Shown here piece after piece: positions 1 through 64,000 of a stretch of DNA of 64,000 bases (positions within the stretch are counted from its first letter, which is position 1; each line of letters begins with the position of its first letter). The stretch comes from Amphiscolops sp. MND2022 (taxonomy: Eukaryota). The translations under genes were made by a program, and so were the position numbers. The notes under the pieces are model-generated. The model was not told the origin of the DNA. It ran no database searches and was given only the letters and a program-made list of their open reading frames with translations. The DNA is taken from assembly GCA_964187785.1 (NCBI GenBank), contig OZ076409.1, forward strand, positions 6,016,001-6,080,000, read 5' to 3'.

Positions 1-20
1 CGATGTCCCAGCAATCATGA

Positions 21-638
21 TCACAAATTGTCGGTTTCTCTTTCTCGACAATTGTTACTGTGATAATCCTCTCTTAAGGGTTCAGCGTCAGATTCTTCGT
101 CAGAATGAATAGTCACATCTACATCAGATTCAGCTCGAAACAATGGTTTCGCAGGATGCTTAAGGTCTTTCATCTTAGACGCTCTTAGAGGATAATCGTT
201 GTTTTCAGAATCTGAGTTTTCATTATTAGATGCGTGAACTCTTATAGACGGGTCTATTCTGGATCCCGATGGTTGTGGTTCTTGTATTTCATTTATATCA
301 GATCTTGGGTTTGTTGCAATTGAAGTATTTTTGTTGCATTTTATCTCTTTCAGAATTGCTTCTAGTTTACTATCCATTTCTTCTCTTATTCTCTCTATCC
401 TTTCGGTATTTTTCTGCTCAACAATTTGTGTCCAAACTTGTATTTCATCACTAATTTGACTGGGTTCTCTTAGCTGGTTTTCCAAGTTTGGTTCACCTAA
501 ATTTTCTTGAACATTTAAGTTAGAATTAGTTAAAGTTATATTACCTGTTTCTGAAGAATCGATCCTAGTTTCGCTTGTTTCTCTCTCAGTAGATGGGGTT
601 GCTAGTCTCCTCGATCTTCGACTTCTTTTATTTCCCAT
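21..638 (-). other. LTR-borne copy of the gag 5' end (193 codons) running out into flanking DNA
   Basis: Identical to the N-terminus of ORF 13868-15559 up to ...REDYH, then diverges exactly at the LTR edge (59). Confidence 0.85.
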
Positions 639-1738
639 TTTGCTCAGTAGAAAACAAGTTATGTTTGCTGGGGAAGAATTTGAATTATGTTCTCAAATTG
701 AAAATCCAAACTTGAAAGAGAACAATGAAGGCAGTGGAAATGTGGGTTAGAGCTTATAGGAATTGGATCAACTGCACTCGGTGAAAGTTATTTCAATTGT
801 GTTTTTCTTACAAAATCCTTATTTTCAAAAATATAAAACAATGACAATCATTTTTGCGAGCATCATAGAATCCTGGAAAATCTAAAAATAGGATAACGTC
901 AGATTGCGTAATTCTATTTATATCATCTCCATAATGACGTAAATGCTTCTAATCATCCTTAAACCCTAGGAAAATGCTGCAAAATGATATATTGAACATC
1001 GCAAATACTATCTGATACAGTATAATTGCATGACATTCAAAAACTGCACATTTAGCTGAAAACCGCATAACTCCGCATATACGTCAGCCTCGAAACCGTA
1101 GGGTGACGTATAACACACGTGAACATTTTCCTCACGTTTGCTTAGTATTGTATATACAGCACAACACGATCCGCATAATATTTGCTAGAAACCGTATATT
1201 AACGTATAATCGTCACTGCAAGAAACGCATAGTGACGTATACTGCGAATGGCGAAATGGTATATTACCGCATACACTAATGATTCAAAACGTATGTTATC
1301 GCATATTCAAAAGCGTATAATGACGCATACTTGAAAATCATTTCACGCATAATGAAGTATATTCGTAAAGCTATTTCATGTATGATGACGCATCCTTATT
1401 AGTTGAAAAATGTCTAATGACACATAATCGCAATTCTAATTGTAGCATGATTACGCATAATGAAAGATCAAAAATCACAGATTTACCTTACTTATGTAGC
1501 TTTTAAGCACATGTTACTCTTATGAATGAATTTTAGATGAACTAGACGTCAATGAAAGGCTCAGAAAATATCTTAGAATGAAATTCATCAATGGAAATAC
1601 ACAAATAATTCCAAGACATTGTAGAATAACATCAAAAAGGAGTTTCGAGAGAGTTTAAAATGTTTTATTGTTAAGTCTTTCCAGATGTTCCTTTTCATTG
1701 CTGCACCACGGAACCATCGCATCTCGAGGGATGCGACA
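59..1738 (-). repeat. 3' LTR of element 1 (1680 bp)
   Basis: Colinear with 14980-16659 at constant offset 14921; only about six substitutions seen by eye, all around 990-1440. Confidence 0.96.
1060..1460. repeat. Degenerate ~32-33-bp CGCATA/CGTAT repeat array inside the LTR (second copy ~15980-16380)
   Basis: Recurring aaaccgcata / gacgtata / gacgcata units. Confidence 0.75.
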
Positions 1739-2723
1739 GTCCCGCATTTTTAAAAAGGAACAATGCTGCTTCAAATCCGTGGATGAATGCTCTAGATCTG
1801 ATCGCCCTTTCTTTGACCGTCTCGCCTTCATACTCTGTCGCAACCAGGTATTCACCTAGGGTCTCCAGTGCAATCTGATCGTAACATTTGCCGCAGAGTT
1901 CACAGTACCCCGCAACATTCGCCATCACTGTAGGAATCAGCCTGATGCTATTTCTCTCCTGTGCTGGGATCAATAGGGAATTGCTGCTATGAGTCGCATT
2001 GAACGGAAATCCTAGTTGGACTGTTGGTTGCATCGATTGTGCCAAATGTAGGGCACCATGGTCAATTCCACCAATGCTGAGCGGGAACAGCATCGGAGAG
2101 AGGTTGAATCCAGTGATATTTTCTTGTAATGACCTTTGCTGTGGGACCGTATCATTACGTACCCCTTGCTCCATCGGCTCACTTATCTGCTGTTGCGTGG
2201 GAACCGCCGATTCCTGTCTGTGGTTTGGTGGGTACCTCGGGGTCGGACGGGGAAGAATTCCCCTGTCACTTGAATTTGCTCTTGGTGTTGGGGGGACTCG
2301 AGCTGTGGGGCGGCCATAGTTATTCGTTGTCCTTTGAGGCCCGTTGCCCATAGTCCACGGGAAAAGATTCCCCTCCTCAAATTCACTATCAATGAATGAA
2401 CTCGGAGAGTCCGTTGTCTCATCTTGTGGGGCTCCGATTAGGTCCATTAGTTCTCTTTCCAACTGAGTCCCGGATGTGATTGTGGCAGCTTCATGTCCTG
2501 ACGATATCACTGTCTCAGGATACAGGGTGGCTGTTGCTGCTCCCATAAATGCCGACATTAAATTGCTCCCTGTTGTGTCTATTCGAAATCTTTCGTCGAG
2601 TTGGGCGACGTTTCCGGGTGCAATGGAGAATTCGCCTTCAGAACCGCTTGAGATGTCCACCACATCGGGAGATATGGGAGAATACAGCGAGTCTTCATCA
2701 ATATCAAATTGAAGGTTGTTCAT
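1695..2723 (-). CDS. Accessory sense ORF3 of element 1 (~342 aa): acidic SIM-like N-terminus, low-complexity middle, C-terminal CxxC domain; function unknown
   Basis: Open frame from ATG 2723; homologous to 50449-51240 (FDIDE/FDIEE; CELCGKCYDQI vs CMVCGRSVDEI; RSRAFIHG vs RREAYENG; CDG). Confidence 0.8.
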   Translation of the reverse strand: MNNLQFDIDEDSLYSPISPDVVDISSGSEGEFSIAPGNVAQLDERFRIDTTGSNLMSAFMGAATATLYPETVISSGHEAATITSGTQLERELMDLIGAPQDETTDSPSSFIDSEFEEGNLFPWTMGNGPQRTTNNYGRPTARVPPTPRANSSDRGILPRPTPRYPPNHRQESAVPTQQQISEPMEQGVRNDTVPQQRSLQENITGFNLSPMLFPLSIGGIDHGALHLAQSMQPTVQLGFPFNATHSSNSLLIPAQERNSIRLIPTVMANVAGYCELCGKCYDQIALETLGEYLVATEYEGETVKERAIRSRAFIHGFEAALFLFKNAGLSHPSRCDGSVVQQ

Positions 2724-3579
2724 TTTGATTAGCAAAAGATTATTTAGCGAGATAGATTTTCAAGAGTTTTACAAAGCAGCTGATTTATGAAATCGCAAAG
2801 ACCATATGGTGAATCTTCTTTTCAGTTTCTTCTGATTTTGACAAAACCCCGCTAAAATTCAGGTGTCATGGTTGCGTGGGCTTTGCAAAACCTTATATGG
2901 GACGGAGATGGCGGGTTCCCATATAATTGAGGGGTTAGGTTTTGATATCTTCCATAAATGTAAATAAACAAAATGATCATGGGTTCCTCTGCCTTATCTT
3001 TCATCGGCATCCCCCTTTTGATGTTTCTAGTTTCGTTTCAGTTACATTTAAATTTGATGTAAACAATTATCATCACCTAAGAATTCACCGGAATGGGTGA
3101 ACTAATTGTCAAATATAATCTTATCTAAAAGCATCAATGAAATTCATATCGGGATAAAAAAACATATTACATGGACATCTAAATGTTTTATCAAGTCTGA
3201 AATCACATAAGTACACCACTGTGTATCAATTGTCCCGCATTTGAAAATGCGCAAACTCCTGAAAGGTAGACCCAAGATGATTAGGTAGATTGTCAAGAGT
3301 CTGTTCATTTGTGCTAGCTCAGTGTATATTACGTCTGTATGTATTACTTCTTTTGATGTCATGTTTTCTCCTTTCTTCAAAATAGGTAAAGTTGTCTATT
3401 CGTCAATGCCAGAATCCGCATATTGCCGCGTGTTCACCATCTCTCAATGTAATCATCGACGTATGTTTGTTTGTTTTAAGTCAATACTACTCATTCAATA
3501 CCAATGATTACGTAACACACAATTTCTTCTCGCTTTCAATCTGTATGTTAGCACGTGCTCTTTTACTCTTAATTCCACA

Positions 3580-3975
3580 CAGCGCCGCATAAACTGCACT
3601 CGTCTTTCCTCATGTTGGCGCATGTTTGTGAGTCACAATTACGTATGCCGCCGCATATTACTCACTTGTAGATCTGCATATTTACTCATAATTCCAGTTG
3701 CAAATCCGCATACTGCTGTGTATTGTCAATCTGTAAACGCGCATAATCACTCATAATTACAATCGTGGATCCGCATGCTGTCGTATAATGTTCATCTGTA
3801 AATCCGCATAGTCACGCATAGTCACAATTGTGAATCCGCGTGATGCTGCATATTGTTCATCTGTAAATCCGCATAATCACGTATGATTATTATAGTAGAT
3901 CCGTATGTTGCTGCATGTTGAATACCAGTATTTCGCAGGTTACCGCATATACTAGTACAGTAATTCCGTAGGCTG
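3580..3975. repeat. Degenerate ~32/65-bp AATCCGCATA repeat array between the divergently oriented accessory genes
   Basis: Units such as tgttcatctgtaaatccgcatagtcacgcata recur several times. Confidence 0.8.
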
Positions 3976-4341
3976 TCGCCTATTTGATTGCTTTCACGCT
4001 ATTGCATTGTATCGCACTGTCAATTACGTAATCAGACACTCTGGCAGAAGTGACTGACACATTAATTGGCCAATCAGAATAGAGTATACCATATACTTTG
4101 GTACTAAAGTTGTGCTCATTTGCTCTTTGCCTTTTGTTCTGTTAAGCCACGCCTTTCAACTTTGTTATATTGAAGATTTGCATTACATTATATATTCTTT
4201 ACATTATTGTCCTTCAGTCAGTTTTACAGTCTACAGTATTCGTTCGTTCCTTCCTTTCCTAGGATTTCTTCCAGTCAGGTTCCCTTTTATTTATCTCCCC
4301 TTCACTCAACCGAGTTAACTGGTTTAGCATTCAGTTCATCA

Positions 4342-7300
4342 ATGGAGAACAGCAGGAGTAGGAAAGTTGAACGTGAGGACGTCTCAAGGATGCGGACCAG
4401 GTCTTGGGGGTACAAATCCCCGACAACTTCTTCACCCCGTAAGTTCGAATTTTCGTTTCTTAGTTTCGGTTAAGGATTTTTGTGAGTAAATAGCTGGCCA
4501 GGCTAAAAACTCGAGATTTGAAGATCAATGCATGCTTTTGATCATAATTTGGGTTTTGAAAGTTTCCACACTTCCGGTTTCACTTTCATTCGACTTCCGC
4601 TTCTATGCATTTTGTTCAACGGTTGAATGCGGATTTGTCAAACTGTTTAGTCACATTCGATTTATTGCTTTATTGTTGAATAAAGCTCATGTTTTAGTCG
4701 AACTTGGGGCTACAAACAAGTCACCTGCCCGGTCGCCTACAAAAATTTATACTCCTTTGCGAGTCGTCTCACCTAGTCATTCTGAACCCTCAGTTTACAG
4801 TATTCCTGCACCAACTGATCTCTCACTCAATCAAGCGAGGGAAAGTATAGAACAGCTCTTCAATGAATCGGGTGATCTAACGATTGACACCACTGCTGAT
4901 GAAGAAATGGAGTCTCATGCCTCACTTCTTAATCTCATGCAACTGGTTGAACAAGATCAGCCAACAGAGACGCCCTTAATTGCCAACGACGACTCCCCTA
5001 TTGATGTTGCTGAACAAGAAGCTAACGAAAACGACGCCCCCCTAATTGCCAGCACTTTCTCTCCTCGCTATAGTCAATTTTTGACTCCTGAGTTACCAGC
5101 TGCTGCTTCCCAGCCAGAAACACCTCCTGAGGCACAAGCTCAGACACTAGGAGGCGACCCTAAGCCAACACCACCGCGTCAAATTTTGAATGAGGAATTC
5201 GAGGAAATGCCAAGCAGTTCTGGACTTAACATCAATTTGACACAAAATGAAGTGGCTATGCTGAGGAACGTTTTGGATCGAATACCTCAGTCCCTTTTGG
5301 CTAGGGAGAGGAATGAGCCCAATCCTGAGTTCTCGGTTTCTGTGGTTGCTAATCCCCCTGTTCCCGTTTTCGGTCCTCCACTAATTCCTGGACCAGGAGA
5401 CACATCGGGCGAGAATCCACGCAGGGATACTACCGAATATGACGAGGAAAACGCCTCTAACCGGCCCTCCAAGCGTCCTAGACCTCGATACTATCTTACT
5501 GAGGCTATGTTCCGAAAACACCCTGTTCTGAAGTTTTTTGCGACAGGGCCTATAGACAGAGAGAAAACGCCTTACAAGTGGTGGTGCAGGGTTTGTCGAG
5601 TTGAATTGTCCCTCATGAGTCGCGGCCCACTTGAATTATTGTCTCATTACAAGACCGAAACCCACCTCTTGAAGGAGCACAGGATTAGAATGGAGACACC
5701 TGGTCTACCATTGTACGACAAAGAAGAGGTAGAATTACAAGGAATTGCTCTGCAGGAGGCGAAGCGGATAGCCAAAGATATGCATCCTATTTCTCCACAA
5801 CGTGACCCCTGTCGATTACTTGTTGGACAGGACAAACTTCCTGAGATTAGGAGCGACTCTGCGCCAGTTGACATTGTGTTATCTCAGATCAGAGTTCTTG
5901 AGCTTGGACTAAAACACGGGGGCCATGTTGCAAGCTTAATAGCGATCCATGACGAAATATTACAACACTCATCTGGAGGAAGTTCAATGCAAACTCTCAA
6001 CTGGAGCGATTCACGAATCTTTGTTAGTATACATTACTTTTATCATAAAATAACACCACTGACTCCATAAGATAAACCAATGATGCAAAAACTTCTGGAT
6101 TCCGATCAGTACCGAATGGCACTCATTCGTTAGTTTCTGTTTCAGGGGATGTTGGTGTATATGTTTCGTGAGCTCGTCAATTATTGCGTTACTCACATTG
6201 GCTCATCTCAGGGTTACTCCCTTTCTCTACACCGAACCCCAACAAGGACTCTGCTTTTTATTAGTTTCTGGTCTGGTAACGTTTACCAACGGGTTTGCAT
6301 TGGAGCTGGGCCAAGAGGAGTGCTAATCCCAAGGAGACTCCTCGATTTATTGTGCTCCTTCATCACTCATTTCGAGACACCTCCAACTTGTGTGGCTCTT
6401 ATCGACATGTGTGAGAGACTCAATGTGTGTCTAACTGCGACATTACCAGGCAATCTACGGCCTAATGCAGTCAACAGCTTTGGTCCAACTGAATTTGAGA
6501 GGTGTTTGTCACTTCCGACTGCCAAGATTATAGAGAGGCACGACTTTCGGACCATCATTGATTTTTTACTGACAAAATTACGAACTGCACTTGATCGCGA
6601 CTGGTTGCAGTCCTTGCCGTTACTTCATAAGGTAAAGTCTTTCTTGTCTCTTTTGTCGATTGGCCGGTATTTTGTTATTTTCACAACATAATAAAACCTT
6701 TTCACAGGCAGTACTCAACCTCGAGTTTACCCTAGTCGAAGCGTCTTCCCTGATCGAGTGTTTCTCCTCCAACTGGGACAGAATCAGAGATCATCTAACC
6801 CAAGTGTCCCGATTGCCAGCATATCGATTCCATATAAAAGAAGTTTGTATTCATCGTCATTAGATATTCTATTTGTTAGACTTTTGTTTCCAATTTCCAT
6901 TTCTGTTCTAGCCCAGTGCACTCGATGAATGTTTTCGCCTGGATACCGTGTATCTCGCTCGATTGTTTATCATCCGTTGCATCATCGACAATTGTTAGTA
7001 ATGTCCCATTATTTCACTTCTTTAGTGTCGTTTCAGTATTTCGTCCATTCTCCTTTTATATCCAGTTTCGAAAGGGATATTGTCTAAAAAGTTTGCTGGA
7101 AAGCTCTGGTTCCTGCTTATAACACCGAATTTCCCTGTATTTCTTCCTTTTATAGGTCGTAAGAGATATTTCCACGTGTTTTTGATTATTTCCGCATAAT
7201 CATGCATATACGGTTCATCACATTCCGCCTGTTGACGTATATATGTGGTATTACTGCACGTGCATTAACACGCAGTTTGGATTTGTAATCTGCGTAACAA

Positions 7301-8777
7301 CGTATTTACGCCATTAGGAAATCCGCATAACAACGTATTAACGTCATTAGGAAATCAGCATAGTACCGCATTGTCCATATCCAACTTCCGCATGTTGACG
7401 TAGTGCTTCATTCTTGATTCTGCATGATGACGTATTATTGAGAATCATTTTCTGCATAATAACGCATTACGTCCTGCTGAATTCCGCATGTTAGCGTATA
7501 TTCTTGATTCGATTTCTGTGTAACGACGTATATCCGTCACTTGGAGTTCTGCATTATTGCGTGTCTTTTGGTTTTAACTTCTGCATAATGACTTGTACTC
7601 TCTATCACCAGCTCCGTATAGGAGTGTATTTTTCATTCAAAAGATGATTCATGCTTATGTGGTATGTTTTGTTTCAGACAATTCCGCGTTTTCCGATTTG
7701 CAAGGTCATCTTGATCAAGGATTCAGGATCTTTAATCAATTTTCTGTATTCATATACAGCCAGTTACAGCTGATATTGCCTGATAGCTTCCTCGGGGATA
7801 TTTCCGAATGGGATACCTACTTGAAAATTGACTTGGCGCAAGCAGATCTTCCCTTCAAAGCCCCTGCAGATTTCGTCCTGAACCCAGATTATCATCATTT
7901 GGTTACATCCAGCCGTTTACCGCGTCCTAGCAAATTCGTGGAGCAGTCAATGGCTTTCTGCAAATCTTTTTGTGGTGTGTTATTGTCCCACAGTATTCTG
8001 AAATCTGCTCTAATTCGTGGTTTATCCTGTTTCGACAGCGCCGTCATGTTAGACGGGCCTGAACGACATTACGTTGCTGCCATAGAGGATCTTACAAGTT
8101 ACTTTGTGTCTTCCAGTTTGATTACGCCTGGAGACAAGACCAAGTGTGTGAGTCAGTATCGGTCGTTGGTGGCCAAGCTTCGTACTGTCAACGACATCCC
8201 AAGAAGTAATTGGGTGCTGTTCCTTGGGGCTCACTACGAAATGCAGAGTCGTCCCGAACTTTCCAAAGTGTTTCGATATGCTAGTTTGTGTTTGCCACCA
8301 ACCGTTACAATTCCTACCTCTTTCAAGATTTCGGTCCCGGATCTTGCATCTGACCATGAGGCTTTCCAGTCTATTGTCAACAGTTTACAGCTCTCGTATG
8401 TCACCGTACCCAACGTTTCCAGTCTTTATCAGGATCCTCGATCTGTATGTCGTATCTTTCGTTTGTTGGGCCGGGGGCGAGAGTTGCTCAGTGACAAAAA
8501 GTTCTCTGTTTGGACCTTTTCACGTGGGAATGTGTCTAAACGGCTTGCCTTACGTGAAAAGATGGAGGCTGCGTACAAGAAGACAGTTTTGGATGGTGAA
8601 GGGTTGCCCATCTTTCTAGATGTATCTTCGCCAAGTGGTAGTGCTCCTTCTAGTAGCAACAGTTCTCCGCTTCCTGGGCCGTCTCTGGGACTCGTTTCTG
8701 TAAGTGTCTCTCGTTGTGTTGAGGCAGGGGTTAACAACGACAAGACCAAGAAGAAAACGAAGGCTAAGAAGTCTTGA
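4342..8777 (+). CDS. Spliced antisense gene of element 1: BED-like zinc finger plus degenerate hAT-transposase-like body, ~1074 aa. Exons 4342-4438, 4698-6022, 6146-6631, 6708-6842, 6912-6993, 7678-8777
   Basis: All five introns are GT-AG and phase-compatible (1,0,0,0,1), total 3225 nt open; WCRVC-x16-H-x5-H motif; homologous exon structure in element 2. Confidence 0.82.
7190..7600. repeat. Degenerate ~33-bp TCCGCATA..ACGTAT repeat array within intron 5 of the antisense gene
   Basis: e.g. aatccgcataacaacgtattaacgtcattagga and neighbouring variants. Confidence 0.78.
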
Positions 8778-8975
8778 TCAAATGTGTTTGCTCCGCAACT
8801 TTTAGTATTATTTGAATTTCTCTTTGCTGATTTGAAACTGTATCATCTCATGTTTTGTTTGTATTTATCTTTGTAGTTATGTTATTCGCTACCGCAGAGG
8901 TACTGTTTGGTAAAAGTTCTATAATACTCAATTCCCAGGAAGGAAGTTAGAAACAAAATTTGTGAAGGTTTGTCT

Positions 8976-11900
8976 TTAGTATCTGTAGGTGTCAGAGTAG
9001 TTTGGGTTAGGGTTGGGACGTAGGTTATATTTTTCACCACGAGTATTTATGGGTTCTTCTTGCAATGGAGGATTTTGTGAATTTTCTGGGGTTTTTTGGG
9101 AGTTTTCTGGGGTAATTTGAATGTCGTTCTCTGATGAATTTCCAATATCTTTTTGGGTTTTTGGGGTGTTTCTATCATCTTGACCATTTTGTTGTGACTT
9201 TTCATTTTCGTGATTTTCATTCGGTTCAGTGGTCTGTTCCACTGGGCTCCCCCCACTATTTTTTGAAGTTCCAGGGGAGGGAGGGTGGTAATCATCAGGT
9301 ATTTGGATCGGGGTGTATTCCGTGTCCTCAGTGTTTTGGGAACACTCGGAAATACCTTCATCAAAAGGGTTTGATCCAAAATTCGTGTTCCATGATTGGG
9401 CATATAGGTCGTCATTTGCTATAGGCATTTGATCATCTTTTTGCCAGTCGGTTTCACGGACAAAAATGTCTGCTAATGGGGCCTGCGGGGTAAACTTTCG
9501 CAGACGAATCCTGTGTAATAATTGTGTTTTGTTTGTCCCAAGTCTCCTGACAATATAATTGTTGTTAGGGAGTACCTTTTCGACTTTATAGGGACCACAC
9601 CATCTGAATTCTCTGAAGGGTATTTTCGTTGCTTGAGTGTCAGCCTTTGGGTTAAGAATATAGCAGTAGTCCGTCGTTTCGAGTGGAGCTGCTTTTGCTT
9701 TCCTATCGTAGTACGCCTTATACTTGAGATAAGATTGCATGATATTCTTCTTTGTCTGGTCTAGCAGAATTTTCATCCTTTTATGGATTTCTTCAGCTAT
9801 GTCGGTTTGAGGTTGATATCTCGGATTAGGGTTGTATCCAAGTTTATAGTCTAAAATATTGTGTGGTATCCTGCCATGGAAAACTCGTGAAGGTTCACAA
9901 CCGAGTGATGCATGGTATGTGGTGTTGTGATTGAGGATTGCCAAAGGGAGATATTTATGCCAGTTGTTCCTGAATTCGCCTGTTGCGGCTTTCAGGTGTG
10001 TTTTTACTGATGCATGTGTCCTCTCGAGGAGTCCTATTGTTTGTGCATGCTTCATTGTTGCATGTTTTAGTTCGATTCCTAGCACTGCGGCGATCTCATG
10101 CGTTACTTGTGCATTGAATTGGGTTCCTAAGTCCGTTATTATTGTTGTTGGTAGGTATGTGTGTTTGCATAGTATATCCATTATGACTCTTGCTACTGCT
10201 GTTGCGTTGATGCGAGTTACAGGATAAGCAAACAAGTATCTCGAGAAGACATCTATTGCAGTGATAATATGGTCATAGCCTCCGCTTGGGGGGAGGTTTG
10301 GCAAAATGTCCATTTGCAGTATGTCTTCTGGACCTAGATCCCATTCTGGACAATTAAGGAGTTCTGTCCTCAGGAGATCGTTATTGATGCGTTTGGTTTG
10401 GATGCAAATTTGACAATTACTGACCCATTTCTTGATGTATTTTGCCATACAAGGGTAGTAATATTTTTGTCTTGCTTCTTGTATCATTTTTGTGATACCT
10501 GGGTGGTTTGAATTATGTCCATGAAGGGCTTGAAGGAACTCGTCTAGAAGTTGAATTGGAAGAAGGATTTGGTAATGAGATATTGTTCCAGTATCCGTAT
10601 AATATTTCCTGGTGAGTACTTCTTGTTTGATTTCTATTCTTGTGATATTTTGTAGGTAATGGTGGTATCTGTAGTCTGATGCCAATTCATTTTCATCGAA
10701 GGAATCGCCTTCGATTTTGGCTCGTAAGTTTCTGAGAACTATATCGTTATTTTGTTCCAGGCGTATCTTTGCATTGTCTCTGAAGTATCCTGATGATATT
10801 GAAATTAATCCTGATGTAGGTTTGTGGAATTGTTGTAGTTCAGAGACAGCATTTTCTGGTTCATTGTGGGATTCGGTTTGAGCCTGATTCCGTACATTTT
10901 GCTTTTCTTCCCAGAGTTGATTTTCATCAATGTCATCGTCTGGGAGGATGTAAATTTGCTCTTCTTCGACTATGCCTGAGGATTGGATATTCACTTCAAT
11001 TGCTTTTGTGTGGATATCGTTGCGGATAGTCATTTCGAGCTTTTCTGTTGGGTTTACCTCCGTTCTTGATAGAAAGTCTGCTGCTGTGTTCATTGAACCA
11101 GCAACATGGGCGATTACAAAATTGTACTGCAATACATAATCGCAAGCGTTCCAGAGTGCTGGAGGGATCATTTTTGTTTGAAAAAATCTTGTTACCGAGC
11201 GATTGTCTGTGAACACGATTACTGGGAAGGTAGTACCCCACATAAGGTGTCCAAATTCGACAAACACGAAATATATGGAAAGAAATTCTTTCGCATATAT
11301 TGACATTTTGGTTTGGGTTGGATTAAACGTTTTGGATCCAAACGCTATGGGTGCATATGTTTTACGTTTGGATTGTAGTTTTTGGTTCGGGTCGTCTTCT
11401 ATCATGATTGCATATCCAGCAGCTGTGAAGCTCGCGTCGGACATGACTATGAGTTGTTTATGCTTCAGCGGTTGTTTCAGGGCCAGTTGGCAGGAATTTT
11501 CGAGTAGTTTGTTTAAGTTTGTGAATTCTTCGACCAAATTTGTTGGTACATAAAACTTGGATGTTTCCTTGAGGAGTTTGAAAAACGGGGTCAACCGTTC
11601 TGAAAGGCGTGGAATGTAGTTTCGGTAATAGTTCAAAAACCCGATATACCTTTGCAACGCCTTTTTCGATTTAGGGAAACGGAGCTTGGCGAGAAAATCT
11701 TTCACTTTGTCGGCTTGTGGGGCGACTCCATCAGGTGTGATTGTGCGGCCCAGGAAGTCGACTTGTTTAACTCCGAAATGGCATTTCGACATGGAGAGTT
11801 TCAATCCTGCATTGCGTATGCATTGGAAGACTGTTCGTATGTTGGTACATAATTGTTTTGTATCGTTTGCTGCTATGCCGATGTCATCGACATATTGAGC

Positions 11901-13877
11901 GCATTGATCTGCTTTAATTGCCTTGTCCAGGTAGTCTCTCATGAAGCTTGAGAATGCAGAAAGTGATCTGCTGAGACCCTGGGCTAGTCGTCTATAGGCG
12001 AATGTTCGGCTTGCAAAGTTAAATGCAAGCATCTGGATGGATTGGTAGTCTGCCATCTGTAGGCAGTGGTAAGCCTGGGAGCAATCCAATTTGCAGAAGA
12101 GTTTTTTCCCTGCCATGTGTTGGGCTGCATCCGATAAGGTGCTTACCGGGTGGTTGTTATTGACATAATCTTCAGTAATCAAGTTGTTAATTTTTCGTAG
12201 ATCAACAAGAAGTCTGAGGCGCCCGTTGGGTTTGCGCTGTGCAAAGATTGGGCTTGCATATTTAGAGAAGGGTAAGGTTGTAATGATACCATATTTGTGT
12301 AGTAGTGCGAGTTCTACAGTGATATCATCTTTGAGGTTTATTGGGGTCGGCAGACTTTGGCTGTAAGCAGGTCTGTCGTCATTGGGTGTGAGTTTAACTT
12401 TGAATTCCCGATTTATCCCAATGTCAAAACGATGTCTTGCAAAAATATCGTGGAACTCAATGAGAATTTCCTCAATTTCCTTTCGTTCATCTGGGGTGAG
12501 TGTTGTATCAGACCAATCAAAGTGTGAGAGAAATTCTGTTCTGGAAGTTTCACTATCGTGTGGGTTTAGTTTCTCAAGTTCTTTAAGTTCAAGGAGTTCG
12601 TTATATATACGTTGCTGGATTGGGGTATATGTTGTTGGATCTCCTGGTTCTTCTGGGGTTGGGAACCAGTATGTTTCCTGTTCTGGATTTGTTTGTGGAA
12701 CTTTTAGGAGTTCATTTATGTAGACTTCCGTTGTCTCTTCATGTTGTATCATGAAGGATAGTAACGTTGGGTCCACTGGCTGAATATGTTTAATTTGTTC
12801 TGGGGTAAGTATCTTGAAGTCCGCTAGATGGGTGTCAAGAGTAATGGTGTAAGGTAGTTCCGAGAAGTTGATGATTTGGTATCCTATGGCGTTGTTGTTA
12901 ACTGTACTTAACGATGCCGTTATAAAGATACTGTCGTGATTTTCAAATTGTTGCGATGGGGTGACTATTCCAGTAGCATTATGGTCCATCAAATGTGGCA
13001 TTTTGCTTGCAATGGCGAGTGTTTCGCCCGGTCGTAAAGTGTATGTATTCTCTGCAAATAGTGGTGTTGTTGGTCGAATTGATGTTTGGGTGTCTGGTTT
13101 AAGCTGCATTGAAAGATATGGAAAAGTTAAGATGCCTTGCGTGACATCGAAAATTGCATTATTTCGTCGTAGGAAGCATAACCCTATTAGTGGGTTTGGT
13201 AGGTTTTTCATTATAATGAAATTTTCTTTTAACATGAAGTCAGCCACCTCGAATTCGAGGAGTACAGTGCCGATTGGGACTTCTAATTGTCCATTCGCCA
13301 CCATGATTTGGAAGTTTGGTGGGGGACCGGTTTCTTTGATTGCTTCATTTGCAAGCAACTTAATTTTGTTGAGGTCTTGTTCGGAGATTGCACTCGTGAG
13401 GGCACCAGTGTCGATAAGACCGTCGAGTGTTAGCTTTTCGAAGTCCATCGGTATGTAATACATGTGGCGTTTTCGCTTCAGTGTTAATGATGTTGAGATT
13501 GGAAGGTATGATACATTTCTTTCGTGGTCGAATTGTATATGTTCAGAGAGGTCCTCGTTCAGAAGAGGTGGTTTTTGGTCATTGCAAGAAGTTTTAATTG
13601 AAACATAATTTTTTGGTGAGTGTGGGGGTTCTGGGGTTAAGTCGGTTTTATGGCTAGTTGGCTGTTTTGTAAAGTAGTTGTCTGGTGCATCAGACAGAAG
13701 GTCATATATGTCTTCAGAGAGAGTTTCTTGTGTTGAATGTTGAAGATTTTGTGCTGGTAAGCCAGTTGTGGGTGTTATGGTTTTTGTTGGTTTTGGGCTC
13801 GGCGTATGCTGCCAGTCATCTGCAGAGTTTATTTTTTGTGGTGATTTTATGTAAAGGCGTGGCGATTCTAGTTTAAA
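8976..13877 (-). CDS. pol: Pol polyprotein (aspartic protease, RT, RNase H, integrase), intact, probably expressed by -1 frameshift
   Basis: LIDTGA protease; QYVDD RT; MSDAS RNase H; HHCC and DDE integrase; GPY motif; TTTAAAC slippery site at the gag stop. Confidence 0.96.
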   Translation of the reverse strand, partial: FKLESPRLYIKSPQKINSADDWQHTPSPKPTKTITPTTGLPAQNLQHSTQETLSEDIYDLLSDAPDNYFTKQPTSHKTDLTPEPPHSPKNYVSIKTSCNDQKPPLLNEDLSEHIQFDHERNVSYLPISTSLTLKRKRHMYYIPMDFEKLTLDGLIDTGALTSAISEQDLNKIKLLANEAIKETGPPPNFQIMVANGQLEVPIGTVLLEFEVADFMLKENFIIMKNLPNPLIGLCFLRRNNAIFDVTQGILTFPYLSMQLKPDTQTSIRPTTPLFAENTYTLRPGETLAIASKMPHLMDHNATGIVTPSQQFENHDSIFITASLSTVNNNAIGYQIINFSELPYTITLDTHLADFKILTPEQIKHIQPVDPTLLSFMIQHEETTEVYINELLKVPQTNPEQETYWFPTPEEPGDPTTYTPIQQRIYNELLELKELEKLNPHDSETSRTEFLSHFDWSDTTLTPDERKEIEEILIEFHDIFARHRFDIGINREFKVKLTPNDDRPAYSQSLPTPINLKDDITVELALLHKYGIITTLPFSKYASPIFAQRKPNGRLRLLVDLRKINNLITEDYVNNNHPVSTLSDAAQHMAGKKLFCKLDCSQAYHCLQMADYQSIQMLAFNFASRTFAYRRLAQGLSRSLSAFSSFMRDYLDKAIKADQCAQYVDDIGIAANDTKQLCTNIRTVFQCIRNAGLKLSMSKCHFGVKQVDFLGRTITPDGVAPQADKVKDFLAKLRFPKSKKALQRYIGFLNYYRNYIPRLSERLTPFFKLLKETSKFYVPTNLVEEFTNLNKLLENSCQLALKQPLKHKQLIVMSDASFTAAGYAIMIEDDPNQKLQSKRKTYAPIAFGSKTFNPTQTKMSIYAKEFLSIYFVFVEFGHLMWGTTFPVIVFTDNRSVTRFFQTKMIPPALWNACDYVLQYNFVIAHVAGSMNTAADFLSRTEVNPTEKLEMTIRNDIHTKAIEVNIQSSGIVEEEQIYILPDDDIDENQLWEEKQNVRNQAQTESHNEPENAVSELQQFHKPTSGLISISSGYFRDNAKIRLEQNNDIVLRNLRAKIEGDSFDENELASDYRYHHYLQNITRIEIKQEVLTRKYYTDTGTISHYQILLPIQLLDEFLQALHGHNSNHPGITKMIQEARQKYYYPCMAKYIKKWVSNCQICIQTKRINNDLLRTELLNCPEWDLGPEDILQMDILPNLPPSGGYDHIITAIDVFSRYLFAYPVTRINATAVARVIMDILCKHTYLPTTIITDLGTQFNAQVTHEIAAVLGIELKHATMKHAQTIGLLERTHASVKTHLKAATGEFRNNWHKYLPLAILNHNTTYHASLGCEPSRVFHGRIPHNILDYKLGYNPNPRYQPQTDIAEEIHKRMKILLDQTKKNIMQSYLKYKAYYDRKAKAAPLETTDYCYILNPKADTQATKIPFREFRWCGPYKVEKVLPNNNYIVRRLGTNKTQLLHRIRLRKFTPQAPLADIFVRETDWQKDDQMPIANDDLYAQSWNTNFGSNPFDEGISECSQNTEDTEYTPIQIPDDYHPPSPGTSKNSGGSPVEQTTEPNENHENEKSQQNGQDDRNTPKTQKDIGNSSENDIQITPENSQKTPENSQNPPLQEEPINTRGEKYNLRPNPNPNYSDTYRY

Positions 13878-15559
13878 TCCTTCGAAGAGGATTGTTGTGG
13901 ACGTTCTGTTTTTGGTTTTATTGGTTTTCGCGCTTGTTTGTATGCTTCGATGATCTTTTGTTGGGCTTCCGTAAGATTCCACTTCGGTGGTCGATTTTCC
14001 ATGTTGGCTCCGAAGTAGCAATTTTCTTCTTCATGACCTGGTGTATTGCAATTCTCACATTTTGCTGCATCCAGGTCTTCTTCGAGTTTTCTTCGTTTTG
14101 CCAGTTTGGGACAATCGGCCATCATGTGGCCTGCCTCTTTGCAATAACGGCATTGGTTGTTTTTGAGCGTTTTGTCAGGCACTGTTTTTGGCGTTTGTTT
14201 TTTGGTTTTTTCGTTCGGTTTTTTGTTAGATTTTTCAGTACTTTGTTCTTTTTTAGTAACGGTCATCTGAGTTTTGACGAGGGGTTCATCAGCCTCTAAA
14301 CCGTTGAGTTCCATCTCTCTTTCAAGATGTTTGACTATTTGGTCGTAATTGCCATTTTCAAGGTATGCTTGATTTATGGACTTTTTGAGATGGGGAGGCA
14401 TTTTAGCATAGAGTAAGTTCTCTATCATTTGATGAGCGTTGTCCCCAAATGCTTTTTCGGCACTTTCTTGGAGTTCTTCCAGGAAATCCGGAAGTTTTTG
14501 ATTCTCTGGGTCAAATGAGAGTCTGTTAAACCGGTGCTTGGCCGATGCACTAGACTCCGGTTTGACATACTTTCTACGAAAAACCTTTAGGATGTCTTCT
14601 AAGGTCGTAGTTGGAGTTCTTTGTATGTTTTTGAATGTTTTGAGAGCCAAACCCCTCAGGTGTGCGTGAAAATGGTTAATTTTCATTTCTTCTGTTAGGT
14701 TTGGCTGCATTCGCAGTGTTGTATGAAATAAGTCTTCGAAATATTCGAATTTTTCATTTTTCTCGTTTTTGCCATTGAATGTGAGTGTGTTTTTGGGATG
14801 AAATAAGGATTGTGGAGAGTTTTTGTTTGCCAGTTTTTCTATTGCTAATGCAATCTGGTTAACTGGGTCGACTTGTTTTGTTGTCGAATTTGACAAATTT
14901 TGGTCTGCGCGGGATCCTATTGTATCGTTGAAGTTTTGTGAGCTTTGTCTATAGAGTTGTCGGTTGGCTCCTGTCACCATGTGATAATCCTCTCTTAAGG
15001 GTTCAGCGTCAGATTCTTCGTCAGAATGAATAGTCACATCTACATCAGATTCAGCTCGAAACAATGGTTTCGCAGGATGCTTAAGGTCTTTCATCTTAGA
15101 CGCTCTTAGAGGATAATCGTTGTTTTCAGAATCTGAGTTTTCATTATTAGATGCGTGAACTCTTATAGACGGGTCTATTCTGGATCCCGATGGTTGTGGT
15201 TCTTGTATTTCATTTATATCAGATCTTGGGTTTGTTGCAATTGAAGTATTTTTGTTGCATTTTATCTCTTTCAGAATTGCTTCTAGTTTACTATCCATTT
15301 CTTCTCTTATTCTCTCTATCCTTTCGGTATTTTTCTGCTCAACAATTTGTGTCCAAACTTGTATTTCATCACTAATTTGACTGGGTTCTCTTAGCTGGTT
15401 TTCCAAGTTTGGTTCACCTAAATTTTCTTGAACATTTAAGTTAGAATTAGTTAAAGTTATATTACCTGTTTCTGAAGAATCGATCCTAGTTTCGCTTGTT
15501 TCTCTCTCAGTAGATGGGGTTGCTAGTCTCCTCGATCTTCGACTTCTTTTATTTCCCAT
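13868..15559 (-). CDS. gag: Gag (563 aa) with two CCHC zinc knuckles; starts inside the 5' LTR
   Basis: CRYCKEAGHMMADC and CENCNTPGHEEENC; capsid-like core homologous to element 2 gag. Confidence 0.93.
   Translation of the reverse strand: MGNKRSRRSRRLATPSTERETSETRIDSSETGNITLTNSNLNVQENLGEPNLENQLREPSQISDEIQVWTQIVEQKNTERIERIREEMDSKLEAILKEIKCNKNTSIATNPRSDINEIQEPQPSGSRIDPSIRVHASNNENSDSENNDYPLRASKMKDLKHPAKPLFRAESDVDVTIHSDEESDAEPLREDYHMVTGANRQLYRQSSQNFNDTIGSRADQNLSNSTTKQVDPVNQIALAIEKLANKNSPQSLFHPKNTLTFNGKNEKNEKFEYFEDLFHTTLRMQPNLTEEMKINHFHAHLRGLALKTFKNIQRTPTTTLEDILKVFRRKYVKPESSASAKHRFNRLSFDPENQKLPDFLEELQESAEKAFGDNAHQMIENLLYAKMPPHLKKSINQAYLENGNYDQIVKHLEREMELNGLEADEPLVKTQMTVTKKEQSTEKSNKKPNEKTKKQTPKTVPDKTLKNNQCRYCKEAGHMMADCPKLAKRRKLEEDLDAAKCENCNTPGHEEENCYFGANMENRPPKWNLTEAQQKIIEAYKQARKPIKPKTERPQQSSSKDLN
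14968..14979 (-). promoter_or_regulatory. Primer-binding site TGGTGACAGGAG (tRNA-Leu-like, identity tentative)
   Basis: Begins with TGG immediately after the LTR's terminal CA; the same 12-mer follows the LTR of element 2. Confidence 0.88.
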
Positions 15560-16659
15560 TTTGCTCAGTAGAAAACAAGTTATGTTTGCTGGGGAAGAAT
15601 TTGAATTATGTTCTCAAATTGAAAATCCAAACTTGAAAGAGAACAATGAAGGCAGTGGAAATGTGGGTTAGAGCTTATAGGAATTGGATCAACTGCACTC
15701 GGTGAAAGTTATTTCAATTGTGTTTTTCTTACAAAATCCTTATTTTCAAAAATATAAAACAATGACAATCATTTTTGCGAGCATCATAGAATCCTGGAAA
15801 ATCTAAAAATAGGATAACGTCAGATTGCGTAATTCTATTTATATCATCTCCATAATGACGTAAATGCTTCTAATCATCCTTAAACCCTAGGAAAATGCTG
15901 CAAAATGATATATTAAACATCGCAAATACTATCTGATACAATATAATTGCATGACATTCAAAAACTGCACATTTAGCTGAAAACCGCCTAACTCCGCATA
16001 TACGTCAGCCTCGAAACCGTAGGGTGACGTATAACACACGTGAACATTTGCCTCACGTTTGCTTAGTATTGTATATACAGCACAACACGATCCGCATAAT
16101 ATTTGCTAGAAACCGTATATTAACGTATAATCGTCACTGCAAGAAACGCATAGTGACGTATACTGCGAATGGCGAAATGGTATATTACCGCATACACTAA
16201 TGATTCAAAACGTATGTTATCGCATATTCAAAAGCGTATAATGACGCATACTTGAAAATCATTTCACGCATAATGAAGTATATTCGTAAAGCTATTTCAT
16301 GTATGATGACGCATCCTTATTAGTTGAAAAATGTCTAATGACGCATAATCGCACTTCTAATTGTAGCATGATTACGCATAATGAAAGATCAAAAATCACA
16401 GATTTACCTTACTTATGTAGCTTTTAAGCACATGTTACTCTTATGAATGAATTTTAGATGAACTAGACGTCAATGAAAGGCTCAGAAAATATCTTAGAAT
16501 GAAATTCATCAATGGAAATACACAAATAATTCCAAGACATTGTAGAATAACATCAAAAAGGAGTTTCGAGAGAGTTTAAAATGTTTTATTGTTAAGTCTT
16601 TCCAGATGTTCCTTTTCATTGCTGCACCACGGAACCATCGCATCTCGAGGGATGCGACA
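14980..16659 (-). repeat. 5' LTR of element 1 (1680 bp)
   Basis: Direct repeat of 59-1738, followed by the PBS on the - strand. Confidence 0.96.
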
Positions 16660-16813
16660 GTTACCCTTGAAGATTTCGTTTCCCAAAGTTGAACCACGTT
16701 TGTGTTTCTTGGTAGCAAGCAAAAATTTTTGAACTTTCGGAAAGTTTTGTGTCAGCGGACTGAAAAAATCAACAGCAAAGTTGCTTTTAAGGAACCACTT
16801 ACGTAGGAGACCT

Positions 16814-17265
16814 TTTTAGTCGGCGCTCCATGAAGTGAAATGCGACTATAATAGTTACTCTTTTCAAAAGCTTTTTCATTCAATCCACAGAACTGACCAA
16901 ATCAGTTTTACGAAAAATCCTTCAGAAAATTAAGGAGGCAAATTGTACCATTTGGAACAGGGAACTGAACTATTGTGTAGTTATTGTTTTTTTAGCGTAA
17001 CATACAAAGCCGGAGAAGATGTTTTTGGCATTGTAAGATTTTTTCGATAATTTTTGAATGTCTCCAGAGGGTCCCTTTTCATTTTCTGATATTTTGCAAC
17101 AGCATGGACATTGAAAACCCCAAATGGTCTCCCTTTTAGCGCGCCAATCCGGTCCCTCTTTTGGTTTTTCTGGTACTGTGGATGATAATACTTGACACTT
17201 TGGAGTCCTCTTGCTGTTTTTGACTCTTAGGCGAGGCGGCCGATTTATGCGATTCCAAGTTTGTT
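16814..17265 (+). mobile_element. Degenerate Helentron/HINE-like non-autonomous element
   Basis: Starts TTTTAGTCGGCGC; body similar to the other copies; 3' end decayed. Confidence 0.55.
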
Positions 17266-17299
17266 AAATCATACAAAAAAACACTGTATTTCCTTCATT

Positions 17300-19270
17300 A
17301 TTAAATGATTTTAAAAAAGTAATTTATTTTCAGAAGGCAGTGTATTTACAGTCTTGTAACATTTTTTAAAGTAGGAGAGAGGTATCATTCTGTTTTGCAA
17401 ATACAATACAGCTAATCTATCGAAAGAGATATTCACTCCAACACTTTTTTCCATATTCGAAATTGTCTTTTTCGCTTACATATTTGCTTAAGAAGTTTTG
17501 TTTGATATTTTTTTTTGGTTGTTATGTAGGTACATTTCCCAATTTTTAGCTTGTCAGGTAACTCGTTCCATATGGGTACTGTATTACTGAATAAGCTTTT
17601 CTTAAGAGAGTCAGTTTTGCATTGGATGTTGAAGTAGACTTTCTTGGTTCGTTTGTGAGATCTTATGTCACCGGTAGAAAATTTCTTTTTCCCTGCAAAT
17701 GCCGGAAGTTTTTTGTTTTTCCATTTCCAGTAGAAGTTGGCATTTTTGCTTTGGAAAAGATATCGGACTGGGAAAATATAATGCTGATTTTTGAGATCTG
17801 AGGAATGATCATATTTTAAACGGTTAAAACATGCTTTTATTCCCCAATTTAACTGTTTTTCAACGTGGTAAAAAGGTTGTCTGAAAGTCCGCTTAGTGAG
17901 ATAGCCGAGTAGTGCAAGTGGCTCACCACTGGGGCAATTAAAAGCAATTTCCTGGTTTTTCGGGGGAAAATGTCTCGTACAGAGTACAGACTTGTTATTC
18001 CCAGTGCCATCTTGCTGAGGATATTTTTGATCTCGATTTGGTAGTTTAGGTTTTGATCTAGGTAAACACCGAGATATTTCACATTAGAAATTGCCGAAAT
18101 AACTTGGTTTTGAACTTTGAGTTTTAGTTTTTTCATCGAATAGTTTTTTGCTTCTCTACAAAACATTATAAATTCAGACTTGCCAGCATTGATGGTCAAC
18201 CGGTGACTTTCAAAAAAGAATAATAATTTCTCCACAATTTGTTCAAGTGAGGCTGTTGCTTTGTGGATATTACTAACTGACTTGAGCACCATGGTATCAT
18301 CTGCGTATTGCAAAAGTTTGCAGTAATTTTGAACCTCATGTTGCATATCATTAACGTAGATGTTAATAAGTAATGGACCGAGTACGGTTCCTTGAGGAAC
18401 ACCTTGGTATAGATTTATCCAATCTGAGTGACAGTTGGGAAGGGTTATATTTTGATATCTTTCGGGAAGAAAACTTCGTATCATCGAAATTGACATTGGG
18501 TCGAAATTATATTGCTTTAATTTGTTTAACAAGATTTCATGCGATATGGAATCGAAAGCTTTTGATAAATCCAAGAAAGCTGCGGCTACATTTTCGCCAT
18601 CGTCTAAGTTTTTTCGGATAGTTTCAGTAGCATAAAGTAATGCATCGGTTGTTGAAAAACGTGCTCGAAAACCAAACAGTGTTTCGCCTAATAACTGATT
18701 TTCCTCCAGATTTTCATTCATTTGTTTTCTTAGAACTTTTTCAAAAATTTTTGATATGGCTGGGGTTATTGAGATGGGTCGATAATTGCATGGGTCTTCT
18801 TCTTCCCTTTTTGTAAATAGGAGTTACCAAAGCGTGTTTCAAATGATTCGGAAACTTTTCTTCTATGATGAAGGCATTGATTAGGTAGCAAAAGGGCTCA
18901 GCAATGACGTTTCTACAGTCTTTCAAAACCCATGCAGGAATACTACACGGTCCTATAAGTTTATTTTTATTGAGACATAATAACTGTTTTCTACAGTCAT
19001 AAAGACTGATGGGTTGAAGCGAAAATACTTTTTGTGCATTGTTTCGGGTACTGTTGGCGGATCGTAAGGCCTAGCAGTCCCCATATAGTCCCCTAATTTT
19101 GAGAACCGAAAATTTAGTAGGTTTGCAATTTTCTTTTGATCTATTACGTGGTCGCCGAAACAGTTCTTTAGGCTTGTTATTTCTGTTTTTGTTCGCTGTG
19201 CATTCCTGGATTCATTTATAAATTTCCAGTTGTCCTTTCAGTAGTCAGGTTGTTGAAAGTTGCTATTTGA
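17300..19270 (-). pseudogene. 5'-truncated, frameshifted non-LTR retrotransposon (LINE, CR1/L2-like) RT fragment
   Basis: FLDLSKAFD, GVPQGTVLGP, QYADDT, VKYLGV motifs in ORF 17849-18721; upstream part lies in another frame; boundaries approximate. Confidence 0.88.
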
Positions 19271-20021
19271 TCTTCAAGGCGGTTTGCACTTCATAAACTA
19301 GTGTATCAAAACGCTGAAGACACACAATTTCGTTGAGGAAAAATTGCAAACTGCAAAAAGTTTTACATAAGCAAATGACCCAAAAATCTCATGATCAAAA
19401 CTTGTAAAACTTAAAACACTTTACTTCTTTTTGACTTTTGGCATTTTGCGAAACTTTCTCGGAAACCGCTGTTTGTAGCAGATAAACTTTGTCCCTTTGA
19501 TTCAGATTTCTAACATTCGACTTTAACAACTTTTCTGAAAACGTCCTTAAGAATTTCCACTATTCATTTTACACAAAAGAAGAAGTTACACCCCTGTAAT
19601 TCGTCAGGATGTACGCCACAAAATTGTTACAAAATGCGAAGTCTTCCATTTTTACTCCGTAAAACAGTTTCGACGGATTTCTGCTTTTTTGTTTCCACAA
19701 TTGTCTGCTTTGGTAAATAAAATAAACAAAACACATTTGGTAAATAAAATAAACATGAAAGCTATGACAAATAGTTTTTGAGATTTTGCGTTTTTTCATT
19801 TGAAAAAATGTACGTTCCTCAAAATGCCATATGATTCCTCAAAATGTCATCACATATGTGATAACTTCGCAAATTATCATTCAATTCCAGAACTATACCA
19901 GTCGTTGTAATTCTGATCAAAATCTGGAAGTTTGCTCCTGGGGTTTTTGTCAAATGCATGTCTTAAGAAAAAGCGCTTTTGGTTTTGGCCTCTGATATCA
20001 GCTGTCTTTAGCTTTTTAGTA

Positions 20022-21629
20022 AACTCTGCTAATCTCGTATGTGAAAAACATGTTTTTATACTATATCTTTTCCAGTTTTCAACTTTCAAATAAGTTTGTA
20101 AGGAAAAAACAAAGTTTTATTCAAGTTCTTGAGAGTGTGAAAAAATCAGGTTCAGAAAGTGTTCACACTTCCGGTTTTGTTCATTTCTGTTTCCGTTTTG
20201 AACTAAATATTGGCAATCTTGTATGTGAAAAAAATGGTCCCATTTTTGACGATTACACTTCGTTTTTCGACTTCATTTTTGAAACTAATAGCGACTGGAT
20301 TCATTCGATTAATTACTTTTTGATAATACACTTGAAAGAAGTTATTATTATTACTCAATTAATATGCCGAAAAGAGGAAAATTATTGACACCTTTTGAAA
20401 TGGGTAAAATTGCTGGTTTACAACAGTGTGGAAAAAGTGTTTCTGAGATTGCTGAAGCCCTTGGCCGAAGCTACAATTGTGTTGCAAACTATATCAAACG
20501 AGAGGGACCTTATAAACACGGTGGTGGCTATCCAGAGAAGTTAAATGAAAGAGCTGAACGGCAGATTATTAGATCACTAACAATGAGGGATCCACCCTCT
20601 CTGTCGAAACTCATTTCTGAGTTGAAACTCCAGGTCTCCAAAGAAACTGAGAAAATTTATCCAAAATGATGGCTATAAATACATAAACTGCTTGAAAGCC
20701 CCAGCTCTTACAGCGAGTCATAAAAGCAAACGCCTTGATTGGGCCAAACGTACTCTAAATGATATAACAGGAGGTGAGTTAGATATCCAAAAATAACTTT
20801 CTCAGCTGAAAAGCGTTTTTTATTGGATGGACCGGATTGGACGAGGTATTATTGGGCCAAAGATACAACAGAGCGGAAAATTTATGGAAAGAAAGTTTTT
20901 ACAAAAGGTGTCATGATTTGGGCTGGAATTGGATGTAATGACTCTTAGTCTTTATTCATCTGTGAGCAGTCAGTGGACTCTGAATACAACCAGAAAATAT
21001 TATCAGACTGCTACTTCCCTTACCACCAGTCTGATTACATTTTGATGCAAGATAACGCAACTCCACATGTCTCAGCATCAACGAAACTTTTTTTGGAACG
21101 ACATGGTATCAGAATTTTGGAGTGGCCTGCTTGCTCACCTGACTGCAATCCAATTGAAAACCTATAGGGTATTATAGTTCGACGAGTTTATGAAGGTGGG
21201 AAGTGTTACCAGACAGTTGAAGAACTTGAAAAAGCTATTCTCGCGGTTTGGGACAACACCAGAATTGAAGAATTTCAGAATTTTGTTTTATCTTTCCCAA
21301 AGCGCCTGGTTGAAGTTATTGTCTCACAAGGAGCTGCTTTGACATCGTATTAGGTTAGCCATTTGATGAATTTCCTTTTTTGATAGTAAATATTGCAAAT
21401 TTGATATTTTCTCTATTTTTTTCACATACAAGATTGCCAATGTTTATTTCAGACCGGAAGTTCGAAGGAGTGAACCTTGATGGCCGATGGTACCTGAAAT
21501 ATGATTTAATAAGAAACTACAGTTGATGATCTGTTCTTTATTTTCTTCCTCCTAATTTTTTCTTCAAAATGCGTATTTGAAAAGATAATACTCGGAAACT
21601 TGTTTTTCACATACGAGATTGCAGGAGTT
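20022..21629 (+). mobile_element. Tc1-like DNA transposon, defective, with inner and outer repeats in each end
   Basis: Inverted ends aatctcgtatgtgaaaaaca / tgtttttcacatacgagatt flanked by TA; inner copies at ~20211 and ~21417. Confidence 0.88.
20364..21353 (+). pseudogene. Tc1 DD34E transposase pseudogene
   Basis: HTH N-terminus MPKRGKLLT; MQDNA...34 aa...WPACSPDCNPIENL; frameshifts, stop at 21165, first catalytic D reads as A (FSAEKRF). Confidence 0.9.
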
Positions 21630-21986
21630 TACCACGGTGTATTAGCAGTCATCTTTTGATCTAAAATGGACTGCCTATTTGAAGTTTCGTTTCTGGTATT
21701 GAACCTAAATTCGCTCAATCTCGTCCCAAACAGTCTTGATTTCATTCTGTCTACTGTGAATGTAGATATATTTAGGACGGTATGCGGGAAACTAGTCGAA
21801 TGCAACTCGTCAAAATTAAAGGGCGGAAAACTGGTCAAAAATTAACTCGTCGAATAATAGAGTGCAAACTCGTCGAATATTTACAGAAAACCCACAGGGG
21901 GACAGCCCAATGCTAATTACAGATTAATTTTCCTTAATTGCTGCGTGAAAATTGCAGTTTTACGCATAATTTAACTTTGTATATTT

Positions 21987-22501
21987 TTTAGTCGGCGTTA
22001 TTGAAAAAAATCCCGACTCTTACAGTGGCTAGTTTTTTTTCGTCAGTTCAACGCGAAACGACCACTTTTTGTGCATTAATGCACATTTACCAACTTTTAC
22101 CATATGTACTTAGTACTTCATTTTCAACGCATCCAACGCCTTTCCAAAGCAGAAGGGTCCACTTTTTTCGACACTATCAGACTTTCCTCCTTTTTTCGGC
22201 GGCACTGTGAGACTGATTTTTTTTCCGAATTTTTTTTATTGTTCCTCCCATCAATTTTTGATATTTTGCAACAGAATGGATGTTCAAAAAATCCCAAAGC
22301 GTCCCCCCTTTTACATTTTTCGGCACTATGCGACTTACCGGAAACTTCCAAAAAATTTCGAAAAAAAATTCGGAATTTTTTTCCTCAATATTTAGTTTTT
22401 TGAGAGCTTTTGTTGTCTCCAGTTGTAGAAAAAGTGGTTTTCGTTTTCGAGTCTTTTTGAGCCTTAGATATGGCGCCTACTTGGGCCGTTCCCGGCTTGT
22501 T
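21987..22501 (+). mobile_element. Helentron/HINE-like non-autonomous element
   Basis: 5' TTTAGTCGGCG; 3' GGCGCCTACT then GCCG-TTCC-CGGC hairpin and TTGTT. Confidence 0.7.
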
Positions 22502-23322
22502 AATAATAACTTTTTATATAACTTTTAAAATTTTATAATTGCTTGAAAAGTTTCACTTTTATAGTTTACAGTGTAAAATTTCGTAATTTAGAACTTCATA
22601 ACACAGTACGGTCACAAAGTTAACACTGATTTTATTTTCTGTTCTTGCGACGAGTTTTTTGCCAGAGAATTTTCGGCGAGGCGCTTTTCGACGAGTTTTC
22701 GTAGATTCATATACGGCGAGCGTGATACAGTAAAGCATTCCTTGTCTGTGAAACTGTGGAATATGGATGATAATTTTGGATTCCTCAGCGGTATCAGAGA
22801 ACCCAAGAAGCCAACAGATCCCCTTTGTAGGAACTGAATGATAAAGGATAGATAAACTACAAACGCGCGAGTCTCTATGATTGAAGCATTCGAAAAACTC
22901 TTTGAAGAATTGCAATAACATTCTTGTGAAAACCTAAAAAGAAATACTTTTTGCATACGAAACAACAATAGTTTTTTTACCCCGCCCAACACTCAATTAT
23001 GTCTGTGTTTTACACGTTGTGGATTTGAAGATACAACATCCAAATCAGCTTGTAAAAATTTATGACATTTATTCAATCCATTTATGACATTTTTATTCAA
23101 TTAGAACTATGAACTTGAAGTTTGTCAAAACATGATGTATGAGATCCAAGATTTCTTCGTTCTGGTTGGTTCTGATGACGGTGGATGATTCTTTGCCGTT
23201 GTGATCACTAAAAAGTAGATTTCCTGATAATTGGTTGAAAGTGACATCCGAAGAAAAACATTAGGGATCTTTTCTGCAATTCCCCCGAAAAATTCACACC
23301 CCAACCAAGTATCAGCGATAAG

Positions 23323-23759
23323 CTGGGGTGTGGAACCGTACGGGTTGAATTGAAATTACGGTTTACGGGTTATCGTCCACGGTTTACGGTTTTAGGGTAC
23401 GGTTCGAAAAACACTTTTGCTTCAGAAGTATTTAAATTTCTTCATCAAAAATCTTTGTTATGGTGTTTTCAAAGCACTCATGTTTCTTGCCCCAAAATAG
23501 CATTTGAGGGAACGCCCTCTGCAAATTATAGCGTAAAAATAAATTATTTTGAACGAATTCGTCTTTTAAAGACGTTCTTATTTGAGAATGAACAATTGAA
23601 TTCGCTCCAAAATTTTCACAAACACTGCTGTTAAATGTATAAAACAATTCGCTCGTATTTCTCAAAAGTGTACGGTTCGCTTTTTTCACAACTGCGGTTT
23701 ACGGGTTACGGTTTGGCACTACGGGTTTCGGTCCACGGTCTAAAAATCCCACACCCCAG
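23323..23759. mobile_element. hAT-type MITE
   Basis: TIR CTGGGGTGTGG/CCACACCCCAG; perfect 8-bp TSD GCGATAAG; subterminal ACGG repeats. Confidence 0.9.
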
Positions 23760-24030
23760 GCGATAAGTTTCAGTTGCAGTTAGAATTATAAAATACTGCA
23801 ATTTGATTGGTTGTTACTATTAATTAGTTCAATGATACTTTCACTTGACCGCTTAACTGGGGGGTGGTCAAATCAATCAAAGAATTAACAGACAACCAAC
23901 AAGTTTGAAGAAATGAACCAGCAGAACCGGTAATTGCGATGCAAAGAAGTATGGAAAGAAACAAAAAGTTTCAATCTTTTAGGGTTTTTTTTAGCTCAAA
24001 CCTGGGTATCAAATTGTGAAAAAAACTAAC

Positions 24031-24270
24031 CGAAATGGAACATCCCTTCTTAGAAGGACCTTGTATTCCTGAACCTGTCCTGCCCATTCTGCGCCTTGCA
24101 AATTCAAGTTCGTAATCTGCTAGAGAATTTTGTACTTCCATGACGTCATTATTACGTAACACGTGATTTTGTTGCGGTGTTGCTTCCGCGTAACTTCTAC
24201 GCAAAACAGCAAAAAGCAGTAAAAGAGACGCACAGAATATGGACTGCACTTGACGGAGAAGAAACATCAT
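24031..24270 (-). CDS. Possible first coding exon of a secreted peptide precursor
   Basis: Hydrophobic signal-like stretch IFCASLLLLFAVL, acidic spacer, RRR and KK basic sites, then GTTAGT donor at 24030; no homology recognised. Confidence 0.4.
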
Positions 24271-25729
24271 TTTACTTCTTGTTCTGATGTCAAACTCGAA
24301 AACTGACAAATATTTTCAAGGAACTTTTTCCTTTTCCCCGCACACTTTTCTAGATGATATTGTTTTAGCCATTAATTTGCTCTCACTTGAGTTTCCCATG
24401 AAACAATTCACGTAATTTCAAAAAAACATTTTTTTAATATTGAATATTCTTTTTTCTTTGAAATTAAAAAAAATGTTCAGCTGACTTCCGGTTTTATTCT
24501 GATTCGCCGCAAAAATGAATTCCGCAAAATTGTATGTTAGCGTGAACGAAAAAAATGAAGCTGTCAAATTTGTTCAGGATCCTTATCTTTCATTTTTAAA
24601 ACTCGAAATTATTTCCATTGTAATAATGAACTTCGTTTGAAATGAATCTTTACCTGGGGAAAAAGAAGACTGTTTTTTTTTCTTGAAAATGTCAATTCTA
24701 TTTCTTTGAAAGTGTCCCTCCAAAAAATCAAGGGAGCAAGGAAAAAGAGCAATTTTTACTTCTTTAATTAACAAATGTCGAGGCAAAGTTTCAGTCTTTG
24801 TTACTTTTTCAAATCTTCAGAATTGACTTTTATCAAAACCAGCAATGACAAAACTGAACGAAGTTGAAAATGGATGTCAGAAATGAAAACACGTGTTTTT
24901 ATAAACGCGAATTCCTGAAACAGTTCAAAGTTGGCAACAGATTTTGTTGAGATGATAAAAACCCCGTAACATATAATCCTAGAAAATGGATCGGGAAATT
25001 TCACTATCCTTAACTATTTTTCTAACACTTGTGTGTTTGAAGTTCCAAATGTAACATAGATATGATAGCCTGACAATTATAAAGTAATTATAACTGAAGC
25101 AAAAATTGGTAGCATATGCTATTCCGAAAAACAATGGATGTTGCTAATTTGTATCGCCATTTTGTGAAAAAGTGGAAGCATTGGATAAGACTTTGATAGT
25201 AGGGATCAAAGAACTTGACAGAAAAACGAGAACTAAATTTGGTTCTCCGGTTGAGGCTCCGAAGTCTCGGTGCTATTTAGGCGAGCGAAGCAAAGCCCAT
25301 TGGCATAAGTGAATATCCATTAAAAAACACCATATTTCTCCATCAATAAAAAATAGCTTCTTTCGTTAAAAAGGCAGTGTAAATAGAGAATAAGAATGAA
25401 ATTAAAATTATGATTACAAATTTAATCGGTATTCTTCCCTCCAACATTTAGGACTGTACTGTGGTCTATCTACATCCGAGATGCGTTTTTTGTAAAACAA
25501 TTCTTTCATTTGTTTACATAGTTTCGTGAGAATTTTCTTGGTTACTATTTCTGGTGGCAGGGAGTTCCATAAGGAAATTATTCCATTGAAAAAACTATCA
25601 TTAATTGCGTTTTAGTGAAAGAAGTGGATATCAGTTCGTTGATTCTGTTTTTCTTCTTGAAAGTCGCTGAACTAAATCAAGTATTTTGAAAGCAAGCAAA
25701 ACTTTTCCGTTTTTCCATTTCAGAAAAAA

Positions 25730-26250
25730 GGCCCCTGCGGGGCACAGTATTATTTCTGCTTTTAGGCTTTCCTCTTCAATAATAGAAGCATATCTTAATC
25801 ATTTATATAGCGCACAATTAATCACTACCAGTTTACACCGCCTTTAATTCTTCTCGGACTAAAAAAATATATCTACTAACAGTAGACAAAATTTCGCATT
25901 CGCATTTGAATGCAGGCGAAGCTCTTGGCGAACGAATAATTAACACTCGTTCGCTTCATCTCAAAAACTCGGCGTACGAAAGCATAATTCCGAACATTCG
26001 CTCGCTTCATCTCAATGAATTCGGCGTACGAATGCATAACTACCACTCGCTCGTTCCATTGCACGAGAATTGAATTGTCGTCAGCAGCTTGAGAAATTTA
26101 ATTCTCACGCTTATAGTCACTGCCGAAGAAAATGAATTTTTCAGTATCACAGCAAAAGTTCCACTGAAAAAAAGTTGAAATCTTGAGATTTCAATAATAT
26201 TCCTGCTATCGCAGAAATAATAAAAATAGACAGTTCTTTTATTGGTCACA
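25730..26250. repeat. Dispersed repeat, second copy at ~46945-47360
   Basis: Shared aatagaagcatatcttaatca...ttcgcattcgcatttgaatgcaggcgaagct block. Confidence 0.8.
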
Positions 26251-26708
26251 AAACTTCGAACAGGTACATTTTTAGTCGGCACTTCATGAAGTGAAACGCG
26301 ACTATTATAGTGACTTTTTTCAATTCACACGAACTGACCAAAATAGGTCTTAAAAGTTCTACGAAATTTTATGGTCCTAAATTGAATCATTCGGCCTAGC
26401 GAACTGAACCAAAAAGGTTTTCCCTCTTTTTCCGCGTATTATACAATACCGGGAGAGATAAAAGGGTCCTCCTTCCAGTTTTTCGGCCTTGTGAGACTTT
26501 CGGAGTTTTTCCCACCAAAGTGTCCCTTTTCAATTTTTTGATGTTTTGCAACAATGGATGTTAAAAAATGCGAAAGGATCCCCTTTTAGCGCACCAGGGG
26601 CCCGCCGGTTGGGTTGTTTGGGTTGAAGCTAGTTTGCTACTCACGACCAACTTAGATACGGGTAGAATCTTTGGATATCCTTTCAAAGCTGCTTCAGGCG
26701 GAGAAGGA

Positions 26709-27187
26709 ACAAGACGAGAACGTCTAAAGTCGGCGCTATATCTAAGGCTCAAAAAGCGCAAAACTTTTTTGGAAAAAACTTGAAATTTTTGATTTTTTTT
26801 CTTTCGAAAAAAGGCGCATAGTGCCGAAAAATGTGAAAAGGGGACCCTTTGGGATTTATTAACTTACATTTTGTGGCAAAATTTAAAAAACTCGAACGGG
26901 GACCCTTTGGGGACATTTAAAAATTTTCGAAAAAAAAGTTGCACAGTGCCGAAAAAATCCAAGGGGGGACCCTAGGCACGTCCGGTTTTGTAGGTTTTCT
27001 TGAAAAAGTAAAAAATGAAAGGGAGACCCTTTGGACTAAGTTTGCCTTGGCCGGACTTGGCCTTAGGTGGTTTCAGGACTGTTTCTAAAATGTGGACCGA
27101 TCAGTGTGAGGATTGCAGTATGAAGAAAAAAAAGGTCACTGCTATAGTCAAACATTTTTCCTTAAAAAGAAAACGCGCCGACTAAAA
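26709..27187 (-). mobile_element. Helentron/HINE-like non-autonomous element
   Basis: Reverse-strand copy: acaagacg...agtcggcgctatatctaaggctc ... gcgccgactaaaaa. Confidence 0.7.
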
Positions 27188-27461
27188 ATAAGATAGAAAT
27201 GGAATTTTTTCCGTTGATTTCTCATTTGATCCCAAAAACGAGGACACCTCAAACAAAAACATAACCCTAGTAGAATACAAGAAGGCATGAAAAGCAAACA
27301 ATGCTCTTGGAAGTTCTCGCGTCATGGCGCTACGAAAACAAATCAAGGAAAACCAAAAGAGGGCTCCTGAATAGACAAATTCTGACGCAAAAAATTGAGA
27401 TGACATGAAAAAATGTCACCGTCGTTTTTTGGTAACACAAGCCATTCCTAATTTCAAGGAC

Positions 27462-28156
27462 TTTTTTAGTCGCTGCTTTTCTAGTGAAAAAGACCCACTA
27501 TTACAGTGGCTAGTTTTTTTTTGTCAGACCACAGACATCACCCTGTATGTACTTTTTGTGCATTGAGCACGTTTACGAAAAGTACTTAGTACTTCATTTT
27601 GAACGCATCCAAAGCCTCTAACATGCTATTCAAAACCATCATAAAACAAGAGTCCGTTCCTATTTTTCGCGGCTATGGCACTTTTCATGTCTTTTTCGGC
27701 TTTGTGAGACTTTTTTTGGAAAATTTTTTTAATGTCTCCGAAGGACCCCCTCCATTTTTTTTGATATTTTGCAACAAATTGGATCTTCAAAAAACCCAAA
27801 AGTTCCCCTTTTTACAATTTTCGGTATTGTGAGATTCGTCTTAGTTTTCTCTGTACCGGCACGCTATATCCGATTCTTTTTAATACTGTCGTTTTTTGAC
27901 ACTTGCGACTTCTTTCCTATTTGTTTTTATCAATGCCTCAATTTTTTACTAGAAACGAAACGTTTTGCGGGCATAGAGGACTCCTTAGGGTCATCGGCAC
28001 TATGCGACATTTTCCGAAAGTAAAAGATCCGCATTTCGTCCGAAATTTTTGTTCCCCGTTGGGGGAAAAAGTGGTTTCCGAGTCTTATCGAGCATGAAAG
28101 TTTGTGCGTTTTTTGAGCCTTAGAAGTAGAGCCGACTTTAAACGTTCCCGTCTTGT
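27462..28156 (+). mobile_element. Helentron/HINE-like non-autonomous element
   Basis: TTTTAGTCG start; gagccttaga...gccgactttaaacgttcccgtcttgtt end. Confidence 0.65.
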
Positions 28157-28247
28157 TATAGAAGTTAACCTTTTCATTCAGCTTGCTGTCAGGAATGTTC
28201 AAGATCGATGGTCAAAAACCTCCCTTGAACCACGACTTCAGGTCTGT

Positions 28248-28485
28248 AAAGCGACAATTCGTCCCCGATTCCAAAAAAATGACAATTCGTCCCCAATTCC
28301 AAAAAGTGACAATTCGTCCCCAATTCCAAAAAGTGACAATTCGTCCCCAATTGCAAAAAGCGACAATTCGTCCCCAATTGCAAAAAGGGACAATTCGTCC
28401 CCAATTCCAAAAAGTGACAATTCGTCCCCAATTCCAAAAAGTGACAATTCGTCCCCAATTGCAAAAAAGCGACAATTCCTCCCCA
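28248..28485. repeat. 27-bp minisatellite (~8.5 copies), probably one arm of a foldback element
   Basis: Unit gacaattcgtccccaattccaaaaagt; inverted units at 28678-28726 and ~29190-29205. Confidence 0.9.
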
Positions 28486-28724
28486 GTTTAATTGCCAACT
28501 AAGACCTTTATAGTAATGAATCCGGTTGGCAAACTGGATAATCGTCTTTCACAATCTTCAGTATTTCAAGACTAGTGCGTAAAATTCAATACTCAATCAT
28601 TTCTACTTTGAAAACTATTTGTTCAATTCTTCAATTTCAAACTTCAAAAAGGTTGTTAATTAGCTGATCAATTGAACAATTTGGGACGAATTGGCGCCTT
28701 TCCAAAATGGGACGAATTGTCGCT

Positions 28725-29183
28725 TTTTAGTCGGCGCTTTTCTAGAGAAAAGAGTCGTTTGTAGTCATGGCTTTTCGTCAGTGTTTTTTAAGACCACCTG
28801 AAGTGACCAAAATAGTTCTACCAAAAGTTCTACAAAATTTCAAATTTCACATGTTGGCCCAGGGAACAGAACCAAAAAGTTTCCCGCATAACATACAATG
28901 CCGGACGAGACCAAAGGGTCCCCCTTTCAGTTTTTGGCATTGCGAGATTTTTTCGGAAAATGTTCCCCAAAGGGTCCCCCTTCATTTTTTTTGAGTTTTG
29001 CGACAGACTGGGTATAGAAAAATCCCAAAGGGTCCCCCCTTTCAATTTTTTTCGGCGTTGTGAGACTTTTTTTCAAAAAAATTTTTTAGTGCTGTAGAAG
29101 AGAATAATACGTTGAAACTTTGATGTCCTTTTGCTATTTTTGAGCCTTGGATATGGCGCCGACTTGGGCCGGTCCCGGCTTGT
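28725..29183 (+). mobile_element. Helentron/HINE-like non-autonomous element
   Basis: TTTTAGTCGGCGC ... GCGCCGACT-TGG-GCCGGTCCCGGC-TTGT. Confidence 0.75.
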
Positions 29184-30080
29184 TGATATTTGGGACAAAT
29201 CGTCGCACAACCGAAGAACTTCCAGTTCGAACACAGAGGCGAAGCCGTGCTTCGCAAACACTTGCGAACTTTTGAAGAAAACCAAATAAGCAATATCATA
29301 CGGAAAACCAAGGGTAAAAGATTAAAATTTCATCAATTTTACAGCGCCAAAAAATACCCGAAAGGATACGCGTAAGCCTCGAAAACCATTCTTCCCCAAC
29401 TGAAAACAGCAAAAAACCCATTCTTTCTCAACGGAAAACCTTAAACAGAAAACAGAAAAAAAAATTCAAAATTTTTCGAAAACATTTTTGATGGTCTCCG
29501 GTAAGTAGTCGCAAAGCCTTGAGGAGTCCTCTCGCAAAACGTTTCGTTTCTTGTAAAAATTGAGCAGGGGCTTCGGTGAAAACAAATTTTTAAAAAGTTG
29601 CATAGAAAAAAGATCGGTCTTTAAAAAAACGGTCTTTTAAAACTAAAAATTGAGAAAAAATTTTCCGAATTTTTTTGAAGTTTTTGCTAAGTCGCATAGT
29701 GCAGAAAAATGTGAAAAGGGACCCTTTAGGATTTTTATAACATTCGTTCTGTTGCAAGATACCAAAAAATTGAAAGGAGGACGCTTTGGGGACATTAAAA
29801 AATTTTTGAAAAAAATAAGGGAGTCTAAAAAATTTTTGAAAAAAAATTAGAATTTTGAACAGTCTCGTAGTGCCGAAAATTCTGAAAAAAAGGACCCTTT
29901 GGGATTTTTTAACATTCGTTCTCTTGCAAAATATCAAAAAATTGAAAGGACTCTTTGGGGACATTTGAAAAAATTTCGGAAAAAAGTCTCACAAAACCGA
30001 AAAAGTCTCACAAAGCCGAAAAGTCTCATAGTGCCGAAAAAAGTCAGAACCTTCTGCTTCGGAATACTTGTAAAAAAATT

Positions 30081-30155
30081 AGCGCATACCCACTGGTTCG
30101 AACACGAAACCTCTGGGTTGAAAAGCAAGCATCTTACCACTAGACCACGAACGCG
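30081..30155 (-). pseudogene. tRNA-derived relic (SINE head or pseudo-tRNA)
   Basis: A-box TGGTCTAGTGG and B-box GTTCGAACC at tRNA spacing; stems poorly paired. Confidence 0.55.
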
Positions 30156-30856
30156 TGAAACATGCGAGTTGCCACGTGAAATCAGAGAGTTGTCGCGCGG
30201 AAAAAAAAGCACCCGCACTTTCACATAACACTTGCTTATCGCAAGTGTAATAATCAGAAGCCAGAACTGGTAGAAGCATTTCAGTGTGATGTTTTACTTC
30301 TCAATACCAATACATGCAGCAATTGGGCTTTTTTTGCCTGCATGAAAGAAAGTATTCCCATGTACTCATTTTATGAAAACAGTTGGACAAAACCCAAACG
30401 TAAATTCTCTAAACTAATTCTATTAGTGTGATATGATGATAATAGCATCAAGTGAATTCAAGTACAAATCTTTGAGAAAATTGATAGAACTAAGCAGACT
30501 AAATTATATTCATATTCATCCAAACGAAGTATTGTAATTGTTTGGCTTTTCATGACAGACCAACTGTGTCTTTAGAGCCTCGTGCGTTTTCTTGAGCAGT
30601 TGACCTGAAACATCAGCAGATGACATTTCCGCATTAGGAGGTCATAAAAGCCGAATTCTAGATAAAAGCCGCAGTTGCATGTGAAATTCTATTATTACAC
30701 AAGATTTCAGTCATTTAAGAAACAGTACAGGCCGCGGTTCCTCGGATTACATTCCATTTGCAATCACAAAAAAAGTTCGTGAAATTTCAACATCGTTTGT
30801 TGTAGGTTCCAGCCCAGTTGAGCTGATTTTGGAAAACACATTTTGAACAGGGCTGT

Positions 30857-31157
30857 TTTTAGTAGGCGTTTTCTAGTGAAAAGTGCACGACTATTACAGT
30901 TGGTAGTTTTTTGCAGTTCACTCTGAATGGTCCACTTTTTTGTTCATTTGTTCAACTTTTTAGTCGAGATATTTTAGTTTGGATATAACGTTTCAAAGTT
31001 TGGATGTAACTTTTTCAAAGTTTAAGTTCGGATATAACGGTTTCAAAGTTCGGATATAAGTTTTCAAAGTTCGGATATAACGTTTTCATTTTCCCCGAAA
31101 TTTCACAATTTGTTGAGCCTTAGATATGGCGCCGACTTTGGCCGTTACCGGCTTGTT
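30857..31157 (+). mobile_element. Helentron/HINE-like element with internal caaagttcggatataac repeats
   Basis: Same terminal motifs as other copies. Confidence 0.65.
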
Positions 31158-31980
31158 TAAAAAACTTCAGACATCTGATAGGAGACTTCGCCCAGTCGTT
31201 ACAGAACATAACTGGAAAATCATTATGCACTAGAATGAAAGTGACAGAAATTGGAAATTGTCTACCAACATCTCTAAGACGTTCGAATCAGACTTTGCAA
31301 ACCGGATCTTTTTCATTACCGTAATATTATTTGCATGTTGACCAAATTCAAGCGAACTGACTGAAATAGTTTCGTTGAACACTGGTTTTAGCCTATTCTC
31401 GATTTTCTATCCTCGACAGTACACCGAGAAGTTTTTTTTCAAAGCTTAATTTTCAAAGCTTAACATTTTTTCAAAGCTTAATTTCTCCACGAATAATAGC
31501 CACAGCTCAAATCGGTTTCCTGTTCCTGAAAGCCCTTTACCTAAGCTTTCGAATGCACACTAGTTAAGCTTTTCAAATGCCGGTCGAACTCTTAGGGGAA
31601 GCTTCATCGAAAGAAACTTCTATATGTGTTTTCAATGGTGGCAAACTGTATTACTAGAGTGTGACAGTAACTTAGTAAACAGTTGCAGTGTTATTGAGAG
31701 AAAGCTAATTTTCTGAAAAGTGTTTTTTCGCAAAGTTCAACTTTTTTCCAGTTACTTTTTTGCCGGTGGTTCGGAAAACAAACTATATTGACACAAATAA
31801 CAACTCACACCAGATAGTCCAATATATTGTCGATAAAAAGACAAATCTTTGATTTCCTATATGCTTTTTGCGTTTCGTATTTTTTATTGATTGTGAAAAA
31901 ATCGCTGTCCATATTTGAGGACGAAATCACTGTGGAGACTATGGAATGGCAATACGGAAGTGAATAGTAGACAAATTTAA

Positions 31981-34900
31981 TCACCTGCTGAATAGATTTA
32001 GCTGCTGCATGAGTAAATCGCGTTTCTGTCTCAACTCGTCTCGCCTTTGTCGCAAGAGGGTTACTTGATGCCTCACTTCGCCCAGCTCTATGTGAGCCTT
32101 GCTTCGAACTCTCCTAGCAGCCAACTTGTTCTTGCCTGAAACGAATTCAAACTCAAGCAAATCACGCAACATGATTTTAAGTCGGCGCCAATGTATTGTC
32201 GTCATAGGTGTGACAGCGATGGCGGTAGTTAGCGACAAATTAAAGCGTTAGCGAACATTTTTATTCGGTAAAAAAATTCAAAATTAACTTATGCAATAAT
32301 TTAATGCGAATAACTTGACACATCATATTGGCTGTGACTTGGCTTTTATTTCCTTTCGAACAGTTATTCAGTGTGCTCGGCAATGTGCAGAACGCAAGGC
32401 GAACTAGATTTTGCCCAAAAAATTTTCAAAATTTGTTACAATGCTGAAATTTTGTAATAAATACCTTGAAAATCAGATTTTTTAACTAGCGATAGCGTTA
32501 GCGAACCCATTTTGTTGTAGCGATAGCGATGAAATCAAGCCATTAGCGATGTTAGCGATTAGCGATAAAATTGTTAGCGATCACACATCTGATTGTCGTC
32601 TACTGAGTTCCTCTTATAACGTGTAATCGTATTATCGAAGGTTTCGTATATCGCATAATTCGTGTACTTTGCCTCTTATATCGTATAAAGGCATGGAACA
32701 CATTTTTCGGACCATTTTTTTCATCGAAAAGTGTTAATCGCTTCAAAAAAGGTGATTGCAATAGTCACTTTCCGTATCCCGTATAGCCTATTACCATTTT
32801 AGGATGCACTTCATTTGAAATTCATCACAAAACTGTCAATTCCCAAAAAGTTTCTTGGCCCGTTACGGCAAAATCGACGCAAAAAGATGAAAAGCGATTC
32901 TCCGTATAACTGGTATAAAAATGGCGGCATCTTCGTGTAACATGTAATTCGTATAGAAAATTAGGGATTTCGTATAATTGTTCGTGTAATCGTATATCGT
33001 GTCCAATACACTGATCGGCGCTTCATGAAGTGAAATGCGCCTATCTATACTAGTGACTCTTTTTTTCTATCCACACGAACTGACAAAAATAGTTCTCAAG
33101 AGTTCTACAAAACTTTAAGGTGTCAAATTGGACCATTTGGCACGAAGAACTGAAATATAAAAAGTTGTTCCTTTTTTTCAGCGTAACACAATAACGGGCG
33201 AGACTAAAGTGTCCCTCTTTCAGTTTCTTCGGCATTGAGACATTTTTTGAATTTTTTCTCAAAAGGGTCCCCCTTCAAGTTTTTTGATGTTTTGCGACAG
33301 AATGGATGTTAAAAAAATCCGAAAGGGTCCCCCTTGTAGCGCGCGCCAATTCGGTCCAACTTTTTCGGGGACTATAAAAGAATGAATACTTGACACTTTG
33401 AAGTTCTTTTGCTATTTTTGAGTCTTAGATATGGCGCCGACTTCTGCCGTTCGCGGCTTGTTTTACTTAACGATCGTATACTTCCATTTTAGTCGTATTC
33501 CGAACCAGAGCCGCATGTGCGGCAAAGGAGTCGGAAACGGATCAGAATATTTGAAAACAAATTACGTACTTTACTGTCATTTGGTCATTTTGGGACTAAT
33601 TTACGCTATGTTTCTCACATCCCAGTCATACGATTTTGATGTCATTGCGCACGCAGGAGCGGGTGTAGAATGACTTTGCTAAATTTTATAAAAATCTTAT
33701 GCAGTTTTTGAGAAATTTGGTATGGGGAAAAAGCTACGAGTGCTTACGTGGCCGAAACTTTTTCCGACTCCTAATAAAATAAAATAGGTTCCACCCACAT
33801 CGAAAAAAACACAGATGCTGTCATTTCTTTGCAACTGTTGAAATTGTCAAGGTATTCTCATTTGTCTCGATTCCTGATCAGCGCTTTTCAAACGTAAACT
33901 TTTATACAGTTGCTGAGAACGGTATTCATGATTTTTAATATGTTTAAAAAAAACAGCTTCACCTCGTTTTCGGATTCCTCTGAGAGCCTCTACATGTTGG
34001 GGAACTTTAACTGCGGCTATGAGCTTATTGAAGTCTTCTAAGGACGCATGAGTAATTTGTTCACTGGTCCACTGAACCCCTATTTCAAGCAAAAGGTCCT
34101 CGTCTCTGTAAGCGTTGCTTCCGGTCGATGATGTTGCAAACGAAGCGCCACCCAGGGTACTGCTTCCAGGCATCTCAGGGACATTGTCGCTACTTGTCTC
34201 ATCAAACGTCATCAAAGTCGGAGATATGCCCGCATCTCCACACGAAGAGTCATAACTGTCTTCATTGGAAAAAGCTGCTGTTTCTTCCACGAAACCAAGG
34301 TTGTTAATTATACTTTTTTTCACGAAAAATCAACACTTTTTTAACGAAATATGCTGCTTTTTTATTTTATTCCTTCATCTTGGGAAAACTGCCGTCGAAA
34401 ACAATGTGTTATGCACAACGGTTTTTCATCTATTGCCGAATACTTCGTTGTACAACAGTGTAACAAATGATTATAAAGCATGCCAGTCATTCACTTCATT
34501 GAATTTTTCCAGGTATCATTTTTCACACGGGGCGTTCTGATTTGTGAAGAAAAAGTATCGAACAAATTGAACAGTCAGAAACTAGACCATAAACAACTGT
34601 AAAGAAGTGTCTGAAAAAGTTTTTTTTTAAAGGTTTTATTCATGTTTTTTTCTGGTTTTATTCATGAATAAAACACGTTAACAACCTTGCACGTAACTAT
34701 GGCTTATCAGAGGAGAGCCAAATACTTCAGGCACTGATACGAGGGAATGTTCAGCTCTTTCAGCATTGAATTCAGTCGCACTAGTCGACAAAAGGTCATT
34801 TGTACTGATGCTCGATTGTGGGTCTAGAACCACTTCTTGCTCTCTGGCGCGATTCAAATTTGTTGGGTACGGACAATATTGTTGCACATTCTCGATATTT

Positions 34901-37851
34901 TCACTGTCCCACAAATTGGATTCCGGTGAACCGAAAGTTGAACCTGGAAAATATTCGAAAAATACAAAACTAATATTTAACCACCGATTTTTATGCGCTC
35001 AAAGAGTAGTTCGTTTCACAGTGTCATTATTCGCACTTAACCATGAAGCAAGACTTTTTTTGGTAATTTCACCTCGCTTTTTATTTTATAATTTATCCAT
35101 TTGTACTTGCAGCATATTACAGTTGTTATTCCTAAATCACTCATTATTTCTAGCATCAAACATTAGCCATGATGAAATTTTCAGTGTGAGATTGTCACCT
35201 GACATAAAAATTGCCACTGTAAATGGTGGTCGGGCACATTTTCTTCTAAAATGTGCCAACTAAAAAGCAGCAAAATTCTTGACTCTTTTGTTTTCCCCCA
35301 CCACCAATTTTTTTTGGAAAATTTGTGAAAATTTTATTTGAAAAGACTTGAATACAAACCAGAAACCTTCAATTTTAATTCATTTCCAGTGTGACAATTT
35401 ACAGGAATTGAGATGTAAAATTTGTTTACACTCTTTTCCTTATGAAGTCACTCATTTTTGCTCAGAAAATTAACAGCTTCCTGTTTTGAGTCACAAAAAC
35501 AGTGAATACGATCAAAATTATAGAGTAGAAATACTCATTTTGCGTCCTAATTGGATATATCTATTTGATGAATTTTTTCTTTGATTCTTCGTGTACAAAA
35601 AAGTTGTGTACAAAAATTAAAAATACACTTTATTATTATTATTTATTATTAATATTTACCATGCAAAAAGCCAGATAAATATTAATAATAAATAATAATA
35701 ATAAAGTGTATTTTTAACTATTCAATTGAATAAAATGTTCCGAATGTTCCATTTTCCAAATTGAAATATTCTAACCATCACGATATGGCCCATGACCGCT
35801 TGCAGCCCCGTTCATCGTGAAGTCAGGAGGCTCTCTTGAAATTTCAACTTTACCGTCTGACGTCATATCGTCTACATGTTCTTCCTTCTTTACATGCCCC
35901 CCGGAAGAAGACGGGCCAAAAGAATTGCAATACGAGGACGTCTCATCGTGCAAAAAGGTCCTGCTTGTGTTCTCACAGCACTCCGTTGCACCCTCGTTCT
36001 TCATACCAGAATTGCATTCAGGGTCGCCAACGTGGCACTCTAGATCCGGGTAACGTGGTGTTTCGTCTGCAAGGTTGTTAATTATACAGTTTTTTCCACG
36101 AAAAATTTTTTAAACAGTTTTTTTAACGAAATATACTGTTTTTTGTCTTTTATTGTTTTTTCATCTTGGGAAAACTACCGTGGAAAACAATGTGTTATGC
36201 ACAACGCTTTTTCATTTGTTGCCATAATTTCATTGTACAGAAATTTGAAAAAGGACTAGAAAGTTGTTCACTCCATTGATTTTTTCCAGAGGCGTTCTGA
36301 TCTGTGAATAAAAAGTACCGAACAAATTGAACAGTGAGAAATTAGACCATAAACAAGTAAAAAGAAGCGTCTGATAAAACGGCAAAAAAGTTTTTTCTTA
36401 AATTGTTATATTCATGTTTTTAGTCGGCGCATTTTAACAAAATGAGCCCGACCATTACAGTGGCAAGTTTTTTTCGTCAGACAACAGAATGTATGCGTAG
36501 TGGGCACTTTTTCTACAGAACTACTAAACTACTGGACCGGCAAGCGGAAACGCATCTACGTTAGTGCAAAGGGTCCCCCCTTTCAATTACTCAATTTTAA
36601 CGTAAGATACAAAAACGGACGGGACTACAGGGTCCCCCCTTTGAATTTTTTTCCGCACTGTGAGACTTTTTTTCGAATTCTTTTTGTCGCCAAAGGGTCC
36701 CCCTTTAAGTTTTTTGATATTTTGCAGCAAAGGTCTCCCTTTTTACTTTTTCGGCACTATGAGACAGTTTCAAAATTCTCATTTTTCGTTTTTTCGAAAA
36801 TTTCAAAAAAAAATTGATTTTTCAAATGTTTCCAAAGGGTCCCCCTTCAATTTTTTTGCTATTTTGCAACAAACTGGATTTTCAAAAAGTCGAAAGGGTC
36901 CCCCTTTTACAATTTTAAAAACTTTGCGCTTTTTGAGCCTTAGATATAGCTCCGACTTTAGACGTTCCCGTCTTGTTTCTTGTGTTTTATTCATGAACAA
37001 AACATCTTAACAACCTTGTTCATCTGCTGGGGGGTTTCTTTTGTCATCCATTGAGACGTTCCAGGAATTCGTCGAATTGAAAAACAAAGACCCAATGTCC
37101 AAAACATTCTCAAGCAGCGAAGGCTCCAACAAATCGATAGAGAAAGTTTTGGGTAGAAGTTCCGGTTCTTTTGCATACGAGGGATAAAATTGCTCGAGCC
37201 ACTTTTCTTCATCCGGTTTATACTGTGGCATTTCCAACTGAAAGTCTTCTTGTTTTTCGGAAAATTCCAGCGGTAGAAACTCAATGCTTTCGTTGAGCGA
37301 TTCCATGGCAAACACATCGTTTTGATACATCTGTATAGTTTCTTGATCCTATAGAAACCAACATTCTCACAAAAAAACAATGCATCCTTACTGATCAAAT
37401 GAGACCTAGAGACGAAAAATCAGTTGAAATCACATGAAACCTAGAATTTGACAAGATCAATCGATATTCTGAAAAGCTAATTATCTGAAGACAGCAGAAT
37501 TTCGACTTGGCTAATTCTGAAGTCCCTAATTCATAACTAAATTGCCGACAAATCATAGTGTAACCTATCATCAATACGAGAAGAGGGGCATTGTGAAAGA
37601 TGTGATGTGAAAAAGCAGGAAAAGACGATGACGACTAAGTCGGAAATTTTCGCACAATTTATAAAAAGTTCAAAATAAATTTCAAACCTGTAACGTGAAT
37701 TCGTCTGTTCCAGTGGGCGCAGAAGAGGATTCAGTTGCCGCATTTTTGTGTTCCTCCTCTTCGTCCATTGGAGTGGGGAGTGGAGCTCGATTAGCACTGA
37801 CTCCTCGGTCGGCAGATTGGTCGTCGTCATTTGGGGCAGGCGAGGAGGTGC
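31981..37851 (-). CDS. CNC/Nrf-like bZIP transcription factor, 5' end uncertain. Exons 37851-37688, 37348-37015, 36066-35776, 34943-34686, ~34283(or 34277)-33963, 32135-31981
   Basis: EQITHASLEDFNKLI...LRGIRKR|GKNKLAARRVRSK followed by a leucine zipper matches the CNC-bZIP pattern; all listed junctions are GT-AG and in phase. Confidence 0.75.
32203..32591. mobile_element. hAT-type MITE in the last bZIP intron
   Basis: Perfect 8-bp TSD ATTGTCGT; imperfect TIR cataggtgtga/tcacacatctg; AGCGA subterminal repeats. Confidence 0.8.
33015..33461 (+). mobile_element. Helentron/HINE-like non-autonomous element
   Basis: tcggcgc start; ggcgccgactt-GCCG-ttcg-CGGC-ttgtt end. Confidence 0.65.
34296..34689. 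mobile_element. hAT-type MITE copy A (CAAGGTTGTTAA family), forms a bZIP intron
   Basis: 12-bp TIR; flanks CACGAAAC/CACGTAAC (8-bp TSD, 1 mismatch). Confidence 0.85.
35617..35717. repeat. AT-rich perfect inverted repeat (42-bp arms, 17-nt loop)
   Basis: 35617-35658 is the reverse complement of 35676-35717. Confidence 0.85.
36070..37018. mobile_element. hAT-type MITE copy B with a nested HINE-like element (~36418-36976); forms a bZIP intron
   Basis: TIR CAAGGTTGTTAA/TTAACAACCTTG; flanks TTCGTCTG/TTCATCTG. Confidence 0.85.
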
Positions 37852-38352
37852 CTTGAAAAGATAGAAAAAAAGTTGGACCATGTCATCTATCCCCCTGGTA
37901 CACCTTGTTGGGAATTTCAATTCCCCCAACACGAAAGGACATTTTGTTCTTGAATAAATTTTTTCACTAATAAGAGAATATTATATGAATGTATATACTT
38001 AGAGGATTTGTTTGGACACTTCAGGTTTAAAAAATACCATAATTTTTTGATATTATTGTCAAAAATAGCCGAAAATCACATTTGGAACAAGCTAAAATCG
38101 TATAAAAAGGTCTCTATTTCAACGCAAATTTTCTCCGTGATAAAATCTGACGAGCAACTTTTAACTGACAGTCAATGTAATGGATAGGATAATGTCGACA
38201 TCAATTATTTTATTGGACCAAGATTTCTACGCAAACGATGTCGACATAATGGTATTTGAACCTTCTGTCTTATTTCCCCCCGCTGCAGTTTGGGAGGAGG
38301 GATTGATGACATGGTCCAAAAAGTGTATTTGATTGGAAAGAAGAATATTGAC

Positions 38353-38758
38353 CAAGGTTGTTAATTACTTTTCTCCACGAAAAATTTTTTAAACAGGTTT
38401 TTTTAACGAAATATACTGTTTTTTTAACTTTATTGGTTTTTCCTCTTGGGAAAACTACCGTGGAAAACAATGTGTTATGCACAACGGTTATTCATTTGTT
38501 GTTAATATTCCATTGCACAGAAATTTAACAAATGAATACAAAGCGTGAAAGTCATTCACTTCATTGAATGTTTTCCAGGTATCATCCTTCACACGAGATA
38601 TTCCATCTCGAAAAGGTGAAAAGTACCAGACAAATTGAACACTCAGAGAGTAGACCATTACCAACTGAAAAGAAGTGTCTGACAACCGTGTTTTTTAAAA
38701 TTGTTTTGTTCATGTTTTCTTGTGTTTTATTCATGAATAAAACACCTCAACAACCTTG
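38353..38758. mobile_element. hAT-type MITE copy C (same family)
   Basis: Same TIRs and internal sequence as copies A and B; TSD not recognisable. Confidence 0.8.
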
Positions 38759-39007
38759 ATAACTTTTGTTTCAGAGCAAATAACAATCCAATCTGAACAG
38801 GAAAAGCGTTATCAAAACTCGTCGTGTCCCCATCCGAACAGAACCAATTATGGAAAATGAAGAATGTACTAGTCCAATACTTAAGATTCGTCAAACACTA
38901 TTCTTAATTATAATGGGGAGGAAAATTGAACCATTTTTGATATTAAGTTTCAATTTTTTGAAATAAAACGAAAACATGCTTATCATCAGCAGCAAAATCG
39001 TTAGTTA

Positions 39008-40082
39008 TTTTTAGTCAGCGCTTTTGAAGAAAAGTGCCCGACTCTTACAGTGGGTAGTTTTTTTCAAACGCGTAAGGTCCACTTTATTGTTCATTTGTTC
39101 AACAACTTAACAACTTGAACTACGGAGGTTCAAAATACTCGAACCTCAGAAGCTCGTCCAAAACTGAGGCCCAGAACCTCGAAAACATACTAAGGATCCC
39201 CGTTTGGCTATCTAGGTGTTTTTTACTTCAATTTTTTCGGGACTGAGAATTTTTCGAAAATTTTTTGATTGCACAAAGGGACTTCAATTTTTTTTGACAT
39301 TTGAAACAGAATGGGTGTAAAAAAACACCCAAAGGGTCCCTCTTTTACTGTAAATTACACTTTTCGCCACTATAAGACTGTTCAAAAATCTCACTTTTCG
39401 ATTTTTTTGAACTTTTTTTAAGTCTCCAAGGGTCCCCCTCATTTTTAGTCGGCGCTTTTCGAAGAAAGTGATTAGTGACTATAGTGACTATAGTAGTGAC
39501 TTTTTTAAGACCAACGAACTGACAGATTTTATAAATTTTATAAGTAAGCACTAACACTGCTGTCTGGCACTAACACAAAACCACACTGGCATAGAGGTTA
39601 CGGCTTTTTCAGGTCTGCCAAGCGGAAGGACATGGGTTCGAGTCCCGCCCTTGACCAAATTTTTTTGTGTAGATTTTTTTCGGGTTTGTGAGACTTTTTT
39701 TCGCAATTTTTTTTAATGTCTTCGAAGGGTCCACCCTTCATTTTTTTCCTATTTTGCAAAAGAATGGATGTTGAAAAACAGTCAAAGGGCCCCTTTTACA
39801 TTTTTCGGTACAATGCGACTTACCAGACACTTCAAAAAAATTCAAAAAATTTTTGGAATTTTTCTTTGGGTACTGTAGAGGAGAGTACTTGACACTTTGA
39901 AGTCCTTTTGCTATTTTTGAGCCTTAGATATGGCGCCGACTTGGGCCGTTCCCGGCTTGTTTTTCATATTTTGCAACAAACTTAAGTTTAAAAAAACCCA
40001 AAGGGACCCCCTTTTTACAATTTTAAAAACGCGCTTTTTGGGCCTTGGATATAGCACCGACTTTGGTCGTTCCCGGCTTGTT
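39008..40082 (+). mobile_element. Nested HINE-like elements (inner copy ~39443-39961 contains a tRNA-like segment ~39583-39657)
   Basis: Two TTTTAGTC(G/A)GCGC starts and two ccgactt...gttcccggcttgtt ends; B-box GGTTCGAGTCC. Confidence 0.65.
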
Positions 40083-41604
40083 GATATCAAACCCATAATT
40101 TTTTGAAATCGACTGGTCCCTTCAAGTTACAGAGCAGCAAACTGGCTTGTCAGCTAGTTGAAAGTTTTCTTCAGAAAATTACTCAAAAATTTTCGCTCTA
40201 TAGATATCACAGTTTTGATATCGCTAATCACAGAACTGCGTATTTCAATTTCGCTATTTCGTCAAACTATTAATCTTAAGTTCGCCAGGAAAACTCTTGT
40301 TCCATCCAAAAATCGGGTGCTTAAATTTTAAACCGCAGTATCTCCTAAACTATTAAAGTCCGACAAACGATTTATACTGTGTTCGAAAGAAGAGCATCAG
40401 GGCTTTCAAATCAATTTTTAAACTGCTGGGCTGGGGGCCCGCTGGCGCGGGCCCCTTGCGCGCAGTTTTTTGCGCGACGTCCTCCGCTGGCGTGCGGCTT
40501 CGCCGCATTGGCTCCGGACTTTGCGCCAAAACTTTGCACGCGTCGTGTCTCTGCTTGCTTTTCAGCATGTTTCAAAACATTCTGGGGCCGCTTTGACCCA
40601 ATGTTGACACCAGTGGGTTAAAAGGGCCAGAAACGAAAACTGGGAAACTGGAAAATCTGCAGTTATTTTTTTTTTGATTTTTTTGTCTCATTTTCTGGAT
40701 TTCGGAGACATCACACGTCAATATTCCGTGAAAAGGCGCTGAATGCTATGCAATATTGTCTGAAAATCTTATTCAAGAGTTTGCTTTACCATACAATCAG
40801 CTGGTGCGTTTAGAATTTGCAGAAACTAAATGTGCCAAACTTGGCACATTGGTCAAGTTAAGGTTAAAAGCTTGACATCAGGTGTTTTAAAATTAAATGA
40901 TGGCTTAATTCAATTTTTGCACGAAAAAAAAAACTAGAATTTTCAATACTATGGGGGTTTTACAGATAAAGAATTGGAATTTTTCGAAATTCATTTCAAA
41001 ACTTCTAGTATTTTCCGAGGAAACTTTGAATTTGAACAATCTATTAGTTGCCGCTAATTTGAACCGCTAAAAAAGTTGCTGAAAAAATTCTGTGTGGCCG
41101 CTAATTCGCTGATTAGCGGTGTCAAAACTCTGATAGATATTTTATTATATGACACCTACCTTTTTGATGGCGCTGCCAATTTTCAGCTGCCATTATTACC
41201 AATGGCGGTGACTGCTGAGTGAAGGATGTGGATAAACTAAATTGAGTTAGGCCGTTGCAGAGAGGAGAAAAGAGAAATTCATTGTTCTTTTCCTTCGATT
41301 CAGAACAGTCCTCGTCTTCTTTTTCCAGCAGCTGTTGCGGCGGGTTGAATAATAAATTCAACAAAAATAATTCTATCGGGAGATATTTCATAGTGATCTG
41401 AAACGGATGAAGCATTTCATTAGATTCATGTATACGTTTCCAATACACTAGTCGTTTAGGATTTTTTCAAACAAAAAAACTAAATCATTGATATTTTTTC
41501 TATTACACAGTTATTTATTAATAGATGGATTTGTGTCATGATCTAAAACAATGGCAAAATATTCAGCATCAACAATGAAAAACTAAAATGAAAAGTGACA
41601 ACAC

Positions 41605-41969
41605 CAGGGTGGCCAGTATTTTTTCAACAAAAAAGCGACCTAATTAAAATCATAGAAATTTACGTTTTTTAAAGTAATTTACATAGAAAAAAAGTTACCT
41701 AACGTTTCTTCAAAAGACATGTTTTAGTAACCATAAATTATATTAGGAACAAAATGTTGAACAGAATATCTGAGATAGGTACACACATAAGCATTCAAAA
41801 CTTATTGCGTAACGAAAGAGTCGATGATATTTCCAGGTATGACGTTGCTGTGTCCACTTTGGTCACTTACCTCAGCACTTAATCTCTTATAGCGTAAAAA
41901 AGGACCAAAAATGCAACTTTGGGAAAAAAGCGACCAGGTCGCTTCAAAGCGACCTAACTGGCCACCCTG
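41605..41969. mobile_element. hAT-type MITE just downstream of the PYCR stop codon
   Basis: TIR CAGGGTGGCCAG; flanks GACAACAC/GACAAAAC. Confidence 0.85.
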
Positions 41970-42007
41970 GACAAAACTGTCGTTGGGACGACATCAACTT
42001 TTGGTCC

Positions 42008-45000
42008 TCATTTTTGACAATTCTCCATTTCGGCTGTTTTCTCGACAGTCCGGGAGTGAGCTTTTATGACCGCATTGCGGAAGTTGGATTCTTCCAGAGA
42101 TACTACCCCGGCAATAGTGACACCCCCAGGCGAACAAATCTTGTACTTCAGATCAGCCGGACTTATGCCGGTTTGGTTGAATAGCTGTCCGGTTCCGAGA
42201 ACCGTCGAAGTAGCCAGTTTGAAAGCCAGATCCCGTGAGAGTCCCTGGTTAACGCCAGCATCCACCAGAGACTCCACGAAAAGAGCGACAAAGGCAGGTC
42301 CACAACCACTGATGCCTTGGGCGGCGTTGAAGTGTTTTTCGGGCACCTTAACCAGGACTGGGCAATAAATTATTGTGGAAAAATAATTGTCAATGCAATA
42401 AATATTTGGATCTTTTGTTAATCTTTGTTAATACCCCACCGATTTAATCTCCCCGTTAAGTGGTCAAGTTATCATTGAATTAATGGTGTCGGGTTACAAG
42501 TCCGAAAGAATAAAATTAAATTTTCTCGTCCAATAAGATTTCAGAAATCCCAGCGTCGTTCAAACGTATAATGTATAATTCTCTGCAATCTGATTGGCTG
42601 ACGCAGGCGGACCGGAACGAAGTCCGTTCAAAGATGAAAAAAAATGAATGCACTTAATTGAAAACTTACCTCCTTGATAAAACGCAATTTACTTCGGACA
42701 TAACGTCAAAATTCGGATATAGCGCAATATTTTCGATCCTCCGCTTCCTCCTTCGTAAAACACAAATTACTCCGGATATAACGTCAAAAGTTCGGATATA
42801 GCGAGCTGGGACAAATGACAGCTTTTCTAAGCACCAGGATATTAAATAACAAGACGGGAACGTCTAGAGTCGGCGCCATATCTAAGGCTCAAATTTTTTG
42901 AAATTGTAAAAGGGGGGCTTCGGGTTTTTTGAAAATCCAATTTGTTGCGGGGTGTAACGTCTCAAACTTCGGATACAGCGTGCTGGCCCCAATGGGAGCC
43001 CTTTTCGAACCTCCGCCTCCTCCTTGGTAAAACGGAATATAATTTGGATATAACGTCAAAAATTCGGATAAAGAGCCTTTTTCAGGATATTACGTCCAAG
43101 TTTCGGATAGTTTTGGAAAAAAATATTGGTAGATAGATATATACTGAGAAAACCTAATTTCAGACGAAAAATAATTTTGAACAGTCTCATAGTGCCGAAA
43201 AATCTAACACAGAGGCGAAGCGGTGCTTCGCATGACATGACGAAGACATCAATTATTTTAATATGCGTATATATATTATTTTAATCGCATGCGTATATAT
43301 TCAACAGTTCAACTTTGTTCAATAACGTCCCTATGGCACAGTGGTCAACACTTATGCCGTGCAATCGGGAGGCTGCAGGTTCGAATCTCTCCTGGGTTTT
43401 GGCTTTTTTCTAAAAGGCGCTCATTATGAAGTTGACTATAGTGGAAAAAAACTTACTTAGCTGGACTGCAATGCACATTGACTTCGTCATGTGCAAAAAA
43501 AGGGGACTCTTTGGGATTGTGAAATATCTATTATGTTGCAAAATATTTAAAAAAATGAAAGGGGACCCATTCGAGACATTAAAAACTTCGAAAAAAAAGT
43601 CGTACAGTGCCGAAAAAAACTCTTTCGGGGGGACCCTATAGGCTCGTCCGGTTTTGTATCTTACGATAAAAATGGAGTAACTGAAAGGGGGGACCCTTTG
43701 CACTAATTAAATGCGCTCTCCGTTCGTTTGCCGGTCCAGTAGTTTAGTAGTAAACTAACGTTCAAAAGTTAATTAACGTTCGTCGCTTCCAGTCTGTCTT
43801 AAAAAAAAGAAAAAAAAACGAGTGACTGTAATAGTCGGGCATTTATTTATAAAAGCACCGACTAAAAAGAGGGGTAACAGATTTGGCAAAATTTGTAAGA
43901 AAAAAACGCAACACAGATTATAATTTTCTTCCCCCATACAGAAATAAATTTGTGAGGGCGGAAAATAATGATTTATTGTAGGCCGAAAAAATTTTTCTAT
44001 ACAGCATTACACAGCCCTGACCTTAACCGCCATTCCAAGAGGCGAAAAGACAGAAAGAAGCTGATTTTCTGCATCTTCGGAAGTATCAGAAGGCAGGGAG
44101 TATGGAAAGGTTCCTTGGATCACCTTGACAGGAATATTTGGCATGACTCGTGCCAATAGAACTTCAGACCCGAAATGTGATTTCAGCTGATCCAATGTGA
44201 CCCCCGCGCAGATTGAAACAAGCAATTGGTCCTTCAAGTTGGTCCCTACAAGGGAGAGAAAGGGTCACACAAAAAGAATGCAATTACAGCAAAATGTACA
44301 CAGTTCAAAAAACAAGGGATTGAAACTTCTAGTCGTGTACAGAGTATTTTTCATAAAATTGAGAATAACTCGGTTCGTCGATAGCAAACCCCTTAGATGC
44401 GACTTGAGCTTGAATATCCTTTAGGTGTAAGGTACCATATAATCAGCCATTATGACCAGAGTTGTAAACGGGTTATAATTTCTACCCGCAGTCGGACCCG
44501 AGCCCGTTCCAAAAATCCTCGACCCGATCTTTTCGAACATTTTTAATACCCGACGAAACTGACCGAAAACGAATTTAATATCCGAAAGTAAATTGTAAAT
44601 GATGATCAGGTATACGCATCATGGGAATTCGAAAATCACATTTTTTACAACAGAATTCAAAAATTAAACATCAGACAGATTTTTGTATGTGTAATTACTA
44701 TGCGTCTAAATCTACAGCGAGCAAATGCAAGGAATCAATTGAGGAAATTATATAGCCCAGTTTGATGTATAAATTTTTTGGTTGTATTTCGAATTGTTTT
44801 CAACCGGCCCGAAAAATTTAAGCTCGAAAAGCCCGGTTATAAGCCCGCCCGGCAACGTTTAATCATGTATTTGGTTCCAACTCTGATTATGATCATGTGA
44901 TCAAAAAATTAAGATATTACCTTTTAAATATATATTTCGGTAGTCGAATGGTATTGATATAACCGAATGGTAATATAGAAGAAATTGCATGCATTGACTT

Positions 45001-46782
45001 TCATTGACTCTAGTCGGTTGCAAAGTTGCATAATAATTTCAACATTCACAGCTCGCTGTCGAATAGAGCAACCAATTATAATTGAGAATTCAATTCGTTT
45101 CTGCTATAAATTGTTTCTGCATTATTATCGAGCGGCTATATTCCCTATCATAAATTTTCTCCCCCATTTGCCGAAGTTTGAAGACTCGCTCCCTCTTTAA
45201 TATGGGCATAAAACGGTCAATCTATGGCTCTACGGTTTCGATGCGCAAAAAAGGAAAGAGCAGACAGATTTATTAACATACACTCCGTTGCAAAATATCA
45301 AAAAACCTCGAAGGGGGACTCTTTTGAGACATCAAAAAAAGTCACACAGTGCCGAAAAAAATCGAAAGGGGGACCCTTTAGTCTCGTCCGGTTTTGTAGG
45401 TTACCTTAAAAATGTAACAAGCCGGGAACGGCCCAAGGCGGCGCCACATCTAAGGCTCAAAAATAGCAAAAGGACTTCAAAATGTCAAACTATTGGTGAA
45501 TTGAGAACTCTTTTATGAAAAAGTCTCAGAATGCCGAAAAAACTGAAAGGTGGACCCTTCAGGATTTTTCAACATCCATTCTGTCGCAAAACTCCAAAAA
45601 AAGGGGGACGCTTTGGGGAAAAAATTTCCCCCGAAAAAAAGTCTTGCAATGCCGAAAAAAAAACTGAAAAGGGGGACCCTTTGGTCTCGCCCGGTATTGT
45701 ATGTTAGGCGGGAAACCGTTTTGGTCCAGTTCCTTGGGCCAATATGTTCAATTTGGCGGCTTCGTAAAATTTTGTAGAACTTTTGGGGTAAAACTATTTT
45801 GGTCACTTCAGGTGTATCGAAAAAAAATTTCAAAAATTATATTAAAAATCACTGACGAAAAGCCATGACTATAGTCGACTCTTTTGTCTAGAAAAGCGCC
45901 GACTAAAAGTAGAAAATAGAGTAGAAAAAATATATAACTTTAAAAACTTATCCCTGGCTTCAAAAATTCATTTCATGGACAAAAAAGTTTCAACATACTG
46001 ATTAAGATTGAGCGGATGAACTCCGCTCAAGGTTCCGGAAATTTTCTTTACTCCGTATACAGTGGAAACCTTTCCCTGCCTAAAAAGTCTGCATGTTTTT
46101 GAATTTTACAAAAACCCACCATCGATTCACATGCAAAACCGATAGTAACCAACCACTGCCCAGTATTTACTTTCTCCAATATGACTTATATAAAACAAGA
46201 CGCCCGCTAAACACCGGGATATTTTCCGCTAAAAATGTAACGCATCAGCACGGGTTTGAACCCACGACCTCGTGCCAGGCAGGCAGACGCACTACCAACT
46301 GCGCCATGGGGACTAGAAGTTACTAAATGGGGTAATAAAGTGGAGTTTTGGCAGAATTTGGAAAAAAACGCAACACAGATTATGATTTTCCTCCCCATTA
46401 TATGTGGGCGGAAAATAATAAAACCTTATAAATGGATTTTACTAGGAAAGGAACATTCTCTGAGGATACATTTGTAGAACTTGCATGATTCTTCCAAATG
46501 TAAGAAAACAGTAGTTTGATTCTAACTTGTTTCCTTGTCGCATTTCCATTCATTAGCCACGTCTTCTATCTGGTACGGTTTGCAAGCCAGGACAACAATT
46601 CTGGCGGTCTGGAAAACTTGGCTATTCTCGTGAACACAGTGCACTCCCAGCGATTTGAGTTTGGGGGCTCCCGAAGGAGACGCGGCTATGACTGAAGTGG
46701 CATCAAACACTTTTTTGGTGAGTAGTCCGGCCACAATTGCCTCGGCCATTTCACCAGCACCCACGAACCCAATTGCATACAT
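42008..46782 (-). CDS. PYCR: Pyrroline-5-carboxylate reductase, ~272 aa. Exons 46782-46527, 44245-44022, 42346-42008
   Basis: IGFVGAGEMAEAI Rossmann motif, LACKP, VSICAGV, RVMPNIP, SGCGPAF, CSPGGVT; phases 1 and 0 fit; 819 nt total. Confidence 0.93.
43327..43399 (+). pseudogene. tRNA-derived relic
   Basis: TGGCACAGTGG A-box, GGTTCGAATC B-box; imperfect stems. Confidence 0.55.
44457..44885. mobile_element. hAT-type MITE in PYCR intron 1
   Basis: TIR CAGAGTTG/CAACTCTG; flanks ATTATGAC/ATTATGAT. Confidence 0.8.
45416..45907 (-). mobile_element. Helentron/HINE-like non-autonomous element
   Basis: aacaagccgggaacggcc... and ...gcgccgactaaaa termini. Confidence 0.72.
46241..46313 (-). pseudogene. 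tRNA-derived relic
   Basis: TGGCGCAGTTGG A-box, GGTTCAAACCC B-box; acceptor stem does not pair. Confidence 0.55.
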
Positions 46783-48801
46783 ATCTGGAAATTCAATGTT
46801 GTTGTTTTGACATGAGTAACGTCTTGGCACATGGATTCAAAACCCAAATGAGGGACGCGTTGGGTTTAGAAACGCTTTTTTTCTATGCAAAAATACCAAC
46901 AAAAAACCACAGAGGGACTTTTTTGGAAACTGGATTTTTTAAAAATAGGCCCCTGTGGGGCACACTATTTCTGTTTTCAATAATAGAAGCATATCTTAAT
47001 CAATTATATAGCGCACAATTAATCACTACCAGTTTACACCGCCTTTTATTCTTCTCGGAATAAAGAAAATATAACTACTGAGCGTAGACGAAGTTTCGCA
47101 TTCGCATTTGAATGCAGGCGAAGCTTTCAACGAACAAATTATTAACACTCATTCGCTTCATCTCAATGAATTTGGCGTACGAATGCATAATTACCACTCG
47201 CTCGTTCCATCGCACGAGAAACGAATTGTTGTCGATAGCTTGAAAAATGTAAAACTCAGGCTTATACTCAAACAAAATATCTGAATTATTCAGTATCACG
47301 ACAAAAATTTTACTGAAAAAAGCTATCGCAGAAATAATAAAAAAGGTAATACAGTTCCGAAAATAACCCATTAGATTTTGAAAAAAAACTTATTAAATAT
47401 GAATAAGTATGTGAAAATAGAAATGGTAGAACATTCCGACTAATTTGCCAAATTGTAAAATATTGCACTCGGGACGAAATTGCTCATTTCGACCGGATTG
47501 AAAAAAAAACGACGATCGTGTTTAGTGAAGCGCCGACTAAAGACCAAACATCCTATCTTTTGTATGGCTGATAATCGGAAAAAAATTGACTTTTCACACC
47601 AGCTCATCGTGAAAAGCATTTCTTCAAATGAATATACTCTCTGAAAGCAAACACTACGACAGTGATCTATGAAAAGAGATCTTTTCGAAGACAGTCAATT
47701 AATGCACACCAGACTTAGCAATGTTACATTTTGACATCAATCGAATTGAAAAGTTCACCATATATGGTCTTGGTCCGTCCAGAAACTGTTTTGAAGTAAG
47801 AGGTAGTGTTAGCAACTGAATTGATTTGGAATTTCAGTTACAGTTGAATAAATAAACAAGACGCCCGCTAAGCACCGGGATATTTTCCGCCCTGTTCGCC
47901 TTCACCAACTGATCCATAGTTATTTTGGGAGGGGGAATATGATATAAAGAATAAGATCTAAAATTTAGTGATTTTAGATCTTATTCCCGCCCTGAAATTT
48001 TAGATCTTATTCCCTTTTTTGACTTTAGCTGTATGCTATTTTAGTTACTTGACTATTTTAGTTACTAATAGCTATATAAAATAGTCAAGTAATCAAAAGT
48101 TGGAGATTTGGCAAAATTTGGAAAAAAAATGCGTCACAGATCATGATTTTCCTCCCCCATTTATGAAATGTGGGGTCGGAAAATAATAATTAACGAATCA
48201 GTTACAGTTATTTTTTTCACAAATTCAGCTAGTAATTCAGTTGTGAAATGAAATGACATTTTTCACAATTGAAATTTAGAATTTTTTTCAATTTCAAGGT
48301 ATACATACGTACAACCTTTTCTTTTCTGAGAGCGGCGTAGACGTAGAGCGTCTTTTTTTCCGCATCTGAAATTCAGTCTGAGGGCCAATCAAATGAAGTA
48401 CTACACCAAAGGACCATAATAGCCACAGATAAGGACCTTTTGAACTGATTTGGGTTCTTTTCTGCCCCCCACCACCAAAAATTTTGAAAATAACTTTCCT
48501 TAAAAACTTTAGACTATCCTAATTAAAAGTAAAATCTTCTTTCATAACAGGAAGTTAACTTCTATTAAAGTAGTTTTCCGCTTGAACAAAACATTGTTCA
48601 CGCATTTTGACTATAATTATGTTCGTATTAAGTGTCTATTTATGACTTAAAACAGGAAGCTGTTGATTTCTTCATCAAAAATGCGTGACTACTTAAGGAA
48701 AAAGAGTGAACAAAGTTTGTATCTGAATCCTTAACTGTCACCTCGAGAATAAGTTCAAAACTGAAGCTTTCTGGTTTGTATTCAAATCTATTTGTTATAA
48801 T

Positions 48802-50537
48802 TGTCGTAAGCACGAGGGATCGTGCTCGTGAATCCGTCTTTGGGGTGGTCATTGGCCTGCTTACTCTTAGAATTATTCCTAGGTTCTAAGTTTTGCAGCA
48901 CTTCGGAATATCCTTCTGGTCTCTCGGCCGGAACGTTCCATCTCCCTTTGGTCAACTGTCCAGACCCGGCCATAACTGCGTTTTGATTTGAGGCAAAATT
49001 TGACTACTGATCGCTTCATTTATTGCCCTTTGAATCTGAACACTGACGCTGTTCATCATTTCGTCCATTCCTCGAGACATACGGGAATTTAACTCGCTCG
49101 ACAGTCTATTGATCTCAACACTTGAACTCTCCCTGATTGAATTTTGGCCCAATTCGGTATTTGGGCTAGGTCCATTATTTCCTGGGTTTGGGAACTCATT
49201 CTCATTCTCATTTTCAAGTTCGTCTTCAAATAAGCTTTCTGGTCTACCGGCCTGATTACTATACATACTTTCATTTCTTTCATTTCTATCAAAGTGGTTT
49301 CCTCCGAGCATAATATCCAAATTCTCAATGTCTGATAGCATCTCTGCTTCTCTAGATTTCCTTGCTTTCTTCTGTTTCCTAGTAGTAGGCATTTAGAAAG
49401 AAAGTCCGAGGTTAATATTGAATTAGTTCGGAAAACTGGTAATATCAATGAACTGAACGTTATGGAAAGAAAGCAAATTGTGTCCCCTCAGAAGGGGGGT
49501 ATATGTATATATACCTCCTGAGGTGTGACACTCACATTTTCCACATATTATTGAAATGTTTACATACTCTAAAGGATCGTGAGATTTTACGAGGATTGGA
49601 AAATAGCTATTGCATCAAAGCGATTCAGGAATTTAGGGTCGGAAGAATTCCTGCGGAATGCACTCAATTACATACTCATGATGGCTTCAAAGTACGGGGG
49701 ACGGTTTAGTCCGCATTCCCGTAACAATTAACATCAAGGCAAATACATGTTCAGACACTTCAAAGTAATATTTGTGTCAACAGGTATGTGAGATACTTAA
49801 GGCACGTGCCTGCACACGCAGGCTAATTCATCAGGTAGCAACTCTAATTATATGCACTAATAAAAGGTGAGCGCGGCCCAATTCGGTCATTTGACAAAGG
49901 TACCATCCAATTAAAGTGACCGGTTTAGTCCGCCGGACTAGTATTTAGAGTTTTATGACTGGTGGTCACAACTACATCAATTGGGTTTAAATAGCCTCAT
50001 TAGCGCCTTCTAAATACAAATATAATCCATGACTTTAAATAACACGCATACTCAAATTAAACAATTACAAAAGCTAATAGTTGGAATGGCCTAATCCGGC
50101 CATTTGCCTTTGGTTCGCTTACAAAATAAAGTATAGCGTCAAGTGGCCGTATACGGCCAAAAAAATATGACAGTATAATGCACAGCAGGATAGAGCGTTC
50201 TGATTGGCTAATGAAATGAGCTCAAGTGACGTCTCCGGAATTGGAGTTTCGTTCACTTGAACTCGTTTCCTTTAAGCTTTACACTTGCCTTTATTACATT
50301 ACGTCACTGCTAAACAATTCATCATATAAACATAATCATCACCGTTTGAATTCTAACACGGGTATTAATCAGACTAATATTCAATCCGAATACATAATGA
50401 ATGTAATAAAACAACAGTGAGTTTTACTGAAAGTTTTGAATAATTCTCCTAAAATGTGGGTAGAGTGCCCGGTACGGCTTCTTGTTCGTTAGTAGTCGTT
50501 GTGATTCGTGTCCCATCGCAAGCGGCAGCCTGCGACA
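48802..50537 (-). repeat. 3' LTR of element 2 (~1736 bp; right boundary inferred)
   Basis: Left edge TGTCGTAAGC matches 63001; right edge ...ccatcgca-N10-tgcgaca placed by homology with the element 1 LTR edge. Confidence 0.75.
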
Positions 50538-51240
50538 CTGCGGGTGCTAAGAAAAGAAGACTTCCGGCATGTAGACCATTTTCGTAGGCTTCTCTCCTCA
50601 AATCCGTTATGTATGCCGGTTCATTGCGCGGTGTTGATCTACTCATGTACCAATTCACCTTCTCTTGTTTAATTTCGTCCACTGATCTTCCACAGACCAT
50701 ACATCCACGGCCCAACTGTTTACTAAGATCCGAATACGGCTGTACTTGTTGGATGTGGTAAGATGCGTGGAAGCTGGTGCTAACTGACTGTTCCATGAGC
50801 TCGTCTTGGGACGGCCCTTTCTCATGTTCGGGCGGAGACAACGGCGATTCCAACACTGGCAGAATTGTGTTGCAAAGTTCTATCCGGGTTCTTTCTGCCT
50901 TTCTCATTGGCGCATACAGGAGTTTCTCGTCAAAGTGTTTGAATCCCAATTTCGGAGTCGAAGGCGGCCACATTTGAAGATTACTCGGTCCAGCTGCTGA
51001 TTCTGTAGCCTGCTCCTCCACAGTCATCTTGCGACCTGCGATTAAAATTGGGCTTGACTTGACTTCTCTCTCGATTCTCTCTATGATAGCCTCGGTGTCC
51101 GTGGACCAATCGGAATCCCATGAGGTAGATGAGGTGCCTTCCTCCTCGTCACTCGATAGGTAGATGACCGAACTTACGGAGGCTTCTGAGTCCGATTCTT
51201 CTATGTCGAAAAGCTTTCTTGCTAAGTTAAATTTGGCCAT
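50449..51240 (-). CDS. Accessory sense ORF3 of element 2 (~263 aa)
   Basis: Open frame from ATG 51240; VIYLSSDEEE SIM-like motif; CMVC domain homologous to element 1 ORF3. Confidence 0.8.
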   Translation of the reverse strand: MAKFNLARKLFDIEESDSEASVSSVIYLSSDEEEGTSSTSWDSDWSTDTEAIIERIEREVKSSPILIAGRKMTVEEQATESAAGPSNLQMWPPSTPKLGFKHFDEKLLYAPMRKAERTRIELCNTILPVLESPLSPPEHEKGPSQDELMEQSVSTSFHASYHIQQVQPYSDLSKQLGRGCMVCGRSVDEIKQEKVNWYMSRSTPRNEPAYITDLRREAYENGLHAGSLLFLAPAVSQAAACDGTRITTTTNEQEAVPGTLPTF

Positions 51241-52143
51241 TATTATCTTTTTTGCAATTTTGTTGATTCGCAAAGCGACTTGTTGCTTGCAAGGTTCAAA
51301 GTTGAATAAATTTGTCAAAATTTTCTTCAGGCCAATTCAGGCTATTTTCCCGGAGTCCCATTTCGGCGGGAGAGACCATGGCCAATCGCCCTGATCCGTC
51401 GTAAACTTTCTAGAATGGAATTTCTCAGCGGCTTATTTATCCTTTGAAATTCGGAATGGAACCCCCCTTTCTCACTCTCTCAAGTGAGTATGCAAAGAGG
51501 TGTTAAGTTGACAACAACAAATATTTCCACTTCGAGTGGGTAATCAACATCAAGCTTGATAGCAATTAACGGCACTTGTCGGATGAAACTCACTGAAATG
51601 GCTTCAGCCAATCGAATTTGAGTTTCGATAGATTTGGAAAATGAATAATAAAGATGGCAGAAAATAATAATTTTGAATAACTGAATGAAATGGCGAAAAT
51701 CTAACTAAGATAACTAGGAAAACTGAACAAAACGGCAACATAAATTGGGGTAAACGGCCATAATCGGCCACTAATTGTAACAAGGTTGTAAATAGCGAGA
51801 TACGTCCTGTACATTTCGCTGGCAGACTCCGTGTACAGATTTAAATATGTAGATAATCAAATAATATTAGTCTGGTAAATCTTCAGCCACGAACTCCAAC
51901 TTTTCATTCTCAATAATTACATTAACCAATCCCTCTGACATCTGTATTTGTTAAATTCATACAATTCATACTTGTATTCCTGCTGCTACATACATCCATA
52001 TCCGTTCCCGGCTCCGTTATTGTCTCGTCTTTCTACGAGGACATCTTGTACTTCCCTTTCTCTCAGCCGTACCCGGCCTGACTACACTACTCCTATCAGC
52101 TGGGTCCAAATAGTTACCTTGGTGACAGCGGCTCAAAAGGAAC

Positions 52144-55100
52144 ATGTCTTCAAATTCAGGTTGGACTGGATTTTCATTATTGAACTAGTTTAGCTTGATC
52201 AGGGCTAGACTATGTTCATATCAGCTTCCTGTTTCCAATAGCAAACACGTGATAACATGTTTCCGTTCAAATTTTCAAATCACTTCCGGAAGGTTTCTAA
52301 CGCGGTAAATGGATTTCTTTCAAGGAAGCTCACCGCCTACGTTCATCTCTTTCTGTTTAGAGAATCAGAATGAAGATGATCAACAAGTACCAGCCAACAC
52401 CGAGGAAGGCATACATGCTCAACGCAACCAAGTGTCGACCCAGATTGTCCTTTCAGAGAGTGCGCCAATCTCGGCCCTTTCTCCTCCTTCTTTCCACCCG
52501 ACACGGAACTTATTCTCTCAGGTTCAGACTGCTGTTGATTCCCCTTTCAGCACTGACAGCAACGTAGATGTGACGGCCTATGCTACTGAAATGGTGCAAC
52601 GAATGGAGGCGGCTCGAACAGCCTCAGAAGATATAACAAGTCAGGCTGCTACAGTATTCCCCAAGGCAACGGGAAATGCAGATGATTTAACCCCCAGTCC
52701 ACCCACAGATCCTAGGAGGACCAGTACACCAAAATCTGGCAACCAACACCCAACTGAATCTTCAAATCTGTCTCAGCTTGAAAATAATTTGAAGATTGTT
52801 GAGACCACAGAGACTGGGTTCCCTGAGTTACAGCCCACAACAAATGCTTTGAAGGAGAATGCCGGGGCTTCCTTATTTCAGGCTGAGGAAGATTCCTCCT
52901 CGACCTTCAGCGGACCTCCTCCACTTCCTGGAAAACCGGCCCAATCAACCAGTTGTGGAAGTGACATTGATACTCCAGGGGAAATGTCTGGGCTGGACAA
53001 CCTCCCTCCTCTCTATGGAATTGTCCCAGGATACTCTGAGCTCGAATCTGAAAAAGGTACCGAAACGGAACTAGAAGAATGCCTCAACAACCAGCCTGGG
53101 ACATCCAGAATGACCCTTGAAGAGCCATTGAGAGAACTATCAGGGCGCAGTCGGGCTATCCTGAAGCAGTATTTTGAGGCGGAAAACGCATACACCTTCC
53201 CAGTGGGTCACAGAACTGTAGCTTTCACTGAGCCACAGATATACCATCTGTTGCGTGTTTTAACAGACGAGGCCATTAATATGACTTGCTCCACTATGGA
53301 AAGAATGGTCATCGGAGCCGTAAAGGGGACACCAGCCACTGCTCCTTCAAGGACAAAACATTTCCTAACCCGGACACGTGTCCAGACTCCCAAGCCTATG
53401 CAGTCAGGAAATTCAAGCTCCGAGGAAGCCATAACCGACCCCGGACAAGATTCAGAATCTCATGGAGATTTTAGTGCACTGTTTGAGGTAGGGGACAATT
53501 CTATGCCGGAAGACAGCGATAGTTCAGGTGAGATGGCTCTGATAGCTGACACTTTTAGAAAGTCGGCCTTCGATAGTGCCGGAATTGGCCAAAAGCCACA
53601 CCTACACTCCAGTTCAGCAGTAGAAGGAATTGAGTCGACAGGTCACAGTAGTTTGGACGCCACACTATCTGAACTGAGGGACCAACCCATGTCACAAAAA
53701 TCATCATTGAAGAAGCCCTGCAAAAAGGTGGTTCGACCCAAAAGAGCTTCAAGGCGAGGGGTGCCCATGCGAGAGGAATTCTTCTCGAAAATCGGCTGGA
53801 CACGATCGTTTATTTCAGGTCCAGCAGATCCACTGCACAACCCGCACATGGTTTGGTGCCACATGTGCAAAAAGAATTTCTCAATAAAGACAAAAGGAGT
53901 AGTCGAGATCCTGAGGCACCACAGGACAGAAAGGCATCTGCGCCGGGACCAGCGTTGGCGCTATGAACATCTTAAGAGCGTGGACCCGGTCACAGGCAAA
54001 ATCCATCATAGAGTTAGAGGTAGGAACGGGAAGATCCTCAGCAAGGCGGAACTAGCTCAAGAATTACCAAATTTCATCCACACTGAACTTATTGATGTAG
54101 GAGAAAGATTTCCTTTTTATGAGGACTATCTCAGAGGAAACACAGCTGCACTGGTAACTCCCCAATCCCGGGATAGGACCCAAATTCACCTCATCGGAGA
54201 TTTCATCCAGAGACAGGGAGACATTGCTGTGCTCCGAAATTTGTGGTCACGAGTTGGGTCTTTCACTGAATACCAGGCTGCTTTCCGTGATTTCGATTGG
54301 AGTGAAGACAGAATAATGGTAAGCATATTTTGTTCGTCCTGACTCATTGTCGGTATACGCAGATACACTCATACTTATATATGTAAATATTTAGGCCTTG
54401 TCCGTGTATATAGGCGTTGGACTTACGGATAACATTTGTATTGCCCATTTTAGGCCATATTCCAGCACATTTTCAATTGTGTCATGGAAGATATTGCCGA
54501 ACATGTCACTTCTTCTCAACACTACTCCATTGAATTTGAAGACAGAGGGGCAAATCGACTGATGTCCCTGCGCTTCTGGAAAGGAACAAAGCTGTGCAGA
54601 GTTTTTATTTGCCGAAGTGCACTACCCGCGTCTGAACTCTCAGGAGAATTTGGATCCTTGTCCCGGCTATTATCAGTAGTGTCGACCGGTCCGGATATGG
54701 TCGCTTGTTCAGGTTGTCCCGTGGACTTCATTCGGACTATTGATCACCACTCCTCCTACTCTTACGGGATCCAAAGCTGCTTCCGCTTTGAATTGCTCGA
54801 CCTGCAACTACTGATGCACAAATTCACATACAGCGTGTTTGGGAGGATCGACATGTTCTCTGTACTCCAGTGTCTCTTAGTCTCCCTTGGGGGGTCTACC
54901 ACCGAAGACTGGGCCCGAGGAACTCTCGAATTAACTCGTGTTAGTATCTCTTGTTTTACTGCTGTAGGAGGATAGAAAGGTATGGGTGGCAGTCAAGGTA
55001 TACGATCTGTCTCTTAAAATCATGCTTTATCTAGGCTATTACCACTTGCAAGCTGGAAGTGGACAGGCTCCCTGATTTGTGTCGAGATCTACTTAAGCGA

Positions 55101-56476
55101 TGGAAGCAAATCCTCCGCTATCTTTCACTCCACTCCCGACTTCAGGAAAACCAAGGAGTACACAACAAGGTCCAGAGCTTTGAGTGGTCCTTGATTTCCG
55201 ATGACTTCTTCGCCGTCCGACTGGAGTTTTTTCAACGGCTCGTCAGTGACTGTAAGTATACAGCTCTCTTGAGTATTTCTGTCATATGTCCGGGCTTGAG
55301 TATTTTGGTTTTGTGTTTTCAGACGTCTCGAGTTTTGTCACCAACCTTGCACGCAGGCGGGATGCTACCTTCCATCTTTGCGGGGAGGTCTGCAGGTTCA
55401 TAAGCCGACTCTGCTTCCGCGTATACCAGCCTGACACCGTCCCCCTTGAAAGCGCCTGGTTCCATCTCCTAGATTTCAGGGTCAGCGACGGAAAGTTCTT
55501 GGAGGATGGCGAATTTCTCATAAGGCTCAACATGACGAATAAAGTTACTGCCGCAAGCAACTTGAAAGCCGCTGGACTGCACTTCAATAAGAAGTCAAGT
55601 AAGGCAGCCATTGACAAAACGGCTGAGACGGCCAAAGCTGATTTCGTCAACAGTGCAAAGAAGTACATTGAGTACCTCCTGGGAGCTGTTCTGCAACATC
55701 CGGGTCTCAGTTCGGACCCCATTAAGGGATTAGCAGCCTTCGACCCTTATATCATGATGAAGAGACCAACCGAAGTGGCCCTTCGTCATTTTGGCATTTT
55801 ATATTCAACTTTCCAATTGCGCTCTTGGGTTACAGCAGCGAATGAGGCTCTATGCCGGGACCAGTACCTAGCCTTACTGGACTATCTTCGGACAAACCAT
55901 GGTTCTGACCCTAGTCTTGCCTTAGAGTCGTTGGACCTAATAGACTTTCTCATGGGGCTTGAATTCCTCCAATCGAACGAGCATATCTTCAAGTTATGTT
56001 GTTTGTGTCTTACGTCAGTCAGCCCTCAGTATCCAAGTGTGTTCATGGGAAATATAGATACTACTGATTTCCAGTCTCGAGTAGCGGACGTAATCCTGCC
56101 CTGTCAGAGCTATCTGTCTGAGGTCACCGATTCCTTAGCTCTCTGTTGTACAGAGGCCAGTCTTGACAAGTTCTCCCTCCTTTCTGCTTCATTTGGCCAG
56201 TCTGGGTTCTCTGCCGATTACGATCCTTGGACTTATGTGGATACCTTCGGCCGCTCAGTTATTTACAAGTCTCTCGTTTCTTCTCATCGTTCTGTTTCCT
56301 CGGGGACGGAAGTACGTTCTAAATGTGCAGTGGCAGCCGATACTTCCTCCGTCAAAGATGTGCCAGCTGTCCAATTGCCTAGTGACCGTAAACGAAGGCG
56401 AATGGATAAAAGCCAATCCCGTTCGAGGTCCTCCTCTGTAGTGATGGAACCCACAACTAGCAGCTCTAAATCTTAA
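52144..56476 (+). CDS. Spliced antisense gene of element 2: BED-like zinc finger plus degenerate hAT-transposase-like body, ~1276 aa. Exons 52144-52159 (tentative), 52361-54318, 54454-54939, 55035-55251, 55323-56476
   Basis: GT-AG introns of phases 1,0,0,1; 3831 nt open; WCHMC-x16-H-x5-H; exon lengths 486 and 217 equal those of element 1 (486; 135+82). Confidence 0.82.
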
Positions 56477-56718
56477 TTGTGCATATCTATGTATGTACAA
56501 TCAAACTGTAAACCTTGTCATTTTTCTGTTTTGTTGATTTGTCTATATTATTCGTTTCTTTCTCTTGCTTTCCTTGATCCCGTATTTATTCTTTTGTAAG
56601 GGATTACCTTTGAGTCCCGTTATTTATTCAAAGATACCGTTGTTTGGGACTAGAAAAAAAAACAAAGAAAAGAGAGATATGATTCAGGGCTTGTTTCCTG
56701 AACTGAACTCAATTTTCT

Positions 56719-59700
56719 CTAGTATCTGAAGTCTTCTGAGTAGTTTGGGTTAGGGTTAGGCCTGAGATTATATTTCCCTCCTCTAGGGCTCAGACTTTCA
56801 TTTCTAGCATCATTCTCCGATATTTCGGGCACGATAATATCATCCCCCCTATTTGGAGAGATGTTTGCATCATTTTCATTCAACGAATTTCTCTCTGAAA
56901 AAATTTCATCATTTTTCGGTCCACTTGCCGTACTCGGCAAAGAATTTTCTTGGTTTTTTGGGGAAACGGCCGGATTCGGCCAATCAGATTTGGTATTTTC
57001 TGTCACTGCAGTAGCTTTATTTCTTTCAGTGACGTCATCATCTAAGCGTTTATTCCGGCTGTGTGCCGCGTTGTCGTTGTTTAATTCTTCTCGCGTGATT
57101 ATGTAATCCGCTTCGGTCTCGCCTACGTCATTTGCATTCGTTTCCGCCGTGTTCGGCTGTTCGCCATTCGGCAGGCTAGTCGGAATAGGAGTTCTGCCTC
57201 GCGTGACTAGCTGTTCGCCAAAATCAGTTTCCCACGTTATGATGTATAAATCATCTTGCGGAATGATAATTTCTTCATCTGGCTGCAACTGTTGTTCTCG
57301 GAAATTGTCCTCTAGCGGTTGATTGGGGACAAACTTTTTCAGGCGAATCCGATGCAAAATTTGAGTTTTGTTTGTAATAAGCCGTCGTACTATGTAGTTT
57401 TCATTTGGTAAAACTTTTTGGACTATAAATGGTCCAACCCAGCGGTAATCTCGGAAGGGAATCTTTGATCCTTGATTGTCCGCTTTCGGCTGTAGGACGA
57501 AACAGTACTCATTCTCCTTTAAAGGAGCAGCTTTTGCTTTACGGTCGTAATATTCTTTGTATTTAATATACGATTGCATGATATTCTGCTTCGTCTTGTC
57601 AATCAAGGCTTTAGTCCGGTTTTGGATTTCTTCTGCAAATTCGGTTGTAGGGTTGATTTTTTCGTTTGGATTATTTCCAAGCTTGTGATCCAGAATGTTA
57701 TAGGGAATTCTGCCATGGAAAACTCTCGTTGGCTCACAACCAATACTGGCATGATAACTCGTATTATGATTAAGTACTGCTAATGGCAAATATTTATGCC
57801 ATTGTCGGCGGTATTCCCCACATGCCATTTTGAGGTTTGTTTTCAACGAGGCATGGGTCCGCTCCAATTTCCCAATTGTTTGCGGGTGTTTTGTCGTTGC
57901 ACATTTGAGTGTTATGCCCAAAATCTGCGTAATCTCCGCAATAATGGTAGAAGTAAATGCAGTACCCTTATCAGTAATAAGAGTCGTTGGCAGATATGCA
58001 TGTTTGGTCATTATATCAATGAGCACTTTTGCCACATTGATCGCTGATGCATCCGCAAGAGGGTAAGCGAACAAATATCTGGAGAAAACATCAATTGCTG
58101 TTAGAACGTTTTCATACCCTCCACTTGGGGGAAGATTCGGCAATAGGTCAATTTGCATGGCGTCTTCAGGTCCAAGGTCCCATTCGGGCAAATTGAGCAG
58201 CTCAGGTGTGATCGTTGCGTTATGGACTCTTTTGTCTCTGGCACATTGTTCGCACCCTTCTACCCACTTTTTGACGTGTTTAGCCATGCTAGGGTAGTAA
58301 TACCTCTGTCTAATTTCCTGCAACATTTTGGAAATCCCGGGATGTTTATGCGCTGTTCCGTGAAGGGACTGAAGCAATTCCCGAAGTAGGTGTTGCGGGA
58401 GCAAAATTTGATGGTATTTAACATTCCCTGTTTCATCAAAATATTGCCTCGTCAGGATTTCGTCCTTGAGTACAATTCGTTCCAGATTATTTGCATAGTG
58501 TCTATATCGGGCATCCTGTTGCAGTATGTTTTCTGAATAGTCTTCATGAAGGAGCTTTGCCTTCAATTGTTGCAATACTGCATCTTTGGACTGCTCGATG
58601 ATTATCTGGTTTGTTTTCTTTAATCGGACTTGAATGTCTGGTTGTTGTTTGACCAGATTGGTTGACAGAGTTTCTATGGTAACCGTGGGCTCATCAATCA
58701 TTGGATTTTTCCTGATTGCTTCTTTTCTTGCCCAATACTGTTCCTCTGTCTCGTCATCATCATTCGTATAGAATATTTGTTCTTCCTGTGATACCCCCGC
58801 AGATTGGACATTTATCTCAATGGGTAAAGTCTGCACGTCCTCACGGATCTTCATGATTAATTTATCCTTCGGATCTGCCTCCAATCGGGACAAATAGTCA
58901 GCTGCTGTGTTCTGTGCCCCCGGGATATGCGCTATGACAAAATTGAACTGAATCACATAATCACATGCATTCCACAGGGCTGGGGGTATTATTTTCGTTT
59001 GAAAAAATCTCGTCACAGCTTTGTTGTCTGTGAGGATAATGACCGGTTTGGGCGCACCCCAGAATATATGTCCAAATTCTTTGAATGCAAAGTAAATTGC
59101 CAGAAATTCCTTGGCATATATTGACATTTTGATCTGGGCTGGGGTGAAGGTTTTTGATCCATAGGCCACCGGTGCGTAGGATTTTCGGAGAGATGTGAAT
59201 TTCTGGTTTGGATCGTCCTCTATTAAGACCGCATATCCAGCTGCACCAAAACTTGCGTCAGTCATTAGTGCGATTTGTTTGTTTGGGATAGGTTGTTGTA
59301 GGGCTAAGTCGCAACATTTGTCGAGTGCCTTGTTGATTTCTTCGAATTGTTGGACTAATTCTTTCGATACTAGGACCTTTTCGTCACTTTTGAGCATCTT
59401 GTAGAATGGAGCAAGGCGTTCGGAGAGTCTTGGGACATAATTCCTGTAGTAGTTTAGGAATCCCAAATAGCGCTGTAAAGCCTTTTTCGACTTCGGGAAT
59501 TTAGTCTTTTCCAGGAAGTTTTGCACATTCTGTTTCTGGGGTTTGACGCCTTGTGGGGTAATAGTCCGTCCGAGAAAATCAATTTCTTTTGCACCGAAGT
59601 GACATTTGTGCATTGTTAACTTAAGGCCTGCTTCCTGTATGCATTTGAATGTAGCTCTCAGGTTCATTATGAGGTGGTCAACATCATTGGCTGCGATGCC

Positions 59701-61880
59701 GATATCGTCCACATACTGGGCACACTGATCTGCTTTGATGACTTTGTCGAGGTATTCCCTCATGAAACTTGAGAATGCGGATAGTGAACGGCTAAGGCCT
59801 TGTGCCAGACGTCTGTAGGCAAATGTGCGACTGGCAAAATTGAAAGCTAACATTTCGATTGAGCGTTGGTCGGCCATTGGTAGGCAGTGGTATGCCTGCG
59901 AACAGTCTAATTTACAGAACAGTTTTTTGCCTGCCAAGTGTTGGGCAGCATCAACCAAGGTGCTAACAGGGTGGTTATTGTTGATATAATCATCCGAGAT
60001 GAGGTTGTTGATTTTTCTCAAGTCAACCAAAAGTCGTAGCTTCCCATTTGGTTTCTTTTGGGCGAATATTGGGCTTGCATACTTTGAGAACGGTAGTGTG
60101 GTTATTATGCCATATTTGTGCAACATGGCTAATTCGACTAGGATGTCCTCCTTCAGATTGATAGGAGCTGGAAGGCTTTGACTATAGGCTGGGGAATCGT
60201 CCTTAGGTGTCAGTTTCACTTTGAATTCCTCGTTCATGCCTATATCAAATCGGTGTCGTGCACCCGAGTAAGGGTGGAATCTTTCCAGTCAAAGTTTTCT
60301 AAGAATTTTGCACGCGATTCTGCATCTGTGGTGGGGTCGAGTGTCTCCAGGTCCTGTAAGGCCTGTAACTCGCGTAGGATTCGTTTTTGTATAGGTGTGT
60401 GTTCCTCAGGATTTCCAGGGTTTTCTGGAGTTGGGAACCAATAATTTTCGGAGTTTTGTGGGTTTCTATTGGTTTTGATGAGACTGCTGACATAATGGGC
60501 CGCTTGCTCCTGGTCATTCTGCAAAAGGTGCCAGGTTGATGCCGGGTCTACCGGTTTGACATACTTCATTTGTTCTGGCGTCATGACAGAGAAATTGGCA
60601 ATATGTAGTCCCTTTTTGAGTTTATAAGGGTGGTCTGTGAAGTTGCTTACTGGTATCGATATATTGCCGTCATTCAGAGTGACCAAGGCTGGGCAGAATG
60701 TGATGTCACCTTCTTCATGTAGGAGGTCGCTCGGTTGCAAAATCCCAGTGACAGTATTTTCAGGGTATAGTAAGGAATTAGTCCGGATTAGGACTCTGTC
60801 ATTTGGCGGGATGGTTATTTCAGCAGGGTTGAGGATTGGTTCAAGTACGTTTGAGTACTTATGGTCAGCTGTTTTGAGCTGCATTGAAAAGAACGGGAAA
60901 TTCAAAATTCCTTGTCTCATGTCCAGTACTGTATGATTTCGTTGAAGGAACATTAGGCCGATAATCGGACCTGTCAGGTGTTCCATGACTATAAAAATCT
61001 CATGAAACTCAATGTCACCAACTTCAAATTTGAGCTCTATGGTACTCTTAGGAGTTTCCAATTGCCCATTAGCAACCATGATTTGGAAATTTGGAGGTGG
61101 ACCTTCCCGGATAACAGATTGTGGAGATAGGAGTCGAATTTTCCGGAGGTCCATCTCAGGAATTGCACTGGAGAGCGCTCCAGTGTCGATAAGTCCGTCT
61201 ATGGTCAACTCCCCAAAGTCCATGGGGAAGTACAACATGCGTTTTTTGCATTTGAGATTGATGTTGGTTGACAATGGTATACAGTCTGGTTCACCGTCCC
61301 TGGTGATTAAGATATTCTGGAATTGCTTCTCGTCTAATAGTGATTGTGGTATGGGTTGAGCAACGTCTTCATGGGTCTCGGTCCCTAATGGGTTTGGGAA
61401 CACTGGATGGTTGGTGCCATCATTCATTTGCCAGTTTTCAACTAGTGCTCTGGTCTTTTTATTGTGGGTGATTGGAGGGTTCTCGTGGACTGTTCTATTA
61501 TAGTGCTCGATGTCGTCTAAGACATATTGAAATTGTAGTTGTTCCTGGTTGTAGATTTCTGTGTCCCAATAAGGGTCTCTGCCGTAGTCTGGATCTATGT
61601 AGGTAGGGTTGTAATTGTCAACCAGGGGAATAGGACTGAATCGGGTAGTGAAGGTAGTAGTATAATCAGGGTCCCAAACAGGAATTGGTTTTTGGAACAA
61701 ATGTGTGTTGTTATATGTGATGGTTATTGCTTTATCCATCTGTTGCTGCCAGACAACAGAGGGATAGCCCATCAATTGCTGATTGTAATGGTGGAAAGTT
61801 TGCGTTGGAGGGTCCGATCTGATGTATTGTCGGACAGATATTAGTTCGTTATATTGGAGTCGTGGCGAAGTTAGTTTTTT
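56719..61880 (-). pseudogene. pol: Pol polyprotein of element 2, broken by a frameshifting deletion near 60265
   Basis: LIDTGA, QYVDD, MTDAS, integrase motifs; residues between DWKDSTLT and ARHRFDIG present in element 1 are missing; AAAAAAC slippery site at 61874-61880. Confidence 0.92.
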
Positions 61881-63589
61881 GACTCATCATTAGGATATGA
61901 GGATTGGGAGCCCGATGATGTCGATTTGGTCTGGGGTTTCTGAGCCTTTGGATTGGGCTTATTGTCAGTTGAGTCCTCAGGTCTAGTGCGTTTGGGTTTA
62001 AGATGTGCACCAGCACCTTGCCAACATCGTTCTTCCGGGTGGTTCTTTTTGCCACAAGTGCCACACTCCGGGTATGTTTTCTTCTGCGTTGACTTGCCTT
62101 GTTGGGCATCTTTCTCTTTTTTCTTTTTCAGTTTTTCGCAGTCTTTGACCATGTGGCCTTTTTCCTTGCAATAATTGCAAGTAATGTCTGACATTTGCCC
62201 AGTGGACAGAGGAGTTTTAGATTTTGTAGTCGAGGAGGTCATTGTGGCCATTGGTAGGTCATCTGATTCCTCAAGGGCGTTGAGTTCCAACTCTCTCTCC
62301 AAATGAGCAACAATTTCATCATATGAGCCATTTTCTAGTCTGGCCATGTTGACAGACCGCTTCAACTTAGGTGGCAATTTTGCATAGAGCAAGCTGTCAA
62401 TCATTCTCTGTGCATGATCACCAAACGCCTTCTCGGCTCCCTGGTTTAATTCTTCGAGAAAATCAGGCAGCTTCATCGTATTGGGATCGAAGACTAGGCG
62501 GTGCCATTTATGTTTGGCAGTCGCCTGTGACTCGGGTTTGACGTATTTCCGTCTAAAGATGACTAGTACGTCCTCTAGAGTTTGTCGGTTGTTTGAGCTG
62601 ATATTTCTGAACGTCTGAAGAGCATTCTTCCTCAATAAAGAGTGGAAGTGATTGATCTTCATTTGCTCAGTCATTTCTGGCTGCATCTTGATCATAGTGT
62701 GAAATAGGTCTTCGAACAGCTCGAATTTCTCACTTTTGCCGTCGAATGTCATGGTATTTGAGTTGACTGGGCGTATGGTGAGTTGTTGGGCTGTTGGTCT
62801 ATTTTGCATCGTAGTCAAGACGTCTGCCAGTCGAGTGATGGGGTCGGAGTCAGCAGCCGTAGCGATTCTTTCTTGTGCTGGGAACGTCGTGTCGAGCAGG
62901 GGAAGGTCATCATTTGATCTGTTGAGATGACTGGTGGATGGTATTCGTCCCGTGAGAAACTCAGGAACTTCGATTGGAGATTCGTTTTCTCCTGTCACCA
63001 TGTCGTAAGCACGAGGGATCGTGCTCGTGAATCCGTCTTTGGGGCGGTCATTGGCCTGCTTACTCTTAGAATTATTCTAGGTTCTAAGTTTTGCAGCACT
63101 TCGGAATATCCTTCTGGTCTCTCGGCCGGAACATTCCATCTCCCTTTGGTCAACTGTCCAGACCCGGCCATAACTGCGTTTTGGGTTTGAGGCAAAATTT
63201 GACTACTGATCGCTTCATTTATTGCCCTGTTCGTCATTTCTGACGCTGTTCATCATTTCGTCCATTTCTCGAGACATACGGGAATTTAACTCGCTCGACA
63301 GTCTATTGATCTCAACACTTGAACTCTCCCTGATTGAATTTTGGCCTAATTCGGTATTTGGGCTAGGTCCATTATTTCCTGGGTTTGGGAACTCATTCTC
63401 ATTCTCATTTTCAAGTTCGTCTTCAAATAAGCTTTCTGGTCTACCGGCCTGATTACTATACATACTTTCACTTCTCTCATTTCTATCAAAGTGGTTTCCT
63501 CCGAGCATAATATCCAAATTCTCAATGTCTGATAGCATCTCTGCTTCTCTAGATTTCCTTGCTTTCTTCTGTTTCCTAGTAGTAGGCAT
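61871..63589 (-). pseudogene. gag: Gag of element 2; the LTR-encoded 5' part has two indels, the internal part 61871-63001 is open
   Basis: CNYCKEKGHMVKDC and CGTCGKKNHPEERC knuckles; combining the two LTR copies restores one frame from MPTTRKQKK to RAYD-MVTG. Confidence 0.88.
62989..63000 (-). promoter_or_regulatory. Primer-binding site TGGTGACAGGAG
   Basis: Directly abuts the LTR end; identical to the element 1 PBS. Confidence 0.88.
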
Positions 63590-64000
63590 TTAGAAAGAAA
63601 GTCCGAGGTTAATATTGAATTAGTTCGGAAAACTGGTAATATCAATGAACTGAACGTTATGGAAAGAAAGCAAATTGTGTCCCCTCAGAAGGGGGGTATA
63701 TGTATATATACCTCCTGAGGTGTGACACTCACATTTTCCACATATTATTGAAATGTTTACATACTCTAAAGGATCGTGAGATTTTACGAGGATTGGAAAA
63801 TAGCTATTGCATCAAAGCGATTCAGGAATTTAGGGTCGGAAGAATTCCTGAGGAATGCACTCAATTACATACTCATGATGGCTTCAAAGTACGGGGGACG
63901 GTTTAGCCCGCATTCCCGTAACAATTAACATCAAGGCAAATACATGTTCAGACACTTCAAAGTAATATTTGTGTCAACAGGTATGTGAGATATTTAAGGC
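63001..64000 (-). repeat. 5' LTR of element 2 (partial)
   Basis: Near-identical to 48802-~49803 with several substitutions and small indels. Confidence 0.93.

Follow-up and report, generated by a model that had tools for sequence, protein, structure and literature searches.

Why would one short motif recur, at a nearly constant step, in the LTRs, between the accessory genes and inside an intron of a single retrotransposon, and which protein reads it? An earlier note on this locus had regarded such arrays as binding platforms for the element's own zinc-finger protein. We address the question in the window, that is, the whole 64-kb stretch of DNA analysed here, and in one related public contig. 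Our best reading, which we regard as reasonably probable from the sequence comparisons below, is a family-specific, element-encoded regulator together with its cognate sites. LTR elements are abundant in an acoel genome, according to the available part of the report (PMC9911081).

The retrotransposon and its relatives

Element 1 (59-16659, minus strand) is an intact Ty3/gypsy LTR retrotransposon in which paired LTRs, TG...CA termini and a 5-bp target-site duplication (GTTAC) are all present, as is the order of gag followed by protease, reverse transcriptase (RT), RNase H and integrase. The 3' LTR (59-1738, minus strand) is 1680 bp long and shows six differences from the 5' LTR (14980-16659, minus strand), an identity of 99.6%. 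Both pol (8976-14030, minus strand; protease, RT, RNase H and integrase) and gag (13868-15613, minus strand) are open, and the gag frame starts within the 5' LTR. Two divergent accessory genes are situated between pol and the 3' LTR, gene A in the sense and gene B in the antisense direction. Gene B (4342-8777, plus strand), antisense to gag-pol, is predicted to contain six exons (4342-4438, 4698-6022, 6146-6631, 6708-6842, 6912-6993, and 7678-8777, all on the plus strand) that encode 1074 aa with no internal stop and are separated by GT-AG introns, in a model for which only sequence and homology were used. No sequencing run was listed for 1750-8900, a result that carries no information on expression.

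Element 2 (48802 to the window end at 64000, minus strand) belongs to a related family with the same layout and has no CGYAT arrays. The two elements are 75% identical in RT-RNase H and 22% in gene B, and the gene B of element 2 has three introns at positions matching those of element 1, the last of which measures 71 bp versus 684 bp in element 1 (intron 5). The third member, L002, is an independent public metagenome contig with 70% identity across 117 residues of the RT-RNase H query; it carries pol, a spliced antisense gene B homologue (match probabilities 98 and 97), gene A, and an LTR-like stretch. RT scans of metagenome contigs gave two loci, only L002 extending to the accessory region, and RT scans of viral and genome contigs gave nothing, as did locus scans with the finger alignment across metagenome, viral, and genome contigs. 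The junction of gag, LTR, and primer-binding site has the same sequence in all three elements, and the gag frame (13868-15613 in element 1; 9535-10350 in L002) begins in the LTR and stays open across the LTR end and the primer-binding site. The pol of element 2 (56719-63589) is split over two ORFs, and its LTR-encoded gag leader lies apart from the remaining gag; either a damaged copy or assembly errors would account for these breaks. In L002 (8250-10351), a primer-binding site and a second gag follow the presumed 3' LTR, which we read as a tandem or chimeric arrangement with one common LTR.

Gene A (1695-2759, minus strand) is a sense accessory ORF whose stop codon lies within the 3' LTR. Copies are also found in element 2 (50449-51336) and L002 (7518-8252), with an acidic N-terminus and a CxxCG, near the C-terminus in element 1, in 3/3. 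What we take to be a SUMO-interacting pattern matches in two of the three elements, narrowly fails in element 1, and is found in none of the four gag/pol controls; gene A is a possible effector against SUMO-dependent silencing. The arrays might instead be bound by gene A, through its CxxCG plus helix, or by the integrase, rather than by gene B, and the occurrence of gene A in all three elements and its likewise fast divergence (27% over 67 aa) would fit such a role. However, no recognised DNA-binding domain was found in gene A, and the conservation of pol far exceeds that of the motif, which leaves this alternative only a slim chance.

CCAAT-box-like sites occur upstream of gene B in element 1 (4068) and in non-coding parts of element 2 (50209 and 51606). 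Elsewhere in the window, dispersed MITE-like repeat families lie in both orientations between 22200 and 45800, many with a AAAGGGTCCCCC core and some containing GGCC pairs that resemble the loose motif of element 2 described below. A 27-bp minisatellite (28248-28485, 8.7 copies, 93% matches), a non-LTR-type reverse transcriptase fragment (17433-18823), and an exon of pyrroline-5-carboxylate reductase (42008-42427) were also identified; no tRNA genes were found in the 64-kb window.

Three arrays of a paired half-site

The half-site reads CGYAT, most often with A or G as the next base; its spacings alternate between 10 and 22/23 bp, forming a 32/33-bp unit and a 65-bp dimer. Element 1 contains three degenerate arrays of the CGYAT pair with a 32/33-bp period. 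Array 1a (1064-1459, plus strand), with 13 in-register units, is located in the 3' LTR, 279-674 bp from the LTR start on the element's sense strand and presumably in U3; array 1b (15985-16380, plus strand) is its copy in the 5' LTR, and the two count as one array because the LTRs are 99.6% identical. Array 2 (3576-3982, plus strand), situated between the divergent accessory genes, consists of 13 consecutive units with a 65-bp higher-order repeat, and a lone paired site (3417-3432, plus strand) lies upstream of it. Array 3 (7193-7630, plus strand), with 14 in-register units, is within intron 5 of gene B, which spans 6994-7677 under the six-exon model.

The earlier note had placed arrays in both LTRs, between the accessory genes, and in intron 5 of the antisense gene, with a period of about 33 bp, and in these respects its description is borne out: the arrays lie about where it put them and the unit-to-unit step is 32 or 33 bp, with a single 24-bp step (TRF periods of 65, 33, 32, and 24 bp). 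Its half-site distance of about 11 bp needs correction, as the distance measured between half-site starts is 10 bp (15 exact pairs, and 40 when up to one mismatch is allowed) and an 11-bp spacing in element 1 falls under the listing threshold of 8. That the motif fills the non-coding DNA is overstated, since it occupies three blocks of about 400 bp and is lacking from the remaining introns and the bulk of the LTR. No plus-strand CGYAT occurs in introns 1-4, at 8778-8975, at 4041-4341, or in the LTR at 59-1039, the stretch 2726-3379 has one, and a pair is absent from every one of these stretches.

With at most one mismatch allowed per pair, the window contains 40 plus-strand pairs, 10 in each LTR, 9 in the intergenic part (including 3417), 9 in intron 5, and 2 in coding DNA of element 1, which places 38/40 in its non-coding clusters. 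No plus-strand pair was found in the 32,140 bp of host DNA in the window, a small sample. The single minus-strand pair lies inside element 2, and with this one exception the CGYAT pair is restricted to element 1 within the 64-kb window. A host cluster at 32600-33010 (32.6-33.0 kb) contains 10 single CGYAT (CGTAT) sites with no 10-bp pairing; with 10 half-sites and zero pairs, it was rejected as an instance of the same motif.

Apparent constraint on the half-sites

At 3580-3975, 14 CGYAT half-sites and eight pairs compare with shuffle means of 3.2 and 0.3, and 0/1000 dinucleotide shuffles matched either count, which is also true of the LTR and intron arrays. CGYAT had been chosen from the same DNA, and therefore two independent tests were added. 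A matrix trained on two arrays recovered 7, 14, and 7 units in the held-out third, counting units that scored higher than the fifth-ranked of the 94,400 outside positions. When element 1 was scanned for its highest-scoring same-word pair without a motif being supplied, the spacing returned was 10, and 0/200 shuffles scored as high.

Across all in-register units (13, 13, and 14, good and bad ones included, with four positions interpolated), identity amounts to 0.69, 0.75, and 0.70 in the half-site columns and to 0.33, 0.47, and 0.39 in the outer linkers, a column conservation that is partly circular because the unit register was set on the half-sites. Column profiles of different arrays are correlated with one another (rho 0.77, 0.49, and 0.47). 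Compared between arrays, the 3' linkers are identical at 0.29-0.33 versus a chance level of 0.27 and the half-sites at 0.74-0.80, and the two internal arrays also have a common short 5' flank (0.59). Four of the six LTR differences fall in the array and two of these hit half-sites, which counts against strong short-term constraint. A best lattice of 10.8 bp was rejected; it only restates the 32.5-bp period and is out of phase with 10.5.

Arrays of this kind could also be neutral, minisatellite-like expansions produced by slippage or by template switching of the reverse transcriptase, comparable to those in the pol-LTR region of plant Retand, where about half of the elements have such arrays with unknown function, as stated in the available part of the source (PMC11963269). 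Clear local duplications (the 65-bp dimer at 76-77%, a 33-bp pair at 88%) and the 684 bp of intron 5, against 71 bp in element 2, are what such a process would leave. However, half-sites and period are common to three separate arrays whereas the linkers mostly are not, the 32/33 step is kept for 12-13 steps in each array, and the dyads of element 2 and part of those of L002 are dispersed rather than tandem. We consider neutral expansion very improbable.

Within the window, neither the CpG ratios nor the CG-to-TG pattern supports a link between the CG-containing motifs and methylation. The observed/expected CpG ratio is 1.04 in host DNA and 0.70-0.84 in element coding DNA. The CG of the half-site is replaced by TG in 14 and by CA in 4 of 80 cases; this CG-to-TG excess was not taken for a sign of methylation or readout, since it matches the strand bias of the element itself, which is also seen at the four-fold sites of pol (A 299, G 84).

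Gene B, a BED-like finger and a hAT-like C-terminus

Gene B encodes a BED-like zinc finger of the Cx2C...Hx5H (C2H2) type (5585-5665, plus strand) and a part that resembles the helical insertion and C-terminal region of hAT transposases (7680-8430, plus strand), and finger first, hAT-like tail last is the hAT order. Judged by its sequence relatives, the gene B family is large and open-reading: 279 relatives of the finger exon were found with E values of 0.001 or lower, and exons 6 and 3 match 99 and 67 clusters, all from ENA assemblies and without Pfam domains, the exon-6 cluster of element 1 itself holding 14 member sequences. In a 40-row finger alignment, made from 38 of the 150 listed matches plus two window sequences, both cysteines are kept in 40/40 rows and both histidines in 39/40. 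A further alignment, of 20 sequences, groups families in which the finger is near-invariant. Matches to zf-BED were obtained for 3/40 finger relatives, only one above the cut-off, and the finger of element 1 had none in Pfam. The folded finger has no significant structural match; TUT4 came first in both searches (Z 4.8), and the BED domain of ZBED1 was Foldseek rank 2 (E 0.82).

In the case of exon 6, 23 of the 30 Atlas matches belong to clusters of which the leading one has Dimer_Tnp_hAT on 60% of its members (0.92), and 141 features are shared in the match to the hAT clusters. Its best structural match among 48,161 chains is the Hermes transposase, residues 368-609 (Z 5.0, rmsd 4.4, 178 aligned), tied in Z with unrelated helical bundles that align at most 87 residues at an rmsd of 5 or less. 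A hAT match for exon 6 was absent from Foldseek, Pfam, and PDB sequence-profile searches; longer exon-6 relatives (640-2000 aa) were not found, which is weak evidence, and profile and Atlas searches with exon 3, made with regard to the RNase H-like core that a hAT transposase has between finger and insertion domain, were blank. Pfam assigned no family, and thus no VANC domain, to the three gene B ORFs, and TRP28 (PF04195) had no match in these ORFs or in 140 aligned members.

An ERxFS-like motif, which we take to be catalytic, was found in 0/36 anchored members (of 56), and the two candidate catalytic Asp columns, at what we presume to be DDE positions, read Q29/E6/H3 and G24/D15/N5 of 44. Because the motif is absent and the Asp columns are unconserved, catalysis looks lost, and the catalytic residues of gene B have apparently disappeared. 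No terminal inverted repeats were seen around the gene. The evidence from the BED-like finger and the hAT-like C-terminus is weak but concordant, and we judge a hAT origin of gene B to be likely.

The nearest structural neighbours of the finger include RNA-processing fingers (TUT4, TUT1, and spliceosomal ones, none significant) and all sites lie on one strand, as would suit a motif that acts in RNA, the finger binding repeats of the genomic RNA for export or packaging. Rev and the Cer1 CERV protein are said to work in this way. Nevertheless, no array folds better than its shuffles (z -0.82, -1.84, and -1.16), the 5' U3 would lie outside the genomic RNA by the standard LTR layout, and the self-complementary cores of element 2 and L002 are of the kind expected where a protein reads double-stranded DNA. 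We hold an action in RNA to be highly improbable.

Related families carry different dyads

The motif-free search returned other pairs in the relatives. The best pair of L002 is ACGT at 11 bp, with nine occurrences in non-coding DNA (0/200 shuffles) and clusters at 2322-2407, adjoining pol, and at 8395-8902, in the presumed LTR. The best pair of element 2 is GGCC at 10 bp, with three pairs (2/200 shuffles), and dispersed GGCC-N6-GGCC-like pairs are located at 49699, 49875, 49918, 50088, 50145, 51756, and 52065. When the search was applied to host DNA, 4/12 tiles beat all 40 shuffles, at spacings of 6, 6, 7, and 9, and the sole tile with a best pair at 10 bp was not significant; in a separate shuffle test, 5/7 host tiles also beat all of their own shuffles. 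The geometry of the dyads differs, being direct in element 1 (0.63 vs 0.40) and leaning inverted in L002 (0.48 vs 0.32).

Counted in element 1, element 2, L002, and host DNA, respectively, the CGYAT pair occurs 40, 1, 3, and 0 times, the ACGT pair 2, 0, 13, and 3 times, and the GGCC pair 0, 4, 0, and 1 times in exact and 2, 11, 0, and 11 times in loose form; for the CGYAT and ACGT pairs the counts are nearly diagonal. The cases of element 1 and L002 are strong. That of element 2 is weak, with four exact sites and a loose form equally frequent in host repeats (11 vs 11). The finger exons of L002 and element 2 are 29% and 19% identical to that of element 1. Relatives that keep the layout and have diverged fingers show, at corresponding places, other dyads with a spacing of 10-11 bp, which suggests, for the three elements whose DNA context is known, that each family has its own switch.

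The main rival is that the arrays are ordinary homotypic enhancers for host factors, each family having captured a different factor while gene B does something else. Repeated host-factor sites are common in LTRs, and two of the three arrays are at promoter positions. CACGTG, which we take to be a host E-box, accounts for 7/20 L002 half-sites, and some units of element 1 contain what we presume to be bZIP (7/40) or paired-domain (6/40) cores. Yet none of the seven host cores that we assumed covers more than 7/40 units, and the pair is absent from the 32 kb of host DNA, small as this sample is. Moreover, one array lies deep in an intron and L002 has one adjoining pol, and three unrelated host factors would each require pairing at 10-11 bp. 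Host enhancers are unlikely in our view, though less so than the other alternatives.

Comparison with known regulators

The cited sources were available in part, and the comparisons below follow those parts. VANC binds 8-9-bp motifs that, in its own family, are multiplied as tandem repeats within introns and between genes (PMC5735166). As in VANC/VANDAL of Arabidopsis, which is Mutator-like, an element encodes an accessory protein, and motifs that differ between families are tandemly repeated in non-coding parts, terminal ones included (PMC5735166); family-specific non-coding arrays are found here in three elements, one of them weak. However, the carrier is an LTR retrotransposon instead of a Mutator-like DNA transposon, gene B is without a VANC domain by Pfam, and the sites are spaced pairs on a fixed period. 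TnpA of Spm, which is transposase-derived and needs dense motif clusters, represents regulators that have lost their catalytic residues and act with dense, family-specific clusters (bioRxiv 10.64898/2026.08.24.746577). Those regulators reside in DNA transposons of their own superfamily or in host genes, whereas here a hAT-like gene is found inside a class I element, and the whole words "retrotransposon" and "LTR" have 0 occurrences in the available text of that preprint. In the case of Hermes, BED domains bind paired subterminal repeats cooperatively (PMC10368747), and a putative N-terminal BED-type finger and short, paired, repeated sites are also present here, but around gene B no terminal inverted repeats were seen, the protein has apparently lost its catalytic residues, and the sites lie in the LTRs and in the interior of the element.

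Retand combines antisense ORFs with family-specific tandem arrays of unknown function (PMC11963269), and a review describes retrotransposon antisense ORFs without similarity to other transposons (PMC7264820). Plant Retand/Tat elements resemble element 1 in being Ty3/gypsy, with a long pol-LTR region, a conserved antisense ORF predicted to bind DNA, and family-specific arrays (PMC11963269, PMC7264820). Their TRP28 domain, of unknown origin and reported only in flowering plants in the parts available, is absent from gene B of element 1; in contrast, the ORF of element 1 has five introns and appears to descend from hAT, and a single motif connects the arrays that element 1 has in its LTR, between genes, and in an intron. 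Foamy-virus Tas is a 3'-encoded DNA-binding protein that acts on the LTR and on an internal promoter (PMC4929722), and the action that we propose would likewise take place at both; Tas is, however, a sense-strand retroviral gene, and the likeness implies no homology. If the model holds, element 1 would work like VANC/TnpA or like Tas, but it belongs to neither; its carrier type sets it apart from VANC/VANDAL, and the absence of TRP28 sets it apart from Retand. What antisense ORFs and internal tandem arrays do in LTR retrotransposons, and where they came from, are named as open questions in the literature (PMC7264820, PMC11963269). In the literature, covered mostly at title and abstract level and with supplements and repeat databases outside the scope, we found no account of a hAT-derived antisense gene in an LTR retrotransposon; nor, with most subscription papers outside the scope, did we find one of a motif common to LTR, intergenic, and intronic arrays.

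A proposed self-regulatory system

The placement of the arrays, their constraint, and the co-variation of dyad and finger are the grounds on which binding is predicted. We favour, with some confidence, the view that the arrays are clustered candidate binding sites for the product of gene B, a putative derivative of a hAT transposase that would have kept its BED-like finger and lost catalysis. A hAT element would have entered the stretch from pol to the 3' LTR in antisense orientation, and its introns could survive there because the genomic RNA is the opposite strand. An oligomer of the gene B protein may read two half-sites about one helical turn apart, and local tandem duplication would have multiplied these sites at the LTR promoter, at the internal divergent promoter, and in the intron, so that clusters at three places could give cooperative, family-specific occupancy. 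Binding would keep the family transcribed, through activation or by opposing silencing, with gene A as a possible partner. Finger and motif would drift together, and each family would come to regulate itself alone.

More tentatively, and at somewhat less than even odds in our estimation, a large Ty3/gypsy lineage, probably one of invertebrate animals, may have captured a hAT transposase, retained it as an antisense gene that is spliced, and converted it into an anti-silencing or activating factor private to each family, with paired sites co-evolving with its finger. In that case gene A, which has SUMO-interacting-like motifs, may be the effector.

Sequence-specific self-regulators with co-evolving sites are documented for plant DNA transposons and complex retroviruses. 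For these questions element 1 supplies candidate answers, with an inserted hAT gene as the origin and the binding of its own arrays as the function of an antisense ORF. The three finger-motif pairs are suited to a clean cross-specificity experiment, and the at least 99 related clusters would permit a test of co-evolution. If true, the proposal would mean that an arms-race system resembling VANC exists outside plants, assembled by a class I element from class II parts, and would provide dozens of natural finger-motif pairs.

Follow-up and report, generated by a model that had tools for sequence, protein, structure and literature searches.

A predicted intron-containing antisense gene in an abundant clade of metazoan Ty3/Gypsy retrotransposons

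How can a retrotransposon that is copied through RNA keep a large gene interrupted by spliceosomal introns? The question is raised by the 64,000-nucleotide stretch of metazoan DNA analysed here (the window), in which two minus-strand Ty3/Gypsy elements (element 1, 59-16659; element 2, 48802 to beyond 64000) each hold a multi-exon gene on the plus strand, between pol and the 3' LTR. Our analysis makes it probable that a very abundant clade of metazoan Ty3/Gypsy elements carries this as a genuine accessory gene. The introns would escape removal because the gene is antisense to the genomic RNA: given the known replication cycle, spliceosomal introns in this orientation would never be removed from the reverse-transcribed molecule and would be copied with the element. 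The antisense gene would be driven by its own promoter, presumably located in the 1.4-kb spacer upstream of exon 1.

The coordinates of both elements are collected in Table 1. Self-BLAST aligns the LTRs of element 1 (59-1740 and 14980-16661) at 99.64% identity over 1682 nt, and their ends, set by eye at TG...CA, read TGTGAT...GCGACA; with GTTAC on both sides, this bears out the near-identical LTRs and clean target-site duplication of the preliminary description. A PBS-like TGGTGACAGGAG adjoins the 5' LTR on the minus strand in both elements. The pol of element 1 has the Gypsy domain order, with Pfam matches to gag-asp_proteas (201-289), RVT_1 (599-764), RT_RNaseH (858-966), Integrase_H2C2 (1158-1213) and rve (1234-1324), while the ATG of its gag spans the LTR/PBS junction and 211 further open codons reach into the 5' LTR. 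In element 2, the 5' LTR begins at 63001 and is cut off by the window end, and pol is split over two frames that overlap at 60240-60288 (gag and pol together occupy 56719..63076 on the minus strand). The region from pol to the 3' LTR is unusually long in element 1, at 7.2 kb. It also holds a sense-strand ORF3, whose product in element 1 has an acidic, Ser-rich N-terminus and a CxxC region at the C-terminus and is without a match in a Pfam scan. The ORF3s of the two elements match at E 1e-7, and a genome search gave 5191 first-look candidates with at least 116 matches among the scored ones, at identities down to 57% and mostly open. ORF3 next to the 3' LTR is thus conserved as a fourth ORF, in agreement with the earlier claim of a conserved four-gene lineage.

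Table 1. Features of the two elements in the window, with the basis of the assignment or a remark.
Feature	Position	Strand	Basis or remark
Element 1 target-site duplication	54-58 and 16660-16664	.	GTTAC, 5 bp; flanks inspected
Element 1 3' LTR	59..1738	-	TG...CA; self-BLAST and ends by eye
Element 1 ORF3	1695..2759	-	sense strand, 354 aa; ORF list; ends within 3' LTR
Tandem array	3667..3920	+	period 32/65, motif WTCCGCAT; upstream of element 1 antisense gene
Element 1 antisense gene, exon 1	4342..4438	+	97 nt; ATG start, phase-1 donor GTAAGT
Element 1 antisense gene, exon 2	4698..6022	+	1325 nt
Element 1 antisense gene, exon 3	6146..6631	+	486 nt, 162 aa; predicted RNase H-like fold
Element 1 antisense gene, exon 4	6708..6842	+	135 nt
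Element 1 antisense gene, exon 5	6912..6993	+	82 nt
Element 1 antisense gene, exon 6	7678..8777	+	1100 nt including stop codon
Element 1 pol	8976..14030	-	1684 aa; protease/RT/RNase H/integrase; Pfam
Element 1 gag	13868..14982	-	CCHC knuckle (Pfam zf-CCHC); Pfam
Element 1 5' LTR	14980..16659	-	self-BLAST and ends by eye
Element 2 3' LTR	48802..49803	-	97.9% over 1004 nt to 5' LTR
Element 2 ORF3	50449..51336	-	sense strand, 295 aa
Element 2 antisense gene	52144-52159, 52361-54318, 54454-54939, 55035-55251, 55323-56476	+	5 exons
Element 2 RT-integrase ORF	56719-60288	-	
Element 2 protease ORF	60240-61883	-	
Element 2 gag	61871-63076	-	

The plus-strand pieces join into single frames that are open throughout, with six exons, 3225 nt and 1074 aa in element 1 and five exons, 3831 nt and 1276 aa in element 2, reproducing exactly the models first proposed. 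All nine introns are GT-AG, and their phases match as described (1,0,0,(0),1 in element 1 and 1,0,0,1 in element 2). The claim that internal exon lengths are identical holds for the exon of 486 nt but only partly for that of 217 nt, which is a single exon in element 2 and is divided into 135+82 in element 1 owing to an extra intron. The two antisense proteins align colinearly at 22% identity (146/675, E 3e-31) and are indeed the more diverged, since pol reaches 59% in its RT-integrase part; their alignment is gap-free at the three shared junctions, including a Tyr codon split by the phase-1 intron. Ab initio, 939 splice paths were possible between exon 4 and the stop codon, and exon boundaries were settled by comparing diverged copies instead. 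The antisense gene and pol of element 1 are convergent, with 198 nt between their stop codons. The least certain piece of both models is the opening exon of element 2, which has 16 nt and a weak donor, GTTGGA.

But does the gene belong to the element? Further copies were drawn from the same 1.07 Gb genome, which its Wnt genes mark as that of an animal and which is the source of all copies named below: 20 of family A by last exon, 4 of a second family (B, whose sample comprises 5 copies) and 12 by RT alone. Sampling was biased, as the 20 last-exon copies are the best-scoring matches and mostly stop-free, and the 12 RT-chosen copies were taken from the best 96 of 33,731 RT candidates. The gene lies beside a convergent pol, in the same place and orientation, in 20/20, 4/4 and 12/12 of these sampled copies; the region, whose absence from most family copies had been named in advance as the observation that would count against it, is missing from none. 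This supports the view, already put forward in the preliminary description, that the gene is an integral part of the element and travels with it. It predates the split of the two families, whose pol is 59% identical.

Its exon-intron structure is kept as well. Exon 1 was detected in 18 of the 20 family-A loci, with an ATG in 16 of the 18, and at boundaries projected from protein matches, 23, 26, 25 and 26 of 26 copies have the donor GT at the four sites and 25, 24, 25 and 25 the acceptor AG. Within the 217-nt exon, 23/26 copies have an intron after codon 45, and in element 2, L031 and L032 it is absent to the base; such exact loss is the pattern expected from recombination with spliced cDNA and may be an indirect sign of transcription and splicing. 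Between copy pairs, intron lengths differ by numbers that are not multiples of 3. In four pairs, introns are 55-74% identical, exons 80-92% and third codon positions 57-65%, and the ordering recurs in two more pairs, of which one is closer and the other more distant. The antisense introns drift like third codon positions.

The coding sequence, in turn, is under purifying selection within each type. Within family A, dS is measurable in seven pairs; their dN/dS values are 0.03-0.07 in exon 3 and 0.05-0.11 in the last exon, with 0.02-0.09 for RT in six of the same pairs, which agrees with the earlier suggestion of an accessory gene under selection. In family B, dN is 0.07-0.25 and synonymous sites are saturated in all but two comparisons. 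Three very young pairs (L016/L017, L018/L028 and L021/L030) gave noisy dN/dS values of 0.06-0.62, and are uninformative either way since pol is equally noisy there.

Gene types and the rest of the element do not always go together. The copies L018 and L029 share 98.5% of pol over 4.1 kb (RT dS 0.007) and 89% of the upstream spacer, and their antisense genes are only 70-79% identical, in a patchy manner; L018/L020 is a second mosaic pair. Because pol that is 98.5% identical carries gene copies only about 70% identical, the antisense gene has been exchanged as a cassette. Such swapping between elements with near-identical gag-pol is new here, and means that retrotransposons can reshuffle an accessory module, as retroviruses do in swapping env. 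The mosaics themselves are observed; the route would most likely be template switching between co-packaged RNAs, a mechanism that we infer. A refinement of the accessory-gene explanation suggests itself, in which diversifying or frequency-dependent selection keeps many old, divergent types and the gene serves as a specificity module, for escape from host repressors or recognition of its own kind. Besides the two mosaic pairs, this is favoured by the variety of types: clustering at 80% identity sorts 38 sampled last exons into 22 groups, with family-A RTs 94-98% identical, and for each of the 12 RT-chosen copies the best match among 26 earlier sequences has an identity of only 62-66%. However, mosaics can arise by recombination without selection for diversity, dS is saturated between types, too far for a site-wise test of positive selection, and in L018/L029 the upstream repeat array and the gene fail to vary together, the former being 89% identical and the latter about 70%. 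On balance, we regard the refinement as possible but somewhat doubtful.

Alternatively, a host gene could have been transduced once and carried since as a passenger of no use to the element. Its introns are host-like spliceosomal introns, it has no relative among known transposon proteins, and for the antisense ORFs of plant retrotransposons, the capture of cellular genes has been discussed among other origins (PMC7264820). Such a passenger would be expected to decay, yet dN/dS across copies is 0.03-0.11, and frames stay open and splice sites are kept where synonymous sites are saturated. In addition, the gene is older than the split of the two families, and no copy was found apart from pol among the sampled places. 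A useless passenger therefore appears quite improbable to us.

What, then, might the accessory gene encode? The spliced product would be a protein of ~1100-1300 aa with a disordered N-terminal region, basic NLS-like stretches, a zinc finger of the CCHH type, a domain with an RNase H-like fold and a C-terminal half made up of helices. Exon 2 supplies a low-complexity, poorly conserved N-terminal region, a basic KRPRPRY stretch and the zinc finger, whose CCHH residues are invariant, along with 16 other positions, among 19 sequences from both families (alignment A3). The predicted model of exon 3 (mean pLDDT 64.7, 70-80 in the core) has the order beta1-beta2-beta3-alpha-beta4-alpha-beta5. Foldseek, with a best E of 8e-4, matches it to RuvC, a pox resolvase, an eRF1 domain, retroviral integrases and Hermes, while VIA-align, whose stated background is Z < 8, gives a top Z of 9.2, with MVV integrase at 6.9 and Hermes at 6.7; the head of its list is taken by actin-like ATPases, namely sugar and pantothenate kinases. 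Exon 3 thus probably adopts an RNase H-like fold, a very common one, as judged from models of low to middling confidence. Across 23 sequences, no conserved acidic residues were found on strand 1 or after strand 4, suggesting a domain without conserved catalytic acids. Exon 6 encodes a helical C-terminal domain followed by a Ser-rich basic tail; the last-exon model (mean pLDDT 53.7) gave no Foldseek match at E <= 0.001.

Sequence searches place the protein in no named family. Pfam showed no family on the six exon pieces at E up to 1, and, with the limit raised to E 10, only scattered chance-level rows for alignments of 19, 26 and 23 members. Searching the PDB by sequence returned nothing for alignment A2 and chance-level rows for alignment A1. 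Of 7999 candidates between 700 and 2000 aa that were scored, none was a full-length homologue at E <= 0.001, which by the tool's own account is weak evidence. None of 10 relative clusters looked up has an informative name (one bears the MGnify tag 'CR=1 FL=1'), and none of 120 listed database relatives, all but one from ENA alone, has a Pfam domain or an informative name. Tentatively, and rather below even confidence, we propose that the protein is a nuclear, nucleic-acid-binding, non-catalytic cofactor or regulator acting in trans for the element, where it could affect transcription, genomic RNA handling, integration or escape from host silencing.

The predicted architecture brings to mind an ordinary DNA transposon, for example a hAT, that sits inside the retrotransposon and plays no part in its life cycle. 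A zinc finger, an RNase H-like fold and a long helical region in this order are also seen in hAT transposases and in their domesticated relatives ZBED5, FAM200 and GTF2IRD2, and an ESM Atlas feature search, which is a lead only, scores clusters with zf-C2H2_12, FAM200B-like/zf-BED and GTF2IRD2 at 0.90-0.91. Both fold searches return Hermes, a solved hAT structure (rank 38 with E 1e-2 in Foldseek; Z 6.7 over 117 residues in VIA), but the modelled fold matches it no better than many unrelated RNase H-like and actin-like proteins. Among hAT sequence features, no similarity to BED, zf-C2H2_12, DUF4371 or the hAT dimerisation domain was found in the antisense protein. The invariant CCHH finger is matched by no Pfam finger model, and Pfam scans at E up to 10 found no BED, hATC or transposase domain; for the hAT dimerisation domain these scans covered 26 last-exon sequences, in a region whose predicted model is of low confidence. 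Against the genome, PF18658 gave a single marginal match in an unrelated place and PF14291 nothing, as in control genomes. The 23 sequences hold no conserved DDE triad, and exon 3 lacks the conserved acidic residues in question. The gene is not surrounded by TIRs, which the preliminary description had named, with an 8-bp TSD, as the mark of an ordinary nested transposon (no flanking inverted repeat of at least 14 nt in 1741-9100), and site and orientation are the same in 36/36 further copies, drawn from both families (pol identity 59%). A present-day nested transposon is largely refuted by the missing TIRs and the copy survey, and we consider this reading very unlikely; ancient capture of a transposase gene is a possible origin of the antisense gene. 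Hardly credible, too, is the idea that the plus-strand frames encode no protein and are a by-product of minus-strand constraint, from cis-acting RNA elements or an unrecognised sense gene: a canonical poly(A) signal is absent (no AATAAA or ATTAAA within ~600 nt past either stop codon), yet the minus strand here holds only ORFs of 80-137 aa, substitutions track plus-strand codon positions, exon lengths are constant and intron lengths variable, and the 22% identical proteins align over junctions only with the introns removed.

We would like to place the accessory gene into the context of other antisense genes. HBZ of HTLV-1, a small bZIP protein, owes its transcription to the 3' LTR, and the intron of its spliced form survives replication for the reason given above. 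Like the protein described here, it is encoded opposite the genomic RNA of an LTR retroelement; in contrast, the present gene begins ~2.6 kb within the element and contains four to five introns, and no bZIP domain was found in its product. Other retroviruses also have antisense genes (PMC10186651). In plants, Ty3/Gypsy elements carry antisense ORFs between pol and the 3' LTR, among them gene23 of maize Grande, rice RIRE2, Silene Retand with its TRP28 domain, and PvRetro13; the gene23 product is reported to be nuclear, TRP28 is predicted to bind DNA, and a regulatory role has been suggested but is unproven (PMC7264820, PMC11963269). As described there, the plant ORFs share with our gene the position and orientation, the long region from pol to the 3' LTR, tandem repeat arrays in this region and presence in most copies of a lineage. 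The products are nuclear or DNA-binding by report or prediction in plants, whereas here both properties are conjectural, and the host here is an animal and the protein much larger. Transposase_28 (PF04195), the plant mobile domain (PMD) and the SMC domain had no match in Pfam scans of the antisense protein. The word 'intron' is absent from the main text of PMC7264820 and PMC11963269, whereas four or five spliceosomal introns are conserved here, and the available text of the same papers makes no mention of the cassette exchange that we observe. An antisense gene, brtn, is also carried by Boty-like Gypsy elements of the fungus Botrytis cinerea (Zhao et al. 2011, Virology 417:248, as cited by PMC7264820). 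Compared by description, it is likewise an additional antisense gene on a Gypsy lineage. The arrangement as a kind has therefore already been described, in plants and Botrytis; for animals, in line with the preliminary description, our literature search gave no example of an antisense accessory gene in an LTR retrotransposon.

Antisense accessory genes of plant LTR retrotransposons have been known for decades, and their function is still open. The animal case is unusually suited to study, with a large gene, four to five introns, clear selection and many diverged types that serve as natural experiments. The family is abundant: in the 1.07 Gb genome its RT matches number in the tens of thousands, and many of its frames are open. 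Since repeat masking conceals the antisense gene from annotation and its listed relatives are unnamed, a protein family with hundreds of clusters has gone unseen. It is enticing, if speculative and in our estimate less probable than its negation, that an animal Gypsy clade depends on a transposase-like, catalytically dead zinc-finger protein, that its antisense gene is a swappable specificity cassette, and that many ancient, strongly diverged types circulate on near-identical gag-pol because diversity pays.

Finally, the motif of the tandem array upstream of the element 1 gene forms a second cluster in its long last intron (7190-7489). The window contains WTCCGCAT 16 times where 3.7 occurrences would be expected, a count reached in 0/100 shuffles. 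Upstream of exon 1, a CCAAT at ~4070 and a TATA-like sequence at ~4186 were read by eye only.

Between pol and the 3′ LTR, both Ty3/Gypsy elements of the window (elements 1 and 2, on the minus strand) carry a multi-exon gene on the opposite strand, and from the sequence we regard this antisense gene as a real, selected, intron-bearing accessory gene of an animal Gypsy clade. The observation made in the preliminary description is confirmed, and its reading of a conserved spliced gene belonging to the element is supported by the gene models, the further copies, the splice dinucleotides and dN/dS. The two spliced models were rebuilt manually, using the sequence itself and the frame-specific conservation seen among diverged copies. 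Each of the nine introns is GT-AG and has a pyrimidine-rich acceptor, and the joined frames are open in both elements; the weakest part is element 2's first exon of 16 nt. The two predicted proteins share 22% identity over 675 residues (E 3e-31). Their alignment is gap-free across the three shared junctions, and in both a Tyr codon is split by a phase-1 intron; as wrong junctions would be incompatible with this pattern, the junctions are taken to be correct. Of the internal exons initially described as identical in length, the 486-nt exon stands, while the 217-nt exon of element 2 corresponds in element 1 to exons of 135 and 82 nt, separated by one additional intron.

The introns extend beyond these two elements. 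Protein matches were used to place the exon ends on 26 copies from the same genome; a donor GT was found at the four sites in 23, 26, 25 and 26 copies and an acceptor AG in 25, 24, 25 and 25; at intron 4, three of the 26 copies are intronless and the dinucleotides there exonic. Since the exon lengths of 486, 135 and 82 nt follow partly from this placement, the independent evidence lies in the dinucleotides. Four pairs of moderate divergence show identities of 80–92% in exons, 57–65% at third codon positions of exon 3 and 55–74% in introns, and the ordering recurs in the two further pairs compared, of which one is closer and the other more distant; intron length differences are non-multiples of three. 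Exon 1 was found in 18 of 20 loci of family A (the element 1 type), and 16 of these have an ATG at its start. Family A and two further loci, L033 and L034, share an intron following codon 45 of the 217-nt exon, and this intron is missing to the base in element 2 and in loci L031 and L032. Precise intron loss is a trace of recombination with reverse-transcribed spliced RNA, and the loss seen here would thus be indirect evidence that an intron of the antisense gene is spliced.

Does the gene move with the element, as the preliminary description claimed? In the 1.07 Gb assembly, whose Wnt genes mark it as an animal's, initial candidates numbered 6188 and 7421 for the last exons of elements 1 and 2, 33,731 for the reverse transcriptase (RT) segment of pol and 5191 for ORF3, the sense-strand ORF adjoining the 3′ LTR (mostly open frames, identity down to 57%); these totals are not copy numbers, about 100 candidates per query having been scored. 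All 36 copies sampled carry the antisense gene, the samples being best-scoring matches in which decayed copies are under-represented. In each of twenty copies from the last-exon table (53–87% identity), exons 2 and 3 and the last exon occur in that order, with a convergent pol after them. The same three exons occur in order in four of four copies of family B (the element 2 type), for which the gene region alone was covered. Co-occurrence with this pol clade, proposed earlier as a check, holds in the best-scoring rows selected by RT: 12 rows outside the earlier sample, 96–98% identical in RT, have a stop-free last exon at the predicted distance and on the predicted strand in 12 of 12 cases. A nested transposon with terminal inverted repeats, absent from other copies, would account for the gene differently; no inverted repeats were found flanking the antisense gene of element 1, and the gene recurs in 36 of 36 copies.

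Selection on the gene was assessed by Nei-Gojobori estimates. In the seven family-A pairs with unsaturated synonymous sites, dN/dS is 0.03–0.07 for exon 3 and 0.05–0.11 for the last exon, next to 0.02–0.09 for RT in six of these pairs. Such low ratios mark the antisense gene as constrained coding sequence and bear out the earlier claim of selection. Three very young pairs (dN/dS 0.06–0.62) are uninformative because the values come from a handful of changes and pol behaves alike. In the remaining pairs, synonymous sites of the antisense gene are saturated and dN is 0.2–0.46; in family B, dN is 0.07–0.25, with saturation in all but two comparisons.

In congruent pairs, protein-level evolution of the antisense gene is about two to three times faster than that of RT, and several other pairs are discordant. 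Loci L018 and L029 are 98.5% identical in pol over 4.1 kb (RT dS 0.007) and 89% in the upstream spacer, yet their antisense genes are just 70–79% identical, in a patchy manner and with saturated synonymous sites. L018 versus L020 and element 1 versus L012 show similar discordance; across the comparisons of L018 with L029 and L020, pol reaches 96–98.5%, the spacer 89–94% and the gene about 70–79%, and identity changes at the stop codon of pol and close to where the antisense gene starts. Faster protein evolution is ruled out as the cause, because introns and synonymous sites have diverged as well. The discordant elements are mosaics. The exchange would have arisen by template switching between co-packaged RNAs, the textbook mechanism for such elements. 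The 38 sampled last exons fall into 22 clusters at 80% identity.

No part of the predicted protein matched a Pfam family, and a PDB sequence search gave no match. An exhaustive profile search returned 741 cluster representatives (E ≤ 0.001), of which the best 150 are all at most 419 aa and therefore single-exon ORFs; the listed relatives come nearly all from ENA contigs, and all of the 10 clusters and 120 proteins listed lack an informative name and a domain. A zinc finger, P..WC..C....S....G..E...H.....HL, is invariant in 19 sequences from both families. Folded on its own, exon 3 gives a model (mean pLDDT 64.7, 70–80 in the core) with the strand-helix order of an RNase H-like fold. Foldseek matched it to eRF1 domains, RuvC, pox resolvases, retroviral integrases and Hermes (E 8e-4 to 1e-2), and VIA-align placed actin-like kinases on top (Z 9.2), followed by MVV integrase (6.9) and Hermes (6.7). 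These matches to a predicted model show a fold class and no family assignment, and the positions of the first two DDE acidic residues are unconserved. The last exon is predicted with low confidence to be all-helical, and its model had no match. For the finger region, ESM Atlas gave clusters with zf-C2H2_12, FAM200B-like/zf-BED and GTF2IRD2 at 0.90–0.91, a hAT lead that Pfam and follow-up genome searches left unconfirmed.

The arrangement itself is known as a kind; new are the host, the protein and the cassette-like exchange. In the plant elements Grande, RIRE2, Retand and PvRetro13, the ORFs described between pol and the 3′ LTR run antisense; their products are reported as nuclear or DNA-binding, and tandem arrays are likewise reported from that region (PMC7264820, PMC11963269, PMC4408406). 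The Botrytis gene brtn is cited alongside them (PMC7264820). HBZ and other retroviral antisense genes offer a further parallel. In agreement with the earlier claim of no animal precedent, the literature search yielded no example of such a gene in an animal LTR retrotransposon, a provisional result with most subscription journals and Repbase reports outside its range. In a rotifer paper no antisense or intron-bearing gene was found (PMC5408684), an annelid paper merely cites the plant review (PMC8220671), and a paper on env-carrying elements of metazoans (eLife 2026) leaves antisense genes unmentioned (PMC13524379).

The motif WTCCGCAT (16 matches in the window versus 3.7 expected) forms two clusters: upstream of the antisense gene lies a tandem array with a 32/65-bp period, and a second group sits within its 684-nt last intron. 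Comparable arrays are reported for this region in plant Retand elements. In element 1, 198 nt separate the stop codons of the antisense gene and pol. No AATAAA or ATTAAA occurs on the plus strand in the roughly 600 nt past either antisense stop codon (8778–9400, 56477–57100); the antisense transcript may terminate within pol and so overlap the sense RNA. On the sense strand, Pfam finds the Gypsy order protease, RT, RNase H, integrase in pol and CCHC knuckles in gag. Element 1 has a single pol frame of 1684 aa; element 2 has two, which may reflect a frameshift mutation or a programmed shift. In both elements, an ATG spans the junction of 5′ LTR and primer-binding site, where …CA followed by TGGTGACAGG translates as M-V-T-G. 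The gag frame of element 1 stays open for 211 further codons into the LTR, including an upstream MGNKRS… start, so that gag may start inside the LTR. ORF3 has no Pfam match; its N-terminus is acidic and Ser-rich, and a C-terminal CxxCG…R..A..G motif is conserved.

Features of the two elements and their surroundings (window positions)
Feature	Position	Strand	Remarks
Element 1 LTRs	59-1740, 14980-16661	-	99.64% identity over 1682 nt
Element 1 LTR ends TG...CA	59-1738, 14980-16659		GTTAC flanks both sides; read by eye
Element 2 LTRs	48802-49803, 63001 to window end	-	97.9% identity over 1004 nt
Antisense gene, element 1	4342-4438, 4698-6022, 6146-6631, 6708-6842, 6912-6993, 7678-8777	+	1074 aa
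Antisense gene, element 2	52144-52159, 52361-54318, 54454-54939, 55035-55251, 55323-56476	+	1276 aa
ORF3, element 1	1695-2759	-	sense, 354 aa; between antisense gene and 3′ LTR; ends inside LTR
ORF3, element 2	50449-51336	-	sense, 295 aa; between antisense gene and 3′ LTR; ends inside LTR
ATG at LTR junction and gag frame open into the LTR, element 1	14978-15613	-
ATG at LTR junction, element 2	63001-63003
Pol frame overlap, element 2	60240-60288		49 nt, between protease and RT
WTCCGCAT cluster 1	3414-3920	+
WTCCGCAT cluster 2	7190-7489	+
Further RT ORF	17849-18823	-	RVT_1, E 4e-37
Pyrroline-5-carboxylate reductase exon	42008-42427	-	P5CR_dimer, E 5e-35
27-bp tandem repeat	28247-28494		seven copies

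The further RT ORF, just past element 1, belongs to a different retroelement. Between elements 1 and 2, the reductase exon was the sole clear piece of a host gene noticed, and the unit of the 27-bp repeat begins GACAATTCGTCCCCAATTCCAAAAA….
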